The notes under the pieces were generated by a model, which ran no database searches, had not been told where the DNA came from, and was given only the letters and a program-made list of their open reading frames with translations. Both the position numbers and the translations under genes were made by a program. Positions 1 through 64,000 of a DNA stretch of 64,000 nt are shown in pieces; within the stretch, counting starts at the first letter, position 1, and each line of letters begins with the position of its first letter. Origin of the DNA: an uncultured virus (IMG/VR IMGVR_UViG_3300042465_006498) (taxonomy: Duplodnaviria > Heunggongvirae > Uroviricota > Caudoviricetes); IMG/VR virus record IMGVR_UViG_3300042465_006498. The stretch is one strand, 5' to 3'.

Positions 1-2
1 AT

Positions 3-926
3 AGCTACGGTCAATATGCTGGCAACGAAGTACAAGGCGTCTCGGCAGTAGCTATTGGCAACAATGCTGGTTATACTGGTCAAGGCATAAGTTCTGTGGC
101 CATTGGCCAAGGTGCTGGTTTGACCAATCAAGGTAATCAAAGTGTTGCAATTGGACAAAATGCTGGCGCCACCCAAGGATCAACAGCAGTGGCAATTGGA
201 CAAAATGCCGGTGGCGGTGTTGCTTTGCAAGGTGACGACGCAGTGGCCATTGGCCACAGTGCAGGCGAAAATACTCAAGGCACACAATCAGTAGCCATTG
301 GATTATATACTGGCCAAACCACACAAGGCATCCAATCAGTAGCCATTGGAGCGTATGCTGGATTGTCTGCACAAGGCAATGTTACAGTGGCCATTGGCGT
401 TGGTGCTGGCGCAACCACACAAGGCACTCAATCAGTTGCTGTTGGTAGGCAAGCTGGGGAAACCACACAAGGTGCGTATTCTGTAGCAGTTGGAGACACC
501 GCCGGACAAACCACACAAGGTATCCAATCAGTAGCAGTGGGGCAACGAGCTGGATTCTCCAATCAAGGTCCTTCAGCAGTGGCCATAGGATCGTATGCTG
601 GTAATTCAGCACAAGGCGAGCGAACAGTAGCAGTCGGAGTGGGTGCTGGAATAACTTCACAAGGTAATAGTTCAATAGCCATAGGAGCATTTGCTGGTAA
701 CTCAAGCCAAGGAACATATTCTATAGCAATTGGATCTAATGCTGGTGACGTCAATCAAGCCAACAACTCAATTATTCTAAACGCCATGGGCGGTCCATTA
801 AATCAAACCACTGCCAACACATTCACAGTGAAGCCTGTGCGCAACGGTGGATCCAGTGGATTACCTGCAGGCTTCTATCAAATGGCATACAATCCCACCA
901 CAGGTGAAATTGTTTACTACACTTAA
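3..926 (+). CDS. Tail fibre/adhesin-like protein, C-terminal part (5' truncated by window edge), ~14-aa QGxxSVAIGxxAG repeats
   Basis: Frame is open from base 3 (SYGQYAGNEVQGVSAVAIG...). Many tandem S/A-V-A-I-G repeats resemble YadA-head beta-roll repeats; short C-terminal YNPTTGEIVY motif. Confidence 0.7.
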   Translation, partial: SYGQYAGNEVQGVSAVAIGNNAGYTGQGISSVAIGQGAGLTNQGNQSVAIGQNAGATQGSTAVAIGQNAGGGVALQGDDAVAIGHSAGENTQGTQSVAIGLYTGQTTQGIQSVAIGAYAGLSAQGNVTVAIGVGAGATTQGTQSVAVGRQAGETTQGAYSVAVGDTAGQTTQGIQSVAVGQRAGFSNQGPSAVAIGSYAGNSAQGERTVAVGVGAGITSQGNSSIAIGAFAGNSSQGTYSIAIGSNAGDVNQANNSIILNAMGGPLNQTTANTFTVKPVRNGGSSGLPAGFYQMAYNPTTGEIVYYT

Positions 927-933
927 TATTAAT

Positions 934-1368
934 ATGAAAAAACTCTTCCTACTCTTACTTGTATTACCTGTGCTGGCCGTTGCACAAAAAACGCCCAAAG
1001 GCGTGGTGTATGATGCACAAATTATTAGAGTGAGTGATGGCGACACTATTGTGATCGCCGCCCCCTTTTTACCTGCTCCGCTCAAACCAGAACTGGCTGT
1101 TAGAATCTTTGGAGTTGACACGCCCGAAAAAGGACATCGTGCCCAATGTCCCCGAGAAAATGAACAAGCACTCGTGGCGAGTAAATTTACAACCCAAGCC
1201 ATTACAGGATCTAAAAAACATCAAGTTATTATCTATGGATGGGATAAGTTTGGTGGCCGTATCTTGGGAGATATCTTGGTAGACGGACAAAGCATTCGTC
1301 AGGGTCTCATTGTCAATGGCCTGGCCCGTGAATACTACGGCGATGCCAAAGTCAGCTGGTGCAACTGA
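934..1368 (+). CDS. Thermonuclease (SNase-like) with signal peptide
   Basis: MKKLFLLLLVLPVLAVA signal peptide; SNase motifs VSDGDT, VRIFGVDTPE, DKFGGRILG. Confidence 0.85.
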   Translation: MKKLFLLLLVLPVLAVAQKTPKGVVYDAQIIRVSDGDTIVIAAPFLPAPLKPELAVRIFGVDTPEKGHRAQCPRENEQALVASKFTTQAITGSKKHQVIIYGWDKFGGRILGDILVDGQSIRQGLIVNGLAREYYGDAKVSWCN

Positions 1369-2423
1369 ACACACCAATAGCGTTTGATTTAACAACACCC
1401 TACGCAGTGTTGCCTCATGACGCTGCATTCGTTTTTTTGATACTACCCGAAGGCAGTGCAATAATACACACCAGCCTACCGCGTTCTGAATCTGTTGATT
1501 TTGATTCTTGGGAACATCAAGTAAAGCAACTCCCGTTGGGATATAGATTTTTTATTGATCACAGTTACGACCCTGTTAAAATCAGCAACAGCGATATCTT
1601 GTGTTTGTTGGATTTAATAAAAAATCACCACCCAGCGTCAGACCCAGTTTTTTTGTCTAGCAAGTGTGATCATTATTTTGCTGAGATCCCGGGAATTGTG
1701 TATTTTCCTTGTTTCTTTTTTTATAATTTTGGTAGGTTAACACCTCGTGCTAGAAACAAACGCATTGGCTGCTTGAACAGACAAAACACTCCGCATCGTC
1801 CTTGGCTGATGCACAACTTGTTGAGCCAAAGGTTGTTGGATCAAGACAGAGATATATACAGTGTTAGTTTTGCTAGCCCATATGATCTCGCTAGTTATAC
1901 CAATGTTGACGGATGGTTGCAACACACGCAGCAAGTAAATCATTTGTTGAGACAATACCCTCCGCAAATTGCTACCAACCCTGACGGTTTTCCCAACGAT
2001 GTCAACACTGTAGATCATCCTGCCTGGCACACTGCTATCACTATAGTGACCGAAACAGAACCAGGCGATCGCACCATGATATCAGAAAAAACACCCAAGG
2101 CCATAGTGGCCAATTGTTGTTGGACTGCATACATGGGCGAGTCAGGATATCAATTGTTGGAAGCTTTTGGGTTTGCTCCTAGATTTTTTGAACAGCATGC
2201 CGAAAGCACTGACATTGAGCCTATAATTCATATATGTTCCACTTTGGATACTGAATCTGTTGCTGCTGACTACCGCAATCAGTTTCTGGACCAAATTGAT
2301 CACAATGCCAAATGGTACGGTAAAAACATTGAATCAGATGCACAACACAAAATTCTACAGGCTCGAACAGCCAGTCCGTGGTACAATCGCTGGTATTTTA
2401 AATTTCAAAAAGAAATCAACTGA
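1359..2423 (+). CDS. Hypothetical protein, possible glycosyltransferase-like (xTET...SEKT motif)
   Basis: 354-aa ORF; CLNR...HR and IVTET...ISEKTPKA motifs shared with ORF 48208. Confidence 0.5.
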   Translation: MQLNTPIAFDLTTPYAVLPHDAAFVFLILPEGSAIIHTSLPRSESVDFDSWEHQVKQLPLGYRFFIDHSYDPVKISNSDILCLLDLIKNHHPASDPVFLSSKCDHYFAEIPGIVYFPCFFFYNFGRLTPRARNKRIGCLNRQNTPHRPWLMHNLLSQRLLDQDRDIYSVSFASPYDLASYTNVDGWLQHTQQVNHLLRQYPPQIATNPDGFPNDVNTVDHPAWHTAITIVTETEPGDRTMISEKTPKAIVANCCWTAYMGESGYQLLEAFGFAPRFFEQHAESTDIEPIIHICSTLDTESVAADYRNQFLDQIDHNAKWYGKNIESDAQHKILQARTASPWYNRWYFKFQKEIN

Positions 2424-2435
2424 CTTAAATACCCA

Positions 2436-3566
2436 ATGGCATCCAATTTCTTTTGTGCTGCACCCTGGCGCGGCCTACACATCAATCCTCGAGGAGATGT
2501 TAAAACCTGTTGTGCAGGCGATCCCAACATGCTGGGCAATCTCAACTCCAGCACTATTGCGGAAATCTTGCACAGCCCTGCGATGCAAGACATACGTCAA
2601 AGCATACGACGCGGGGAATCACATGCCTACTGCTACAACTGTGTGCAGGCCGAACGTTACGGCCGAAGTGAACGAGATTGGCACAACAACCTAAATCCTG
2701 AATTTGATCCTGCTACAGCCAGCTTGACAGAACATCATCCAGTGCTGGTGGACATACGTTGGAATACCACCTGCAATCTTTCCTGCAATTACTGTGCTGA
2801 AGCCTGCAGTTCAAAGTGGGCCGCCCTCAAACAACTGTCTGTTGCTAGTGGGGCTCGGCCCTATTATGAATCAGTCTGCGACTACTTGGCTCAACATCAG
2901 GAGAATATTCGAGAAGTTGCTTTGGTAGGCGGCGAGCCTTTGTTGTTGCCTGAAAACGAACGCTTGCTGGACGTGATTCCTGAAGATTGTGTAGTAACCT
3001 TGATTACCAATGGCAGTGTAGAATTAGACAACAACCGGATATTTCAAAAGCTGGCTCAACGCAAAAAAGTAGGGTGGAGCATCAGTTTTGACAACGTGGA
3101 ATCTCGATTTGAATATGTAAGGCATGGTGCCAACTGGGACTTGTTGTTGCGCAATCTTGATCGTATACAACAGCTAATGACGTCTCAAGGACACTGGGGA
3201 GGCATACATGCTGTGTACAATATTTACAATGCTTCACGACTACAGGAGTTTCATGAGTTTGCTAGATCACGTGACCTTGCAATACATTGGCAAAGTCTGT
3301 ATCAGCCTGAATGCCTGGATCCCAGCAGACTAGGAGCAGATGTTATGGCCATGGCCCGCAGTGAGATCAAGATCTTGTTGAATCGCAACATCTGCTTGCC
3401 CACTGAACATGAGTTTTTTGAAAATGTGCTACATGCTCAGCACAACAATGATGACCTAAGGTCGGCCTTGGCACAACATGTGCATAAAATAGAACACCTG
3501 TATCACAAGAATCAACAAGGACAGTTTGCTCAGTTATGGCCCGAACTGGAGAAACTATGCAAATAA
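2436..3566 (+). CDS. Radical SAM protein with N-terminal SPASM/Twitch-like Cys domain
   Basis: CNLSCNYC motif, GGEPLL, ITNG; N-terminal CAAPW...GDVKTCC...CYNC. Confidence 0.85.
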   Translation: MASNFFCAAPWRGLHINPRGDVKTCCAGDPNMLGNLNSSTIAEILHSPAMQDIRQSIRRGESHAYCYNCVQAERYGRSERDWHNNLNPEFDPATASLTEHHPVLVDIRWNTTCNLSCNYCAEACSSKWAALKQLSVASGARPYYESVCDYLAQHQENIREVALVGGEPLLLPENERLLDVIPEDCVVTLITNGSVELDNNRIFQKLAQRKKVGWSISFDNVESRFEYVRHGANWDLLLRNLDRIQQLMTSQGHWGGIHAVYNIYNASRLQEFHEFARSRDLAIHWQSLYQPECLDPSRLGADVMAMARSEIKILLNRNICLPTEHEFFENVLHAQHNNDDLRSALAQHVHKIEHLYHKNQQGQFAQLWPELEKLCK

Positions 3567-4330
3567 TTAATGCGCCGCCGTGGCACTCAGGGCTTGGTGA
3601 CGCCGGAAAAAGTCTTGAATGGCTGCCTACAGATTCAAAAGAAAATTACGAAAAGTTGATGCAAGATACTGTGCATCAAGAATACTTTGCTCGTATGGGA
3701 TGGGATCAACCAGGTGCAATTACCTACAACATAAACTCTGACGGATTTAGAAGCCAGGAGTTTGATACCCTGGACAACTGCATGATTGCTTTGGGTTGTA
3801 GCTACACTATGGGAATTGGGTTGCCGATAGACGCGGTGTGGTCCAGCCTAGTTGGACAACAACTCAACCTAGACGTGGCAAATCTTGCCTGGGGCGGTAA
3901 CAGTGCTGATACTTGTTTTAGATTGGCAAAATATTGGATACCAATACTCAAGCCCCAGTTAGTGGCCATGCTGGCACCGTTCCCGGCACGTCTTGAATTA
4001 TTGGTGGACTATTCTGCAGATTCAACATTAACGACAGCCGAAATATTTACACCAGGGGCCCGTCCTATGCTGTCAGATGGTTATCAAAATGAATTTTTAA
4101 AACATTGGTTTCTGATAGAAGAAAATCAACAAATAAATCAAGTTAAAAACTGTCTTGCTATACAGCAATTGTGCCATGTGCACAATATCCCTTGTGTAAT
4201 TGAACATGCTGCTGATTACATGCAGGTTGATAGAAACAAAATTGGCTATGCTAGAGACTACATGCACGGCGGCCCGATTGCACACAAAAGAATAGCGGAT
4301 AAAATATTAAATGATTGCACCCAAAAATAA
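3557..4330 (+). CDS. SGNH/GDSL-hydrolase-like protein
   Basis: LGCSYTMG (GxS block I), NLAWGGNS (block II), DYMH near the C-terminus (DxxH); GGAG upstream of ATG 3557. Confidence 0.6.
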   Translation: MQIINAPPWHSGLGDAGKSLEWLPTDSKENYEKLMQDTVHQEYFARMGWDQPGAITYNINSDGFRSQEFDTLDNCMIALGCSYTMGIGLPIDAVWSSLVGQQLNLDVANLAWGGNSADTCFRLAKYWIPILKPQLVAMLAPFPARLELLVDYSADSTLTTAEIFTPGARPMLSDGYQNEFLKHWFLIEENQQINQVKNCLAIQQLCHVHNIPCVIEHAADYMQVDRNKIGYARDYMHGGPIAHKRIADKILNDCTQK

Positions 4331-5894
4331 TTTAGAAACAGTGCTGGTCAAAGCACCGCATCGACAAGAACTCTACTCTGAACAAGAACTGCAAGAGTTT
4401 GCTGCCTGTGCTGACCCTGTGACCGGGCCGCTGTATTTCATGGACAACTTCTTTTATATCCAGCATCCCACACGAGGCAAGATGCTGTATCATCCGTATG
4501 ATTATCAGAAACGACTGATCCATACCTATCACAACTATCGATTTTCAATCAGTCTAATGCCGCGACAAACAGGCAAGTCAACTAGTGCAGCCGGCTATCT
4601 GTTGTGGTATGCTATGTTTGTGCCGGATTCCACAATCTTGATTGCTGCACACAAGTACACAGGTGCACAGGAGATTATGCAGCGTATCAGATATGCATAT
4701 GAACTGTGTCCCAATCACATACGGGCAGGCAGTACCAGCTACAACAAAGGATCTGTGGAGTTTGACAACGGAAGCCGCATTGTATCGCAGACCACAACAG
4801 AAACCACAGGCCGGGGTATGAGTATTTCCTTGTTGTACGCTGACGAATTTGCATTTGTGAGGCCCACCATTGCCAAAGAGTTCTGGACGTCCATGTCGCC
4901 TACCTTGGCAACAGGTGGTAAAGCCATTATTACCAGTACCCCCAACTCAGATGAAGATCAGTTTGCGTTCTTGTGGAAAGGGGCCAACAAGACCGAAGAC
5001 GAGCACGGCAATCCTACTGAACTGGGCAGCAACGGATTTCGAGCGTTTCGCAGCTATTGGCGTGAGCATCCTGAACGTGGAGACCAATGGGGAGCAGAGC
5101 AACAGGCCCAACTGGGCGAAGAACGCTTTCGCCGAGAGATTGACTGCGAGTTTGTGATCAACGATGAGACTTTGATTGCTCCTATCAAGCTGATGGACAT
5201 AGAAGGTATAGAGCCTGTGCGTAAATTAGGCCAAGTTCGCTGGTATTCTGAACCCAAGCCCGATTCTATGTATATCGTTGCTCTGGACCCAAGCCTAGGC
5301 ACCGGCAGCGATCCTGCGGCTATACAAGTGTTTGAAGCAGGCACAACTGAACAGGTGGCTGAATGGCGGCACAACCGTACTGACATACCCACACAGATAC
5401 GCATCTTGGTAGACATTATCAAAGAGTTGCATGCAGTTACCAAGGATGACAAAAGCATCTATTACTCCGTGGAAAACAACACACTGGGCGAAGCAGCACT
5501 GATCTCCATTGCTGAATATGGGGAAGAAAACATTCCAGGCTATTTTCTCAGCGACAACTCAGTCACAGGCAGTTCAGGGCGCAGATTCCGCAAGGGCTTT
5601 AACACCACTCACAAAAGCAAAATCACAGCCTGCAACAAGTTCAAAATTCTTGTGGAATCTGGTCGTATGAAGATACGCAGCAGACCCCTGGTCAGTGAGC
5701 TCAAGAACTTTGTGGCACTGGGCACCAGTTATGCTGCCAAGCCCGGCGAAACTGACGACTTGGTCATGGCCAGTTTGCTAGCGGTTCGCATGCTGATGAT
5801 GCTGCAGACCTATCATGCTGAACTGGACACGCACCTCAAAGATCACGGAGACTCTATTGTAGAGCCATTCCCATTCATATCTGTGATGGGCTAA
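4311..5894 (+). CDS. terL: Terminase large subunit (T4 gp17-like)
   Basis: Walker A PRQTGKS, Walker B LYADEFAF, TSTPN coupling motif, nuclease DPSLG and DDLVMA. Confidence 0.93.
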   Translation: MIAPKNNLETVLVKAPHRQELYSEQELQEFAACADPVTGPLYFMDNFFYIQHPTRGKMLYHPYDYQKRLIHTYHNYRFSISLMPRQTGKSTSAAGYLLWYAMFVPDSTILIAAHKYTGAQEIMQRIRYAYELCPNHIRAGSTSYNKGSVEFDNGSRIVSQTTTETTGRGMSISLLYADEFAFVRPTIAKEFWTSMSPTLATGGKAIITSTPNSDEDQFAFLWKGANKTEDEHGNPTELGSNGFRAFRSYWREHPERGDQWGAEQQAQLGEERFRREIDCEFVINDETLIAPIKLMDIEGIEPVRKLGQVRWYSEPKPDSMYIVALDPSLGTGSDPAAIQVFEAGTTEQVAEWRHNRTDIPTQIRILVDIIKELHAVTKDDKSIYYSVENNTLGEAALISIAEYGEENIPGYFLSDNSVTGSSGRRFRKGFNTTHKSKITACNKFKILVESGRMKIRSRPLVSELKNFVALGTSYAAKPGETDDLVMASLLAVRMLMMLQTYHAELDTHLKDHGDSIVEPFPFISVMG

Positions 5895-5911
5895 CGCATA
5901 AATAACACACT

Positions 5912-8900
5912 ATGGCACAAGAAAATATATCCGTACAATTAAATGACCTGTTGGCCAGCCGCGACTTTCAGGCCGAACTGCTGGACCGTGAAGGCCGCCC
6001 CACTGATGCCGAAAACGCCGACATTTTTACATTTGACTATGTGAGCAGCAGCGGCAAAGACTACGGCACCATGGTTATTATTCTGGATGCTGAAAACGAA
6101 ATGCAAGTGTTCTACGGGGACAATCTGGGGCGTAGCATGGAAGGCAACGATAAAAACGAATTCTTTGACTTTGTGCAGCACCTACACAAGTTTGCCAACA
6201 TGCGACGTTGGACCTACAGTCCCAAGAACATCAACCAAGTCAAGTACACCATGCAGGGTCTTGCTGCCATCAAAGAAGGCCTGTTTGAAGGATATTACGG
6301 TACTCGAAAAGTCAGTTACTCAGGCGAACCCACTCAGGCTCGGCTGGTAATACAACACAATCGACCCCTGGGCGAAACAGATGCTCGATATCGTTATGTA
6401 GAAAGCTTGTTTATTGAAACAGCTGATTCACAACGATTCAAACTGCAGTTCAAGAATCTAACCGGTGCTCGAGCCATGCTGGAACATGTGCGTCAAGGTG
6501 GCTTCCCTTACGATGTGCGTGGCAGCCATATCACTGAAACAGTGAATGAAATTGCCACATTATCAAGATTCAATCGTGCCAGCGCTGGCCGTGTACTGGA
6601 AGGTATCACTGCTGAACTGGTGACCGAAGCACAGACCTACTACAAACGTCTGCGTGAAAACATGAAACGCATGGCAAGCCCTCGTGGTTACAGTGCGTAT
6701 TTTGAAACTTGGCATCCTGCCACCATTGACGAACAACAAGATCTGGTGGAAGATATCAAAACACTGTTCATTGAACAGACCCTGGACACACGAATTGAGG
6801 CAGCATTGCCGCTGTTGGCCAGAATACAACAACAAGGAAACGCTATGAAAGAAGCACAAATTTTTGAAAACTGGATCAACAACCTGGCCGAGGGCACCTG
6901 GAGTTTGCCCGAAACACCTGAGCAATTGAACCGGCTCAAAGAGCTCATGAGCCGCGAACTGATTGTGGGACCTGATGCTACCAATGCCACAGAGCAACTG
7001 TATGACTTGGTGGGTGATGATATCTTGTTTGATCGACTGAGTGAACTGGCTGAGAAAGATCCCAGAGCCAATGCCTGGAACGATACAGAAGTTATGAATC
7101 GGCTGGCTGAACTGGGCATTCAAATGCCCGAACCCTCTGTGCCCGGCAATCCTGCTGAACCGCAAACAGCGCCAGCTGAACCTGTTGCAGCAGCACCGGC
7201 AGCACCGACAGCACCAGTGCCAGTAACAGAATCTGCAGAACTCAACACCATACTGAAGTATGCTGGCATTCCATTAAGAGAAGGTGTATTAGATGACGTC
7301 AGAGCCAGAATGGATGCAAGACGTAATCCTGCTGCTGTTAAACTTGCTGCAACTCCCGCAGCACAGCCTGCTGCAGATTATACACCTCAAGTAGGTGATG
7401 AAGTTTTGTGGCGTCATAGTGATCCTAGATCAAAGATGATGCCAATGCCGGGAACAGTGTTGGCCGTTGCTCCGGGCAAAGTTACACTTAAAATATACAG
7501 CAAGCGCATGATTCAGGACCAGGGCAAAGACACTATTGATCTTGATCTTAATCATTATACCGTAATGCCAAAGCAAGCAGCAACATCAGAAGCCCTTGAC
7601 AGACTACCGCGACCTGACAATTGGAAGCCACCAGTACCCAATCCTGGTCCTCGGCCTGCTCCACAAAAACAAACGGAAGTTGGAGATATCATTGGCTTTT
7701 CTCCACAAAATTACGATGCAACTGCAAGTGGTAAAGTTTTCAAAGCTGAAGTGCTAGAGATAGGCGGAAGGCTTGGCAAAAGTGGACTTTTACTCAAACT
7801 TTTAAATCCCGAAGACATTGCTGCCAACGGCGGAAAAGACACCATGAAGATTTCTTATCATTTTGCAAATATTAAAAATCCATATGTTGAAAAAGCACCA
7901 TCGGCCCAGAATCCAGCAGGCTCTGCTACTTCGCCCGAAACTATTAAGAACGATGCTGTTGATTCTAAAGGCCGCACACAAGATCAATGGGAAAAGGCAG
8001 TTATGGCCAAGTACCCCGATGCTCAAATTCAGAAAACTATGGGAATTAACAGTCCTATGCTAGCAATTTTGCCCGATGGTAAAAGATTATCGTGGAAAAA
8101 GGCATCGCCTACCGCTACCCTAGACGAAGCTGGCGAATGGAAAGCAGAAGCTGACGACTTCAAAGAATGGTCAAACCATGTCAAAAACGAGTTGCTGGAT
8201 GTTGCGCCAAGTCAACGCTTTGCTATGGCAAAACGATTAAGTCAAATTGAGATGAAACATTTTGGCGCTGGCCAGGCAGCAACATCATTTAATAATCAAA
8301 CTGGCGCATCCACTGGCAACAGCAGCGGCATGACAACCACGGTACAACACATCTTGGATGCAATCAACGATGGTAAACTTACAGCAGCAACTTCGTCTGC
8401 TGCCACCGCTGCTATAGCCAGCGCCGGAACCACACAACAAACACCCTTTGGATCAGTTAATAGACCAGCAGGCCAGCCTGATCCGTATCAAGCATCACCA
8501 GCTTTGGCCAGCGGTGACCGCCCAGCTGCTGTTGCTGCACAGAATCGACCAAGGCCACAACAAGGTGGCGGTAGCATCCGGATATTAAGAACTGAACAAG
8601 ACTGGGAAGAGGCTCTAAATGATCCTGATAGAAATCGAGACCTAGGTGCTGATGGCCCAACGACTGCTGCTGGTTTCGGGGCAGCAATGGCAAAATTGCC
8701 AAGTTGGAAAGTAATGCTGTCAACTATTCTGTTAGGGCTAAAACTTCCTATTGTTGGTGACAAGATAAGAAATATACTAACATCCAAGATGAAGGATGAG
8801 TTTGGAGTTTCTATGTCTCCTAAAGAAGTAATAGAATACATGGGGCATGTTAGAAATACTGCACCCGACCAAATTGTACCACCAGCTGTTTGGAAGTTTG

Positions 8901-10009
8901 AAAAGGACGGCGGCGATTATGAAACTGCGCTTGAACAATTGCCGGATGACGCAGTATCTGTTCGTCCAGCAGAAGTCATGTCTTCTATCGCAAACGATTT
9001 GATTTCAGCAGGTGTTGCCCAAGAAATCAAGCCAGAAGATGAAACTTCAAGTGGCGCAGGTGCGTTTGGTAATATGGCTTCGCAATTGACAAAAAAGGAT
9101 GAACCAGTGGCAGAATCTACAGAACTCAACACCATGCTGAAGTATGCTGGTATCCCAGTGGCCGAAAGCCGTGTGCTGGATGAAGCCGGTGAAACAATTG
9201 ATCACATACTGAACCGTTTCAAACACGAAGTTGCACAATTTGAGCAAGGTAATGATCTTGATGACAATCTCTACGATGCATTGTATGACTACTATTCGGA
9301 CAAGGGAGAGATTCCATATGGCATTGCCAAAGCTCGCACAGGTGATCCATACGAATGGATAACTGATAGATTGGATCAAGAACTTGGAACCGGCAATCAT
9401 GCCATGCGTGATCTACCCGAAGCTGACCCAATCTCCACATTTGAAGTCATGAGCGGATTTGATACTCCAGTAGCCGAAGGTTCATGCAACATGACGTCAG
9501 AAGGTGCCTACTGTCCCGACCACGGCCTGGCCGAATGCGCCATGGAAGAAGAAAAAGATATAACCACGCCTGGCGAAAAAATATTAGGAGCAACTACTGG
9601 TGCTGCCATTGGTGCTCTTGCAGGCAATTACATTGGCGACCGAAGTAGCATCGGCACGCTCGGTGGCCTTGCACTTGGGGGGATAGCTGGTAATAAGATT
9701 GCTACAACCGCCGGAAATAAAAATGTTGGTAATAAGATTAATCAAGATTCAAATTGGGGAGTAGGTGAACAACAAACAGCAGAAGGTTGGAAAGGTGAAT
9801 TAGCTGGCGGAACAGCCGGTGGTATAGCCGGCACCTTAGCAGGTACTGCGATGGGCGGCCCAGTAGGCGGGCTTATTGGCGGCGCAGCAGGAGGCACTGG
9901 TGGTGCCATGACTGGCCGCAAACTAACCAAAGAAACTGGCAGCTACTACGAGTCTCGCGATGGTGATGCTCTTCTGGCAAGAATAAAATCCTTGGCACTG
10001 ATCAAATAA
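5912..10009 (+). CDS. Large modular protein, probable head/internal virion protein
   Basis: 1365 aa; follows terminase and a TAAATA motif; Pro/Ala linkers, duplicated ELNTxLKYAGIP motif, many [LIV]-x-E-[GAS] sites, C-terminal glycine zippers. Confidence 0.6.
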   Translation: MAQENISVQLNDLLASRDFQAELLDREGRPTDAENADIFTFDYVSSSGKDYGTMVIILDAENEMQVFYGDNLGRSMEGNDKNEFFDFVQHLHKFANMRRWTYSPKNINQVKYTMQGLAAIKEGLFEGYYGTRKVSYSGEPTQARLVIQHNRPLGETDARYRYVESLFIETADSQRFKLQFKNLTGARAMLEHVRQGGFPYDVRGSHITETVNEIATLSRFNRASAGRVLEGITAELVTEAQTYYKRLRENMKRMASPRGYSAYFETWHPATIDEQQDLVEDIKTLFIEQTLDTRIEAALPLLARIQQQGNAMKEAQIFENWINNLAEGTWSLPETPEQLNRLKELMSRELIVGPDATNATEQLYDLVGDDILFDRLSELAEKDPRANAWNDTEVMNRLAELGIQMPEPSVPGNPAEPQTAPAEPVAAAPAAPTAPVPVTESAELNTILKYAGIPLREGVLDDVRARMDARRNPAAVKLAATPAAQPAADYTPQVGDEVLWRHSDPRSKMMPMPGTVLAVAPGKVTLKIYSKRMIQDQGKDTIDLDLNHYTVMPKQAATSEALDRLPRPDNWKPPVPNPGPRPAPQKQTEVGDIIGFSPQNYDATASGKVFKAEVLEIGGRLGKSGLLLKLLNPEDIAANGGKDTMKISYHFANIKNPYVEKAPSAQNPAGSATSPETIKNDAVDSKGRTQDQWEKAVMAKYPDAQIQKTMGINSPMLAILPDGKRLSWKKASPTATLDEAGEWKAEADDFKEWSNHVKNELLDVAPSQRFAMAKRLSQIEMKHFGAGQAATSFNNQTGASTGNSSGMTTTVQHILDAINDGKLTAATSSAATAAIASAGTTQQTPFGSVNRPAGQPDPYQASPALASGDRPAAVAAQNRPRPQQGGGSIRILRTEQDWEEALNDPDRNRDLGADGPTTAAGFGAAMAKLPSWKVMLSTILLGLKLPIVGDKIRNILTSKMKDEFGVSMSPKEVIEYMGHVRNTAPDQIVPPAVWKFEKDGGDYETALEQLPDDAVSVRPAEVMSSIANDLISAGVAQEIKPEDETSSGAGAFGNMASQLTKKDEPVAESTELNTMLKYAGIPVAESRVLDEAGETIDHILNRFKHEVAQFEQGNDLDDNLYDALYDYYSDKGEIPYGIAKARTGDPYEWITDRLDQELGTGNHAMRDLPEADPISTFEVMSGFDTPVAEGSCNMTSEGAYCPDHGLAECAMEEEKDITTPGEKILGATTGAAIGALAGNYIGDRSSIGTLGGLALGGIAGNKIATTAGNKNVGNKINQDSNWGVGEQQTAEGWKGELAGGTAGGIAGTLAGTAMGGPVGGLIGGAAGGTGGAMTGRKLTKETGSYYESRDGDALLARIKSLALIK
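7220..7273 (+). repeat. Direct repeat copy 1 (54 bp) inside the 1365-aa gene
   Basis: 48/54 identical to 9104-9157; encodes PVTESAELNTILKYAGIP. Confidence 0.9.
9104..9157 (+). repeat. Direct repeat copy 2 (54 bp) inside the 1365-aa gene
   Basis: Encodes PVAESTELNTMLKYAGIP; 1884 bp (628 codons) from copy 1, same frame. Confidence 0.9.
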
Positions 10010-10024
10010 CATAAATAAAACAAA

Positions 10025-10114
10025 GAAGTGTGTGTAGTGGCACACACTTCCGTAAACAACTAGATAGGCAAAATTCTCTACCGTTAGTGGTAGGAAACAC
10101 AGACAGGCTGTGTT
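10025..10114 (+). promoter_or_regulatory. Three tandem stem-loops in the 5' leader of the SSB gene
   Basis: GAAGTGTGTG/CACACACTTC (10025-10050), CTACC/GGTAG (10078-10093), AACACAG/CTGTGTT (10096-10114). Confidence 0.7.
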
Positions 10115-10193
10115 AAAATAACCTTGTAGGCAACATTTAAGTAAATCTTAAATTTTTTAAAATCATATTAACGCACAAGAAAGGCAACACAAT

Positions 10194-11204
10194 ATGGCAT
10201 CACTAGCAGACATCCGCGCACGTTTGGCAGCAGCCGAAAACAAAGGTTCTAACAACTCCCAAGGCGGAGGAGACCGATCAATTTACCCACACTGGAACAT
10301 GGAAGAAGGACAAAGTGCCTCGCTTCGATTTCTGGCTGATGGCAACTCCAAAAACACATTCTTCTGGATCGAACGTCAAATGATCCGACTGCCATTCAAC
10401 GGCGTCAAAGGCGAAATGGACTCCAAACAGGTCATGGTGCAGGTACCCTGCGTGGAAATGTGGAACGATGCTTGTCCAATCTTGGCCGAAGTTCGTGGCT
10501 GGTTCAAGGACAAGAGCCTGGAAGACATGGGTCGCAAGTACTGGAAGAAACGCAGTTACATTTTTCAAGGCTTTGTGCGCGAAAACCCCATTGCCGACGA
10601 CAAGACTCCGGACAATCCAATCCGCAAGTTCATCATTGGCCCACAGTTGTTTACTCTGATCAAGGCAGCCTTGATGGATCCAGAACTGGAAGAATTGCCA
10701 ACTGATACTCTGCGTGGTCTGGACTTCCGCATTGCCAAGACCTCCAAGGGTGGCTATGCTGACTACAACACATCAAAGTGGGCTCGCAAGGAATCAGCCT
10801 TGACCGAAACTGAACAGGCTGCTGTGGAAGCACATGGTTTGTTTGACTTGAGCACATTCTTGCCAAAGCGTCCTGGCGACGTGGAACTGCGTGTGATCAA
10901 GGAAATGTTCGAAGCAAGTGTGGATGGACAGCCGTATGATACCGAACGCTGGGGTCAGTACTTCCGTCCAGCAGGTGTCAACGCACCTGCTGGTGGTTCA
11001 CTCACAGTAGATGGACACGGAGATGCAAATGACACACCAGCCAAGCCAGCGGCACGTTCGGCACCGCCTGCAGACTTTGACGATGATGTTGCGGCAGCAG
11101 AAAAATCTTTTGCTGTTGAACCTGTTGCTGTTCCAAAATCAGCAGCTGGTGGCAATGCCCAAGACATCTTGGCCATGATCCGTGCTCGTCAAACCAAGCA
11201 GTAA
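10194..11204 (+). CDS. ssb: Single-stranded DNA-binding protein (T4 gp32-like)
   Basis: LRFLADG, CVEMW..CPI, YWKKRSY, GLDFRI.K...GYADY..SKW, acidic tail; upstream of uvsX. Confidence 0.85.
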   Translation: MASLADIRARLAAAENKGSNNSQGGGDRSIYPHWNMEEGQSASLRFLADGNSKNTFFWIERQMIRLPFNGVKGEMDSKQVMVQVPCVEMWNDACPILAEVRGWFKDKSLEDMGRKYWKKRSYIFQGFVRENPIADDKTPDNPIRKFIIGPQLFTLIKAALMDPELEELPTDTLRGLDFRIAKTSKGGYADYNTSKWARKESALTETEQAAVEAHGLFDLSTFLPKRPGDVELRVIKEMFEASVDGQPYDTERWGQYFRPAGVNAPAGGSLTVDGHGDANDTPAKPAARSAPPADFDDDVAAAEKSFAVEPVAVPKSAAGGNAQDILAMIRARQTKQ

Positions 11205-11212
11205 TTAAAAAC

Positions 11213-11234
11213 AACAAGGCCTTCGGGCCCTGTT
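11213..11234 (+). terminator. cUUCGg tetraloop hairpin after ssb (terminator or stabiliser)
   Basis: AACAAGGCC-TTCG-GGCCCTGTT; weak U tract. Confidence 0.6.
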
Positions 11235-11241
11235 CTAATTT

Positions 11242-12138
11242 ATGAGCTATTTGTTGGTGTTTAACAACTCTGGTGATGTTATTCCTTTTGATCCAGTCAA
11301 TCAAGAAGTGTTGGATTTTTACATTGATCAATTGACTTGTCAAGGGTTAAATAAATTTTTTCCAGTAGGTCAAAATTTGGGCAAGGCTATATCAAAAGAA
11401 ATCGATGCAATCAGATTGTCTATTCAACAAATAAATGAATGGTTGTTCGATTTAACAGATACTGAATTTAAGGTGTGTGATCCCGAAGGATATCTCGATC
11501 AACAGTTGTTGAATCATATTCACGCCCAATGGGTGCAAAGTCAATCAATACCGTATGATATACAGAAAAAAAGAAAACAATTTAACTATACTGGAATTGC
11601 AGAACAAATACATGATATATTTCCGGATGACATTCAAAATCCGCCGTTGGGTGTTGTGATAGAAAAAATTGGGAAGAAAAATATTTTTGATTCGTTAAAT
11701 AGTGCTCACGTACACATGATAGAATCACTATTCCATAACATAAAATATCAAGTAAGTAGTAACTGGACCAAAATTGCAGATAACCACTTTCCAAAAACCA
11801 TTCTCAATAACAACATATCAAATCTAAGCATACCTTTTAATCATCTAGGTAGAACATTGTACAATAAATTTGTAAACTTTGACCATGCACTTGAATGCAA
11901 CGATGAGAATTCATTCAATGAACTGTTAGGCAGCGTAGCGTTGAATCTACAACCATCTGAAACAATTGGATACAGCAGTGAATACTTAACATGGTGTAAG
12001 AGTCACAACAAAGAACCAATTGGAAACTTTTTAAATATTGGAAATATACCAAATCTCTATGAAAATCTCACAAAGTATCGTACAATAATTTTTAAAAATC
12101 TGTTAACAGGCAACAGTTTTTCAATTTATAAAACATAA
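11242..12138 (+). CDS. Hypothetical protein (AT-rich insertion)
   Basis: 298-aa ORF filling the ssb-uvsX gap; no motif recognised. Confidence 0.7.
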   Translation: MSYLLVFNNSGDVIPFDPVNQEVLDFYIDQLTCQGLNKFFPVGQNLGKAISKEIDAIRLSIQQINEWLFDLTDTEFKVCDPEGYLDQQLLNHIHAQWVQSQSIPYDIQKKRKQFNYTGIAEQIHDIFPDDIQNPPLGVVIEKIGKKNIFDSLNSAHVHMIESLFHNIKYQVSSNWTKIADNHFPKTILNNNISNLSIPFNHLGRTLYNKFVNFDHALECNDENSFNELLGSVALNLQPSETIGYSSEYLTWCKSHNKEPIGNFLNIGNIPNLYENLTKYRTIIFKNLLTGNSFSIYKT

Positions 12139-12147
12139 GGAAACACC

Positions 12148-13206
12148 ATGGGCAAACCATTTGATATCTCAAAATTCCGCAAGGACATCACAAAAAGCAT
12201 CCAGGGACTCAGCATTGGATTTAACGATCCCACAGACTGGATCAGCACTGGCAACTATGCATTGAATTATCTTATCTCAGGAGACTTTGACAAAGGTATT
12301 CCACTGGGTAAAGTAACAGTGTTTGCTGGTGAATCAGGGGCCGGCAAGAGCTACATCTGCAGTGGCAACATTGTAAAGAACGCACAAGATCAAGGCATCT
12401 TTGTTATCCTTGTTGACACAGAAAACGCACTTGACGAATCTTGGCTACACGCACTTGGGGTCAACACAGGCCCAGACAAGTTGCTCAAGCTCAACATGAG
12501 CATGATTGATGACGTGGCCAAGGCAATTTCCACATTCATGACAGACTACAAAGCACTACCAGACGAAGAACGCATGAAAGTGCTGTGGGTCATTGATTCA
12601 TTGGGCATGCTGCTGACTCCCACTGACGTTAATCAGTTCGAAGCAGGTGACATGAAAGGTGACATGGGCCGCAAACCCAAGGCACTGACAAGTCTTGTTC
12701 GTAACTCTGTCAACATGTTTGGTAGTTACAATGTGGGCCTGGTTTGTACCAATCACACTTACGCCAGCCAAGACATGTTTGATCCCGATGACAAGATCTC
12801 CGGTGGTCAAGGGTTTATCTACGCAAGCAGTATTGTGGTTGCCATGAAGAAAATGAAACTCAAAGAAGATGAAGATGGCAACAAAATTACCGATGTCATG
12901 GGCATCCGTGCAGGTTGCAAAGTGATGAAAACACGCTATGCCAAACCTTTTGAAGGCATGCAGGTCAAAATTCCTTACTCAAGTGGCATGAGCCCACATT
13001 CAGGTCTAACTGACTTGATTGAGAAAAAAGGCCTGCTCAAGAAAGAAGGCAACAGCCTGGTGTTTACCACCAGCGATGGCGAAATCATCAAGAAGTTCCG
13101 CAAAGGATGGGAACGCAACGACGACGGTTGCTTGGATGTGGTTATGAAAGATTTTGGCAATCAAAAGGGTGAGGTAACTACTACAGATGAGGAGACAGCA
13201 GAATGA
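12148..13206 (+). CDS. uvsX: RecA/UvsX-like recombinase
   Basis: GESGAGKS Walker A, DTENA, VIDSLG, TNHTY, SGGQG; AAGGA RBS. Confidence 0.93.
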   Translation: MGKPFDISKFRKDITKSIQGLSIGFNDPTDWISTGNYALNYLISGDFDKGIPLGKVTVFAGESGAGKSYICSGNIVKNAQDQGIFVILVDTENALDESWLHALGVNTGPDKLLKLNMSMIDDVAKAISTFMTDYKALPDEERMKVLWVIDSLGMLLTPTDVNQFEAGDMKGDMGRKPKALTSLVRNSVNMFGSYNVGLVCTNHTYASQDMFDPDDKISGGQGFIYASSIVVAMKKMKLKEDEDGNKITDVMGIRAGCKVMKTRYAKPFEGMQVKIPYSSGMSPHSGLTDLIEKKGLLKKEGNSLVFTTSDGEIIKKFRKGWERNDDGCLDVVMKDFGNQKGEVTTTDEETAE

Positions 13207-13466
13207 GTACAGATGTAGCAGCAGAAATTTGGGGCGAACTTCGTCGTTATGTAAACGTGGTGGACCGTGACGAAGCAGCTGAAACTGTGGTTGCTGTCCT
13301 GATCGACAACGACTATGACGCAGATCAAATTCGTAACGTTTTCAAAGGCGATGCTGAAATTAAACGTGCATTGGCCGCGTATGTCAACCGTGACGTAGAA
13401 GAAGTCCCCGAAGACGACTACGAAGAAGAGTCAGACATTGACGAAGATGAACGCTGGGAAAACTAA
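13203..13466 (+). CDS. Small acidic hypothetical protein
   Basis: ATGA overlap with uvsX; GGAG RBS. Confidence 0.75.
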   Translation: MSTDVAAEIWGELRRYVNVVDRDEAAETVVAVLIDNDYDADQIRNVFKGDAEIKRALAAYVNRDVEEVPEDDYEEESDIDEDERWEN

Positions 13467-13918
13467 TGTGGTACAATCGTGTTGTTGCTGACCTGGGAAA
13501 GATTCCTGATTTCATTGCTCACTACGAGCAAGAGCTGGACCTTGCCCGCCGCGACTGCAAGATTGGTGGTATAGTTGAGCACAGAATCAAAGAACTACCA
13601 GGCATCACTGAGCAACGGTTCAACCAGCTGCAAGAAATTGAAGCGGTGTTGAACTATCTCAACATTCAACTGCGCAAGATTCGTCGCCGCCATTTTCAAA
13701 AGTATCTAGAAGGATATGCTCGTGCGCTGACTTCTAGAGATGCTGAAAAATATGTGGATGGCGAAGATGAAGTGGTTGACTTTGAAACCATTATCAACGA
13801 AGTTGCCTTGTTACGCAACAAGTGGTTGGGTATCATGAAAGGCTTGGACAGCAAGCAATGGATGGCCGGGCACATTGTGAGACTACGTGCTGCTGGCATG
13901 GAAGATATTTCAGTCTAG
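13466..13918 (+). CDS. uvsY: Recombination mediator, UvsY-like
   Basis: 150-aa helical protein after uvsX; KYVDGEDEV...KGLDSKQW...VRLR pattern typical of UvsY. Confidence 0.7.
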   Translation: MWYNRVVADLGKIPDFIAHYEQELDLARRDCKIGGIVEHRIKELPGITEQRFNQLQEIEAVLNYLNIQLRKIRRRHFQKYLEGYARALTSRDAEKYVDGEDEVVDFETIINEVALLRNKWLGIMKGLDSKQWMAGHIVRLRAAGMEDISV

Positions 13919-13942
13919 TGCTTGGCCACTGTAAATACCAGT

Positions 13943-14701
13943 ATGAAAATTGTATTAGTAACTGGGGGTTTTGATCCTGTGCATTCAGGGCATATTGCTT
14001 ATTTTACCGCTGCTAGAGAGCTAGGTGACAAACTGTATGTTGGACTCAACAGCGATGCTTGGTTGCAGCGCAAAAAAGGGTCAGCATTTATGCCTTGGTC
14101 TGAACGTGCTGCTGTTGTAGCAGCCATGCATGTGGTTGATCGAGTAATTGAATTTGATGACACTGACGGATCAAGTTGTGCTGCAATTGAAGCAGTAAAA
14201 CAACTGCATCCTGATCATGAAATCATCTTTGCCAACGGAGGCGATCGTACAGCGGTCAACATTCCTGAAATGGCAGTGCAAGATGTGATCTTTAAATTTG
14301 GTGTAGGCGGCGAAGATAAAAAGAATTCCAGCAGTTGGATCTTGCAGGAATGGAAGGCACCCCAAACCAGTCGTGCTTGGGGATATTATCGTGTGCTGCA
14401 CGAAGTGGGAGCCAACACCAAACTCAAAGAGCTCACGGTCATGCCCCGGACTTGTTTGAGCATGCAACGACACTATAAACGACAAGAATTTTGGTTTGTG
14501 GCCCAAGGCACCGCCACAGTGTACACACTGGACGAACCCAGCACAGATCAAGATGTCAAGTGTTATCTAGATGTGCATGAACACACTTTTATTGAATGCT
14601 GTGAATGGCATCAGTTGTGCAACGAAACTGATCAACCACTAAAGCTGATTGAGATTCAGTACGGCGAAGATTGTGCGGAAGAGGATATTGAACGAAAATG
14701 A
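13943..14701 (+). CDS. Cytidylyltransferase-family (RfaE/TagD-like) domain fused to mannose-6-phosphate isomerase type II-like cupin
   Basis: TGGFDPVHSGH (HxGH), VGLNSD, ANGGDR; C-terminal RAWGYYRVL...LSMQRH...IEIQYG. Confidence 0.85.
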   Translation: MKIVLVTGGFDPVHSGHIAYFTAARELGDKLYVGLNSDAWLQRKKGSAFMPWSERAAVVAAMHVVDRVIEFDDTDGSSCAAIEAVKQLHPDHEIIFANGGDRTAVNIPEMAVQDVIFKFGVGGEDKKNSSSWILQEWKAPQTSRAWGYYRVLHEVGANTKLKELTVMPRTCLSMQRHYKRQEFWFVAQGTATVYTLDEPSTDQDVKCYLDVHEHTFIECCEWHQLCNETDQPLKLIEIQYGEDCAEEDIERK

Positions 14702-15387
14702 AAAATATCATACCTGTATTTGTGGGCTACGACCCTAGAGAAGCGGTTGCATATCACACTTGTGTAAACAGTATCATACGCAACAGTTCACAACCTGTGG
14801 CCATTGTGCCTGTGGCCTTGAATCTGTTCCGAGACTACGCAGAAACACACACAGACGGATCAAACCATTTTATCTACACACGCTTTCTTGTGCCATATCT
14901 GATGGAGTACACTGGGCATGCTATTTTTATTGACGGTGACATGATTGTGCGTGGAGACATTGCAGAACTCTGGAACTTGCGAGATGTGTACAAAGATGTA
15001 CAAGTGGTCAAACATGACTACAAAACATGTATGCCTGTGAAATACCTAGGAGCAAAAAATGAAGACTATCCTCGAAAAAATTGGAGTAGTGTTATTCTGT
15101 GGAATTGTAATAGCTTTCCTAACAGGCGACTTACTCCCGAGTTCGTCCAACGAAGCACCGGTAGTGAGCTCCACCGCTTCTCGTGGATAGAAAATGAACG
15201 CATTGGCGAATTACCGCCAGAATGGAACTGGTTACCAGATGAATACGGGCCAAATACCAACGCCAAGTTACTGCATTACACACTTGGTACGCCATGCTTT
15301 CAGGAGTTTGCCGACACGCCACAAGGCAACGAGTGGCACCGGGAACGCATACTCACCGAATATTGTCAACAACGTAATATAGAATGA
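14698..15387 (+). CDS. GT-A glycosyltransferase (GT8-like)
   Basis: VGYDPRE, FIYTRFLVP, IDGDM (DxD), NWSSV, EWNWL, LHYTLG. Confidence 0.8.
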   Translation: MKNIIPVFVGYDPREAVAYHTCVNSIIRNSSQPVAIVPVALNLFRDYAETHTDGSNHFIYTRFLVPYLMEYTGHAIFIDGDMIVRGDIAELWNLRDVYKDVQVVKHDYKTCMPVKYLGAKNEDYPRKNWSSVILWNCNSFPNRRLTPEFVQRSTGSELHRFSWIENERIGELPPEWNWLPDEYGPNTNAKLLHYTLGTPCFQEFADTPQGNEWHRERILTEYCQQRNIE

Positions 15388-16370
15388 CCGAGCATGAATT
15401 ACCAGACGATGACTGGGTAGACCCGACTCAGTCCCTGCCACTGAGCATATTTGATCAGGCACCACCGGACGTGAAAGCACTGTTTGAAAACATGCTGAAA
15501 TACCGTGTGGATCCTGCAGGATCAGTGTATGGGATTACCTTGCCGGTTCTGACACAACAGCTGGCTGAATTGCCTGTGAGCAATATAGTAAGTACAGACA
15601 GTGAATACAGATACGAAAGAAAGGGTCACATGTACGATCCCATACTACAAAGTTTTGTGCAAGGTGCTGGTGGCCAAATCAGCAATTGGACCAAAGAAGA
15701 ATTCAACACAACACCGGTTGTGTTACGCGGTATTACCAAACGTAAACAAATGCAGTCCTGCAAAGATGCTGGTAGAGACTTTTATTATATTGACACAGGA
15801 TATTTTGGCAATGGCAAGAAGAAAACATTTCATCGCATAACCAAAAACGATGTACAATGGTTTGGTGACATTGTGGAAAGACCCGGAGACCGACTGGAAA
15901 AAACTGGTGTTAAAATTGCAAAAATGCGAAGAGGAAGAAATATCTTGATTGCTCCTCCCAGTCAAAAGCTATTGAACAATTATGATATTGTTCTTGAAGA
16001 GTGGTTGGAAAAAGTACTGGCAGAAATACAGGCGCACACTGACCGACCTGTTGTGATTCGTACCAAACAAAGCCGAAGTACCAGGGTCAATGACGACACC
16101 ATGGAAATGGCCCTGAGTCAGGATGTGCATTGTTTGGTCACATTCAGCAGTATTGCAGCTGGAGAAGCCCTGCTGCTGGGCAAACCAGCAATTACACTGG
16201 GTCCAAATGCTGCTGGTCCGTTATGCAGTCACAGCATTAGTGAAATTGAAAATCCACATATCCCCACTCTAGATGAAGTTGGTGCCTGGGCACGTCATTT
16301 GGCCTATTGTCAGTTTACTGAAATAGAAATGCGTGATGGCACAGCATGGCGTATCTTGAACCATGGTTGA
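15384..16370 (+). CDS. Putative GT-B glycosyltransferase, capsule-biosynthesis (KpsC/KpsS)-like
   Basis: IDTGYF, TFSSIAAGEALLLGKP, LAYCQF..E..DG; clear paralogue of 21610-22422. Confidence 0.55.
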   Translation: MTEHELPDDDWVDPTQSLPLSIFDQAPPDVKALFENMLKYRVDPAGSVYGITLPVLTQQLAELPVSNIVSTDSEYRYERKGHMYDPILQSFVQGAGGQISNWTKEEFNTTPVVLRGITKRKQMQSCKDAGRDFYYIDTGYFGNGKKKTFHRITKNDVQWFGDIVERPGDRLEKTGVKIAKMRRGRNILIAPPSQKLLNNYDIVLEEWLEKVLAEIQAHTDRPVVIRTKQSRSTRVNDDTMEMALSQDVHCLVTFSSIAAGEALLLGKPAITLGPNAAGPLCSHSISEIENPHIPTLDEVGAWARHLAYCQFTEIEMRDGTAWRILNHG

Positions 16371-17286
16371 TGTGGTTGTTTATGCATCCAGTGTGGCCAA
16401 TGCACACAAACACGAGCGCAAGGTAGCATGTCTTGAAAATTTTGCTCAAGGGGTACAAGCTATTGGGCACAGCGCAATTGTGGATTGGGACTACAAGTAT
16501 CAGCCCGCAAAGCTGGCAGTGATACTGGGCTGGGCCACAACAAACACAGGTGGTAAAAATATCACGCTAAGAAAACAAGTCATTGCTGAACAACAAAGAC
16601 GTGGGTTCCGTACCATGTGCATTGATGCCAGTTGCTTCAAGTATCTAGACAATACCGGCACATATCTTCGATACAGCCTGGGAGGTCCGTTTTATGATCG
16701 TGCTGAGTATGCAAACCGTAATAGTAATTCCGTCAAGTGGCAAGAGATACAGCAGCAGCTGGGTATCACAATGAAGCCATCTCGAACACATGATGGGCAT
16801 GTTCTAATAGGCATGCAACGTGACGGCGGATTTAGTATGAAGACCCTGGATCCTGTAACATGGTTGGTCAACAAGATTCATGAACTACGAAAGTACACCA
16901 CAAGAGAGATTGTGATACGGCCACATCCTGGCAAGTTTGACATGGCAGATTTTGCCAAGTTTCAAAGCAAAGAATACGTTAGACAGCATGTGCGTGTAAT
17001 AAATCCACTCGAAACAACACTGCTGGAGAATTTGCAATCGGCTCATGCAGCAGTATTTTTCAACAGCAGTGCCAGTGTTGCTGCTGTGCTAGAAGGTGTG
17101 CCAGTCTGGGTAGATGATGCCAGTGCAGTTACCCAGACAGTGGCACATCATGATATGAGCACTATTGAATCACCACAACAATTTAGCACAGATCAGTGGA
17201 TACATGATCTAGCCACAGCACACTGGAGTGACCAGGATGGCAAAACTGGTCTTATCTATCAAAAGTTCTTGCCCTATTTAAATTAA
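16363..17286 (+). CDS. Putative GT-B glycosyltransferase, capsule-biosynthesis-like
   Basis: IVIRPHP, FNSSASVAAVLEGVP motifs. Confidence 0.55.
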   Translation: MVDVVVYASSVANAHKHERKVACLENFAQGVQAIGHSAIVDWDYKYQPAKLAVILGWATTNTGGKNITLRKQVIAEQQRRGFRTMCIDASCFKYLDNTGTYLRYSLGGPFYDRAEYANRNSNSVKWQEIQQQLGITMKPSRTHDGHVLIGMQRDGGFSMKTLDPVTWLVNKIHELRKYTTREIVIRPHPGKFDMADFAKFQSKEYVRQHVRVINPLETTLLENLQSAHAAVFFNSSASVAAVLEGVPVWVDDASAVTQTVAHHDMSTIESPQQFSTDQWIHDLATAHWSDQDGKTGLIYQKFLPYLN

Positions 17287-17867
17287 ACAAACAAACAACA
17301 AAAGCATCCAGGCGAGTCGTATATTGTAGACATATTGAGACGAAAGTGATTGCGATATCCCAGGCGGTTAAATATTTCTATCCAATCTTGATCAGTTTTA
17401 CAGTTGATATGAGTGGGATCACGTCGTGATATTTCTAGATGAAACTGGTCAGGTTGTTCCTCAACCGCACATGGTATTCTAACCAATATCTTGTCAAGGT
17501 TAAGTTGGTCAAACAATTCAATTATTTGTTGATCGGTCATGTGTTCAAGCACGTCTAAGAAAATGCCCAGGTCAAATGTTCCCCGGGCGTGATCTAGTAT
17601 GTTGCATCCGGCAAGGCGGGCCTGTATCACAGCCCAGTCTGATATGTCATAGCCCGATACATTTTTGAATCCAATTTTTTCAAATCCCTTGATCAAGAAT
17701 CCCAGGCTGCATCCATAGTCTAAAATTTTTGATTCAGAATCAACCAGACTGAATTTATGAAATACTTGTTGTATTTCTTCAGCAGTTTTTACATATCTTT
17801 CACGTTTGGAAAAATAATCCACATAATTGTTGGTCCGATAGTACTGCTCGTCAAACACCTGCGTCAT
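17283..17867 (-). CDS. Class I SAM-dependent methyltransferase
   Basis: ILDYGCSLG, GYDIS, DVLEH. Confidence 0.85.
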   Translation of the reverse strand: MTQVFDEQYYRTNNYVDYFSKRERYVKTAEEIQQVFHKFSLVDSESKILDYGCSLGFLIKGFEKIGFKNVSGYDISDWAVIQARLAGCNILDHARGTFDLGIFLDVLEHMTDQQIIELFDQLNLDKILVRIPCAVEEQPDQFHLEISRRDPTHINCKTDQDWIEIFNRLGYRNHFRLNMSTIYDSPGCFCCLFV

Positions 17868-18967
17868 GGAAAATTCCGATCAGGCATTTGTTGTGCAACC
17901 GTATGTAAAATTTTATTATTGAATTTGTAGTAGCAGTACTTGCAACTGTTGGTCCAGTTCTGCCCACAATTATTTTTTACCTCGTATGGATAACCTCGAG
18001 TGGCGTAGTTTTCACTGAGTTTTTGCCACGTGGGAATAATGTTATCTACATCACACAATGAGTAGTCTAAATCATAATTTTGTTTGTTCAACACATGACT
18101 GGTACAGGTGTACACTTGATATTTTCCAGTGCCGTGTGGATCTGGTGCCACGTATGGTCTAATCATGCCCACATAACAACCATCCTCAAACGGTGAATCG
18201 TCCTCACCAATGTCCTTGATAAAAATTTTATTTAAAGTATCAATTTCATCAATCACCTGTTTGAATTGAGTTCTAACTTGCGCATTGTTGCCTTTGATCA
18301 AACAGTTGCCTGCAATCCTGACAAATTTAAGATCAGGATGTAATTCTAGCACTCGAGCAATGCGTCGGATTGTCTCAACGTCAGTGGGTTTGTAGGGCTT
18401 GCCAAGTCTGTTGCCAGTTCCGGTATCGCCTTCGTATATGATGTATGACAGTCCCATTTTCTCAGCAGGAAATCCGCAGAAGTCAAAATCCTCAGGATCG
18501 TATCCTTCATCCAGTTTGATCAAACTGACTCGTATCCAGTTGATCTTGTCAAAATTTTCTGGTTTTAGTCTTGACAGTTTTAATGTATTTGTTATGATAC
18601 CAATGTCGTAGCCCAGTTCATGTGCATACTCAACAATGCTGTTGATATCATCTTTGGTATCCTTGTCACGGTAGATAAGTGGTTCACCACCACCAGTGAT
18701 TTCCACACTCTTGGCACCTAGAGTTCGAAAATCACGCAATACTTGTTTGATCTTTTCAAATGGCATGTAAGACTTCAGCGGACGTTCTGCCACACTACAA
18801 AACGGGCACCCACTGGAACAAACTTCACATGGCGATAGTTGAATTGTGATGGGTTTGAATTTCTTATCGTGTTGAATGCTGTGTAGCACGTCGGTGTGTT
18901 GCAACAGTTTGTCGCCCCAGGTGCTAAATTTTTGTGTCAGCACAATGTGTTTATTCTTGTCTTGCAT
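17864..18967 (-). CDS. Radical SAM protein with C-terminal SPASM/Twitch-like Cys
   Basis: CSSGCPFC, TGGGEP, IITN; C-terminal C...C...CKYC. Confidence 0.85.
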   Translation of the reverse strand: MQDKNKHIVLTQKFSTWGDKLLQHTDVLHSIQHDKKFKPITIQLSPCEVCSSGCPFCSVAERPLKSYMPFEKIKQVLRDFRTLGAKSVEITGGGEPLIYRDKDTKDDINSIVEYAHELGYDIGIITNTLKLSRLKPENFDKINWIRVSLIKLDEGYDPEDFDFCGFPAEKMGLSYIIYEGDTGTGNRLGKPYKPTDVETIRRIARVLELHPDLKFVRIAGNCLIKGNNAQVRTQFKQVIDEIDTLNKIFIKDIGEDDSPFEDGCYVGMIRPYVAPDPHGTGKYQVYTCTSHVLNKQNYDLDYSLCDVDNIIPTWQKLSENYATRGYPYEVKNNCGQNWTNSCKYCYYKFNNKILHTVAQQMPDRNFP

Positions 18968-19703
18968 GTTCTATTCCTTTTCCTGTGTGTGGGTTGGGTG
19001 ACTGTTTTGAAGTTGACATTTCCCCGATAATCTTTCGGCTTTTCATAACAGGATGTAATCTTGCCACAGATGGTATGCATACTTTCACATCCAGTACAAT
19101 TGTGCCCATTTGATTGTCGGTGGCACGAAATCCGTGTTCGTACACATAATCAATTAGTTTTTTTGCCCCTTGTGGTTTAATGATATAAGCATACACCCCG
19201 GTACTGTAAACTCCTGCATGTTTTTTACTCTTTAAGGCGTCACTATATCCAGTTAATTCTGGAATATCAATAATTGAATGAACAGTCACTGGTGCCGTCA
19301 ATTCTTTTTCTATTACAGCATCATAGCCGCCATTGGTTTTCATATAAGGACTAACACAGTCCAGTTTGCACACGTCATCAAATTGATCAAAAATATTTTC
19401 AGGGATTTCTCGCATGAGCCAACCGTCATGTTCCAACACAAGGTATGGTTCGTTATCTTTGACACAGGCCATCCACAAGTAAAAATGGCTTAGAAAGTTG
19501 CCATAGTGCCCCAGGGTCATTTTGCTTAGTTTTTGTTTGCCTAGTTTGATTTTGAGTTTTTTTAAATGTTGTTCGTAGTCTCGCCCCCAGATGGCTTCAA
19601 ATATTTCTACATTGATTCCAACCTTGGCTGCTTGCTCTCTACACTCAGCCGACAACTGTTCGGACATTTCGTGTCCTAACATAGTAATAATAAATGATTT
19701 CAT
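18951..19703 (-). CDS. Glycosyltransferase family 25-like
   Basis: FEAIWG, GNFLSHFYLW, LVLEHD, AYIIKPQGAKKL. Confidence 0.75.
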   Translation of the reverse strand: MKSFIITMLGHEMSEQLSAECREQAAKVGINVEIFEAIWGRDYEQHLKKLKIKLGKQKLSKMTLGHYGNFLSHFYLWMACVKDNEPYLVLEHDGWLMREIPENIFDQFDDVCKLDCVSPYMKTNGGYDAVIEKELTAPVTVHSIIDIPELTGYSDALKSKKHAGVYSTGVYAYIIKPQGAKKLIDYVYEHGFRATDNQMGTIVLDVKVCIPSVARLHPVMKSRKIIGEMSTSKQSPNPHTGKGIEHARQE

Positions 19704-20353
19704 CTGTAAATTGCCTCTACGTATTGGTATTTGTCAGTCCAGGAGTTGGGAATGTCGTTCCAGGTAGTATTTAACTGATCGTCTAGCCACCCAGGATAGT
19801 GCGAGCGATCTTTCCACCACCAAAACAGATCACTGCCACTCCAGTTCTTGAAATACCTGCGAAAGAACTCACGTGTTCTTGGCTCACGAAAATGTGCAGG
19901 ATCGTACATGGCTTTTTTGCCCTTGGCAGGACGTTGAAAATTCAAGCCGACAAAACAAAACTTATCAGCATATGATTCCAGTTGTTTTGCAACCCAATTC
20001 AGATCATCGTCTGGAATACTGTTTAGAACCTGTGTGCAAATAACACCGTCAAACTTTGTGCCTGCAGGAGGCGGCGTTTCCGATCCTGCCACACAAGGAT
20101 CATAGCGATACACACTAACACCCAGATAGGCATCAAACGTTTGCCAGTTGTGTTCTCCGGCATAGGGAAGAGGATCAGTGTATTGTTGACCTTTGCCGCA
20201 GCCATAATCCAGTATGGTTTGAGCACCATAGTGATCCACTAGATCCTTGATACAATTTTGATATTTGACCACATCATAGCCTGCCCAACTTTTATTGCTC
20301 TCCTGGAACTCACGACCTAGACGAACTGATTCTGCATAGTACGCACTTGTCAT
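19700..20353 (-). CDS. Class I SAM-dependent methyltransferase
   Basis: ILDYGCGKG, YDP, FDGVICTQVL. Confidence 0.8.
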   Translation of the reverse strand: MTSAYYAESVRLGREFQESNKSWAGYDVVKYQNCIKDLVDHYGAQTILDYGCGKGQQYTDPLPYAGEHNWQTFDAYLGVSVYRYDPCVAGSETPPPAGTKFDGVICTQVLNSIPDDDLNWVAKQLESYADKFCFVGLNFQRPAKGKKAMYDPAHFREPRTREFFRRYFKNWSGSDLFWWWKDRSHYPGWLDDQLNTTWNDIPNSWTDKYQYVEAIYR

Positions 20354-20976
20354 AGCAACTTTATCTCTACTGTCGCTCTTTTTTTACCACCGGCGTTTGA
20401 AACCACATTCACAATCTCAAAACCGTCTACGCCAATGAAATTGGTTGATGTGCCTTTGCATCTGATGTCCAGGATGATTCTGGTATTTTCATGCGAATGC
20501 CGTTTCATAAGATCTATGTAGGTTTTTACAGGATAGTGATGTCCGCAACTGAGCCATGATGTGATAACATCAAATTTTACGTCACTGGGTATGTTGATAT
20601 TGTTGGCATCAACAAGGTGATAATTTGTTGTACCTAGTTCTTGCAGTTTGGCATCCAAGAAATCAAATGTGTGATAAAACTTTAGTTCACCAGGGTCTGT
20701 GTTCCAGTTGCCGTAACTGGCAGACTCAGGTTTGCTAGCATTGGTGCTGGCATCGCCGTCCAGCAACCAAAGTTCTGTGCCATACTTTTGACCAAACCAT
20801 CTTGCATCCCAGGCAAAGCCGCAGCCAATGTCCAACAGTCGCCCTATAGGTTGATTCAAGTAAGCATCCACAGTTTCAAAGTTTACTCTGCGTTTGGCAA
20901 TGTATTTGTCAGTGGTCCACTTGCGTGACCATTGCGCCGAATCATGCGCTCCTTTGTCTGGATCTTCTATTGCCAT
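20350..20976 (-). CDS. Class I SAM-dependent methyltransferase
   Basis: LLDIGCG, FDVITS; start uncertain (20976 or 20988). Confidence 0.75.
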   Translation of the reverse strand: MAIEDPDKGAHDSAQWSRKWTTDKYIAKRRVNFETVDAYLNQPIGRLLDIGCGFAWDARWFGQKYGTELWLLDGDASTNASKPESASYGNWNTDPGELKFYHTFDFLDAKLQELGTTNYHLVDANNINIPSDVKFDVITSWLSCGHHYPVKTYIDLMKRHSHENTRIILDIRCKGTSTNFIGVDGFEIVNVVSNAGGKKRATVEIKLL

Positions 20977-21617
20977 CCCATGATCCAATCGTCACGCACT
21001 TGATCTAGTTTGACCATGCCCCAGTTTTTCAACAAGTCAACAGCCGCAAACTGGCCGTATTGTTTGCTGTAGGCATCATGTGGTTTTTGTTCTATTACCA
21101 CAACAGGTCTGCAACGTCGAATGGTTTGTTCTGCACCTTGCAGTATGCGATACTCATAGCCTTCGCAGTCAATTTTGATGTAGTTTATATCATGCAAGTT
21201 TAGATTGTCAAGCCGAACCACTTGCACATTGCCTACGCCCATGGTGTTGGGGTCAAGATGACTGTGCCCCGAATTGTCTTCGGTAATGATCATGGTTCCC
21301 ATTGTGTCCTGATCGCCCAGCGCAATGGGACGAACTTCAAAGTTTGCTCCTGTTACATTGCTTTCCAGACATTCTCTAAACACAGCAACAGGTTCAAAGG
21401 CTATCACACGGCCAAAACTTTTCACAAGATCACGACTCCATAAGCCCACATTGGCACCAATGTCCAGGGCCACATCTCGTCGGGTGCATAATTCAATGCT
21501 GCGTTGTCGCACAGCAATTTGATATTCAGCTGGTAGACCTTTGTCTACACTTTTCTTCAACATCCGTGGCAGGTGTGTTTCGAAGTCGGGAAATTGCCAT
21601 CCATAGTGTTCACGCAT
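20967..21617 (-). CDS. FkbM-family methyltransferase
   Basis: LDIGANVG, AFEP, IKIDCEGYE, RPVVVIE. Confidence 0.9.
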   Translation of the reverse strand: MREHYGWQFPDFETHLPRMLKKSVDKGLPAEYQIAVRQRSIELCTRRDVALDIGANVGLWSRDLVKSFGRVIAFEPVAVFRECLESNVTGANFEVRPIALGDQDTMGTMIITEDNSGHSHLDPNTMGVGNVQVVRLDNLNLHDINYIKIDCEGYEYRILQGAEQTIRRCRPVVVIEQKPHDAYSKQYGQFAAVDLLKNWGMVKLDQVRDDWIMGWQ

Positions 21618-22422
21618 TTGATAACTCCTTGGTTTGTGTTAGTATTCTAGCGGCTGTGCCATTGGCCAATTCATCAATGTGAAATTGACCATACGCAAGA
21701 TGACTGGTCCAGGCATATATTTCATCAGTGGTGGGATACCACGGATCTTCAATTTGACTCAGGTCCGTGTTGCTTACAGGTTGGGCAGCATTGCTGGGTG
21801 CCAACACAAACGTTGGTACACCAGTCAGTATGCTTTCTGTTGCGGCTACACTGTTGAACACAACCACTGCATGCACATCATCTTGAATGCGTTGTGCAAA
21901 TGTGTTGTTGGCTCGGAATCTAGGATCAGGATTGCGATCTCTAATGTAAACTGGGCGATCAGTGTATTTTTCTATTTCGGCCTTGGTATTGGCCAACCAT
22001 TGAGCCAGTTCGATGTTGTAAAACACACATGGTTTAGCGTCAGGTGCAGCAATTATGATGGCCTTGCCGTGACGGCGCCGAGGCATGTCTATGCCAAAAC
22101 GTTCCCATCTATCTCCGGGCCGCCGGACCACTGCGCCGTGTTGTAGATTGTTGTCCACTATTCTGTGCCAGTGTTTCCATCCACTGGGATTGGCTGCGCT
22201 GGGTTTGTTACCAAAGTAACCTGAATCAATGTATCTAAACTGTCGATCATCAGCCCAGCATTGTTTGATCAGTTTGTGTTTCATGATACCCCGTATTACC
22301 AAGGGATTGGAATCCTGTGAGTAGTCCCAGGTTTCTAGTACAGTGGGCCGAGCACCTGACCCATGTGCAAACATGTTGACGTATTCGTCTGTTCCGCGTT
22401 TACTGAGATAAGTCCAGGTCAT
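21610..22422 (-). CDS. Putative GT-B glycosyltransferase, paralogue of 15384-16370
   Basis: IDSGYF, RPGDR, FNSVAATESILTGVP, LAYGQF..E..NG; ATGA overlap gives start 22422. Confidence 0.55.
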   Translation of the reverse strand: MTWTYLSKRGTDEYVNMFAHGSGARPTVLETWDYSQDSNPLVIRGIMKHKLIKQCWADDRQFRYIDSGYFGNKPSAANPSGWKHWHRIVDNNLQHGAVVRRPGDRWERFGIDMPRRRHGKAIIIAAPDAKPCVFYNIELAQWLANTKAEIEKYTDRPVYIRDRNPDPRFRANNTFAQRIQDDVHAVVVFNSVAATESILTGVPTFVLAPSNAAQPVSNTDLSQIEDPWYPTTDEIYAWTSHLAYGQFHIDELANGTAARILTQTKELSNA

Positions 22423-23222
22423 TGCCAATAAGTTTCTTTTCGTTGTACCACAAGATCACTTCTTCTACTGCGGCCTTGGTCTTTGCGAGCACCTTTGAGA
22501 TGATCAATGTAGGTGCCCCATTCGCAATTGATCAGTGGGTGTCCTTCACCAGTGATCAACCCTTGGCTCCAGTTCAATTCATGCATGAGAAACTTTACCC
22601 TCACTGCATCAAATACAAAACTGTCGTGCCATTCTTTCAGAGTAAAAATTCCGTTTTCAGCATCATCGTACATGCGTTGAAACTCTGTTAAAAATTCTTG
22701 AGCAACAGGAGAAGTCAAATGCATGCCGTACAATCCGCATTCGGTAAATTTGTTGGCCCGCCCAGCATAGCAAAGGTCCGCAGAATCAGGAAAGAACTGT
22801 TCAAGTTTTGATGTGTTGATGGTGTTGTGACACACCATGTCTGCATCCATCCAAATTAACCATTCAGTGCCGCAGTTACGAGCAGCATGAAACACAGCAT
22901 ACACCTTGTGCGCAAATCGCACAGCATTCCATTTGAATCCTTTGCCTGCATCTTTGCGTTTGCTGCGTACTGGGTCAGCGCCAACATCGCCATTGGCGCG
23001 GGGCACATGACCCCAGACTCTTTTGAATTCAACCAGTTCGGGACTGGCCTGTGCCAAATTGACTATTTTTAAATTTGGAGCCTGCTGCGCAATAGCAACA
23101 TCTTCGGCATACACCAGCAACTGCACATCCTGAGGCCACGTGGACAAAAATGTATCTATCATGCGACTGCCGTATTGTTTATAACCACTGGCATTAAATG
23201 TGGTAACTACAGAGTATTTCAT
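22419..23222 (-). CDS. GT-A glycosyltransferase (nucleotide-diphospho-sugar transferase)
   Basis: RFAHKVYA, WMDADM (DxD), ECG, WHDSFVF, HLKG. Confidence 0.7.
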   Translation of the reverse strand: MKYSVVTTFNASGYKQYGSRMIDTFLSTWPQDVQLLVYAEDVAIAQQAPNLKIVNLAQASPELVEFKRVWGHVPRANGDVGADPVRSKRKDAGKGFKWNAVRFAHKVYAVFHAARNCGTEWLIWMDADMVCHNTINTSKLEQFFPDSADLCYAGRANKFTECGLYGMHLTSPVAQEFLTEFQRMYDDAENGIFTLKEWHDSFVFDAVRVKFLMHELNWSQGLITGEGHPLINCEWGTYIDHLKGARKDQGRSRRSDLVVQRKETYWQ

Positions 23223-23233
23223 ATCAGATACTT

Positions 23234-24082
23234 ATGATCAAAAACATAGCCTATTTCCCTTTTCAGGTGGCACTCAATGGTCCACCTGTGTTAAATGCAG
23301 TACTGGATACCTTGCAGTCTGCTGGTATACAAACACAAGAAAATTCCTGGACCTCAGATGCTGCTGTGATTTGGAGTGTGCTGTGGAAAGGTCGCATGCA
23401 GGCCAATCAAGCAGTTTATCAGCGCTATCGTGAACAAAACAAACCAGTGATCATTATTGAAACAGGTGCCCTGTATCGTGGCAACACCTGGAAGATCTCA
23501 GTAAATCATGTGGATGCCACGGGCTATTATGGACATACTCAGAATCTTGATTTGGACCGTCCCAGGCGCCTGGGTGTAAGCCTGGCAGTAAATCTCAGTT
23601 CTAATCCTGTTGTGTTGATCACAGGTCAACACAACCGCAGCCACCAACTGGCCGGTGTGACACAAGAAGTCTGGATGTCTGACGTCATCGACAAGATTAG
23701 ATCTGTAACTGATCGTCCCATTCATGTGAGACCGCACCCACGTTGTGCACTTGATTGGAGCCAACTGCCCCGGGACATACATCGGGAGCAGCCCAAAAAA
23801 CTAGCTGGCACCTATGACAGTTTCAACATACGGTTTGATTATCACGCTGTGGTCAATTACAATTCGGGTCCAGGCATACAAGCTGCCATAGCCGGAGTTA
23901 GACCAATTGTTCATAAAACCAGTTTGGCACATCCTGTATCAATCGCAATAGACAACATAGATCAACCTTATGATCTTGACCGACACCAGTGGTTGACAGA
24001 GATTTGCCACACTGAATACACTCTTGACGAAATAAAACAAGCACTATGGCTAAAAAGAATCTTGCCCGCTTTGACGGCGTAA
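23234..24082 (+). CDS. Putative GT-B glycosyltransferase, capsule-biosynthesis-like
   Basis: IETG, VRPHP, YNSGPGIQAAIAGV. Confidence 0.55.
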   Translation: MIKNIAYFPFQVALNGPPVLNAVLDTLQSAGIQTQENSWTSDAAVIWSVLWKGRMQANQAVYQRYREQNKPVIIIETGALYRGNTWKISVNHVDATGYYGHTQNLDLDRPRRLGVSLAVNLSSNPVVLITGQHNRSHQLAGVTQEVWMSDVIDKIRSVTDRPIHVRPHPRCALDWSQLPRDIHREQPKKLAGTYDSFNIRFDYHAVVNYNSGPGIQAAIAGVRPIVHKTSLAHPVSIAIDNIDQPYDLDRHQWLTEICHTEYTLDEIKQALWLKRILPALTA

Positions 24083-24786
24083 TTGACTGTGCATGCGTGA
24101 TACACAGTTCAGGCTATGACTGGACCTATGTGGATCGACTGTACAACATGCTGAACCGACACTTGTCCGGCGGCATACGTATGCATGTGTATACTGAAGC
24201 CGATAGACCAGTTCCGGACCACATGATCAAACACACACTTACCGATTGGCCAGGCATTGCTGGACCACGACGCAGTTGGTGGTACAAATTACAGCTATTC
24301 AATCCTGAACATCATGCTGGTAATTTGTTGTATCTCGATCTTGACATGGTACTGGTTCGCAGTATTGACTGGGTGCGAGATCTTGATCCTGGCCAATTCT
24401 GGGCCATACGAGATTTTCATTATCTTCAGCGACCCCATGTGACCAAGATCAACAGCAGCATGATGTGGTTCAACGTGTCCGCCCACAGTCATGTGTGGCA
24501 GCAGTTTGCAGCCAGCGATATAGAAAAAACCAGTCGCAGATACCCAGGAGATCAAGATTATCTTGCACAGGTAATTGATCGACATCAGCAAAGATTTTTT
24601 GAAGATCGATATTTTCAAAGCTATCGCTGGCAATGCCTGGACGGTGGATTTGACTTCCAAAAACGCCTTTATCATGCCCCGGGCACTGGTGTTGCAGTTG
24701 CCGGAGATACTGCGGCCATTGTGTTCCATGGCCGCCCTAACCCACACGAAACACAGGACCCACTGATAGTTGAACATTGGCAGTGA
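24046..24786 (+). CDS. GT-A glycosyltransferase
   Basis: WWYKLQLF, YLDLDM (DxD), NSSMM, GDQDYL, FHGRPNP. Confidence 0.75.
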   Translation: MAKKNLARFDGVIDCACVIHSSGYDWTYVDRLYNMLNRHLSGGIRMHVYTEADRPVPDHMIKHTLTDWPGIAGPRRSWWYKLQLFNPEHHAGNLLYLDLDMVLVRSIDWVRDLDPGQFWAIRDFHYLQRPHVTKINSSMMWFNVSAHSHVWQQFAASDIEKTSRRYPGDQDYLAQVIDRHQQRFFEDRYFQSYRWQCLDGGFDFQKRLYHAPGTGVAVAGDTAAIVFHGRPNPHETQDPLIVEHWQ

Positions 24787-24812
24787 TTTACAACATCCAG
24801 TGCACACACACC

Positions 24813-24864
24813 TATAAATACTATTCCAATAACAGTTGACACTAGTGTTACAGACTGTTATAGT
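24813..24864 (+). promoter_or_regulatory. Dual promoter for porin: TATAAATA (late-like) plus sigma70 TTGACA-17-TATAGT
   Basis: TATAAATA 24813-24820; TTGACA 24836-24841; extended -10 TGtTATAGT ending 24864; AAGGAG RBS. Confidence 0.7.
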
Positions 24865-24890
24865 AAACTACTTCAAACAAGGAGAAATCA

Positions 24891-25778
24891 ATGAAGAAAT
24901 ATGCTTTAGTAATGGCCCTAGCATTGGCCGCATCCCTGGCGCAAGCCGACGTTGCTGTGTACGGTAAAGTACGCCAGTATTTGAATACCGACGCTGTTGG
25001 CACTGCCAGCGGTGTTACTGCGTTGACAAATGATACCAGTCGAATTGGTTTCCGTGCCAGTGAAAAGTTGGCCAATGGTTTCACCGCTGCTGCTGTTGTT
25101 GAAACCAGCGTGTTGGCCGATGCTCCGGGTGCTACAAGCCTGGGCGATCGCGAAAGCACAATTGGCTTGTCCAACAAAATGATTGGCGTGCGTATGGGTC
25201 GTGCATCACATGCATATGATTCTGTAATTGGTGCATTTAGCCCTGTGAATGATTTTGGTGCCAGCACCGGAACAACTCACACTCAGCCCACAAGCCGCAT
25301 TCAGAATGCTGTGTTTGGTGCTGTGAACGTGGGACCTGCTGCTGTTCGTTACGATCGTGGATTGTCCGAAGTTGCTGGCACTGATGACGTGCAAGCTACC
25401 AGTGTTGCTGCCACTTTTGGACCAGTTGCGGTTGGTGCTGCTCGCCACATCGGTTCTGGTAGTGACTACAACTCTGTTGGTGCTAGCTACAATGCAGGCA
25501 TTGCCACTGTGTACGGATTGTGGAGCGAGCAAAAAACTGCTGGTGCCACTGTCAACACTGGCAAGAGTGTAGGCGTTGCTGTTCCTGTAGCAGGAACTCC
25601 TGTCACAGTAAAAGGTTCGTATGGTCTCAACACCGCTGACACCAAGAGCTACAACGTGCAGACCACTTATGCATTCAGCAAAACAACATCTGCTCATGCT
25701 GTGTTCCGCAAGGACAATGCAGTTCTTGCAGCCAACGACCGCCAGCAATTTGGTGTTGGTTTAGAATACAATTTCTAA
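24891..25778 (+). CDS. Gram-negative outer-membrane porin (betaproteobacterial Omp32/Neisseria-porin type)
   Basis: Signal peptide ending AQA, VAVYG, SRIGFRASEKL, RESTIGL, amphipathic beta strands, C-terminal GVGLEYNF. Confidence 0.85.
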   Translation: MKKYALVMALALAASLAQADVAVYGKVRQYLNTDAVGTASGVTALTNDTSRIGFRASEKLANGFTAAAVVETSVLADAPGATSLGDRESTIGLSNKMIGVRMGRASHAYDSVIGAFSPVNDFGASTGTTHTQPTSRIQNAVFGAVNVGPAAVRYDRGLSEVAGTDDVQATSVAATFGPVAVGAARHIGSGSDYNSVGASYNAGIATVYGLWSEQKTAGATVNTGKSVGVAVPVAGTPVTVKGSYGLNTADTKSYNVQTTYAFSKTTSAHAVFRKDNAVLAANDRQQFGVGLEYNF

Positions 25779-25785
25779 ACCCAAA

Positions 25786-25806
25786 GTACTACTGTAAAAG
25801 TAGTAC
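25786..25806. repeat. Inverted repeat GTACTACT-N5-AGTAGTAC after porin
   Basis: Perfect 8-bp arms. Confidence 0.7.
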
Positions 25807-25817
25807 CTTTTTGTAAC

Positions 25818-25847
25818 AAAACCCTGCCCTGTGCAGGGTTTTCTTTT
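25818..25847 (+). terminator. Rho-independent terminator
   Basis: AAAACCCTGC-CCTGT-GCAGGGTTTT followed by CTTTT. Confidence 0.8.
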
Positions 25848-25849
25848 GG

Positions 25850-25902
25850 TTGACCATTAATGCCCAATTGGCTATAATACACACATAAACAGCAAAAAGG
25901 AG
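25850..25902 (+). promoter_or_regulatory. Early promoter cassette P1
   Basis: TTGACC-17-TATAAT then ACACACATAAACAGCAAAAAGGAG. Confidence 0.85.
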
Positions 25903-25907
25903 CCAGA

Positions 25908-26237
25908 ATGCAAGCAACAGAATTGGACACAAAAACAGCGCCATTTGCCTGGGTTGCGGCCAGAGATGCGGCCATGAAAAGTTATGTCGCTAGCACTCTT
26001 TACACAGAGTCTCAAAAAGTTCGGGCCGAGCGTATGAAGTTGGGCCTTGAATTGGTGTACTCCTTCAAGCAAACCTACATCACTTACCGTAAAAAATTCA
26101 TCACAATTAAGTTAGAACAAGCCCGTGTCAAAGACCGTAAAACTCTAGCTCTTTTAGAGCAAGATTATACAGTTGAGGGCAGTATTACTAAAGTAGTAAC
26201 AGATCAGGGTGTGACTTATCGTATTTTACGAGGTTGA
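25908..26237 (+). CDS. Small early hypothetical protein
   Basis: 109 aa, own promoter and RBS. Confidence 0.8.
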   Translation: MQATELDTKTAPFAWVAARDAAMKSYVASTLYTESQKVRAERMKLGLELVYSFKQTYITYRKKFITIKLEQARVKDRKTLALLEQDYTVEGSITKVVTDQGVTYRILRG

Positions 26238-26286
26238 CTCAAAATGCCCAATTGGCTATAATTAACGCTTAAACAGCAAACAGGAG
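26234..26286 (+). promoter_or_regulatory. Early promoter cassette P2
   Basis: TTGACT-17-TATAAT-TAACGCTTAAACAGCAAACAGGAG; -35 overlaps upstream TGA. Confidence 0.85.
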
Positions 26287-26292
26287 ATTGAA

Positions 26293-26484
26293 ATGGACTA
26301 CGCTAAACAACTGGAAATTGTCACCAACTGGGGTCGGGGCCACAACATCCAGGGCGGCATGATGAAAACTCTGCAGGCCATGCAGGCATGTGGGTCAGAC
26401 GAACTGCATCGCGATGAGCGTCAAGCATCGCGGTTGTTGATGGATCACTTTCAACAGTTGTTTGCCCGTGTGCAAAACGGTTGA
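26293..26484 (+). CDS. Small early hypothetical protein
   Basis: 63 aa, own promoter and RBS. Confidence 0.75.
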   Translation: MDYAKQLEIVTNWGRGHNIQGGMMKTLQAMQACGSDELHRDERQASRLLMDHFQQLFARVQNG

Positions 26485-26533
26485 CCATTAATGCCCATTC
26501 TGCTATAATTAACACTTAAACAGCAACAAGGAG
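26481..26533 (+). promoter_or_regulatory. Early promoter cassette P3
   Basis: TTGACC-17-TATAAT-TAACACTTAAACAGCAACAAGGAG; -35 overlaps upstream TGA. Confidence 0.85.
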
Positions 26534-26539
26534 AGCAGC

Positions 26540-26761
26540 ATGGGCTACAAGGTACTAGCAGACAAGACAGAAATGGACCAGATGCGCACCCGGTACAGTC
26601 CACGCAAGGGCTTGGAAGGTCCATTCAACTTCTCAGGCCGAGTGTTGTATTATGACAACAAAGAGGGCGCCTACTACGATCCTACCACAGACTTCTATGT
26701 GGAGCAGGCGGAAATGGATCTGATCCATGCACGATTGATGACTGTTTTGAGCAAGGTGTAG
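26540..26761 (+). CDS. Small early hypothetical protein
   Basis: 73 aa; GLEGPF...YYD..EG.YYDP..D.Y. Confidence 0.8.
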   Translation: MGYKVLADKTEMDQMRTRYSPRKGLEGPFNFSGRVLYYDNKEGAYYDPTTDFYVEQAEMDLIHARLMTVLSKV

Positions 26762-26768
26762 TGTTTTT

Positions 26769-26788
26769 GTGTTGCAAAAAAGCAACAC
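26769..26788. promoter_or_regulatory. Palindromic operator-like site GTGTTGC-N6-GCAACAC
   Basis: TGTTGC/GCAACA core ends 9 bp before the P4 -35; second copy at 27866. Confidence 0.6.
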
Positions 26789-26796
26789 TCAAACGG

Positions 26797-26849
26797 TTGA
26801 CCCTTAATCACCAAACTGCTATAATTAACACTTAAACAGCAAACAGGAG
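26797..26849 (+). promoter_or_regulatory. Early promoter cassette P4
   Basis: TTGACC-17-TATAAT-TAACACTTAAACAGCAAACAGGAG. Confidence 0.85.
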
Positions 26850-26856
26850 CCAGCAA

Positions 26857-27099
26857 ATGATCAAGCAATTTGTCCAAGTTAGTGCCCACAGAGACAGCAA
26901 CAATTTTGCACATTGCAGTAACCTGAGCCTGATGGCTGATCGCGATATGAGTGCCCTGCAAGCCCATCGCTACCTGCAGGTCATGGCCGATGACTATGCC
27001 CAGCGCGGATACACCGTTGAGTGGATTCGTGAGGACTGGGATGCGGCCTACGAAGAAATGTACGGTGACCTGTTTGAGTCCCAGGTCGTGTTTAACTGA
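26857..27099 (+). CDS. Small early hypothetical protein
   Basis: 80 aa, own promoter and RBS. Confidence 0.75.
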   Translation: MIKQFVQVSAHRDSNNFAHCSNLSLMADRDMSALQAHRYLQVMADDYAQRGYTVEWIREDWDAAYEEMYGDLFESQVVFN

Positions 27100-27114
27100 A
27101 ACAGGAGTTGACAA

Positions 27115-27318
27115 ATGTATAACTTAATTCTGGTGCTGGCCACAGGTGTTACCACTGTTGGTAATTACGCAAATCTCAATTCTTGTCAAGCAGAGCTGGC
27201 ACAATTTCAAAAACAAAATGTCACAGCGGCTTGCGTACAGCAACCCAGCCCTGAACAAAGCATGGCACAAGCCCAGGCCATAATGAAGAATTTTATGAAA
27301 ATCATGGAGCAAAAATAA
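27115..27318 (+). CDS. Small hypothetical protein, hydrophobic N-terminus, two Cys
   Basis: 67 aa; AGGAG RBS. Confidence 0.7.
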   Translation: MYNLILVLATGVTTVGNYANLNSCQAELAQFQKQNVTAACVQQPSPEQSMAQAQAIMKNFMKIMEQK

Positions 27319-27365
27319 CAACAATGTTGTTATTCTGGTATAATACACACATAGACAGCAAGGAG
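27314..27365 (+). promoter_or_regulatory. Early promoter cassette P5 (extended -10; -35 position occupied by a palindrome)
   Basis: AATAACAACA-A-TGTTGTTATT, then TGgTATAAT-ACACACATAGACAGCAAGGAG. Confidence 0.7.
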
Positions 27366-27370
27366 TACAA

Positions 27371-27616
27371 ATGATTGATCTAGCTCAAGAATACACAGTG
27401 GAGCACAACGGACGCTCTTACACATTCAAGCATGGTGATCCGTTTGATCGCGGCATGTCAGACAGCTACTACGGTCGTATCCGTGGTCCACACCGGGGTG
27501 GTGTTGGCGGCACCAGCGGTCTTCGTAACACAGACCTCTCTCTGCAAGAGATCGCAGACTACGGTGCAGGCTACAACTACAACGAGCACAGTGGCGAGAA
27601 AAAGAGCTGGGATTGA
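27371..27616 (+). CDS. Small early hypothetical protein
   Basis: 81 aa; HGDPFDRG..DSYYGR. Confidence 0.8.
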   Translation: MIDLAQEYTVEHNGRSYTFKHGDPFDRGMSDSYYGRIRGPHRGGVGGTSGLRNTDLSLQEIADYGAGYNYNEHSGEKKSWD

Positions 27617-27665
27617 CCTTTATTCGCAGTTGTGCTATAATTAATACTTAAACAGCAACAGGGAG
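27613..27665 (+). promoter_or_regulatory. Early promoter cassette P6
   Basis: TTGACC-17-TATAAT-TAATACTTAAACAGCAACAGGGAG; -35 overlaps upstream TGA. Confidence 0.85.
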
Positions 27666-27671
27666 TCCAAA

Positions 27672-27875
27672 ATGGGTTTTGAAACAGTGATTCTTGACAA
27701 GGTTAATACTGTTCTTAAATCAGACAATCAAGCCAGTTTCTTTTGCGGCACATTGAGCGTGATTTGCAACGAAGCAGAAGCTCGCAAAATCTATCACCGA
27801 CTCCGTAAAGATCAATACAAGGTCCAAGTCAGTCTGGATGGATCTTACGGTTACAACTTTGATTTTGTTGCTTAA
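27672..27875 (+). CDS. Small early hypothetical protein
   Basis: 67 aa, own promoter and RBS. Confidence 0.75.
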   Translation: MGFETVILDKVNTVLKSDNQASFFCGTLSVICNEAEARKIYHRLRKDQYKVQVSLDGSYGYNFDFVA

Positions 27876-27883
27876 ACGCAACA
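27866..27883. promoter_or_regulatory. Palindromic operator-like site TGTTGC-N6-GCAACA
   Basis: Ends 9 bp before the P7 -35, same geometry as 26770-26787. Confidence 0.6.
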
Positions 27884-27892
27884 CCGGGTTAG

Positions 27893-27950
27893 TTGACTAA
27901 TAATCACCATTCTGCTATAATTAATACTTAAACAACGCACACCAAAGGAG
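27893..27950 (+). promoter_or_regulatory. Early promoter cassette P7
   Basis: TTGACT-17-TATAAT-TAATACTTAAACAACGCACACCAAAGGAG. Confidence 0.85.
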
Positions 27951-27956
27951 CCAACC

Positions 27957-28979
27957 ATGAGTGCAATTCGTATCGTTCGCGGAGAGTATCGTAAACGTCC
28001 CGTAGCTGATCAAGTGTTCAGTCTTGTGTCGGGCTTTCAGTCCGGTGCCAAAGGCAACTTTGTGACTGTAAAAAACGACGGCAATTTTCCTAACTGTCCT
28101 GATACGATCCGTATCCGTGTTGACAACATTTCTGATATTGAGTATACTAACGGCATGACAGACACAACCACCAACGCTGCCAAGGCAGTGGCTGCACCAG
28201 CAGAAACAGAAGAACAAGCAATTGAGCGCATTCGTGAGCGTTTTGACATCCTGCACGAAATGACCAAGGCAGCAGTTACAGGTGACATTCGTGCCATGAT
28301 TGTATCAGGTCCTCCGGGCGTGGGCAAGAGCTTTGGCGTGGAGCAAGAGATTGAAAAAGCCACCATGTTTGACAAGCTGGCAGGCAAGCGCCTTCGTGCA
28401 GAAGTTGTCAAGGGTGCTGCTACTCCCATTGGCCTGTACCAGACTCTGTACAAGTATTCGGACGAAAATTGCGTAGTGGTGTTTGACGACTGTGACAGCA
28501 TCTTGCTGGACGATGTGAGCTTGAACCTGCTGAAGGGTGCCCTGGACTCAGGCAAGAAGCGCAAGATTTCGTGGCTATCAGAAAGCAGCAGCCTGCGCCG
28601 CGAAGGCATTCCAGACAGCTTTGAATTCAAAGGCAGTGCCATCTTTATCACAAACTTGAAGTTTGACAAGATGAAGAGCCAGAAACTGCGGGACCACCTG
28701 GATGCATTGCAAAGTCGATGCCACTACCTGGACCTGACTCTGGATACCATGCATGACAAGATTCTGCGTATCAAGCAAATTGCCAAAGATGGCGTGTTGT
28801 TTGCAGACTATGATTTTGAACCCGAAGTTCAGGACGAGATCATTGCGTTCATGGACGCCAATCAGAATCGTCTGCGTGAAATGAGTCTGCGTATGGCAAT
28901 TAAAATTGCAGACCTGCGCCGGATGAGCATGCTGAACTGGAAGCGTCTAGCAGAAACAACTTGCATGAAGGTGGCTTAA
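27957..28979 (+). CDS. AAA+/P-loop ATPase of unknown function
   Basis: GPPGVGKS Walker A, VVFDDCD Walker B, ITN sensor, ALQSR. Confidence 0.85.
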   Translation: MSAIRIVRGEYRKRPVADQVFSLVSGFQSGAKGNFVTVKNDGNFPNCPDTIRIRVDNISDIEYTNGMTDTTTNAAKAVAAPAETEEQAIERIRERFDILHEMTKAAVTGDIRAMIVSGPPGVGKSFGVEQEIEKATMFDKLAGKRLRAEVVKGAATPIGLYQTLYKYSDENCVVVFDDCDSILLDDVSLNLLKGALDSGKKRKISWLSESSSLRREGIPDSFEFKGSAIFITNLKFDKMKSQKLRDHLDALQSRCHYLDLTLDTMHDKILRIKQIAKDGVLFADYDFEPEVQDEIIAFMDANQNRLREMSLRMAIKIADLRRMSMLNWKRLAETTCMKVA

Positions 28980-28980
28980 T

Positions 28981-29088
28981 ATGTTTGAAATTTGGGATGG
29001 TGACTTGTTCTTGTACGCTGTGGACACTGTGTACGAAGCCGATGAACATGAGGCCAATGGTTTTACTGTGAAAGAAATTAAACAATAA
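28981..29088 (+). CDS. Small acidic protein (35 aa, not in ORF track)
   Basis: MFEIWDGDLFLYAVDTVYEADEHEANGFTVKEIKQ; starts 1 nt after the ATPase stop and ends just before the hairpins. Confidence 0.6.
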   Translation: MFEIWDGDLFLYAVDTVYEADEHEANGFTVKEIKQ

Positions 29089-29124
29089 TCCTGGGCGCTG
29101 GTTGGCTCCGGCCCAGGCTTTTGG

Positions 29125-29156
29125 CAGGTACCCTTAAAACGGTACCTGTTTTTTTT
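29125..29156 (+). terminator. Rho-independent terminator ending the early cassette block
   Basis: CAGGTACC-N8-GGTACCTG followed by T8; extra hairpin CCTGGGC/GCCCAGG at 29090-29117. Confidence 0.85.
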
Positions 29157-29174
29157 AATGTTAAATATTGCACA

Positions 29175-30302
29175 ATGTTTTGTTATAGTCCTTGGTCCAA
29201 TATAGATTTTTCACCTACTGGTGCAATTACACCTTGCTGTAAATTTCAGATCAAACACTATGACAAAATACACAATATCAAGACAGACTCAATTACTGCA
29301 TATGCCAACAGTGATTTTTTAAAACAAATAAAAACTGAATTTACCAATGACCAATGGCCGATTGGCTGCGAACGATGCCAAATTGAAGAACAAAACGGTA
29401 TTGAAAGTAAGCGGCAACTTGACCACACTCGGTGGAAAGATCAATACCAAATTTATCAGTTGACTGAAAATAATTTTATTACAGCCAGCATTGCATTTGG
29501 TAATACATGTAATTTAAAATGTATCACTTGTGGACCAACGTCGTCTAGCAAATGGCACAATGAAGCCAAAGACATTTACAACATAACAATAAAACATCAT
29601 AAGTTTTTCAAAGAAGAATTTGTTACTGATTTTGTAAACAATGCCCCTGGTATTATTCATATTGACATCCCCGGCGGCGAACCCTTTCTAAGTGGAGTGC
29701 CGGAACAAAAAGCATTGTTGAACTATTATGTGTTGTCTGGGCAAGCCAGTAATATCACATTACATTATACCACCAACGCAACTGTATTTCCAGATGACGA
29801 ATGGTGGGATTTATGGACGCATTTTAAAGAAATTGATATGCAACTAAGCATAGACGGAGTTGGCAACCGTTATGAATACATTCGATTTCCTGCCAGTTGG
29901 ATTGAGGTTAATTGCCATATTGACAATTATATTAAAAAATCAAATCTCAATAATTTTAGACTCAGTGTTAGCCACACTGTCAGTGCGTATAACATTTACT
30001 ATTTGGACGAATTTTTTACTTGGTGCAACAACAAAGGACTACCGCGACCTTGGTTAGGAAGGGTGCATTCTCCGGCGCACATGAGACCTGGCGTATGGCC
30101 CGATCAAATAAAAGATAAAATAACAAATCATTTAGAAAACAGCAAACACCTTGATGTAAAAACGTGGATCAAATTGCTAAAAAACACCAACGATTCTGAT
30201 TATTTTGATTTATTCAAATCTAAATTGCACGAGCATGACGATTACAGGAAGCTAGATTTTTCAATTGTATTTCCGGAACTAGCAGAATTTGTAGCAAAAT
30301 AA
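29175..30302 (+). CDS. Radical SAM protein with N-terminal SPASM/Twitch-like domain
   Basis: CYSPW...PCC...CERC, then CNLKCITC, GGEPF, YTTN, SIDG. Confidence 0.85.
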   Translation: MFCYSPWSNIDFSPTGAITPCCKFQIKHYDKIHNIKTDSITAYANSDFLKQIKTEFTNDQWPIGCERCQIEEQNGIESKRQLDHTRWKDQYQIYQLTENNFITASIAFGNTCNLKCITCGPTSSSKWHNEAKDIYNITIKHHKFFKEEFVTDFVNNAPGIIHIDIPGGEPFLSGVPEQKALLNYYVLSGQASNITLHYTTNATVFPDDEWWDLWTHFKEIDMQLSIDGVGNRYEYIRFPASWIEVNCHIDNYIKKSNLNNFRLSVSHTVSAYNIYYLDEFFTWCNNKGLPRPWLGRVHSPAHMRPGVWPDQIKDKITNHLENSKHLDVKTWIKLLKNTNDSDYFDLFKSKLHEHDDYRKLDFSIVFPELAEFVAK

Positions 30303-30313
30303 TACCTATTGTT

Positions 30314-30342
30314 TTGACTTTGGTACTTAAATAGTGTATACT
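30314..30342 (+). promoter_or_regulatory. Sigma70-like promoter for uvsW
   Basis: TTGACT-17-TATACT; ATG 8 nt downstream; TAAATA nested in the spacer. Confidence 0.7.
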
Positions 30343-30350
30343 ACACAATA

Positions 30351-31820
30351 ATGAAACAAGCAACAATAGTGATTCGGGACGAAGTGAACATCAAAATTGA
30401 GGGCCTTGATCTTGACTGTAGGAAGAAACTGGTCAGCACATTCAAGTATGAAATCCCCGGAGCAAGATATCAGCCCGCAGTAAGACTGGGGCGGTGGGAC
30501 GGCAAAGTGGCTTACTTTCAATTGGGTGGTTCCAGCTACATCAATCTCTTGCCTGAAATTGTTCCTATTCTAGAACGATACGATTATAACATTGAACTGG
30601 ATGATCAACGTGATTATTCCACGGTGTTTGATTTTGTACAGGTAACAGAAGATTCATTTGCACACAAGACTTGGCCGGTGGGGCATCCTGCTGTGGGTCA
30701 GCCCATTCTGTTGCGTGACTATCAAGTGGAGATCGTCAACAACTACCTGCAGAATCCGCAGTGCATACAAGAAGTGGCCACAGGCGCAGGCAAAACACTT
30801 ATGACTGCTGCCTTGAGTCAAAGCGTGGAGGCATATGGTCGCAGTATCATTATTGTGCCCAACAAGAGCTTGGTAACACAAACAGAAAAAGACTATGTCA
30901 ATCTAGGCCTGGATGTGGGTGTGTATTTTGGTGATCAAAAAGACTATGACCGAACACACACCATATGCACATGGCAAAGTCTAAACAACATGATGAAAAA
31001 AACCAAGTCGGGTGAAGCTGAAGTGAGCATTCAGGACTTTATTCAAGGCGTGGTCTGTGTGATTGTGGACGAAGTACACATGGCCAAGGCAGATGCCTTA
31101 AAGACCTTGCTCACAGGTGTGATGGCTAGAGTGCCAATTCGATGGGGACTAACAGGAACTGTGCCCAAAGAAAAGTTTGAAAGCCAAAGTCTGCTGGTAA
31201 GCCTGGGTCCTGTTATCAGCAAGCTCAGTGCTAGTGAACTGCAAGATCGTGGAGTGCTGGCACAGTGCCACGTGAACATTGTGCAACTGATAGACCATGT
31301 GGAATACAGCAACTATCAAAGTGAACTAAAATACCTGCTGGAAGAGTCAGGTAGATTAGACACCATAGCTGACCTGGTGCGTCGAGTAAACGAAACTGGC
31401 AATACCTTGGTGTTGGTTGACCGCACAGAGTGTGGTAGACAACTGGTAGCACGACTGGGAGAAAAAGCTGTGTTTGTGTCCGGAGCAACAAAGGGCACAA
31501 AGAGACAAGAAGAATATGACGAAGTGGCAGATGCCACAGACAAGATCATTGTGGCCACTTACGGTGTGGCCGCTGTGGGTATTAATATCCCCCGTATTTT
31601 TAATCTGGTTCTTATTGAGCCCGGAAAGAGCTTTGTTCGAGTTATACAATCAATTGGGCGCGGCATTAGAAAAGCCGAAGACAAAGATCATGTGCAGATC
31701 TGGGACATAACCAGCACATGCAAGTTTGCCAAACGCCATTTGACCAAACGCAAAGCCTTTTATAAAGAGGCCAATTATCCGTTCTCAGCAGAAAAACTAG
31801 ACTGGATGAAAATCAAATGA
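30351..31820 (+). CDS. uvsW: SF2 DNA helicase, UvsW-like
   Basis: LRDYQ, ATGAGKT, DEVH, GLTGT, QSIGRGIR. Confidence 0.9.
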   Translation: MKQATIVIRDEVNIKIEGLDLDCRKKLVSTFKYEIPGARYQPAVRLGRWDGKVAYFQLGGSSYINLLPEIVPILERYDYNIELDDQRDYSTVFDFVQVTEDSFAHKTWPVGHPAVGQPILLRDYQVEIVNNYLQNPQCIQEVATGAGKTLMTAALSQSVEAYGRSIIIVPNKSLVTQTEKDYVNLGLDVGVYFGDQKDYDRTHTICTWQSLNNMMKKTKSGEAEVSIQDFIQGVVCVIVDEVHMAKADALKTLLTGVMARVPIRWGLTGTVPKEKFESQSLLVSLGPVISKLSASELQDRGVLAQCHVNIVQLIDHVEYSNYQSELKYLLEESGRLDTIADLVRRVNETGNTLVLVDRTECGRQLVARLGEKAVFVSGATKGTKRQEEYDEVADATDKIIVATYGVAAVGINIPRIFNLVLIEPGKSFVRVIQSIGRGIRKAEDKDHVQIWDITSTCKFAKRHLTKRKAFYKEANYPFSAEKLDWMKIK

Positions 31821-32476
31821 AACATTTGGTAAGTTATGTATCGGGGTGTGCTGGAGATTTTGTTGTGAATTGCTGTAACCATCAATGGAATCAATCAATT
31901 GGCACAAACGGGCGTGTCACACAGTCTGCATCTGTAAAATTTCAAGATAATTCTCTGATTGATTCAGATTGGTTAGAGTTGTGCAACAATTTTTCTGAAT
32001 CGTATGTTAGTACTCATTCTGTTGACAGATTGCTAAGACTTCCAGTGATACCAGTCTGGCTGGTTGTTCCCGACGCAAACAATTATGCTATATGGGCCAG
32101 GCGTGATTGTGCAACTAGACATTATAAACTATTATTAAGTCCATTTGGTGATTTTTTTCTTAAAATAAAAGAATTGGTATTAGTAGGCCAAGCAACACAT
32201 GCTGCTGAGATGTATCTTGATTGGATCACAGACTATAATTGGGCACTGATGCAAATGAGATTAGTACAAAACTCGAATAAAATAGATGTAAGTCATTTGC
32301 TTGAAAAAAATGGAATTGATAGTTTAATAGATCAAATGCCGCATCTAAAATTAGTTACAGCACAATGTAAAAAATATCATAATGAGTGGTTAACCCGTCA
32401 AGTTGATTTGTCCGAGTCTTCGGTGATTGATCTTTTATCTATTAAATTATCAAAATTTGTAAATGAAGATTCTTAA
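31817..32476 (+). CDS. Hypothetical protein (AT-rich; weak sulfotransferase/P-loop-like N-terminus)
   Basis: 219 aa; ATGA overlap; YVSGCAGDF. Confidence 0.6.
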   Translation: MKHLVSYVSGCAGDFVVNCCNHQWNQSIGTNGRVTQSASVKFQDNSLIDSDWLELCNNFSESYVSTHSVDRLLRLPVIPVWLVVPDANNYAIWARRDCATRHYKLLLSPFGDFFLKIKELVLVGQATHAAEMYLDWITDYNWALMQMRLVQNSNKIDVSHLLEKNGIDSLIDQMPHLKLVTAQCKKYHNEWLTRQVDLSESSVIDLLSIKLSKFVNEDS

Positions 32477-32489
32477 AGATCAAACCTGG

Positions 32490-32518
32490 TTGACTTTGAC
32501 CCGCAACTACTGTATTAT
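32490..32518 (+). promoter_or_regulatory. Sigma70-like promoter
   Basis: TTGACT-17-TATTAT; ATG 6 nt downstream. Confidence 0.6.
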
Positions 32519-32524
32519 TACTAC

Positions 32525-33025
32525 ATGCGAATTTTAACACTAGACAACACTTATTACAATCTCGATCACCTGCCCGAAGAAGTAGATGACATGAGATTTG
32601 CTATTTTAGACAATAGCGACCCCAAAGATCCTGACTATCATTTTATTCCCTTGATCTTTTTAGAAAGCTTTACTGCTCCTGCTCTGGTGCTGCGAATAGG
32701 TGACGCCACAATACGCATGCCCATGGACTGGCAGATCTTGATCGGTGAACCTGACGTGGGTGACCTTGAAGTACTGCCATTAACCAGCATCAATGATCGC
32801 GGCTTTAGAGTGTTTCAATTCAATCCACTCACAAGTTTTAGACCCAGCTTTCCTGACATCGAAATTGTGGATGTGTACCAAGAAGTCACGTGGTACGCAC
32901 CCAAACTCAAGAATGGTCAGATGCTGGCCGTGCCGCTGAATGACGATGCAGAACCCGACTGTGTTTACTTTGTGAAAGACGTCAGCCGCAACTGCGAGAT
33001 TGTGGACTACAACAAAGCCTGGTAA
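32525..33025 (+). CDS. Hypothetical protein in replication cluster
   Basis: 166-aa ORF with genome-typical codon style. Confidence 0.75.
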   Translation: MRILTLDNTYYNLDHLPEEVDDMRFAILDNSDPKDPDYHFIPLIFLESFTAPALVLRIGDATIRMPMDWQILIGEPDVGDLEVLPLTSINDRGFRVFQFNPLTSFRPSFPDIEIVDVYQEVTWYAPKLKNGQMLAVPLNDDAEPDCVYFVKDVSRNCEIVDYNKAW

Positions 33026-33026
33026 C

Positions 33027-33290
33027 ATGGGACAGCTCAAGCCAGACGCAACATACATTTACGAACGTGTGGGTGACACAGTGTTTAGAAGAGAGTTTGG
33101 GGCAGATCCCAACACACGTGAAGTAATGGGCTACGATTATCGCACCAGCGATGGCAGACCCTTGCACGATCATTTAATGGATTCCAAGATGTGGGGCGAG
33201 ATTCACCGAATGGCCAAAACCAATCCCACTTTACAAGATGCTATAGATCGTGTTATTATGATTTATCAACTGAGCAAAACACATGAGTGA
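33027..33290 (+). CDS. Hypothetical protein
   Basis: YIYERVGDTVFRRE; start at the ATG after the upstream stop. Confidence 0.7.
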   Translation: MGQLKPDATYIYERVGDTVFRREFGADPNTREVMGYDYRTSDGRPLHDHLMDSKMWGEIHRMAKTNPTLQDAIDRVIMIYQLSKTHE

Positions 33291-33729
33291 CAAGTTACAC
33301 ATTGGCAATGAGATGCGACAATTAGACATCAAGAACAGAGACTTCTATGATGAACTTGATTCTGATGAGCGCAAGAAATTCTCCACATTTTTAATGTTGC
33401 GCTGGGGCTCAGCAGTGGAAGGTTCTCGTGAACTGCAAGAATACTATGTGCAAAGCTGCAACCACTATCTCAACAAACACTTTTTTGACATAGGTCGTCA
33501 TCCCAAACTGCAATGGTTGTGCGCCACTGCTGTTAGTCCAGGCATGGGCACTCCTCGACACAACTGGATTGCGCCCAAAAAGAAAGAAGCAGGACTCAGT
33601 GTGAAACGCCGGGCTCTGCAGGAAATCTTCCCACTCTACAAAGACGACGAAATTGACGTCATGGCCAAAATCACCACACAAAAAGAAATTGATGATTACA
33701 ATCGTGCAGCCGGACGAGACAAAAAGTAA
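33283..33729 (+). CDS. Putative clamp-loader small subunit (gp62-like)
   Basis: FSTFLMLRWGS...N...HPKLQWL...WIAPKKK pattern, size and context. Confidence 0.45.
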   Translation: MSDKLHIGNEMRQLDIKNRDFYDELDSDERKKFSTFLMLRWGSAVEGSRELQEYYVQSCNHYLNKHFFDIGRHPKLQWLCATAVSPGMGTPRHNWIAPKKKEAGLSVKRRALQEIFPLYKDDEIDVMAKITTQKEIDDYNRAAGRDKK

Positions 33730-34399
33730 ATTCGCATGTGAATACTGCAAGAAAGAGTTTGCAAGAGAAACCTCAATTGCAGTACACATGTGCGAGCCCA
33801 AGCGCAGGCATCAAAGCCGCAATGAGGCAGGTGTTCGGTTGGGCTTTCAAAGTTACATACGTTTTTACGAAATTGCAGCAGGTTCGGCTCGCACCAAAGA
33901 TTTTGACACGTTTGTGACATCGGCCTACTACAGAGCATTTGTAAAGTTTGGTCGCTATTGTGTGGATACCCGTGTGATAAATCCCCCGCGGTTCATTGAC
34001 TGGCTGCTCAAGCACAACAAAAAAATTGACTACTGGTGTAGCGATCGTGTGTACACTGAGTACTTGATTGCACACCTGCAGACGGAAGCAGTGGATGATG
34101 CCTTGGCCCGAGCAATTGAATACAGCATGACCTGGCAAGAAAACACAGGCCATCCTGCACATGATTGCATGCGTTACGGTAATACCAATGCAGCATGCCA
34201 TGCAATAACATCGGGAAGAATAAGTCCATGGGTAATTTATAACTCAGAATCGGGACAAAAGTTTTTGAGCAGCCTGGATCCCACTCAGGTGGCCATGATC
34301 TGGAGTTATATTGACAGTGATGCCTGGCAAAAACGTTTTAGAGATCACCCTGAAGATCAAGCATATGCACAAGAAATCTTAACCAAGGCAGGATGGTAA
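33692..34399 (+). CDS. Hypothetical protein with N-terminal C2HC zinc finger
   Basis: CEYCKKEF...HMC. Confidence 0.7.
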   Translation: MITIVQPDETKSKFACEYCKKEFARETSIAVHMCEPKRRHQSRNEAGVRLGFQSYIRFYEIAAGSARTKDFDTFVTSAYYRAFVKFGRYCVDTRVINPPRFIDWLLKHNKKIDYWCSDRVYTEYLIAHLQTEAVDDALARAIEYSMTWQENTGHPAHDCMRYGNTNAACHAITSGRISPWVIYNSESGQKFLSSLDPTQVAMIWSYIDSDAWQKRFRDHPEDQAYAQEILTKAGW

Positions 34400-34400
34400 C

Positions 34401-34751
34401 ATGATTCAAGGAATAATACCCGGTACAGGGTTAGTAACCACAGGCGGCAGCTCTATGCAGCCGTATATAAGCCCAGGATCTCAGAGTGCTGGAATATTAC
34501 GGTACAATACAAGTTTAAAAAATATAGAAGTGTATGACGGTGTCAGCTGGCTAACGTTGTCCTGCAGCCATACTCAGATAAGTCTTGACGGTCCAACACA
34601 GGAAGCTGTCCAGTGGGTTCGTCGTCGAATGGAACAAGAAAAACGCCTAGAAGAGTTGGCCAGACAACATCCTGCTGTGGCCGATGCAGCAGCCGCAGTG
34701 GCACAGGCACAGGAACAACTGGACATAGTGACTGCACTGGTACAACAATGA
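34401..34751 (+). CDS. Hypothetical protein
   Basis: 116 aa; GILRYN...IEVYDG..W plus C-terminal coiled coil. Confidence 0.7.
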   Translation: MIQGIIPGTGLVTTGGSSMQPYISPGSQSAGILRYNTSLKNIEVYDGVSWLTLSCSHTQISLDGPTQEAVQWVRRRMEQEKRLEELARQHPAVADAAAAVAQAQEQLDIVTALVQQ

Positions 34752-35326
34752 GCGCAGACATTGACATTGACTTTGCTGACCGCGAACACATACTGAAATT
34801 GATTCAGCACACACCTGCACGGCAGATCACAGATGGAAGACCCAGACGTCACAATTCGGGTGTGTATGTCACTGATATTCCTTACGATCCTGTAAATCAG
34901 TGTGCAGCCATAGACTATGAGTCAGCAGAGGCTCGTGGTTACTTTAAAATTGACTTTTTGAACATGAGTGTGTATCAGTTGATTCGTGATCAAGCACATT
35001 ATGATCAATTGCTGGCGCAAGAGCCAAACTGGGCAAGATTATGGACTGATTCTGCCTGGGCCAGCCAACTGGTGCATGTGGGAAATTATACTGATTTGTT
35101 GCAACAAATGCGGCCGGACTCTATTGCAAGAATGGCAGCATTTATATCGGTTATTCGTCCGGGCAAAGCACACTTACAGGGTCAGCCCTGGGATCAAGTG
35201 TTCAAATCAGTCTGGGACGGTGACACCAGTCGGGGCTACACATTCAAGAAGAGTCACAGCCTAAGCTACGCAATGTTGGTTGCCTTGCACATGAGTTTGC
35301 TCAGTCAAGACGTCGAACCAGTGTGA
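34748..35326 (+). CDS. dnaE: Compact DNA polymerase III alpha (family C) catalytic-core ORF
   Basis: ADIDIDF, HNSGVY, FKIDFL, IRPG, FKKSHSLSYA in DnaE order within only 192 aa. Confidence 0.75.
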   Translation: MSADIDIDFADREHILKLIQHTPARQITDGRPRRHNSGVYVTDIPYDPVNQCAAIDYESAEARGYFKIDFLNMSVYQLIRDQAHYDQLLAQEPNWARLWTDSAWASQLVHVGNYTDLLQQMRPDSIARMAAFISVIRPGKAHLQGQPWDQVFKSVWDGDTSRGYTFKKSHSLSYAMLVALHMSLLSQDVEPV

Positions 35327-35678
35327 TGCTTCTGCGTTTGGTCTTTTTGCGAGCAATGTCAGACAAACTGCAAGCAGGACCGTGTAAGATTTCCAGGTCT
35401 TTGTTGACAAAAGTTCGCAATGTGCTGCGGAATTTGTCCCAGTCCCTGCGTAAAAAGATGTTGATGGGAATAGATCGATTGCTTTCCCACCACCAGGTGG
35501 ATGCAAGTTCTAGAAATCCCAGCTTGTCTTCCTGAGCCATCACAGCACCAAAATCGTAGATAGTGGTCACGTCATCATCTCTATTTTGTACCACGCCCAC
35601 ATACTCTGTATTGGCATAAACGCATAGTGTTATAAACGGATATTTTTCTGTTAGCTTTTGGAATATGTTATTGCCCAT
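35301..35678 (-). CDS. Hypothetical protein
   Basis: 125 aa; WWWESNRSIPINIFL; minus-strand TAAATA 6 nt upstream. Confidence 0.75.
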   Translation of the reverse strand: MGNNIFQKLTEKYPFITLCVYANTEYVGVVQNRDDDVTTIYDFGAVMAQEDKLGFLELASTWWWESNRSIPINIFLRRDWDKFRSTLRTFVNKDLEILHGPACSLSDIARKKTKRRSITLVRRLD

Positions 35679-35684
35679 TGCGGT

Positions 35685-35704
35685 TATTTATGGTCTGCTA
35701 AATA
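35685..35704. promoter_or_regulatory. Back-to-back TAAATA late-like promoters
   Basis: TATTTA 35685-35690 (minus) and TAAATA 35699-35704 (plus), each 5-6 nt from an ATG. Confidence 0.6.
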
Positions 35705-35709
35705 CAACA

Positions 35710-36786
35710 ATGTATTCCACAACCGTTTATCTTTATCAACAAATCACCAGAGTATTACTGGTAGACACCACGGGTGGATATTTTCAAGCGAGGTATGATC
35801 CAGTGTACGCAAAAACTTTAACAGTAAACAAAGGTGTTGACAATGTGTTGCTCTTTGAATTCATCAACCAGGATCAAAAGCCTGTAAACATCACAGGGTC
35901 TACATTTCGATTCCGACTGATGAATCAAACAGGCGATCAGCTGTTGGTGGAAAAAAACATGGACGTGCTCAGTGCCGCAACAGGGCGTGTGCGACTGGTA
36001 CTTGCCCCAGAAGATACCAATGACATTGTGGCCCAACCTGGCAGCTACAGCATAGAACGCATACAAGGCAGTTATCATCAGGCAGTGTTTACCGATGCCA
36101 ATGCAGGAGCCCGTGCGGACTGTAATGTTGTGGATTCGATATACCCTGAGTTTGTGCCCAGTCAAGAGGTTACTATACCCACTATCACTGGCAAAAATCA
36201 AACTGTGAGTGCAGCACCAACAGGTTGGCCTGATTGGGCTCTCAATCCACAACCACTCAACAGTACACAACGAACAGAGTTTTATTCCAGTCATATGACC
36301 ACCAACAGTTCCAGTCTGACCACAGTCAAAATGGACCTGGTGCATTACACAGGCACACTCAAACTACAGGCAGCACAGGACTACGAATCAGAATTCTACA
36401 ATGTGACAGAAAGTCGTGAGTATTTGGATGCTACTGAATCTGTTTATTTCAATGCTGTGGGCTATCATCCCCTGTTGAGAATTGCCCTGAACACATCGCT
36501 TGGCTACGGGGCCACAGCTCAAGCCACAGTGGTAGATGGTGTGGTCACTGCAATACTGTTGACCAATGCTGGTAATTCTTATGTGGCTCCTCCTTATGTG
36601 CAAATTCTGGGCTACGGTGCTGGTGCCACAGCAGTGGCTGCTTTGAATCCAGGCGGCGCCGGCACAGTGGCCAACGTCACTGTGACCACGGGCGGTTCAG
36701 GTTACGTGCCCATCCAGTTTGAAGGATCTACTGCAGCCACAGTGTTGTTGTCAAACGGCTTGGTTGAGAATATTCAATACCGATAA
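35710..36786 (+). CDS. Virion structural protein (tail/baseplate-like)
   Basis: Beta-rich; C-terminal GATAxAxV..GxVxxIxxTxxGxxY repeats typical of phage tail proteins. Confidence 0.6.
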   Translation: MYSTTVYLYQQITRVLLVDTTGGYFQARYDPVYAKTLTVNKGVDNVLLFEFINQDQKPVNITGSTFRFRLMNQTGDQLLVEKNMDVLSAATGRVRLVLAPEDTNDIVAQPGSYSIERIQGSYHQAVFTDANAGARADCNVVDSIYPEFVPSQEVTIPTITGKNQTVSAAPTGWPDWALNPQPLNSTQRTEFYSSHMTTNSSSLTTVKMDLVHYTGTLKLQAAQDYESEFYNVTESREYLDATESVYFNAVGYHPLLRIALNTSLGYGATAQATVVDGVVTAILLTNAGNSYVAPPYVQILGYGAGATAVAALNPGGAGTVANVTVTTGGSGYVPIQFEGSTAATVLLSNGLVENIQYR

Positions 36787-36789
36787 TCG

Positions 36790-36818
36790 TTGTTTTTGTA
36801 CACAAACTCTGTTATACT
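36790..36818 (+). promoter_or_regulatory. Sigma70-like extended -10 promoter for primase
   Basis: TTGTTT-17-TATACT with TGn; ATG 7 nt downstream. Confidence 0.55.
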
Positions 36819-36825
36819 ATAACAG

Positions 36826-37812
36826 ATGATTGACATTACACAGTACTTGCCCGGCAAAAGAAAGCAGACCCCTTCGGGCTGGATCAGCTTCAATGCTCCT
36901 TGCTGTACACAAAATGGGCAATCGGCTGATGCTCGACAACGAGGCGGATTAAAATCAACTGATCAAGGTTGGAGCTATCACTGCTTCAACTGTGGGTACA
37001 CCGCTAGCTTTATCCTTGGCCGTACACTAAGTTTCAAGGCCCGCAGGCTCTTGGGCTGGATGGGTGTGCCTGAACGTGAAATAGAATTGGTCAATCTTGA
37101 AAGCTTGCGGCATCGCAGCATCTACGGTATTGTAGAAGATAGACAACGTGTGGCCAACGTATTGCAAGACATTGATTTTGAAGAACGTGAACTGCCACCT
37201 GCGTCAGAACTGATCACTCAAGAGCATCCCAAGTACTGGGAATACTGTCGTGATAGATTTGTGCCTGAAGATTTTCCCATGATGACGCCCATACGCACTG
37301 ATGGAGTCCACTGGATCAGACCCTGCGTGATTGTGCCGTTTACACACAACAACAAGATTGTGGGATTCACTGCTAGATTTCTAGATAACAAGATTCCCAA
37401 GTATATTAATCAAACACAACCTGGATATGTGTTTGGTACTGATCTACAGCACCCAGGGTGGCAACATGTATTGGTCATGGAAGGTATATTTGATGCGCTC
37501 AGTATTGGCGGCCTTGCTGTGATGCACAACGATATTAATGATGCACAAGCAAGATTGATTCGTAGCTTGGGCAGAGAAATCACAGTAGTTCCTGACCAGG
37601 ACAACGCTGGATTAGAACTTATTGACAGAGCAATGGAACTGAACTGGGCAGTGAGCATACCCAACTGGTCTGCAGAGGTCAAAGATGTCAACGATGCCGT
37701 GAAGAAATATGGTAAGTTAGGAACACTGATAACTATCATGCAAGCTAGAGAAACATCCAAGATCAAAATTGAATTAAGAAAGAAACAACTTGTTAAAAGA
37801 CTACGGAACTGA
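36826..37812 (+). CDS. DNA primase (T4 gp61-like)
   Basis: Zn finger (PCC...HCFNC), TOPRIM EGIFDA, PDQD, KDVND. Confidence 0.85.
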   Translation: MIDITQYLPGKRKQTPSGWISFNAPCCTQNGQSADARQRGGLKSTDQGWSYHCFNCGYTASFILGRTLSFKARRLLGWMGVPEREIELVNLESLRHRSIYGIVEDRQRVANVLQDIDFEERELPPASELITQEHPKYWEYCRDRFVPEDFPMMTPIRTDGVHWIRPCVIVPFTHNNKIVGFTARFLDNKIPKYINQTQPGYVFGTDLQHPGWQHVLVMEGIFDALSIGGLAVMHNDINDAQARLIRSLGREITVVPDQDNAGLELIDRAMELNWAVSIPNWSAEVKDVNDAVKKYGKLGTLITIMQARETSKIKIELRKKQLVKRLRN

Positions 37813-39235
37813 TGTACAACGACTGTTCCTGGAGATGATACTTCAGGATGCAGAAAGTTATGTTCGTGTGCAGAACATCTACAATCCAGAAAACTTTGAT
37901 CGTAGCGTAAGACCTGCGGCTGAATTTATCAAGTCACACAGTGCGGATCACGGCACCTTGCCCACTGCTGCGCAAATTGCTGCAACCACAGGAATCAAAC
38001 TACAGCATCTAGATGAATTCAATGAAGGACATCATGCCTGGTTCATGGAGGAGTTTGAAAACTTTACCAAGCGACAGGAACTGGAACGTGCTATCTTGAA
38101 AGCAGCAGACCTGTTGGAAAAAGGCGACTATGATCCTGTGGAAAAACTGATCAAGGATGCTGTGCAGATCAGTCTGACCAAGGACATGGGCACAGATTAC
38201 TTTGCAGATCCCAGTGCTCGTATCAACCGGTACTTCAACGCTGGAGGGCAAGTTTCAACAGGTTGGCCACAAATGGATCGACTGCTGTATGGCGGATTCA
38301 GTCGTGGAGAACTGAACATCTTTGCCGGAGGGTCTGGCTCGGGAAAAAGTCTTGTGATGATGAACATTGCCTTGAACTGGTTGCAACAAGGCCTAAGTGG
38401 TGTGTACATTACACTGGAACTTTCGGAAGAACTAACCAGTTTGCGCAGTGATGCAATGCTGACCAGCATGAGCACCAAGGAGATTCGCAAGGACATTGAG
38501 ACCACAGCGCTCAAGGTCAAAATGATTCAAAAGAAGTCTGGACAGTATCGTGTGAAAGGTTTGCCAGCACAAAGCAATGTGAATGACATTCGTGCTTACT
38601 TGAAAGAAGTACAAATACAAACAGGTATCCGTGTAGACTTTGTGATGGTGGATTATCTTGACTTGGTCATGCCTGTGAGTGCCAAGGTCAGTCCCAACGA
38701 TCTCTTTGTGAAAGACAAGTATGTGAGTGAAGAACTGCGTAACCTGGCCAAGGAACTGGGCATTTTGTTGGTAACAGCCAGTCAGTTGAACAGATCAGCA
38801 GTGGAAGAAATGGAATTTGATCACAGTCATATTTCTGGTGGCATCAGCAAAATCAACACAGCAGACAATGTGTTTGGTATCTTTACCAGTCGCTCCATGA
38901 AAGAGCGCGGCAAGTATCAAATACAGTGCATGAAATCTCGAAGCTCGACCGGCGTTGGTCAAAAAATTGATCTGGAGTACAACATTGAAACCATGCGCAT
39001 TACTGATGAAGGCGGAGACGAAAACGGCTACAACAAACCGCAAAGTTCAATCATGGATAGTATCAAGGCCAAGAGCCAGGTTGCTGCAAGCTCCGATTCG
39101 GCCTGGGCGGCACCTGCAGGCGGCACACATGTCTGGGACAAGCCCATGGTCAAGCAGGGAGATGTTGCTAAGGTCAGTGGTGACGTTCAAAGCGCCAAAC
39201 TAAAACAGTTGCTGGGACAGATCAAGGCGTCATGA
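37790..39235 (+). CDS. Replicative helicase (DnaB/gp41-like)
   Basis: GGSGSGKS, ITLELSE, VDYLDL, ASQLNR, KSR. Confidence 0.9.
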   Translation: MLKDYGTDVQRLFLEMILQDAESYVRVQNIYNPENFDRSVRPAAEFIKSHSADHGTLPTAAQIAATTGIKLQHLDEFNEGHHAWFMEEFENFTKRQELERAILKAADLLEKGDYDPVEKLIKDAVQISLTKDMGTDYFADPSARINRYFNAGGQVSTGWPQMDRLLYGGFSRGELNIFAGGSGSGKSLVMMNIALNWLQQGLSGVYITLELSEELTSLRSDAMLTSMSTKEIRKDIETTALKVKMIQKKSGQYRVKGLPAQSNVNDIRAYLKEVQIQTGIRVDFVMVDYLDLVMPVSAKVSPNDLFVKDKYVSEELRNLAKELGILLVTASQLNRSAVEEMEFDHSHISGGISKINTADNVFGIFTSRSMKERGKYQIQCMKSRSSTGVGQKIDLEYNIETMRITDEGGDENGYNKPQSSIMDSIKAKSQVAASSDSAWAAPAGGTHVWDKPMVKQGDVAKVSGDVQSAKLKQLLGQIKAS

Positions 39236-39236
39236 T

Positions 39237-40325
39237 ATGATAAATCAATTTTGTAGATACTTATCCAATGGGTATTCGTTTCAAATTGGCAGAAACAATG
39301 AGGTTGGTGTTAACCCTTGTTGTCTTTACCAGCGTAAAGGGATATTGCTAGGTACGGATTTGTTGAAGGACAGACAGGAAAGATTAAACACAATAACAGA
39401 CTGGACTCCTGAATGTAACCGTTGCCGCGTATTAGAACAAGCTGGACAACAAAGTCTTAGACAAAGTGGCGTTGATTGGATTGACAACGATGAAACATCC
39501 CTTGATCCGGTCAGTATAGACATACATCTTGACAACGAGTGTAATGCAGCGTGTGTGATTTGCAAGAAAGAATCCAGCTCTTTGTGGCTCAAGGAAACTC
39601 AAAAACTCAACAATCAACCGGTAAAATTTCACAGTGATAAAACAATTGTTGATCAGTACATTGCCAAAATTGTAAAAGCTGTGTCCTTGGACAAAATTAA
39701 ATATATCAAATTTTTTGGCGGCGAACCACTATTTACAGACACACATCTTAGATTTTTAGAACATATTTCAAATCCTGGCCAGGTCACCTTGCACTACACA
39801 ACAAATGGGTCAATATATCCCAATGATGAAACCCTGGCAATGTGGCGCAACTTTAAAACAGTGATCTTTGCAGCCAGCATAGACGGAATAGAACAACAGT
39901 TTGATTATGTGCGTTGGCCTCTGCCCTGGAACAAAGTCAGTGACAATCTGTTGCGTATCAAACACAATCCAGACATTCGGAACGTGATGTTTAGAATTGA
40001 ATTCACAGTTAATTTTCTTAATGCCTATTATTTTGACCGCGTAGAAACATGGATCTCAGAAAATTTGGCCACAAACTACGGCGGTGGTAAAACAGAAATA
40101 AATGTTCATCCCTGTCATGGAATATGGGACCTAAACAAAATGTCTCCAGGTATTAGACATTTGATTTTGACAAAATACCCTAGCACTCACGTGATACACA
40201 AAATGATTAGCAATTTGCCGCAGACGTTGACCTTGCATGAATGGCGAGATTTTGTTGCCACCTGGGATTCAAGGCGTAACAACAGCTGGAAAACAGCATT
40301 TCCGGACCTGGTAGATTTGATTTAA
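39237..40325 (+). CDS. Radical SAM protein with N-terminal SPASM/Twitch-like domain
   Basis: FCRY...PCC...CNRC, then CNAACVIC, GGEPL, YTTNG, SIDG. Confidence 0.85.
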   Translation: MINQFCRYLSNGYSFQIGRNNEVGVNPCCLYQRKGILLGTDLLKDRQERLNTITDWTPECNRCRVLEQAGQQSLRQSGVDWIDNDETSLDPVSIDIHLDNECNAACVICKKESSSLWLKETQKLNNQPVKFHSDKTIVDQYIAKIVKAVSLDKIKYIKFFGGEPLFTDTHLRFLEHISNPGQVTLHYTTNGSIYPNDETLAMWRNFKTVIFAASIDGIEQQFDYVRWPLPWNKVSDNLLRIKHNPDIRNVMFRIEFTVNFLNAYYFDRVETWISENLATNYGGGKTEINVHPCHGIWDLNKMSPGIRHLILTKYPSTHVIHKMISNLPQTLTLHEWRDFVATWDSRRNNSWKTAFPDLVDLI

Positions 40326-40341
40326 AACGCCGAACTTGAGT

Positions 40342-41265
40342 TTACGCCACAGCGCCTTTGACCACAGCATAGCGTAGCACCAGTGCTTCAGCAAGACCAC
40401 CAGCGGTGTTGTTTCTGACATAGATGGTGGCACTACCGGCTGCACATGCGGCATCAAGAGTGTACGACCCAATGGTTCCACCAGACACATGATTAATAAC
40501 CAACAAGTCAGTGGCAGCAATTGTGCTATTGGTCAATACAAAACTCACTATGGTAGCAGCGGCCAAGTTGGTGTTTTGCATAGTAATTTGACCACTGGGT
40601 TTGTTTAGTGTAACACCGGTGGCTTTGTTAGTGGCCTGAGTCACAGTGCCACCACCTCCAGCAACATACCCAAATGGGTTGGTATACGCAGTGAGAGCAC
40701 GATTCAGATCAAATATGGTTATCACAGTTCCAGAATCAACCGTGGAGAATTCAAATTGATAAGTTCCAGTCGCTGCAAAAGTAATCACGTTTGCAGAGTA
40801 CCCTTGAATGCCTGTGGTGCCTAGACTGACCGCAGCGGGCAAGGTCAAGGTGTATGCTGTGTTGGTAATGGCAATGCTCAGTCTGATTATGCCGGCTGAC
40901 CCGGATGGGGGAAAGTTTGTAAAACTCAGACTCACAGACCCTGATGTGGTAATAGATTGAAACTGACCAGCAGCATAATCGATTGCAATTGCACCGGCTG
41001 TTGCAGTGAGTGCAACATACGTGTAACTCACGTCGTTTAATTTAACGGCGTAAATCAAGTTGTCTGACATGTTGTTGTCCAGAGTAGTACCAGCCAGGGC
41101 CTGTTTTAGCACCGACTTGTTTTGTAAGTCAGTAATTTCCTGGGCAGCATACTGAAAATTGGTTGCAGTTTCTGTAAAGTTTGATCTAAAGCCCTGTGTG
41201 TTGTTGGGCACACCGGGTACTGGATAATTACCGTCGATGTTGTTGGGGTTGATTTGGCTGGTCAT
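40342..41265 (-). CDS. Virion/tail fibre-like structural protein
   Basis: Thr/Gly/Ala-rich beta protein; N-terminal YPVPG..N.TQGFR.NF; GAGGA RBS and TAAATA upstream. Confidence 0.6.
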   Translation of the reverse strand: MTSQINPNNIDGNYPVPGVPNNTQGFRSNFTETATNFQYAAQEITDLQNKSVLKQALAGTTLDNNMSDNLIYAVKLNDVSYTYVALTATAGAIAIDYAAGQFQSITTSGSVSLSFTNFPPSGSAGIIRLSIAITNTAYTLTLPAAVSLGTTGIQGYSANVITFAATGTYQFEFSTVDSGTVITIFDLNRALTAYTNPFGYVAGGGGTVTQATNKATGVTLNKPSGQITMQNTNLAAATIVSFVLTNSTIAATDLLVINHVSGGTIGSYTLDAACAAGSATIYVRNNTAGGLAEALVLRYAVVKGAVA

Positions 41266-41334
41266 TGATTGTGTCCTCGTTGTAGATATTTATTCCCAAA
41301 GGGTCTGCGCTAAATAATACAAAGGTCCGCCGAA

Positions 41335-41583
41335 ATGCAAAAAAAGACACGCAGTATACTAGAAGAACTGGACACGTTGTATGTAGAACGTGATCGCCGT
41401 TTGTTGATTGAAAATCGTGCCAGCAACTTGATTGATTCTGCCATACGATTACTGGAGCAGATTGAATTGGAGTATTCAACTGAGCAAGCGGACAATCTCA
41501 CTAGAAAACTACTGAATGCCATTCGCACTCGAGATTCTGGTAAATTTTCAAGATCTGTCAGGAGAACACATGCAGATTCATGA
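41335..41583 (+). CDS. Small hypothetical protein, probably head-related
   Basis: 82 aa after TAAATA 41311-41316. Confidence 0.7.
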   Translation: MQKKTRSILEELDTLYVERDRRLLIENRASNLIDSAIRLLEQIELEYSTEQADNLTRKLLNAIRTRDSGKFSRSVRRTHADS

Positions 41584-42628
41584 AATTACCCTGCGACTGA
41601 ATGAAAACGCTCTAGGAGCATTTGGGGCAGGATTTGCACAAGGTGCTGGTATCAGTGTGCCTGACACAGGCGATGCAGGAGGTACTGTGACCTCTGCGTA
41701 TGGAGATGCCAGACAAAAAGCAGCGGCCCAGCAAGCTCGTCCACTAATTGCTCAAGCAGCCAAACAAGAAATGCAGGCCTGGAACGTGGCCATTGCTGAC
41801 ATGCTCAAAAAAGAAAAAGTGCTAGACCGCAAGGAATTATCTCCGGCATCCAGGAGTGAACTTGCGAGAGATCTTGATGTTAGATTACACAAGGTGTTGA
41901 TGAAGGGATCTGTTGGCACTGATTACACACAAGGGTTGCCTGCCAACGTGGATGAATTGTCCCAGCCCAAAGCAAAAGTCTTGGTTGATCGCTTGACCGC
42001 GGCCAAGCAAGACATTTTGAATTTTGATCAGCCAACCACAGCACAGCAACGACTGGCACAATGGCAAGCTCTGAGTCAAACTGCCTATGACGCTATGTCT
42101 TTGACACAATTTTACCCGGACAAACGTCGCATGATGTCTGGAACCATGCCCAAGATAGTGGCAAATCCTGGCGGCGGCTACAACATTGGATCTTATAAAT
42201 TAACAGGCGACCGTGTGGACCAGTTGATTATTCAAAAAATACAAGCAGAACTGAAGACAAATCCCAAGGCAGACCCTCAACTGATTCAACTGAAAGCAAA
42301 TAGAGACGGATCAATCAACATTGGTGCACAGCGGCTGGACCCTAGAAATACTGATGAAGCCATGGCAATTGAAAGAATAGAATCTGCAATGGGCAGCTCT
42401 GCACCTGCTGCACCTGCTGCACCTGCTGCACCTGCTGCACCTGCTGCACCTGCTGCACCTGCTGCCGCTGCTGCCGCTGCTCCTGCTGCCGCTGCCGGCG
42501 CAACACCAACTTCTAACCCAGCATCATTCAATGCTCAAAACATAATGAACTTGCGGCCAACACCTGGATCTGTAACACCGGGTAAACAACTAACAAGAAC
42601 AGCGACCGCAGAAAGCAAACGCAGATGA
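41570..42628 (+). CDS. Hypothetical protein with N-terminal MQIHEI tag and Ala-Pro repeat
   Basis: AGGAG RBS before ATG 41570. Confidence 0.7.
   Translation: MQIHEITLRLNENALGAFGAGFAQGAGISVPDTGDAGGTVTSAYGDARQKAAAQQARPLIAQAAKQEMQAWNVAIADMLKKEKVLDRKELSPASRSELARDLDVRLHKVLMKGSVGTDYTQGLPANVDELSQPKAKVLVDRLTAAKQDILNFDQPTTAQQRLAQWQALSQTAYDAMSLTQFYPDKRRMMSGTMPKIVANPGGGYNIGSYKLTGDRVDQLIIQKIQAELKTNPKADPQLIQLKANRDGSINIGAQRLDPRNTDEAMAIERIESAMGSSAPAAPAAPAAPAAPAAPAAPAAAAAAAPAAAAGATPTSNPASFNAQNIMNLRPTPGSVTPGKQLTRTATAESKRR
42401..42463 (+). repeat. Perfect tandem repeat (GCACCTGCT)x7
   Basis: 63 bp encoding (APA)7, followed by degenerate Ala codons. Confidence 0.95.
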
Positions 42629-44532
42629 AACTACTAGAAGGCGGCAACGTATTCAAGGACGCTGCCGGCAATCCGGCCACCCAGCGTATCAATCAAGCAG
42701 ATGTGCCTGCTACCATTCGTTGGTTAGAAGGTGTACTGGGCATGCAGTTTCCACAGGATCGTTGGCTAGGCTCCACAGGCCGTGCTGCCACCTCAGGTGA
42801 TCTTGATCTAGCAGTGGATCTACAAGACACCACTAAAGATCAAATTGCAGCAGCACTCACACAGTTTGTGCAAAAGAGCGGTCAAGATCCTCGTGAGTGG
42901 GTCAAGAAAGGCGGCGAAGTGCACTTCAAGACTCCCATTGCCGGCAATGCTCGTAATGGCTTTGTGCAAACAGATTTTATGTTTTTTCCTAATGTGGACT
43001 GGGGTACATTTTTCTATGCCGGCGGCACAGACTCGGCCTATAAAGGCATGGTGCGCAACGTGCTAATGTCAAGCCTGGCCAAGCATCTGGGACTTCGAGT
43101 GGGCGCAAATGGCATGTTCAGCCGAACAACCAATCAACTGGTGCGAGATGGTCTTGATCCTGACTATGTGGCCCAGACTTTGCTGGGCGCAGGCCGAGGT
43201 CGTGATGATCTAAAAAATGTAGAAACCATTTATCAAAATCTAGCCCGTGATCCTGAACGTGATGCCAAGCTGAAAGATTTTCGTGAGTATTTGGCTCGAG
43301 AAGAACTTGCAGAACCTGACATGGGCGTGAAAGAAAGTGATGTGAATTTTCTGGCTCGCTTGAGAGATCGCATTGTGAATCAAGGCATGATGCCATTGGT
43401 TGAAGCACCAGACACAGTGCAAATGATTGCTGAAGCTGAAGCAGCCGGAGTAGGTGGCCGAGCCAAAGGAATTGAACACCTGGAAGATCTTGTGTTCCGT
43501 CGTGGCACACAAGGTATTCGGGATGCTCTGACCATTGTGCAACAGGCCATCGAGCAACCCAGCACAGTGACTGCCAAATGGGATGGCAAACCTGCTGTGA
43601 TATTTGGACGCAAGCCCGCTACAGGTGAGTTTGTGCTCACAGACGGATCAGGATTTGAAGCCAAAGGCTACGATGGCCTGGCCACAAGTCCCCAGATGAT
43701 GGCTGACATACAGAGCCGACGTTCAGGCGATCGCACAGAATTGATTCAGTTGTATGCTCAGTTGTTTCCTGTGTTGGAGGCAGCACTGCCCACAGGATTC
43801 CGTGGCTATGTCAAAGGAGACCTGTTGTACATGGACACTCCGCCTGCTGTGTCTGGCAACTATGTATTCCGTCCCAATACTATTGAATACAAAATTCCAG
43901 TTCAAAGTGCCTTGGGGCAGCGCATAGGCAACAGTACCATTGGCATTGCTATCCACAGCATGTACAGTGATCAGGGTGAACCACGTCAGCCCTTGCGTGG
44001 TGTGAGCTTTAATCCTGTGCCCGGACTCATGCTGGAACGTCCGGCAACTCCCAAACAACTTGAAGCTGAACCTGCCTTGGTCAAACAACTAAAAGCTCTG
44101 GTTCGGTCAGAAGGTGCTGCCATCAACACCTTGTTTAATCCTGCGGAACTGCGAGCCAACAAGATTACAGACCTGGCCAAACTGGCTGTGGATTTTATCA
44201 ACACCAAAGTAGGTGCGCCGCTGAATCCTGCTAGCCTGTTGTCTGAATTTGGAGACTGGCTACAGACCCGAGTTACACCGCAAAAGTTCCGTAACATTGT
44301 GGAATACCTACAGAGTCCCACCAGCAATACCAGTGCACTGGCAGCAGCGTTCACAGCATTTATATTGCTGCACGATCTCAAAATGGATCTGCTGCGTCAA
44401 GCAGATGCACAGCATCCTGGCCAAGAAGGCTGGGTAATGGCCACTCCTGCAGGCTATGCCAAGGCAGTGAACCGCTTTGACCCCAATGCTTTTGCTGCTC
44501 AAAATCGAGCACAAAACAATCCCAAATCATGA
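42625..44532 (+). CDS. Two-domain protein: Pol-beta-type nucleotidyltransferase plus KxDG ligase-like domain
   Basis: LGSTG....SGDLDLAV and VQTDFMF in the N-half; HLED...AKWDG.PA, KGDLLY, F.PNT, EGWV in the C-half. Confidence 0.6.
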   Translation: MKLLEGGNVFKDAAGNPATQRINQADVPATIRWLEGVLGMQFPQDRWLGSTGRAATSGDLDLAVDLQDTTKDQIAAALTQFVQKSGQDPREWVKKGGEVHFKTPIAGNARNGFVQTDFMFFPNVDWGTFFYAGGTDSAYKGMVRNVLMSSLAKHLGLRVGANGMFSRTTNQLVRDGLDPDYVAQTLLGAGRGRDDLKNVETIYQNLARDPERDAKLKDFREYLAREELAEPDMGVKESDVNFLARLRDRIVNQGMMPLVEAPDTVQMIAEAEAAGVGGRAKGIEHLEDLVFRRGTQGIRDALTIVQQAIEQPSTVTAKWDGKPAVIFGRKPATGEFVLTDGSGFEAKGYDGLATSPQMMADIQSRRSGDRTELIQLYAQLFPVLEAALPTGFRGYVKGDLLYMDTPPAVSGNYVFRPNTIEYKIPVQSALGQRIGNSTIGIAIHSMYSDQGEPRQPLRGVSFNPVPGLMLERPATPKQLEAEPALVKQLKALVRSEGAAINTLFNPAELRANKITDLAKLAVDFINTKVGAPLNPASLLSEFGDWLQTRVTPQKFRNIVEYLQSPTSNTSALAAAFTAFILLHDLKMDLLRQADAQHPGQEGWVMATPAGYAKAVNRFDPNAFAAQNRAQNNPKS

Positions 44533-44597
44533 TTTTTTTGGATCCGACATAAATAAAAGCAAGGCACACAGCCTATTAACTTAAAGGAAATTTTATC

Positions 44598-45008
44598 ATG
44601 GCACAAATTACTCGCGTAAATGGCGATCTACAACCAGTAGTGGTAATGGATCAACCCGTAGCAGCTTCTTCACCTGGCGCTGGTTTCAGCTCAGGTATCA
44701 ACACTGTGGTCAGCGGTGTAACTGTTAACTCAGCTGGTCCTAAACTGGACTTTGGCACAGTTACTTTCACTGGTAACGCTACTGTCAGCGGCACCTCATT
44801 GGCAATTGCTATCCAGACAATTCAGCAACAAGCTACTATTGCTATGTATGAGTTCACCACAGTCTCTTCAAACTCAGCAACATTGGCCATTGCTTCGTTC
44901 CCAACTGGTGCGTGGGACTTCGCCAACGGTGGAGACCTAGACGTAGCTCTTACAGCAGCCATTGGTTACGCTGTGACCACAGCAGCCACTGCAACCTTCA
45001 CAAACTAA
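44598..45008 (+). CDS. Probable abundant virion protein
   Basis: Own TAAATA (44550), AAGGA RBS and terminator; biased codons; Ala/Thr-rich 136 aa. Confidence 0.6.
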   Translation: MAQITRVNGDLQPVVVMDQPVAASSPGAGFSSGINTVVSGVTVNSAGPKLDFGTVTFTGNATVSGTSLAIAIQTIQQQATIAMYEFTTVSSNSATLAIASFPTGAWDFANGGDLDVALTAAIGYAVTTAATATFTN

Positions 45009-45027
45009 TTTAACTCTAGTTTGAACC

Positions 45028-45060
45028 ACCCCGGACTTAAAAAATCCGGGGTTTCTTTTT
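45028..45060 (+). terminator. Rho-independent terminator
   Basis: ACCCCGGA-N9-TCCGGGGT followed by TTCTTTTT. Confidence 0.85.
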
Positions 45061-45079
45061 GGCATTAAATAACTGCAGA

Positions 45080-45511
45080 ATGAAAATACAATGCCGAACC
45101 CTATTTGACTGCACCCGAACTGGGGTAACCGGTGCGTTTCGTTCCAGCGAAATACCCTACCAAGACCGTGCAGGACAACCAGTGCACAATCATGAAAACT
45201 GGCATCGCAGTCGTAATCAGCAACGCAACTACGAAACACTCTTACAGATATTTGGGCTGCGAACACAACCACAAGAAATAACTCAACCTGCTAGAATTGA
45301 TGGCATGTGGCAGTTTAGTTTTGTGAGCGAAAGCGAAGGCGTGTTTGACATGCACAACAATCCTGATCCTCTAGCAGGCCTCTTGGTAGACTGTGAAGGT
45401 GTGCCCATGGTTGCCGGGCTGGGCGAACAGCCAGGCATTGCCACAGTGTTGACCACTCAAGGTGACCAGCAGAACATTTGGTTTACTAGCATAAATACCA
45501 CATTGGAGTAA
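45080..45511 (+). CDS. Hypothetical protein
   Basis: TLFDCT.TG...RNQQRN...Q...LR.QP; ATG 8 nt after TAAATA. Confidence 0.7.
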   Translation: MKIQCRTLFDCTRTGVTGAFRSSEIPYQDRAGQPVHNHENWHRSRNQQRNYETLLQIFGLRTQPQEITQPARIDGMWQFSFVSESEGVFDMHNNPDPLAGLLVDCEGVPMVAGLGEQPGIATVLTTQGDQQNIWFTSINTTLE

Positions 45512-45514
45512 CCT

Positions 45515-45778
45515 ATGGCAGAAACCACTGATCTGGAGAGAAAAAGTCTGGAGGCACATGTAGACTTGTGTGCTCAACGCTATCGCTTTCTTGAGCAAAA
45601 ACTAGACGCATTTGAGGAAAAAATTCATGGACTCAACACAGTGATCCGCGAAGTTCATGACATGGTTCAAATCATGAGTGAAAAACGCAATGATCAGCTG
45701 ATCAATTGGGGCCTGGGCATCATGGGAACAATGTTGGCTGTGATTGCATATCTTGTGACAACATTTGTAATGCCATGA
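45515..45778 (+). CDS. Small coiled-coil protein with C-terminal transmembrane helix
   Basis: 87 aa; WGLGIMGTMLAVIAYLV; GGAG RBS. Confidence 0.7.
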   Translation: MAETTDLERKSLEAHVDLCAQRYRFLEQKLDAFEEKIHGLNTVIREVHDMVQIMSEKRNDQLINWGLGIMGTMLAVIAYLVTTFVMP

Positions 45779-46242
45779 AACAAGAACAAGAACAAAAACT
45801 CGAACGCTGGGCCAAACGCGAAATTTCACGCAATCTTGAACACATGATTGTGGATGATCAATCAGGCTCCTATGTGGCGTTTGGACACTATTACCTGGAA
45901 CCACAAGCCGCAGGTTACAGCGTTAGAACCTGGGACCGACACATTTACACCTTTGCCAACAAACGCACCGCTATCAGCTGGTGTGTGGCCGACAAATATC
46001 ATCAATACAATCTAGCCAACAACATACAAATGTTGGACAGCAAACACCAACAGCTTGCAGCAGACATACACTGTCGCTTGAGTCAAGCCACTAGAAGTCG
46101 CCATCAGGACTTCTACGAAACAGTAAATACCAAGATTCAGCCCAAAAAAACCGTGCTGGACAGTGTTCACTCCGAATTAGAAAAATGTATTAATTCGGCT
46201 AAATATCTACAACTTAGAGGATTCTCAAATGAAACTGCATGA
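45775..46242 (+). CDS. Hypothetical protein
   Basis: ATGA overlap at 45775. Confidence 0.7.
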   Translation: MKQEQEQKLERWAKREISRNLEHMIVDDQSGSYVAFGHYYLEPQAAGYSVRTWDRHIYTFANKRTAISWCVADKYHQYNLANNIQMLDSKHQQLAADIHCRLSQATRSRHQDFYETVNTKIQPKKTVLDSVHSELEKCINSAKYLQLRGFSNETA

Positions 46243-47089
46243 ACTAGCCGCACCACGGGCCACCCAACAAATCAGCCAGGTATTCGAAAGCTACTTTGGT
46301 TCCAAACTCAGCTTTGACCAGTTGAACCGTCGTCAAGCCAGTCACATGTTGAATCGTGTGCGTGGCATCCTGGGCGAGCACCGTTCTACATCAGCTTGTC
46401 ACACCAGCGAACAAAATCCCGACTATCTCAAACTGGTCATGATGGAACAAGCTCTCACAGCACACCTTGGTGAAATGACTGCTCCTGCAGCAATCACTAA
46501 CCCTGCTGTCAAACCAGGAGCTCCTGTTGATCCCAAACTCAAAATGGCACAGGACAAGATCAAGAAGGGTCAATCTCTAAGCCCCGATGAACAAAAAATG
46601 GTCAATGATCAGGCTGCTGCTGTGGCTGAGAGTCGTCTACGCCGTGCCCACCGTTATCTCAAAGAAAGCGAAGTACAACAAGCTCAAGTGGTGCTGGCTG
46701 CTCAAGACATGGTAGACAAAATGCAAGGCATGTTGGAAGATGTAAGTGAATTACAGTTCAAAGAATTGCCAGCCCTGGTTGATTCAATCAAGAATCAAGT
46801 GGGCGTTGATCAAGCCACGCAATTTAACTCAGACACTACTGCTGCTCTCACAGCATTGATGCAGACCTTGCAAGGTACTAAACAACAACTGGATGCTGCC
46901 TTGGGCGTGGTAACTGGACAAACCGCACCTGTTGCTGAAATCCCGGGTATGGATGCTGGAGCTGATCTAGCAGCTGATGCTGCAGCCGGTGTGGGCGACG
47001 AAGTGGATGACCTTGATGCCATGGCCGCTGATGATTTAGATGCAGATGTTGCCACACCTGCTGCATCACTGGGCCGAGCCCGCAGATAA
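46229..47089 (+). CDS. Probable prohead core/scaffold-like protein
   Basis: Helical with acidic tail; MKLHEL N-terminus; VAES and LKES sites; TAAATA upstream. Confidence 0.5.
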   Translation: MKLHELAAPRATQQISQVFESYFGSKLSFDQLNRRQASHMLNRVRGILGEHRSTSACHTSEQNPDYLKLVMMEQALTAHLGEMTAPAAITNPAVKPGAPVDPKLKMAQDKIKKGQSLSPDEQKMVNDQAAAVAESRLRRAHRYLKESEVQQAQVVLAAQDMVDKMQGMLEDVSELQFKELPALVDSIKNQVGVDQATQFNSDTTAALTALMQTLQGTKQQLDAALGVVTGQTAPVAEIPGMDAGADLAADAAAGVGDEVDDLDAMAADDLDADVATPAASLGRARR

Positions 47090-47451
47090 TGAGAATTGAT
47101 GAAGTAGCCAACACAACTGGATCCACACCCGAGCCTGAAAAACTCATGGGCCTGGTTAGTTTTCTGGCTGGTCGTTCTGCGGACACAGGTGCTCAAAAAC
47201 AAATTGATCAAAAAGCCTTTATTGAATTAGCCCGCAGCCTGGGCATTACCATTGCCCCAAACCAACTGGCCGATATTGTGGGACAACCTCCTCTCAGCAA
47301 TGTGCTAGAACCATTGGCACCAGACTCCCAGGATCCAATTGTGTTCAAAGGTGGCGAAGCACCTACTCCACCCAAAATGCCAGTCAACCAGGCTCAGAAC
47401 ATTGTGGCTGCCGCTGCCAAATCAGCAATGAATAAAGATCGCGGCGTTTAA
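47089..47451 (+). CDS. Hypothetical protein with MRIDEV N-terminus
   Basis: 120 aa; TAATG overlap. Confidence 0.7.
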   Translation: MRIDEVANTTGSTPEPEKLMGLVSFLAGRSADTGAQKQIDQKAFIELARSLGITIAPNQLADIVGQPPLSNVLEPLAPDSQDPIVFKGGEAPTPPKMPVNQAQNIVAAAAKSAMNKDRGV

Positions 47452-47463
47452 CACCAAACTGCA

Positions 47464-47492
47464 TTGACATTTGTCGTTAAATACCTTATAAT
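47464..47492 (+). promoter_or_regulatory. Perfect sigma70 consensus promoter for iscU-iscA
   Basis: TTGACA-17-TATAAT; TAAATA nested in the spacer; AAGGA RBS. Confidence 0.85.
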
Positions 47493-47510
47493 TAAACTAA
47501 GGAAAATTTT

Positions 47511-47897
47511 ATGGCATATTCAGAAAAAGTTGTAGACCACTACGAGAACCCACGCAATGTGGGTAGTTTCTCCAAAGAAGACACAGATGTGGGCACTGGT
47601 ATGGTTGGAGCGCCGGCGTGCGGTGATGTGATGAAGCTGCAAATTAAAGTTACTGACGGAGTAATCACAGATGCAAGATTTAAAACATACGGTTGCGGCA
47701 GCGCGATTGCGTCAAGTTCGCTTGTTACTGAATGGGTCAAAGGACGTACCCTTGAGCAGGCGGAAGCGATCAAAAATAGCGAAATTGCTACTGAGCTTGC
47801 CCTTCCCCCTGTTAAAATTCATTGTTCAATACTTGCAGAAGATGCCATCAAAGCGGCGGTAGCTGACTACAGGATCAAACATGATCTTGTTCACTGA
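47511..47897 (+). CDS. iscU: Fe-S cluster scaffold IscU
   Basis: YSEKVVDHYENPRNVG, GAPACGDVM, FKTYGCGSAIASSS, LPPVKIHC. Confidence 0.97.
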   Translation: MAYSEKVVDHYENPRNVGSFSKEDTDVGTGMVGAPACGDVMKLQIKVTDGVITDARFKTYGCGSAIASSSLVTEWVKGRTLEQAEAIKNSEIATELALPPVKIHCSILAEDAIKAAVADYRIKHDLVH

Positions 47898-48204
47898 CAC
47901 TGCCCGAAACAAAATCAAACGATTGTTAGAAAAACGCGGTGGCATAGGCATACGTCTAGCAGTAAAAACCACAGGGTGTTCGGGTCTGGCTTATGTGCTA
48001 GAATATGTCGATGCACACACCGGTGACAACAGTACCATAAATTATGCTCAGCCTGATTTTTCTGTGCTGGTGGACAAAAAACACGAAGTATATCTGGACG
48101 GCATGACTGTGGATTATGTTCGCCAAGGTCTCAATGAAGGATTTGAATTTTCAAATCCCAACGAACGTGATCGGTGTGGCTGCGGAGAAAGCTTTAGAAT
48201 CTAA
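47881..48204 (+). CDS. iscA: A-type Fe-S carrier IscA
   Basis: TTGCSGLAY, NPN...CGCGESF. Confidence 0.95.
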   Translation: MILFTDTARNKIKRLLEKRGGIGIRLAVKTTGCSGLAYVLEYVDAHTGDNSTINYAQPDFSVLVDKKHEVYLDGMTVDYVRQGLNEGFEFSNPNERDRCGCGESFRI

Positions 48205-48207
48205 CGC

Positions 48208-49311
48208 ATGATTGCAATCTACAGCAACAACTATTCAACTGATCATTACATACAGCAGTTGAAGTTTCAGCAGCAGCACCAGGTGTATCAGTCAGCTGAT
48301 CAGTATGTTGCGGTCACAGCCGATGTCAAGATAGCGTTTGTAAATCATTTGAACAGTTACGAACCCCCAGAATCTGAACAGCAGCGTCTACAACAAGTGA
48401 TCGGCGGGCACAAATTTTCACAGGAAATTGACCAGGTCAAACAATGTAGTGATCTTGTGTTTGCATTTGACACTGAGCTGCATGCGTATCATCAAGAACT
48501 GTTTTGCCGCCATAATCATCCTGATGTGTACTGGGTCGTGCCTGGTCAAATAAATGATCCTGATGCAGCTGATCAACAAAATGTAATTGTGTGGAATGCT
48601 CATTTTGATCTATTGACCTGGCCCTACCAGACATTAACAGCACCCATACAAAAACTACAACACAACACAGTCAAACCTCTGTGTTTTGATGCATTGTTGG
48701 GCAGTCCCAAGCCACATAGAGATTTTGTGTACAATTCTGTGATGAGTCACAATTTGCAACACAGCAGCATACTCACATACATGACTGACCCAACTGTGAA
48801 TTTTCAAACTGGGTTAGCTTGGGAATCTGATATACAACAGTTTCCTGCAACGGCCACAAGGCCAACTGATTTGGTATTATATCATGAACACAACATTGCA
48901 CTTGCTAGAATTTTGCCAATTGAAATATACAACCAAACTGCCTACAGCGTGGTAGCTGAAACAGGATTCCACAATTGGTATAGTTTTTTTACAGAAAAAA
49001 CAGCCAAGCCCATGATGGCACAACGATTGTTTGTGATGTTCTCGGGACAAAATTTTTTACACAATCTTAGATCCTTGGGCTTCCGTACATTTGACAATGT
49101 GATTGACGAAAGTTACGATAGAATACACAATGATCAGGAAAGATGGTCAGCTGCATTTGAACAGGTACAGAGATTATGCAGCATGGATCAGACCTGGGTG
49201 TTTGATCAAATCACACACACTGTAGAACACAATTATCAATTGCTAATGACCACCAACTGGACACAACACATGTTGGCACAACTTCAACAAAAACTCAACC
49301 ATTCAATTTAA
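48208..49311 (+). CDS. Hypothetical protein, possible glycosyltransferase-like (VAET...FTEKT)
   Basis: PHRD, YSVVAET, FFTEKTAKP, LRSLGFRTF..VIDESYD; related to ORF 1359. Confidence 0.5.
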   Translation: MIAIYSNNYSTDHYIQQLKFQQQHQVYQSADQYVAVTADVKIAFVNHLNSYEPPESEQQRLQQVIGGHKFSQEIDQVKQCSDLVFAFDTELHAYHQELFCRHNHPDVYWVVPGQINDPDAADQQNVIVWNAHFDLLTWPYQTLTAPIQKLQHNTVKPLCFDALLGSPKPHRDFVYNSVMSHNLQHSSILTYMTDPTVNFQTGLAWESDIQQFPATATRPTDLVLYHEHNIALARILPIEIYNQTAYSVVAETGFHNWYSFFTEKTAKPMMAQRLFVMFSGQNFLHNLRSLGFRTFDNVIDESYDRIHNDQERWSAAFEQVQRLCSMDQTWVFDQITHTVEHNYQLLMTTNWTQHMLAQLQQKLNHSI

Positions 49312-49314
49312 CAC

Positions 49315-50025
49315 ATGATAACTCAACGATACAACTACACACCCATCAACAGAGAAACCATAGACGGCAAACGACACTACTGCCTGCCCGACGGCAGCAA
49401 GGTACCCAGTGTGACCACAATCCTGGACCGAACCAAGAGTGAAGAAAAGCGTCAGGTGCTGGCCAACTGGCGCCGGCGAGTGGGCGAGCAAAAAGCACAA
49501 GAAATTACCACAGAAGCAGCCAGTCGTGGCACACGCATGCACAGCTATCTTGAGCACTACATGCTGCATGATGACATGAAGCCCTTGCCTGGAAATCCTT
49601 TTGCACATCCTTCATGGTTCATGGCCGCAGAAGTCATTCTGCAAGGACTATGCCATGTGAATGAATTTTGGGGCGCAGAAGTTCCGGTTTATTATAGTGG
49701 GTTATATGCTGGCACCACAGACTGCCTGGGTGTGTGGAAAAACCGCCCGGCCATCATGGATTTCAAACAAACCAACAAGCCCAAAAAACGTGAATGGATT
49801 GATGATTATTTTGTGCAGTTGGCAGCGTATGCGGCAGCACACAACGAAACTCACGGTACAAGCATTGACTGCGGTGTTATTTTAATGGCTCAGCAGCCCG
49901 ATATGCTGCCTGACGGTAGCCTGGGCAAGCCTGTGTACACAGAATACGTAATCGAAGGCGATGAGTTTGCACACTGGAGCAACGAGTGGATGAAACGTGT
50001 GGAACAGTACTACCTCACACGCTAA
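49315..50025 (+). CDS. PD-(D/E)XK exonuclease (RecB/Cas4-like)
   Basis: PSVTTIL, RGTRMH, YAGTTD, IMDFKQ, QLAAY. Confidence 0.85.
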   Translation: MITQRYNYTPINRETIDGKRHYCLPDGSKVPSVTTILDRTKSEEKRQVLANWRRRVGEQKAQEITTEAASRGTRMHSYLEHYMLHDDMKPLPGNPFAHPSWFMAAEVILQGLCHVNEFWGAEVPVYYSGLYAGTTDCLGVWKNRPAIMDFKQTNKPKKREWIDDYFVQLAAYAAAHNETHGTSIDCGVILMAQQPDMLPDGSLGKPVYTEYVIEGDEFAHWSNEWMKRVEQYYLTR

Positions 50026-50054
50026 ATACTCAATAGATTTCAAGGATTCCAACT

Positions 50055-51857
50055 GTGGCAATTGTACAAATATCACGAATTACTCAACGCAAAGGTCTAG
50101 AGTCAGACCTACCACAACCATTAGCAGGCGCTGAACTGGGCTGGGCAGTTGACCAGCGAAGACTGTTCATTGGTAATGGCACACTGGAAGATGGTGCTCC
50201 TGTGATTGGCAACACTGAAGTACTGACTGAGTTTAGTGATATTCTCAGCTTTGCCACACAGTACACCTATCAAGGTGAAGCTGCAGGGTACACTGTACAA
50301 ACAGGATCAACACCTAGTGATCCTGTGGCTCAAAGTCTGCAATCGAGACTTGATAGTTATACTGTGATTACTGATTTTGGTGCCACAGGCGACGGCACAA
50401 CCGACGTCACGGCTGACATCAATCGAGCACTGTTTCAAATTTTTTGCCGCAGCACAAATCCTAGTGCTCGCCGCAGCATCTATTTTCCTGCTGGCATCTA
50501 CATCATTACTGACACCTTGAACATTCCGCCCAACTGCCAATTGTACGGAGATGGGCCTGACAGCACCATTATCAATTTTAATGTGCAAAACTGGAATTCC
50601 GCTGTGTCCTATGCAGCAGGAGTCTTGGTATACAATACCTCAACCACCTTGTACTACAGATCCAACTTTGCGGTTCCAGTTGGCACTGCTATTAGTTCAA
50701 CCAACCCCAGTGGAGATCCGTACTGGACTGCTGAAAGTCTGCCGGGATACATGTTCCAAACTGCAGACAGCCTGCAGCAGACCGGAGTCAATATTGGCAC
50801 CAACGGTGCTAGCTTGCCAGGCAACGTAAAAATTACCAGCATGAAGTTTGCGACCAATCAGATTCACGACGGCTTTTTGATCGAGTACGCAGATCGCTGT
50901 GTGTTTGACAGTGTGACTGTGCAAGGCCCACTAACCCAGGCAGAGCTGGCCGACGCCGGCGAAGACGTGGCTGCTGTTCGTTGGAGCAGCTCTGTGAGCG
51001 CAGTGAGCCGTAATGCGACCTGGAACAACTGCAAGTTTTCAGGATTTAGCTATGCCACAGACACTGATCAACAGATTCAAGGGGTAACTTTTAGCAACTG
51101 TAATTTTGATACTCTATATCAAGGCATTGTGTTGGGCGGAGCAACCCCAGTCAACGGTGGTGCTACTGGTGTTCGTATAGTGCAAAACACATTTGACAAC
51201 ATTCATTCACAAGGCATTGTCATCGATGGCGTCAGCCACAACGCCAGTGCCTACAACACATTCTATGACGTGGGCAACGGATTCAATGGATCAGCGTTTC
51301 CTGCCTCCAGTATCATTGTGATTGACGCAGAAAACAACGTCAGCATTGGTGACATGTTTGAACGCAACACTGCTCAGAGTGCAACTTATCCTCGAATCAA
51401 TCTAACTGACACTACCAGCATTGCTCTGGGCATGACTATTTCAGGTATTACATTTTACCAAGACAATGTACAAGAAAACACGCAGGCCAACCAACTGATG
51501 TTGGGACGATATCAACGCACTGCAGGCATTCGAGACGAAGTTAGAGACGACAGCACTCAGGCCAACTTGGTTGTTGTAGACACAGATATTCTTAAAATTC
51601 CTGCGTTCAAGATGGACTACACCATTGTGAGAAATGAATTTTATCGAACTGGAACCATGACAGTGGTCAGTGCCCGCGATGGCACAGCAGGCACAGGTTT
51701 TTCCTACTCAGACGACTATGTGGAAAACGGCTCCACAGGTGTAACACTAGAAGCCACCCATAATCTAAGTACCGTAACACCATTGGTAACTATCTCTTAC
51801 ACAGCCACTGGTGCCGGTGACGGCATCATTCGATACAGCATAGCACACATCAACTAA
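50055..51857 (+). CDS. Tail protein with pectin-lyase-like beta-helix
   Basis: N-terminal ELGWAVD.RRLFIG; DFGATGDG..D.T..INRA, IYFPAG.Y; GTG start with AAGGA RBS. Confidence 0.75.
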   Translation: MAIVQISRITQRKGLESDLPQPLAGAELGWAVDQRRLFIGNGTLEDGAPVIGNTEVLTEFSDILSFATQYTYQGEAAGYTVQTGSTPSDPVAQSLQSRLDSYTVITDFGATGDGTTDVTADINRALFQIFCRSTNPSARRSIYFPAGIYIITDTLNIPPNCQLYGDGPDSTIINFNVQNWNSAVSYAAGVLVYNTSTTLYYRSNFAVPVGTAISSTNPSGDPYWTAESLPGYMFQTADSLQQTGVNIGTNGASLPGNVKITSMKFATNQIHDGFLIEYADRCVFDSVTVQGPLTQAELADAGEDVAAVRWSSSVSAVSRNATWNNCKFSGFSYATDTDQQIQGVTFSNCNFDTLYQGIVLGGATPVNGGATGVRIVQNTFDNIHSQGIVIDGVSHNASAYNTFYDVGNGFNGSAFPASSIIVIDAENNVSIGDMFERNTAQSATYPRINLTDTTSIALGMTISGITFYQDNVQENTQANQLMLGRYQRTAGIRDEVRDDSTQANLVVVDTDILKIPAFKMDYTIVRNEFYRTGTMTVVSARDGTAGTGFSYSDDYVENGSTGVTLEATHNLSTVTPLVTISYTATGAGDGIIRYSIAHIN

Positions 51858-52282
51858 TGTGGTCACACACTTTTCCTGAGCGATTGCAAGCTTGGGCAGA
51901 CCTCAGGTCTCAGGCTGTTTCCTTGCCTTTGGAAACAGCACTCAAAGCTGTCAACACCTGGTGGTTCCAATCCCCCTGGCAGCCATATCATCTACATTGG
52001 GACGATCGCGAAACCTGGCCTGATCCTTGGCAACTATTGGACGACAACATGTATTGTGGTCTTGCTCGCGGGCTGGGAATCGTGTATACTATAGCTATGC
52101 TAGATCGAGCCGATCTGCAGGATTTTCAGTTGGTAGACACCGGCAGCGACAATTTAGTCCTGGTAGACAAAAAGAAATATATACTTAATTGGGACTCTGA
52201 ACAAGTGTTAAATATCAACCCAGGACCTTATAAAGTCTATCACACCATTTCGCTACAAGAAATAAAACAACAAATTAGGTAA
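51857..52282 (+). CDS. Hypothetical protein, weak transglutaminase-like Cys protease resemblance
   Basis: LKAVN...WPDPWQLL...YC; function uncertain. Confidence 0.55.
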   Translation: MWSHTFPERLQAWADLRSQAVSLPLETALKAVNTWWFQSPWQPYHLHWDDRETWPDPWQLLDDNMYCGLARGLGIVYTIAMLDRADLQDFQLVDTGSDNLVLVDKKKYILNWDSEQVLNINPGPYKVYHTISLQEIKQQIR

Positions 52283-52284
52283 TA

Positions 52285-54600
52285 ATGAAAACTATAATAG
52301 TACAAAAGCGCTCAGGGCAGCGCGAGCCACTGGCGTTGGAAAAGTGGCAAACTCAGATTGCTAAGATATGCACAGGTATTGCAGATGTAAGTCAAAGTAT
52401 GGTAGAGATCAAGGCACAATTGCACTTTTACGATGGCATTACTACCAAAGAAATTGATGGTATCACGCTTAGAGCAATCGTAGACTTGATCGACGTAGAA
52501 TCAAATCCAGATGTGGGCCATACCAACTATCAATATGTAGCGGGCAAGCAGCGTCTTAGCATGTTGAGAAAAGATGTGTATGGCAGCTACGAGCCTCCTC
52601 ACCTGTATGACATTGTGAAGACCAATGTGGCCACCGGCCTGTACACACCTGAACTACTGGACTGGTACACACCAGATGACTGGAACCGCATGAATGACAT
52701 GCTGGATCATGCCAAGGACGAACAATACAGCTATGCGGCCATTGAGCAGCTGATTGAAAAGTACCTGGTAAAAAATCGTTCCACAGGACAAACTTATGAA
52801 ACTCCACAAATTAGATACATGGTCGCGGCCGCTACTGTATTTCACTCAGAAGAACCGAACACAGCGAGAATGCGCTACATCAAGGAATACTACAATGCGG
52901 CTAGTGATGGCCTGTTTACTCTTGCTACTCCTGTTCTTGCTGGACTCGGCACTCCTACAAAGCAATTTTCAAGTTGTGTTCTTATACGCAGCGATGATGA
53001 CCTGGATAGTATATTTGCTTCAGGGGAAATGATGGCCAAGTATGCCAGCAAGCGAGCTGGCATTGGGCTGGAGATTGGAAGACTACGCCCACTGGGCTCA
53101 CCCATCCGTGGTGGCGAGATCATGCACACTGGCATGATTCCATTCTTGAAAAAATGGTTTGGAGATCTGCGTAGTTGTAGTCAAGGAGGTATCCGTAATG
53201 CAAGTGCTACAGTGTTTTATCCAATATGGCATCACCAGTTTGATGACCTTATTGTGCTTAAAAACAATCAAGGTACAGAAGAAACACGAGTGCGACACAT
53301 GGACTACGGTGTGGTCCTATCCGCCTTCTTCTGGAGACGATTCAAGAACAAAGAAAACATAACATTCTTTGATCCCAACCAGGTTCCGGATCTATATCAA
53401 GCATTTTATAGTAACACTGAACTGTTCGAAGAACTCTATGTCAAATACGAAAAACGCAAGGACCTTCGCAAGAAGACCATGAGCGCAGAAGAAGTATTCA
53501 AGGGCGGTATCTTGAAAGAACGCACAGACACTGGACGTATCTATCTGGTGTTTATTGACAATGTGATGAAGCAGGGACCGTTTGATCCCGAATACCATAC
53601 CATCTACCAGAGTAACCTTTGCTGTGAAATACTTTTACCTACTAAGTCCTTTAAACGTCTGGATGACGATACTGGTCGTATCGCACTTTGCACCCTGGGC
53701 TCAATCAATTGGGGTGCGTTCCGTAACCCAGAAGATATGCGCAGGGCTTGTCGTATACTGCATCGTAGCCTCAACAACATTCTTGACTATCAGGACTTTC
53801 TTTCCATCCAGTCTAAACTATCCAACGATGAAATTAGACCACTTGGAATCGGCATCACCAACCTGGCCTACTGGCACGCCAAACGCGGCCTCCGGTACGG
53901 TGAAAAGGATGCTCTAGCCGAAGTCAAAACCTGGATGGAACATCTGGCATTCTACTTGACCGAAGCGTCAGTTGAGCTGGCCCAAGAACGTGGCCGATGC
54001 GAAGGCAGTGATCACACACGTTATGGGCAAGGACAATTTCCTTGGGAACTACGTGCTCAGGGTGTTAACGAACTTGCAGACTTTGCTCCAGAACTTGACT
54101 GGGAAAAATTACGCACAGAAATGAAAACGCATGGTGTACGCAATGCCACACAAATGGCAGTGGCGCCTGTGGAATCCAGCTCAGTTGTGATCAACTCAAC
54201 CAACGGTATTGAAATGCCCATGAGCTTGATTAGTGTCAAAGAAAGCAAAGCTGGCAGCTTGACACAAGTGGTTCCAGAATATCACAAACTCAAGAACAAA
54301 TATCAGTTGATGTGGGAACAAAGAGACTGCGATGGCTACCTAAAGACTGCAGCAGTTATCGCTGCCTATGTGGACCAGAGCATCAGCACCAACACTTTTT
54401 ACAATCCTGCACACTTTGCAGACCGCAAGGTACCCACTACCTTGATTGCTCGGAACTTGATGCAGTCACACTACTGGGGTCTGAAAACTTTTTACTACAG
54501 CCTGATCAACAAGACCGGCAGCAAGAATGTCACGGAAGATGCTCCGTTAGAAGTGATTGATTTTGACGAGCAAGAAGATTGTGAGGCATGCAAGCTCTAG
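52285..54600 (+). CDS. nrdA: Ribonucleotide reductase class Ia, alpha subunit
   Basis: ATP cone, QFSSC, SQGGIR, SNLCCEI, AP, DQSIS, KTFYY, C-terminal CEAC. Confidence 0.97.
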   Translation: MKTIIVQKRSGQREPLALEKWQTQIAKICTGIADVSQSMVEIKAQLHFYDGITTKEIDGITLRAIVDLIDVESNPDVGHTNYQYVAGKQRLSMLRKDVYGSYEPPHLYDIVKTNVATGLYTPELLDWYTPDDWNRMNDMLDHAKDEQYSYAAIEQLIEKYLVKNRSTGQTYETPQIRYMVAAATVFHSEEPNTARMRYIKEYYNAASDGLFTLATPVLAGLGTPTKQFSSCVLIRSDDDLDSIFASGEMMAKYASKRAGIGLEIGRLRPLGSPIRGGEIMHTGMIPFLKKWFGDLRSCSQGGIRNASATVFYPIWHHQFDDLIVLKNNQGTEETRVRHMDYGVVLSAFFWRRFKNKENITFFDPNQVPDLYQAFYSNTELFEELYVKYEKRKDLRKKTMSAEEVFKGGILKERTDTGRIYLVFIDNVMKQGPFDPEYHTIYQSNLCCEILLPTKSFKRLDDDTGRIALCTLGSINWGAFRNPEDMRRACRILHRSLNNILDYQDFLSIQSKLSNDEIRPLGIGITNLAYWHAKRGLRYGEKDALAEVKTWMEHLAFYLTEASVELAQERGRCEGSDHTRYGQGQFPWELRAQGVNELADFAPELDWEKLRTEMKTHGVRNATQMAVAPVESSSVVINSTNGIEMPMSLISVKESKAGSLTQVVPEYHKLKNKYQLMWEQRDCDGYLKTAAVIAAYVDQSISTNTFYNPAHFADRKVPTTLIARNLMQSHYWGLKTFYYSLINKTGSKNVTEDAPLEVIDFDEQEDCEACKL

Positions 54601-54611
54601 CATGACATGGT

Positions 54612-55121
54612 ATGAAAATAAATGAACTGTTAGAAAGTGCAGATGACATAGAGTTGAAGGCAAAAACTCTTGCTGTTGATGCACACAAGAACCAAAAATA
54701 CGGTGTACACCCTTATGCCACCCATTTGGCGGATGTTGTTGCCCGTGTTAAAACAATTACACAAGACCCAGAAATAATTGCTGCTGCTTGGTTGCATGAT
54801 ATAGTGGAAGATACAGATGTCACATTGGAACAAATCAAACAACAATTTGGTGATAATGTTGCCAATATAGTTTGGGCAGTAACAGGCCGCGGAGAGAACC
54901 GAAAAGAAAAAATGGCAAATGCCATTGCTAAGATTGCTCAAACTCCAGGAAGTGAATTGGTAAAGAGTGCAGACCGATTGAGCAATGTTTCTGCCAGTTT
55001 ACCAAGTGGTTTAGCAAACAATCCAAAAAAACTTAAAATGTACCGAGATGAACACAAGGATTTGAGTCCAGTCTTGGGTAACAATGCATTGGCCCTAGAG
55101 CTAGTGGATTTATTCAAATAA
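54612..55121 (+). CDS. HD-domain hydrolase, SpoT/Mesh1 small alarmone hydrolase-like
   Basis: AH.NQ...PY..H, AAWLHDIVEDT, FG..VA.IV..VT, VKSADRLSN. Confidence 0.85.
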   Translation: MKINELLESADDIELKAKTLAVDAHKNQKYGVHPYATHLADVVARVKTITQDPEIIAAAWLHDIVEDTDVTLEQIKQQFGDNVANIVWAVTGRGENRKEKMANAIAKIAQTPGSELVKSADRLSNVSASLPSGLANNPKKLKMYRDEHKDLSPVLGNNALALELVDLFK

Positions 55122-55136
55122 GGAAAAGAAATCGTA

Positions 55137-55760
55137 ATGTTAGAAACCATTTGTGATGTGATGTTGGATGCGTATAAACGCAATTGGATTACCAGTCGTG
55201 ATGGCAATGTGAGTATTCGTCACCACGACCGTGACCATTTTTATATCACACCTAGTGGTGTGCGTAAGCAAACACTACAGCCGGACCAGTTCAAGAAGAT
55301 TCGTATTGTTGGCAGTATGTTGTGGGAAGAGCAGCCATACACTGATATCAGTGCCAATCTCGAACCGTCGGGCGAACTGCCCCTACACCTTGGACTACAA
55401 CGAAAAATGGGTCAGCACCGCGATGAAGTGCGAGTAGTAGTTCACTTACATCCCACCTACTGTATAGCGGCCATGCATGCTGGTATTGATTTGAGTACAG
55501 TGAGTGCGGCATTTCCAGAATTGAATCGCTACACTCGAGTGGCACCCAATGTGGGTGATGTGGCTCCCATTAGCCAAGAGCTTGCAGACCAGTGCCACAC
55601 TATGTTACAATTAGACAATGAAGGAAATATTGCCTACGACATTGTGGGCATCAAAGGACACGGTGTTGTGGCCATTGACACAACACCGTGGCGTGCTTAC
55701 GAGCACATAGAAAGACTAGAACACATTTGCAAGATAGTGCTTGCTTCAGGAAAATATTAA
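55137..55760 (+). CDS. Class II aldolase/adducin family protein
   Basis: GNVSIR, ITPSG, PSGELPLH, VVHLHP, GHG. Confidence 0.85.
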   Translation: MLETICDVMLDAYKRNWITSRDGNVSIRHHDRDHFYITPSGVRKQTLQPDQFKKIRIVGSMLWEEQPYTDISANLEPSGELPLHLGLQRKMGQHRDEVRVVVHLHPTYCIAAMHAGIDLSTVSAAFPELNRYTRVAPNVGDVAPISQELADQCHTMLQLDNEGNIAYDIVGIKGHGVVAIDTTPWRAYEHIERLEHICKIVLASGKY

Positions 55761-55761
55761 A

Positions 55762-56862
55762 ATGTCAAAACAACAATACAATTTAACAACAAAGACAGAC
55801 TACCTTAATCGCAAGATGTTTCTGGATCCAGCGGGTCCTGTCACAATCCAACGCTTTGAAGAAGTCAAATACAAAAAGATTGCAGACTACGAAGCCACAG
55901 CACGTGGATTCTTTTGGCAACCCGAAGAAGTCAGCTTGACCAAAGATTCAAATGACTTCAAGGATGCCAGCGAAACAGTGAAACATATCTTTACCAGTAA
56001 CCTGTTGCGCCAAACAGCGCTAGACAGCCTGCAAGGTCGTGGACCCAGTCAGATCTTTATGCCTGTAGTATCATTGCCAGAACTAGAAGCCTTGATCTAC
56101 AACTGGACATTCTTTGAAACCAACATTCACTCAAAGAGTTACAGCCACATCATTCGCAACATCTACAACGTGCCCAAGGATGTGTTCAACACCATTCACG
56201 ACACACAACAGATCATTGACATGGCATCAAGTGTGGGCCGGTACTATGATGACCTGCACAGAATCAACTGTGCCAAAGAACTGGGACAGTCTGTGGAAGA
56301 AACAGAACATGTGAGAGCAATCTACATGGCCTTGCATGCCAGCTATGCACTGGAAGCCTTCCGCTTTATGGTCAGCTTTGCCACAAGCCTGGCCATGGTG
56401 GAGAACAAGATCTTCATGGGCAATGGTAACATCATCAGCTTGATTCTTCAAGACGAGATTCTGCACAAAGAATGGACTGGTTACATTATCAATCAGGTGG
56501 TCAAAGAAGATCCACGCTTTGCTGCTGCCAAGGTCGAGTGCGAAGCCGAAGTGTATGCACTGTACCTGGATGTGATACGTGAAGAAAAGGGCTGGGCAGA
56601 CTACCTGTTCAACAAGGGACCTGTGATTGGACTCAATGCCAACATTCTCAAAGACTTTGTGGACTACACAGCCGTGGCTGCACTCAAGGAAATTGGTATC
56701 AAGTATCTGGAACCTGCACCCCGTAGCACACCTATTCCTTGGTTCAACAAGCACGTCAACACCAGCAACAAACAAACTGCACTGCAAGAGTCTGAAAGCA
56801 CTAACTATGTTATCGGAGTCATGAGTGATCAACTAGACTACGATGCACTACCGGAACTATAA
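55762..56862 (+). CDS. nrdB: Ribonucleotide reductase class Ia, beta subunit
   Basis: FFWQPEE, DSLQ, ETNIHSKSY, LEAFRF, DEILH, QESE..NY. Confidence 0.95.
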   Translation: MSKQQYNLTTKTDYLNRKMFLDPAGPVTIQRFEEVKYKKIADYEATARGFFWQPEEVSLTKDSNDFKDASETVKHIFTSNLLRQTALDSLQGRGPSQIFMPVVSLPELEALIYNWTFFETNIHSKSYSHIIRNIYNVPKDVFNTIHDTQQIIDMASSVGRYYDDLHRINCAKELGQSVEETEHVRAIYMALHASYALEAFRFMVSFATSLAMVENKIFMGNGNIISLILQDEILHKEWTGYIINQVVKEDPRFAAAKVECEAEVYALYLDVIREEKGWADYLFNKGPVIGLNANILKDFVDYTAVAALKEIGIKYLEPAPRSTPIPWFNKHVNTSNKQTALQESESTNYVIGVMSDQLDYDALPEL

Positions 56863-56864
56863 AA

Positions 56865-57311
56865 ATGAATGATGATATTAAACAATCTATTGCAGCAACT
56901 GCACCACGAGTAGATGATACTTGGTTTGATACCGGCGGTTTTCAAACCTACAAACACCCTACTGCCATCAGCTACGAAACTGCCACAGACAATGGTACGG
57001 TAGACACTCTTGAAGGTCCAGTCAAGTACACTGTTGGACACAAGATTATTACTGGTCCCAAGGGAGAAAAGTATCCTGTAAGTCCCATCAAGTTTGCTGC
57101 ATACTACGACGACAATGGTGATGGCACAGCAATACCCAAAAAGATCATGAAGATTGCTCGACTGGCTGACCATGATGGTGTTGTCCGAGCCAGCTGGGGA
57201 GATTTAAACTATACCAAGGGCAATGATTATATTGTCAAGCACGGCCCTGGTGATTACGGTGTTGTCAAATCAGACATCTTTGCCAAAACGTACAACACAT
57301 CACAACTATAA
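56865..57311 (+). CDS. PGDYG-like protein with internal duplication
   Basis: TLEG....G..II.GPKGEKYP....F...Y and ASWG....GNDYIV..GPGDYGVV..DIF.KTY. Confidence 0.6.
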   Translation: MNDDIKQSIAATAPRVDDTWFDTGGFQTYKHPTAISYETATDNGTVDTLEGPVKYTVGHKIITGPKGEKYPVSPIKFAAYYDDNGDGTAIPKKIMKIARLADHDGVVRASWGDLNYTKGNDYIVKHGPGDYGVVKSDIFAKTYNTSQL

Positions 57312-57320
57312 GGAAAACAC

Positions 57321-57542
57321 ATGAAAGCAATAGTATGGTCAAAAGATTTCTGTTCTTTCTGCACTCAAGCAAAGGCACTACTGGAATCTCAAGGAATTGA
57401 ATATGAAGAACGCAACGTGAGCCGGGATTGGACACGTGAACAACTACTAGAAGCAGTACCAACAGCTCGAACACTACCACAGATATTCTTGGATCAAGAA
57501 CTAGTGGGTGGATTTACAGAACTCAGAAAGAAACTAGCATAA
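57321..57542 (+). CDS. Glutaredoxin
   Basis: CSFC, TLPQIF, VGGF. Confidence 0.9.
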   Translation: MKAIVWSKDFCSFCTQAKALLESQGIEYEERNVSRDWTREQLLEAVPTARTLPQIFLDQELVGGFTELRKKLA

Positions 57543-57847
57543 TGAATATTGAAAAAACACTGGGACAGGTTTGCACATTTAAACTCAATTCGGGAGAAGA
57601 ACTGATTGCAAGAGTAGAACTGATTGAATACAATTTTATCACAGTAAGTGAGCCAGTTAGCGTAGCACCAGGACCACAAGGGCTGGGTCTTGTGCCCAGT
57701 GTGTTTACCGCAGAACGCAAGGCTTCGGTCACAATAAATATTAATAATGTTGCAATCTATGCACTCACTGACCAAGAAGTCAAAATGAAGTATATCGAAG
57801 CAACCACTGGCATCAAGGTGCCAGAAAAGAAATTGATACTAGGATAA
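57542..57847 (+). CDS. Small hypothetical protein, possible Sm-like fold
   Basis: FKLNSGEELIARV motif. Confidence 0.6.
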   Translation: MNIEKTLGQVCTFKLNSGEELIARVELIEYNFITVSEPVSVAPGPQGLGLVPSVFTAERKASVTININNVAIYALTDQEVKMKYIEATTGIKVPEKKLILG

Positions 57848-57848
57848 C

Positions 57849-58136
57849 ATGCCAGCAGTACAACGACAGGGAGATGCAAACTCAGCAGGAGGAGTAGCCG
57901 CAAGTGGCGTGGCTTCTGTGCGAGTCAATGGTCGGCCTGTGGTTGTGCCTGGTATTTCTGTAACACCTCATCCATGTTGTGGTCAAAAAGGATGTGCCAA
58001 ACACTGTTCAGCAACTACCAATGGTGGTTCAGCAACTGTAAAAGCCGGCGGCAAACCCATCATAAGAACTTCAGCTGACGTAGACACTTGTGGTCACGCT
58101 CGATCAGGCGGCAGCCCCAACGTTAGGGTAGCATAA
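57849..58136 (+). CDS. PAAR-like tail spike tip protein
   Basis: PAVQRQGD, VRVNGRP, H/C ligands, CGH...GSPNV. Confidence 0.8.
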   Translation: MPAVQRQGDANSAGGVAASGVASVRVNGRPVVVPGISVTPHPCCGQKGCAKHCSATTNGGSATVKAGGKPIIRTSADVDTCGHARSGGSPNVRVA

Positions 58137-59260
58137 TGACCCAGGGCTTATTAACACCATTGCAACTCACAAGCGGTGCAGGCCTGTTACAAAACACTGG
58201 AATAGCACTCAACAGTGTGTTTTCAGGAGCAGTGCAACAATATGAAGCTATTGCACCTATTGCCAATCTGTTGGCCACTTTGAGCCTGGCTAGTACTGCT
58301 GGCCTGGCCAATGCTACTATTCTGAGTTTGCAAACTCTAGGAAATTCAGTATGTCCCGCATTGGGTGACAGTATCCCTGCTGCGTCAGCTAACACTGCAC
58401 CATTTCCTGTGGGCAACAGCCTGGGGTTTCTGGGATTTCTAGAAACTGTGGGCAACACACAACTAGGCTCAGGCGATGTGGGAAAATTTGCACAGGCGTT
58501 TTCAGCAGCACAAGGATATGTGGGGCAAGTTAATTTGTTCATTACCAGTGCGGCCAATGCTAACGAATATCTTGGCCCGACATTTACCAACCTTGACGAC
58601 ATGATCACCGGCGATCTCACCAGGGTGTCGCTGGCGTTGCCTGCACTGGGAGCAGATCTTGAAAAGCTAGGCAACTTGTTGGTGCTTTCTAATATTCAAA
58701 ATCTAGGTGAACCTGCTGCACTATTGCAACAATTAAGCAAGGTAGGCAATATGGGCAACAACACACTACCGTGTGTGCAAGCTGCCCTGGAAATGTCTGG
58801 ACTTGACTCCGTAGAAATCACAGGCCTAATCAGCAACAATAGACAAAGTTTGTTTAATCCCAATGGATTGACTACCAATCAATTTGATCGTCTACAACAA
58901 CGAGCATACCAGGGTATGAACATGGTAGCAGGAGACTGCTTGGCTGATGTATTGGCCATCTTGGATGTGACCACTCCCGGAATTACTGTTATGACAGATC
59001 TGTTGGATCCGGCCAAAATATTGCCCACAAGTTACCCCACCTTGAAGTTTGAAGACCAGTTGATTTACGCACCCGACGGAGCAGTAAATTCAGGAATATC
59101 CAACACACTAAATGCAACCACAGCCACAGGCTGTGACGAACTGGGCAAAATTATACCTCCGTCCCAGGCAGTGGCCAACAAGGCCTTGCAGTATCAACTG
59201 CAGCAGGTCAGCGGTATTCAAAATCTAACATTGCCACAGTTGGCAGCCATACTGGTATGA
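58136..59260 (+). CDS. Hypothetical, probably structural protein
   Basis: 374 aa, Ala/Gly/Leu-rich, follows PAAR. Confidence 0.6.
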   Translation: MTQGLLTPLQLTSGAGLLQNTGIALNSVFSGAVQQYEAIAPIANLLATLSLASTAGLANATILSLQTLGNSVCPALGDSIPAASANTAPFPVGNSLGFLGFLETVGNTQLGSGDVGKFAQAFSAAQGYVGQVNLFITSAANANEYLGPTFTNLDDMITGDLTRVSLALPALGADLEKLGNLLVLSNIQNLGEPAALLQQLSKVGNMGNNTLPCVQAALEMSGLDSVEITGLISNNRQSLFNPNGLTTNQFDRLQQRAYQGMNMVAGDCLADVLAILDVTTPGITVMTDLLDPAKILPTSYPTLKFEDQLIYAPDGAVNSGISNTLNATTATGCDELGKIIPPSQAVANKALQYQLQQVSGIQNLTLPQLAAILV

Positions 59261-60063
59261 CCATAGAAACTCTAAAAAATTTGCCCCTGGTTGAGGCTCA
59301 AACTCAACCTATTACTGATGCAGTAAAAAACTTCTACGCCAACACATTTGCCGGCGGCTCAGGACCTGATGGCACATACCTGATCACTGACTTTTTTGGC
59401 ACAGCAGCTGGAATTCCTGCTGTGGATGTACTGCCTCAGGCCAACGCTATCTTGGCTGCAAGAGTTGCAGACGGAACACTTGCTGCTTTAAACGCAGTGT
59501 ATGCCAACATGCTGGGCACAGTCAACGGCACATTTGGCGATCCTGTGTTGGGCCCAGTGGTTATCCCGTCAGGCCCGGGTACCGGAGCATATGCCGATGC
59601 CGAAGCAGCCATGGCCATACTGATTCCATTAGCAGAGTCAGCTATTGTTACTGCAGCCGCAGCCATGGGAAGCGATACTGCAACTCTGAACAGTGCATTC
59701 ACCAGCATGGCTGAACAGGCCACTTCGGAAGTGGTCAATCAAGGCAAAGCTGCTATCAATTTGAGTGATCTCACAGCAGGTGATCAGACCAGTGTGATGG
59801 CCCTGATAACCAATTTTACTAGTCTGGGTACAGACGTTGCAGTGGGACAGGCTGCCCAGTTTTTTGAAGACATTGTGGACATCAATAGTACCACTGGCCA
59901 GGCCATCATTGGAGCCATGCGAGAAGGCCGCAATCAAGTGCAACTGGCCGAAACAGGCATCAACGGCTATGACATTGTGCCTGACCAACCAGAAACTCCA
60001 CCACCTGTGGCACCATTGCTGGGCAGCAGTTACACAGTGGCCGAAGCCGAATCGGCCAGTTGA
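59257..60063 (+). CDS. Hypothetical, probably structural protein
   Basis: 268 aa; ATGA overlap; GSGPDGT, MREGRN. Confidence 0.6.
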   Translation: MTIETLKNLPLVEAQTQPITDAVKNFYANTFAGGSGPDGTYLITDFFGTAAGIPAVDVLPQANAILAARVADGTLAALNAVYANMLGTVNGTFGDPVLGPVVIPSGPGTGAYADAEAAMAILIPLAESAIVTAAAAMGSDTATLNSAFTSMAEQATSEVVNQGKAAINLSDLTAGDQTSVMALITNFTSLGTDVAVGQAAQFFEDIVDINSTTGQAIIGAMREGRNQVQLAETGINGYDIVPDQPETPPPVAPLLGSSYTVAEAESAS

Positions 60064-60088
60064 CCAAAATTGCCTGGTGTTGTATAAT
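60060..60088 (+). promoter_or_regulatory. Early promoter P8 with no downstream gene
   Basis: TTGACC-17-TATAAT; -35 overlaps upstream TGA. Confidence 0.75.
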
Positions 60089-60159
60089 TAAACATACAAC
60101 AACCATGTGACAACGTATGCTGAATTAAGCCGTACTTGGCTAGCTTGATTTTTTGCAAT

Positions 60160-60211
60160 TTGACCTAAATTAACACTTGTGCTATAATTAACACTTAAAC
60201 AGCAACAAGGA
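60160..60211 (+). promoter_or_regulatory. Early promoter cassette P9
   Basis: TTGACC-17-TATAAT-TAACACTTAAACAGCAACAAGGA. Confidence 0.85.
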
Positions 60212-60218
60212 ACACTGC

Positions 60219-60458
60219 ATGACAGTACAAGAACTCATCAATTCCCTGCAATTATTGGACCCTACTGCCGAAGTACACTTTAGTTATAACTATGGTGACC
60301 ACTGGCAGACGCAGGTTGCGCCCACTGTGGACCGCGTGGATCTGGCCTTGATCAAGTACAGTGAGTATCACCGTATGAACAAACTCCTAGACGAAGATGA
60401 CATGTACGAAGATGAGGGTGACTACGAAGGCACACGCCGTGTGGTGGTGCTTGGTTGA
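60219..60458 (+). CDS. Small early hypothetical protein
   Basis: 79 aa; MTVQELI..L...DP.AEV. Confidence 0.8.
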   Translation: MTVQELINSLQLLDPTAEVHFSYNYGDHWQTQVAPTVDRVDLALIKYSEYHRMNKLLDEDDMYEDEGDYEGTRRVVVLG

Positions 60459-60507
60459 CCTTTATTCACCGAAATGCTATAATTAACACTTAAACAGCAA
60501 CAAGGAG
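60455..60507 (+). promoter_or_regulatory. Early promoter cassette P10
   Basis: TTGACC-17-TATAAT-TAACACTTAAACAGCAACAAGGAG; -35 overlaps upstream TGA. Confidence 0.85.
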
Positions 60508-60513
60508 CCCCGG

Positions 60514-60795
60514 ATGCCCACAGCAACTTACCAAGCACTTACTGAGCAAGAAAAACGCCAAGTTGGCATGTATGGTGTAACCGAAAAAGGCATGCGTGAA
60601 GCTGTAGAGTCCAGCATGACTTTCCGTTCTAGTGGTCCTGCTATGATGGCGGCCGGCCTGTTGAGCGATTGCCAAGAGATGATGGCTTACGGTCCCTATG
60701 ACTCAGACACGCTGGCCAACATCCAGGAAGATCAGCGTCAAATACTGAATCGTGCCAAGTGGATCCTGTTTGAATATCTTTCATCCAAAGCCTAA
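60514..60795 (+). CDS. Small early hypothetical protein
   Basis: 93 aa, own promoter and RBS. Confidence 0.8.
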   Translation: MPTATYQALTEQEKRQVGMYGVTEKGMREAVESSMTFRSSGPAMMAAGLLSDCQEMMAYGPYDSDTLANIQEDQRQILNRAKWILFEYLSSKA

Positions 60796-60807
60796 TAGGA
60801 GAATAAC

Positions 60808-60894
60808 ATGATGCGACAATTGCTAATTGACCTTGCTCACGCCACTGTGGTATATGCAGTGCCCTTGACACTATACTGGACCTTGATAGGCTAA
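60808..60894 (+). CDS. Small hydrophobic protein (28 aa, not in ORF track)
   Basis: AGGAG RBS; MMRQLLIDLAHATVVYAVPLTLYWTLIG. Confidence 0.6.
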   Translation: MMRQLLIDLAHATVVYAVPLTLYWTLIG

Positions 60895-60904
60895 GGAGAT
60901 TGTT

Positions 60905-61150
60905 TTGAACGACAAAAAAATTGATTTTAGTTGCTTGGGCTTTGACCGCTATCAAAGCATTGACCTTCAAATTCTTATGAGTCTGCAAAATCATAAGGAC
61001 ATCTGTGAATGGGCCAAGGCAGTGGGCGAAGATGATGTGCGTTACGGACTCGGATTGCTGGAACAGGCCGCCTTGGCTGAACTAGATCGCGACACTGAAA
61101 ATATGAAACAGTTTCCTGAAGCAATGGCTGCAATTAGAAAGGTAATGTAA
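60905..61150 (+). CDS. Hypothetical protein
   Basis: TTG start after AAGGAG; 81 aa. Confidence 0.65.
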   Translation: MNDKKIDFSCLGFDRYQSIDLQILMSLQNHKDICEWAKAVGEDDVRYGLGLLEQAALAELDRDTENMKQFPEAMAAIRKVM

Positions 61151-61500
61151 TGGGACTGGACATGTACGCCTATGTTGCCGCCAAAGCAGGTCAAGAGGCC
61201 ACTGCTCGTGAACTGGCCTACTGGCGCAAGCATCCTAATCTGCATGGCTGGATGGAACAACTTGCCAAATCTAAAAATGTTGAGTACGGCTCATTTAATG
61301 GCGTTGAACTAGAACTGACCTGGGCAGACATTGATGCACTGGAGCAGGCAGTGACGCATAAGCAATTGCCGGGCACTGGCGGTTTCTTTTTTGGGCGTGA
61401 TGCTGATGAACACTATCAAGAAAGTGACCTAGCGTTTGTCAAGGCTGCGCGAGCAGAATTGTTTCTGGGCTTGCGAGTGTTTTATAATAGCTCGTGGTAA
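61150..61500 (+). CDS. Phage hypothetical protein (MGLDMY...YWRK type)
   Basis: MGLDMY, YWRKHPNLHGW, GFFFG, YNSSW. Confidence 0.8.
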   Translation: MGLDMYAYVAAKAGQEATARELAYWRKHPNLHGWMEQLAKSKNVEYGSFNGVELELTWADIDALEQAVTHKQLPGTGGFFFGRDADEHYQESDLAFVKAARAELFLGLRVFYNSSW

Positions 61501-61512
61501 AAGATTAAATAT

Positions 61513-62889
61513 ATGAATGACATCAATTTTTCCAACTCACGCTTTGATGGTCTAACCATGTCAGCCGACTGGATCCAAGATCTTGAAAGTTCCGACAGCC
61601 GATTGCACAAAGAAAAAGTAATCGAAAAAGCCCTGATGGCTGCAAAATTGGGCAGTGCCAGTGCTCAGGGCTTTTTGTTCAACGCTTATCAGGCCTACAA
61701 TCCCTTCCATGTGTTTGGTGTGCAACAAGTGTCTGAGACTACAGGCATCACTCATGCTCCAAACCCCTGGTCCACATTCTGGGCCCTGCTAGAAGATCTG
61801 CGTACTCGTACTATCACTGGCCATCGTGCTCGCGACCGTATCAAGGAAGTGTCCCAACTGTTTGACAGTGTGGAATGGAACACAGTTTGTCGACGTGTGC
61901 TGATCAAGGACCTAAGATGTGGTATTTCAGAAAAGACTCTGAACAAGGTGCTGGGCAAAACAGAATGGAAAATCCCTGTGTTCGGTGTGCAGCTGGCACA
62001 GGACTCAACTGATCAGCCCAAGAAAATGAAAGGCATCAAACGCCTGGAAGTCAAACTGGATGGTGTGCGTGTTATTGCAGTGGTGTCGGGCAGTAGCTGT
62101 GTGTTGTACAGCCGCAATGGCAAGGAGTTTGAAAACTTCCCACAAATTGCTGAGGCTGTCCTGGACAACCGTCGAGCTTTCCAATACGGCCGAGGAACAG
62201 GTGGCCACTTTGTGTTGGATGGTGAAATTGTAGGTGAGAATTTTCAAGCCTTGATGAAACAGGCACAACGCAAAAGCAATGCCAACACAACTGGCATGGT
62301 TTATCACATTTTTGATATTGTTCCGCTGGATGCACTCAAAGAAGGTCACTGCAATTTACAACAGCACAAGCGTATAGAATGGATTGAAAGTGCAAGATCC
62401 ATTCTTGACACCACTGATTGCTTGCGCATCATGCCAGGTATGAATGTGGACTTGGACACTGCTGAAGGACATGATGTCATGCAGCGTTTTGCCAGCGCCA
62501 GTGTGGAGCAAGGATATGAAGGCATCATGATCAAGAATCTTGACGCCCCGTACGAATGCAAGCGTAGTGACCACTGGATGAAATGGAAACCCACAATCAC
62601 AGTTGACCTGACCATTGTGGGTTTTGAAGAAGGAACTGGTCGCAATCAGGGCCGACTGGGTGCTATAATTTACGAAGGAGTTGACAATGAACGAAATATT
62701 CGGGTCAATGTTGGTACTGGCTATAGCGATAATGATCGTGATGAGTTTTGGGCTGCCAGGGATCAGTTACTTGGCGTCATTGGCGAAATCCAAGCTGATG
62801 CAGTTACTCAGAATCAAGACGGATCATTCAGTTTGAGATTTCCTCGACATGTTCGATTCCGTGGATTTGAAGCCGGAGAGAAACTGTAA
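61513..62889 (+). CDS. lig: ATP-dependent DNA ligase
   Basis: EVKLDGVR, SRNGK, LDGE, EGIMIK, KWKP, SLRFP. Confidence 0.93.
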   Translation: MNDINFSNSRFDGLTMSADWIQDLESSDSRLHKEKVIEKALMAAKLGSASAQGFLFNAYQAYNPFHVFGVQQVSETTGITHAPNPWSTFWALLEDLRTRTITGHRARDRIKEVSQLFDSVEWNTVCRRVLIKDLRCGISEKTLNKVLGKTEWKIPVFGVQLAQDSTDQPKKMKGIKRLEVKLDGVRVIAVVSGSSCVLYSRNGKEFENFPQIAEAVLDNRRAFQYGRGTGGHFVLDGEIVGENFQALMKQAQRKSNANTTGMVYHIFDIVPLDALKEGHCNLQQHKRIEWIESARSILDTTDCLRIMPGMNVDLDTAEGHDVMQRFASASVEQGYEGIMIKNLDAPYECKRSDHWMKWKPTITVDLTIVGFEEGTGRNQGRLGAIIYEGVDNERNIRVNVGTGYSDNDRDEFWAARDQLLGVIGEIQADAVTQNQDGSFSLRFPRHVRFRGFEAGEKL

Positions 62890-62984
62890 TGCACTGGATA
62901 CTGGTACTGATACTGACATTCGTTAACCTGCCGCTGGCCCTGGCCTTGTCAGCAATTTTTATATTTTTTGGAAATCAAAAATGA
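62889..62984 (+). CDS. Small membrane protein (31 aa, not in ORF track)
   Basis: TAATG and ATGA overlaps on both sides; MHWILVLILTFVNLPLALALSAIFIFFGNQK. Confidence 0.6.
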   Translation: MHWILVLILTFVNLPLALALSAIFIFFGNQK

Positions 62985-63178
62985 GCAAGAATAAACTGGA
63001 AATTGACGTTGACACAGCAGATCGAATTGCAGTGCTTGTGCTCAAGGAACATCGCAAGTATCTCAAGAAAGAACTAGCCGACTTCAAAAAAGGTCAGTAC
63101 CTGCATCCTGAAGATGTAAGTGGAAACACAATCATGGTTCATCACTTGGATGCTGTTATCAAACATTTTGGTGGCTAA
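62981..63178 (+). CDS. Hypothetical protein
   Basis: 65 aa. Confidence 0.7.
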   Translation: MSKNKLEIDVDTADRIAVLVLKEHRKYLKKELADFKKGQYLHPEDVSGNTIMVHHLDAVIKHFGG

Positions 63179-63604
63179 ATGAAAATTGGACTCAGTTATA
63201 GCCGATGTGTTCGAGACATTGTGGAAGGTCGAGTAGACATTGACGATGTGCTGGTGATCATTTCTCGTACAGATTTTGATCCGCAAGACGATGATCAATG
63301 GCAAGGAATTTGGTCATCGTACTGTTTAGGCGGAAGAAGTAATCCCGAGTGGAGCAATTACGATGTTAACAGCAAAGAGGATGAGGACAAGTTCCGCAGT
63401 GTGAGTGTAGGCTTATGGAAGTTGGGCAAGTTTCACCAGCCACGCAAGTTTGGCGCACATCCTAGTCGTCGCTCAGAATTTTGGTTGGAAGCAGTGTTGC
63501 CTGATTCTGAATTACAAGCTCGTCCAGCAGTAAAAGACGCATGGGATCAGTTTCAGATACTGGCCGGCCTAACAAACACAAAGTTGGATAGAGATTATCA
63601 ATGA
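63179..63604 (+). CDS. Hypothetical protein
   Basis: 141 aa; MKIGLSYSRCVRDI...HQPR. Confidence 0.75.
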   Translation: MKIGLSYSRCVRDIVEGRVDIDDVLVIISRTDFDPQDDDQWQGIWSSYCLGGRSNPEWSNYDVNSKEDEDKFRSVSVGLWKLGKFHQPRKFGAHPSRRSEFWLEAVLPDSELQARPAVKDAWDQFQILAGLTNTKLDRDYQ

Positions 63605-63999
63605 AAAAGGTGTACTATGAAAAAATTGGACGGCGGTATCGGCCTGTGGCTGAGTATGATAATGATCTTTTGGATAGTTTCCATAAAGGTAGTCATCTTG
63701 TCTGTGTATACCCCGGGGGTCAATCCCGTAGGTATAACGTGGAACCTAACCATGCGGCCATGATTGCAGCAGGGCGTGTGGCTGAAGATGCTATCTGTCA
63801 GGCCTTACATAAAGCCAGTGAAATGCGGCCACAGCGAACACCTATCACTCTGGGACAACAACGAGCCTGGCAAAAATTAGCCAAAGAGTTTGGTGATGAA
63901 TTATGCCCATTGATGCACGCCAGCGCTAGAGATGTGGCCGAAGCTGGCGTCAAGGCCATGCAGACAGAAGCTAACAAACTGATGAGTCATCCCGCAGTG
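63601..63999 (+). CDS. Hypothetical protein (3' truncated by window edge)
   Basis: ATGA overlap; open to the window end (MKKVYYEKIGRRYRPV...). Confidence 0.7.
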   Translation, partial: MKKVYYEKIGRRYRPVAEYDNDLLDSFHKGSHLVCVYPGGQSRRYNVEPNHAAMIAAGRVAEDAICQALHKASEMRPQRTPITLGQQRAWQKLAKEFGDELCPLMHASARDVAEAGVKAMQTEANKLMSHPAV

Positions 64000-64000
64000 G

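Follow-up and report, generated by a model that had tools for sequence, protein, structure and literature searches.

A working fusion of a family X polymerase (PolX) with a ligase has been reported from the giant virus Phaeocystis globosa virus 16T, whose PgVPolX places a PolX-like core ahead of the ligase and is described as combining template-directed gap filling and lyase activity with an NAD+-dependent DNA ligase (PMC5537341). In jumbo phages, the Pol-beta-type enzyme RlaP accompanies an RNA ligase, Rnl1/Rnl2, and the part of the published account used here predicts restoration of a lost nucleotide followed by ligation and does not describe head packaging for these proteins (PMC7824862). 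Delivery of an enzyme from the head is described for phage T4, where Alt and the internal proteins carry a short leader ending in hydrophobic-x-Glu that is cut by gp21, Alt itself being cut at ITE-6 and LTE-619, and the enzyme is ejected into the host (PMC5694885).

Here we describe a gene of a giant, uncultured member of the Caudoviricetes that can be compared with each of these. It was analysed in a stretch of 64,000 nucleotides (the window) from a 78-kb contig that is 23% complete. As in PgVPolX, a PolX-like part precedes a ligase-like part, whereas the ligase here lacks an OB domain and the linker has predicted cut sites. The association of a Pol-beta-type enzyme with a ligase recalls RlaP with Rnl1/Rnl2, but the domains match none of those models: at E 0.1 the RlaP model (PF10127) matched neither the fusion protein nor any of 22 family members, and the Rnl1 (PF09511) and Rnl2 (PF09414) models did not match the fusion protein. 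The fusion shares hydrophobic-x-Glu sites (E-sites) at its domain borders with gp21-processed internal head proteins, and relatives encode a gp21-type protease; Alt, however, is an ADP-ribosyltransferase whose cutting and ejection were measured (PMC5694885), while here we infer both. The C-terminal half (C-half) belongs to the same family as DUF6267 / T4-GC71 of T4-like cyanophages. There a HIGH 'cytidyltransferase' is the gene's neighbour or fusion partner, and a PolX-like gene was not found, whereas the fusion described here has a PolX-like half. A search for DUF6267 by name, thin in the subscription literature, found no paper.

The ATG of the fusion gene overlaps the stop codon of the preceding gene, and the operon is headed by a TAAATA motif, which we take to resemble the T4 late-promoter consensus (Table 1). 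This motif is conserved, heading the operon in 129/129 loci for which 70 nt of upstream sequence were available, as against 4.3% of random 70-nt windows, and TAAATA recurs within 70 nt of the fusion stop in 140/140 loci. Counts of sigma-70 promoters and terminators were no higher than chance.

Table 1. Features of the fusion gene and its surroundings; positions are those of the window.
Feature	Positions	Strand	Basis or remark
TAAATA, T4-late-promoter-like motif before the operon's first gene	41311..41316	+	motif scan
Operon gene 1, 82 aa, PHROG 'virion structural protein' family	41335..41583	+	phrog_11854, E 5e-14
352-aa gene, stop overlapping fusion start	41570..42628	+	varies among relatives
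Fusion gene: PolX-derived nucleotidyltransferase, linker, DUF6267 ligase-fold domain	42625..44532	+	635 aa
Five-residue leader ending LLE5	42625..42639	+	predicted head-protease site exposing conserved GG-N-x-F start
PolX-like palm-thumb and C-terminal helical part, residues 6-232	42640..43320	+	predicted model, profile match
Catalytic D59, D61	42799-42807	+	
Catalytic D117	42973-42975	+	
Linker	43321..43461	+	
Predicted cut site VKE237	43327-43335	+	
Predicted cut site LVE260	43396-43404	+	
Predicted cut site IAE270	43426-43434	+	
DUF6267 ligase-fold domain, residues 280-627	43462..44505	+	Pfam and predicted model
IxHxED, I283-x-H285-x-E287-D288	43471-43488	+	
Motif I KWDG, K318-W-D-G321	43576-43587	+	
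Motif III GD, G398-D399	43816-43821	+	
Motif IV EG, E601-G602	44425-44430	+	
Motif V, K613-x-V-x-R617	44461-44475	+	
TAAATA directly past the fusion stop	44550..44555	+	motif scan; likely next gene's promoter
Canonical ATP-dependent DNA ligase with OB domain, separate gene	61513..62889	+	PF01068 E 2e-20; PF14743 E 5e-7

The first-pass annotation had assigned the N-terminal half (N-half) to the Pol-beta nucleotidyltransferases from a GS-x7-DLD motif and a distal Asp. The residues are as it described (G49-S50, D59-L60-D61 and D117), though the spacing is GS-x8-DLD, x7 being obtained if one counts to the Gly before the Asp. Among domains taken from the best 150 representatives at 50% identity, the superfamily motifs are kept throughout (G49 83/85, S/T50 83/85, D59 84/85, D61 85/85, D117 84/85). 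The predicted model (pLDDT 95) matched Pol beta with Z 10.6 over 172 residues, ASFV PolX with Z 9.3 over 158 and, in Foldseek, Pol lambda at E 6e-5. Ten PolX chains align over 150-179 residues, taking in the palm and a PolX-type thumb, as against about 85 for TUTases and CD-NTases; CCA-adding, CD-NTase/cGAS-like and TUTase chains reached Z 4.3-6.7 with the core alone aligned. The N-half is thus predicted, from the structural model, to belong near the family X polymerases within the Pol-beta superfamily, with a palm and thumb shape, and to lie nearer to them than to the CCA-adding enzymes, cGAS-like enzymes and toxins that the first-pass annotation had named as bearers of the motif. A profile of the N-half family matched bacterial PolX (14 proteins; probability 86%, E 5e-6, 117 columns) with all three Asp aligned, and the PolX Pfam models gave nothing above threshold.

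With ASFV PolX and family X the N-half shares a palm-thumb without lyase and fingers domains, the three catalytic Asp and SGD-x-D, whereas it adds C-terminal helices and begins with a conserved GG-N-x-F behind a protease-type site. It also differs from family X in the elements with which PolX reads its template, namely FTGS, an Arg in the following helix, and NEY. None of these is kept in the N-half family, whose aligned positions vary, as judged from the same remote PolX alignment, whose register may slip one turn; the position of the template-side Arg is S149 here and Ala, Asn or Ser in 78/85, and nearby R144 is conserved. Loss of these motifs makes a template-free role plausible again.

The C-half falls within Pfam DUF6267 (PF19782; E 2.5e-30, 106.5 bits against a gathering cut-off of 27). 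The KWDG, GD and EG motifs that had suggested a ligase were located at K318, G398 and E601 and are conserved, and K613-x-V-x-R617 and IxHxED can be added to them. In the same 150 representatives, K318, D320 and G321 are each kept in 104/105, D399 in 101/108, E601 in 102/102, K613 in 97/99 and R617 in 97/97, and KxDG is present in 145/145 full-length fusion ORFs from close loci. In motif V of RNA ligases, a second Lys occupies the position where the C-half has Val. On comparison of the predicted model (pLDDT 94) with known structures, rows 1-32 of 50 were ligase, capping-enzyme or snurportin-type chains, the best being the RNA ligase Rnl5 (Z 8.1, rmsd 3.9, 182 aligned), followed by Trl1 (Z 7.0) and Rnl2 (6.8). 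A DNA ligase reached Z 6.6, so that below the first row RNA and DNA ligases lie within 1 Z, and NAD+-dependent ligase cores reached 4.4-4.5. Foldseek against the PDB gave nothing at E 0.001 or better for the C-half, its best value being E 0.01. The OB-less RNA ligase cores (Naegleria Rnl5, T4 Rnl2, Rnl1, REL1 and Trl1; Z 6.6-8.1 over 170-195 residues) share motifs I, III, IV and V with it, whereas the C-half has Asp for Glu in motif III, a helical insertion of roughly 110 residues before motif IV and no Pfam RNA-ligase match. DNA ligases require an OB domain. None was found here, the protein stopping 22 residues (one helix) past K613, and for domain Ia, OB, Zn finger and HhH of NAD+-dependent ligases there is neither room nor a Pfam match. 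From the fold and motifs, we predict that DUF6267 belongs to the ligase superfamily and lacks an OB fold. Beyond the DUF6267 family itself, the first matches in a viral library to bear a name are RNA ligases; this is also the name given to the Atu_ph07 relative (E 9e-3). Residue 341 is Gly in 119/120 of the closest proteins and Lys in 101/107 of the wider family; we rejected G341 as damage and regard it as a clade trait.

E-sites exceed chance in the linkers and at the domain borders. The VKES, LVEA and IAEA that the first-pass annotation had read as E-sites place Glu at 237, 260 and 270, with a conserved peptide between VKE237 and LVE260; one further E-site (E385) lies inside the ligase core. 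[ILVM]-x-E is present in 45/45 scored linkers, at 4.8 per 100 aa versus 0.54 and 1.0 in the two cores, and the linkers hold 87 sites against 38.7 in composition shuffles. Polymerase-domain starts are preceded by [LIVF]-x-E in 75/78 (directly by Met in two, otherwise in one), and an E-site lies within 18 aa of the ligase-domain start in 108/111 as against 20% of control tiles. In two relatives, E-sites of the capsid protein fall at 7, 19, 34 and 42, with the propeptide carrying such sites, and the next is at 389; the scaffolds of relatives contain 25-27 such sites. A PA5oct-type head protease is encoded in 2/10 partial relatives, the two that have the capsid gene. None is present in the 23%-complete source contig, and a PF03420 search of five partial relatives found none; as these five lack the capsid gene too, the head module is probably missing from their fragments.

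Packaging had been proposed from sequence, and it now appears likely that the fusion protein is loaded into the phage head, given the late-promoter motif and the presence of polymerase-like relatives in two virion proteomes: EST35_0231 of PA5oct (6 peptides, 57% coverage) and CDS 65 of Atu_ph07 (10 peptides). The proposal fares less well for the other half, as stand-alone ligase-like proteins are not in the virion lists of PA5oct (EST35_0228, which has an IAE5 leader), Atu_ph07 (CDS 66) or S-SM1 (T4-GC71).

DUF6267 matches 319 phage records, of which 307 bear the name Synechococcus, Prochlorococcus or cyanophage. A cellular origin was rejected: 185,579 species genomes gave seven matches, all on metagenome-assembled contigs, of which six show phage gene order and the seventh is too short to tell. 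The nearest ESM Atlas clusters are viral and unnamed, and its named clusters are leads only (NTP_transf_2, 0.92 on 33% of members; Pol beta palm, 0.85; RNA_ligase, 0.77). The fusion matched no NCBIfam or PADLOC entry, and when the protein, the two profiles and the HIGH domain were compared by sequence with solved structures, no meaningful match came up. The source contig, 5/5 long relatives and PA5oct each have a further gene for a canonical DNA ligase; with that gene present, DUF6267 as a replacement of the replicative DNA ligase was rejected for the source phage's clade. In five partial relatives (41-75% complete) no separate Rnl1/Rnl2 gene was found, the PF09511 search having been run without a positive control, and PF09414 matches there are their DNA ligase.

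For an open reading frame with conserved catalytic residues, enriched E-sites and a conserved promoter motif, the explanation we favour, tentatively and at somewhat less than even confidence, is a packaged, protease-split, template-free kit that adds to RNA ends and seals them. The fusion would be made late in infection and taken into the head, where the head protease would cleave it behind Glu5 and at linker sites, yielding a PolX-derived nucleotidyltransferase and an RNA-ligase-shaped enzyme that would both be injected into the host along with the genome. The former would add a nucleotide without template to a broken RNA end, and the latter, in cooperation, would then seal it via adenylated Lys318. 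Host tRNA or rRNA severed by defence nucleases may be the substrate, or else a nick with an RNA end, and the logic would be that of RlaP with Rnl1/Rnl2, drawn from different families. The predicted folds, the lost template-reading motifs, the recurrent pairing of the two domains, the E-sites, the polymerase-like proteins in two virion proteomes and the separate DNA ligase speak for this explanation. Several observations run against it. The structures nearest to the N-half are DNA polymerases rather than RNA enzymes, the ligase Z-scores are modest, and stand-alone ligase-like relatives are missing from three virion proteomes. Three cultured T4-like phages (S-PM2, S-SM1 and Melnitz) retain the ligase with a polymerase-like gene in 0/3. 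No RNA-end-healing kinase/phosphatase gene lies beside the fusion gene, no tRNA gene was found in the window, and 2H and HAD fusions are rare, a handful among 58 larger relatives scanned, amid many unrelated cargo domains that each occur 1-5 times among the 150 representatives.

The resemblance of the N-half to the PolX palm and thumb over the whole domain would also suit a packaged kit for DNA, like ASFV PolX and its ligase or PgVPolX, which would fill gaps and seal nicks, repairing or joining injected phage DNA that restriction or CRISPR has cut, in one variant perhaps adding a ribonucleotide at the nick. Such a fusion has a working precedent in the account of PgVPolX cited here (PMC5537341). 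Restriction-nuclease-looking genes, recognised by eye, adjoin the ligase gene in PA5oct, S-SM1, S-PM2 and Melnitz, that of S-SM1 being a virion protein (T4-GC1453), and no PF01068 DNA ligase was found in S-PM2 or S-SM1, yet single-sequence searches found a nuclease-like neighbour at none of the 159 closest loci. With the template-reading motifs lost, the OB domain absent and canonical DNA ligases encoded alongside, we consider this DNA kit unlikely. The motif loss also fits a cascade that transfers nucleotides to proteins or small molecules, for host takeover or the blunting of nucleotide-signal immunity, in which the HIGH enzyme would make an activated, NAD+-like nucleotide and the ligase-fold enzyme would pass NMP to a protein or metabolite of the host, with the PolX-derived enzyme as an optional third writer. 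No other domain keeps company with DUF6267 as steadily as HIGH: the HIGH domain is fused in 28/150 representatives (in 27 to the ligase domain, in 23 to both domains), accompanies the ligase-like domain more constantly than the polymerase-like domain does, and has its gene elsewhere in the genome in 4/5 long relatives, PA5oct, Atu_ph07 and Phosso. HIGH protein is present in virions of S-SM1 and S-CREM2, and Acb1, NT5C and ParB-like domains are further fusions in the larger relatives scanned. The matches of the HIGH domain to NMN adenylyltransferases, however, are weak, far under the cut-offs, and leave NMNAT indistinguishable from PPAT and other adenylyltransferases; the NAD+-dependent ligases score lower; and no HIGH gene was found in the flanks of 159 close loci or in the 78-kb contig. 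To our knowledge, ligase-fold enzymes that modify proteins are not the rule, and we judge the cascade rather unlikely.

An extension that we regard as quite improbable makes DUF6267 the centre of an injected three-fold system of ligase-like, HIGH and PolX-derived enzymes, each released by the protease with a defined N-terminus and running a new nucleotide relay; it might, for example, make its own activated nucleotide and transfer this, seconds after injection, to RNA ends or to proteins of the host, disarming immunity. Least probable of these readings is that the fusion serves solely as a shared ticket into the head, by which two enzymes with unrelated jobs would enter under one leader and then be cut apart. 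The cut sites do part the domains, which occur together in 65/150 representatives in both orders (58 as here, 7 reversed), and the many unrelated cargoes, the three cultured phages that hold a ligase and no polymerase-like gene, and the single member of the pair seen in the PA5oct and Atu_ph07 virions would fit. Against it, in distant phages the two are fused or, where each has its own gene, still neighbours (adjacent in Atu_ph07 and Phosso; PA5oct has them three genes apart), while other cargoes each recur only a few times.

DUF6267 occurs in hundreds of cyanophages in culture and in thousands of proteins from uncultured phages, and it is near-core in T4-like aquatic phages. With a predicted ligase fold, a catalytic lysine and partners that recur, two in number, this very common gene becomes testable, and PA5oct, on laboratory Pseudomonas strains, S-PM2 and S-SM1 are cultured stand-ins for study. 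Both a template-free descendant of PolX and a ligase from a new family that lacks the OB domain could prove useful as enzymes. If they are packaged and injected, repair or counter-defence enzymes would be at work ahead of phage gene expression.

The fusion gene is a real open reading frame with the boundaries claimed in the first-pass annotation, and its 635-residue product carries every motif listed there; only the spacing of the first differs, reading GS-x8-DLD rather than GS-x7-DLD. The family is a large one: among 7,997 candidates scored, 3,959 are proteins of similar length, and 394 stretches of viral contigs match it. Clustering at 50% identity left 1,483 representatives, and in domains cut from the best 150 of them both sets of catalytic-looking residues are near-invariant (N-half D59 84/85, D61 85/85 and D117 84/85; C-half K318 104/105, E601 102/102 and K613 97/99).

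No Pfam family match was found for the N-half. In structural comparison its predicted model (pLDDT 95, 58-row alignment) aligned with Pol beta over palm and thumb (Z 10.6, rmsd 3.5, 172 aligned) and with ASFV PolX (Z 9.3, 158 aligned), and the best Foldseek E against family X polymerases was 6e-5. The proposed Pol-beta-type nucleotidyltransferase thus stands as a predicted family X palm and thumb, whereas the CCA-adding and CD-NTase-type chains, like TUTases and OAS, score lower (Z 4.3-6.7 over ~85 residues). When its profile was compared with one of 14 bacterial PolX proteins taken from genomes (of 15 loci), the match had a probability of 86% at E 5e-6, which confirms kinship with PolX. PolX enzymes read the templating base pair through three elements: FTGS, an Arg in the helix after it, and NEY. 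None of the three is kept in the remote profile alignment of the N-half with those 14 proteins and, because these readers are lost, the simpler inference is that the N-half may be a template-free enzyme. The conserved R144, one turn before the lost PolX Arg, could act as its stand-in. A second, more distant Pol-beta-like domain, starting with GG after a Glu, lies C-terminal to the ligase domain in three relatives (P0138, P0191, P0219), and two of these carry both kinds.

The C-half belongs to the Pfam family DUF6267. Foldseek matches of its predicted model (pLDDT 94, 72 rows) were all ligases and weak (best E 0.01), and in a wide structural search the first 32 of the 50 matches listed were ligase, capping-enzyme and snurportin-type chains. 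The top structural match was Naegleria Rnl5 (Z 8.1, rmsd 3.9, 182 aligned), a Z of ~8 being middling by itself, followed by Trl1 (7.0), Rnl2 (6.8), REL1 (6.7), a DNA ligase (6.6) and NAD+ ligases (4.4-4.5). The consistent superfamily among these matches and the conserved motifs agree in placing the modelled domain in the ligase superfamily, so that its earlier description as ligase-like is upheld. The model has a helical insertion ahead of motif IV and lacks an OB domain. In a viral library the C-half is linked to a 446-aa protein of PA5oct (E 2.4e-6) and to a 324-aa protein of Atu_ph07 named 'RNA ligase' (E 9e-3).

E-sites had been noted in the linker, and [ILVM]-x-E indeed occurs in 45/45 scored linkers (45 of the 58 proteins in the fusion's order, the others having failed length filters), with 87 observed vs 38.7 in shuffles and a density of 4.8 per 100 aa vs 0.54 and 1.0 in the cores. 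Polymerase-like domains start with [LIVF]-x-E then GG-[NKH]-x-F/W in 75/78 cases; Met directly precedes GG in 2/78, as in the proteins of Atu_ph07 and Phosso. Leader and direct Met start would be two routes to one predicted mature N-terminus. An E-site lies <=18 residues from the start of 108/111 ligase domains vs 20% of control tiles. The capsid protein served as an internal control: in two relatives its sites fall at 7, 19, 34 and 42, the next being at 389, and the first four match those of PA5oct; scaffolds of relatives have 25-27 sites each. Ahead of the operon, 129/129 loci have TAAATA, which is the core of the T4 late promoter, vs 4.3% background. For T4 Alt, the available part of PMC5694885 gives cut sites ITE-6 and LTE-619. 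A conserved peptide between two E-sites (residues 238-257) recurs in ~14/45 linkers, counted by eye, and a peptide of this type ends some polymerase-only entries; the contig holds no second copy. It could be a core-binding tag freed by cutting.

The virus record spans 78 kb, the window being its first 64 kb, and at its estimated completeness of 23% the whole genome would be near 340 kb. Its genes are ordered as in the Pseudomonas jumbo phage PA5oct: primase, helicase, 82-aa virion protein, fusion gene, structural genes, exonuclease and ribonucleotide reductase. In two partial relatives, from 10 records searched, the capsid protein is 69-70% and the head protease 55-56% identical to the PA5oct counterparts. 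The fusion has seven species-genome matches, all metagenome-assembled contigs, and six of them show the phage gene order seen here. The porin gene is a hint of a proteobacterial host, and the HD-domain gene is possibly a packaged nucleotide hydrolase.

Coordinates of the fusion gene and of features observed around it and in relatives
Feature	Location	Remarks
Fusion gene	window 42625..44532 (+)	
Residue 238-257 peptide	window 43336-43395	
Sugar/glycan-modifying cluster (apparent)	window 13922-24786	cytidylyltransferase-cupin fusion at head; remainder judged by eye
Porin, Gram-negative type	window 24891-25778	Porin_4, E 1e-23
DNA polymerase III alpha-like short piece	window 34673-35326	phrog_11778; agrees with the split minimal polymerase reported for such jumbo phages (available part of PMC7824862)
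Radical-SAM-like gene	window 39237-40325	one of several near the iron-sulphur genes
Ala-Pro-Ala repeat	window 42390-42500	end of the 352-aa gene upstream of the fusion; by eye, its protein resembles domains fused to either half in other phages
IscU/NifU and IscA-like iron-sulphur cluster genes	window 47511-48204	within structural region; kept in relatives
HD-domain gene	window 54612-55121	HD_4, E 9e-14; fusion-like leader
Canonical ATP-dependent DNA ligase	window 61513-62889	
Fusion in two frames	L017 983-2879	close relative (best segment 93%); frameshift or assembly error
Restriction-nuclease-looking genes	L081 7752-9512; L082 4869-5954; L083 5083-5916; L084 6647-7666	four cultured phages (PA5oct, S-SM1, S-PM2 and Melnitz); PD-(D/E)xK pattern by eye; adjoin ligase-like gene; too divergent for mutual detection
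Helical-looking conserved gene	L085 (Atu_ph07) 8773-9561; L086 (Phosso) 8824-9501	follows polymerase-like gene; Atu_ph07 CDS 64 is found in virions
By-eye look-alike of the preceding	L189 4215-5087	

Both domains share one protein in 65/150 representatives (58 in the fusion's order, 7 reversed). The HIGH nucleotidyltransferase, a recurring partner of DUF6267, is carried by 28/150, and 23 have all three domains. The 159 closest viral loci, a redundant set picked for similarity, comprise 154 fused, one split and four cut by a contig end. In PA5oct, Atu_ph07 and Phosso the polymerase-like gene stands alone, and the ligase-like gene lies 1-3 genes upstream of it. Ligase and HIGH genes are present in S-PM2, S-SM1 and Melnitz, and no polymerase-like gene was found in them; because of this, and because HIGH recurs across relatives, the core seems to consist of ligase and HIGH, with the PolX-like enzyme as an addition. 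A HIGH gene lies elsewhere in 4/5 long relatives, as it does in PA5oct, Atu_ph07 and Phosso; none was found in the flanks of the 159 loci or in the window's own contig. The fusion might take part in a nucleotide relay with the HIGH enzyme, acting on proteins or metabolites, which we think rather improbable. DNA gap filling and sealing in the manner of PgVPolX, which is a precedent for the fusion's architecture in the available part of PMC5537341, seems to us unlikely; a canonical DNA ligase is encoded separately here and in 5/5 long relatives.

Virion proteomes of relatives gave mixed results. In the accessible parts of the reports, the polymerase-like EST35_0231 of PA5oct (PMC7318152, Table S5) and CDS 65 of Atu_ph07 (PMC6102473, supplement) were found in virions, as were the HIGH enzymes of S-SM1 (PMC3037559, Table S8) and S-CREM2 (PMC10665884) and Atu_ph07 CDS 64 (PMC6102473). 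The virion lists in those parts (PMC7318152, PMC6102473, PMC3037559) do not include the ligase-like protein of PA5oct, Atu_ph07 or S-SM1, and the PA5oct HIGH enzyme has no virion flag. Of all results, the missing ligase-like proteins weigh most against packaging of the pair as a general rule; in a fusion, packaging of one half carries the other along. That the halves are merely co-packaged appears quite improbable.

Searches of a literature that omits most subscription papers returned no paper with the term DUF6267 and no description of the polymerase-like/ligase-like pair; the available parts of PMC9503650, PMC10052503 and PMC5349666 are background only. Both parts of the fusion are new families of known folds. 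An RlaP and RNA ligase scheme predicted in jumbo phages (available part of PMC7824862) parallels the add-and-seal activity proposed here, although neither fusion domain belongs to its families. The reading we favour, tentatively and at somewhat less than an even chance, is predicted throughout: the fusion protein would be made late, packaged into the head and cut there, and the separated enzymes injected, whereupon the PolX-derived domain would add a nucleotide without template to a broken RNA 3' end and the OB-less ligase would seal the break through Lys318-AMP.
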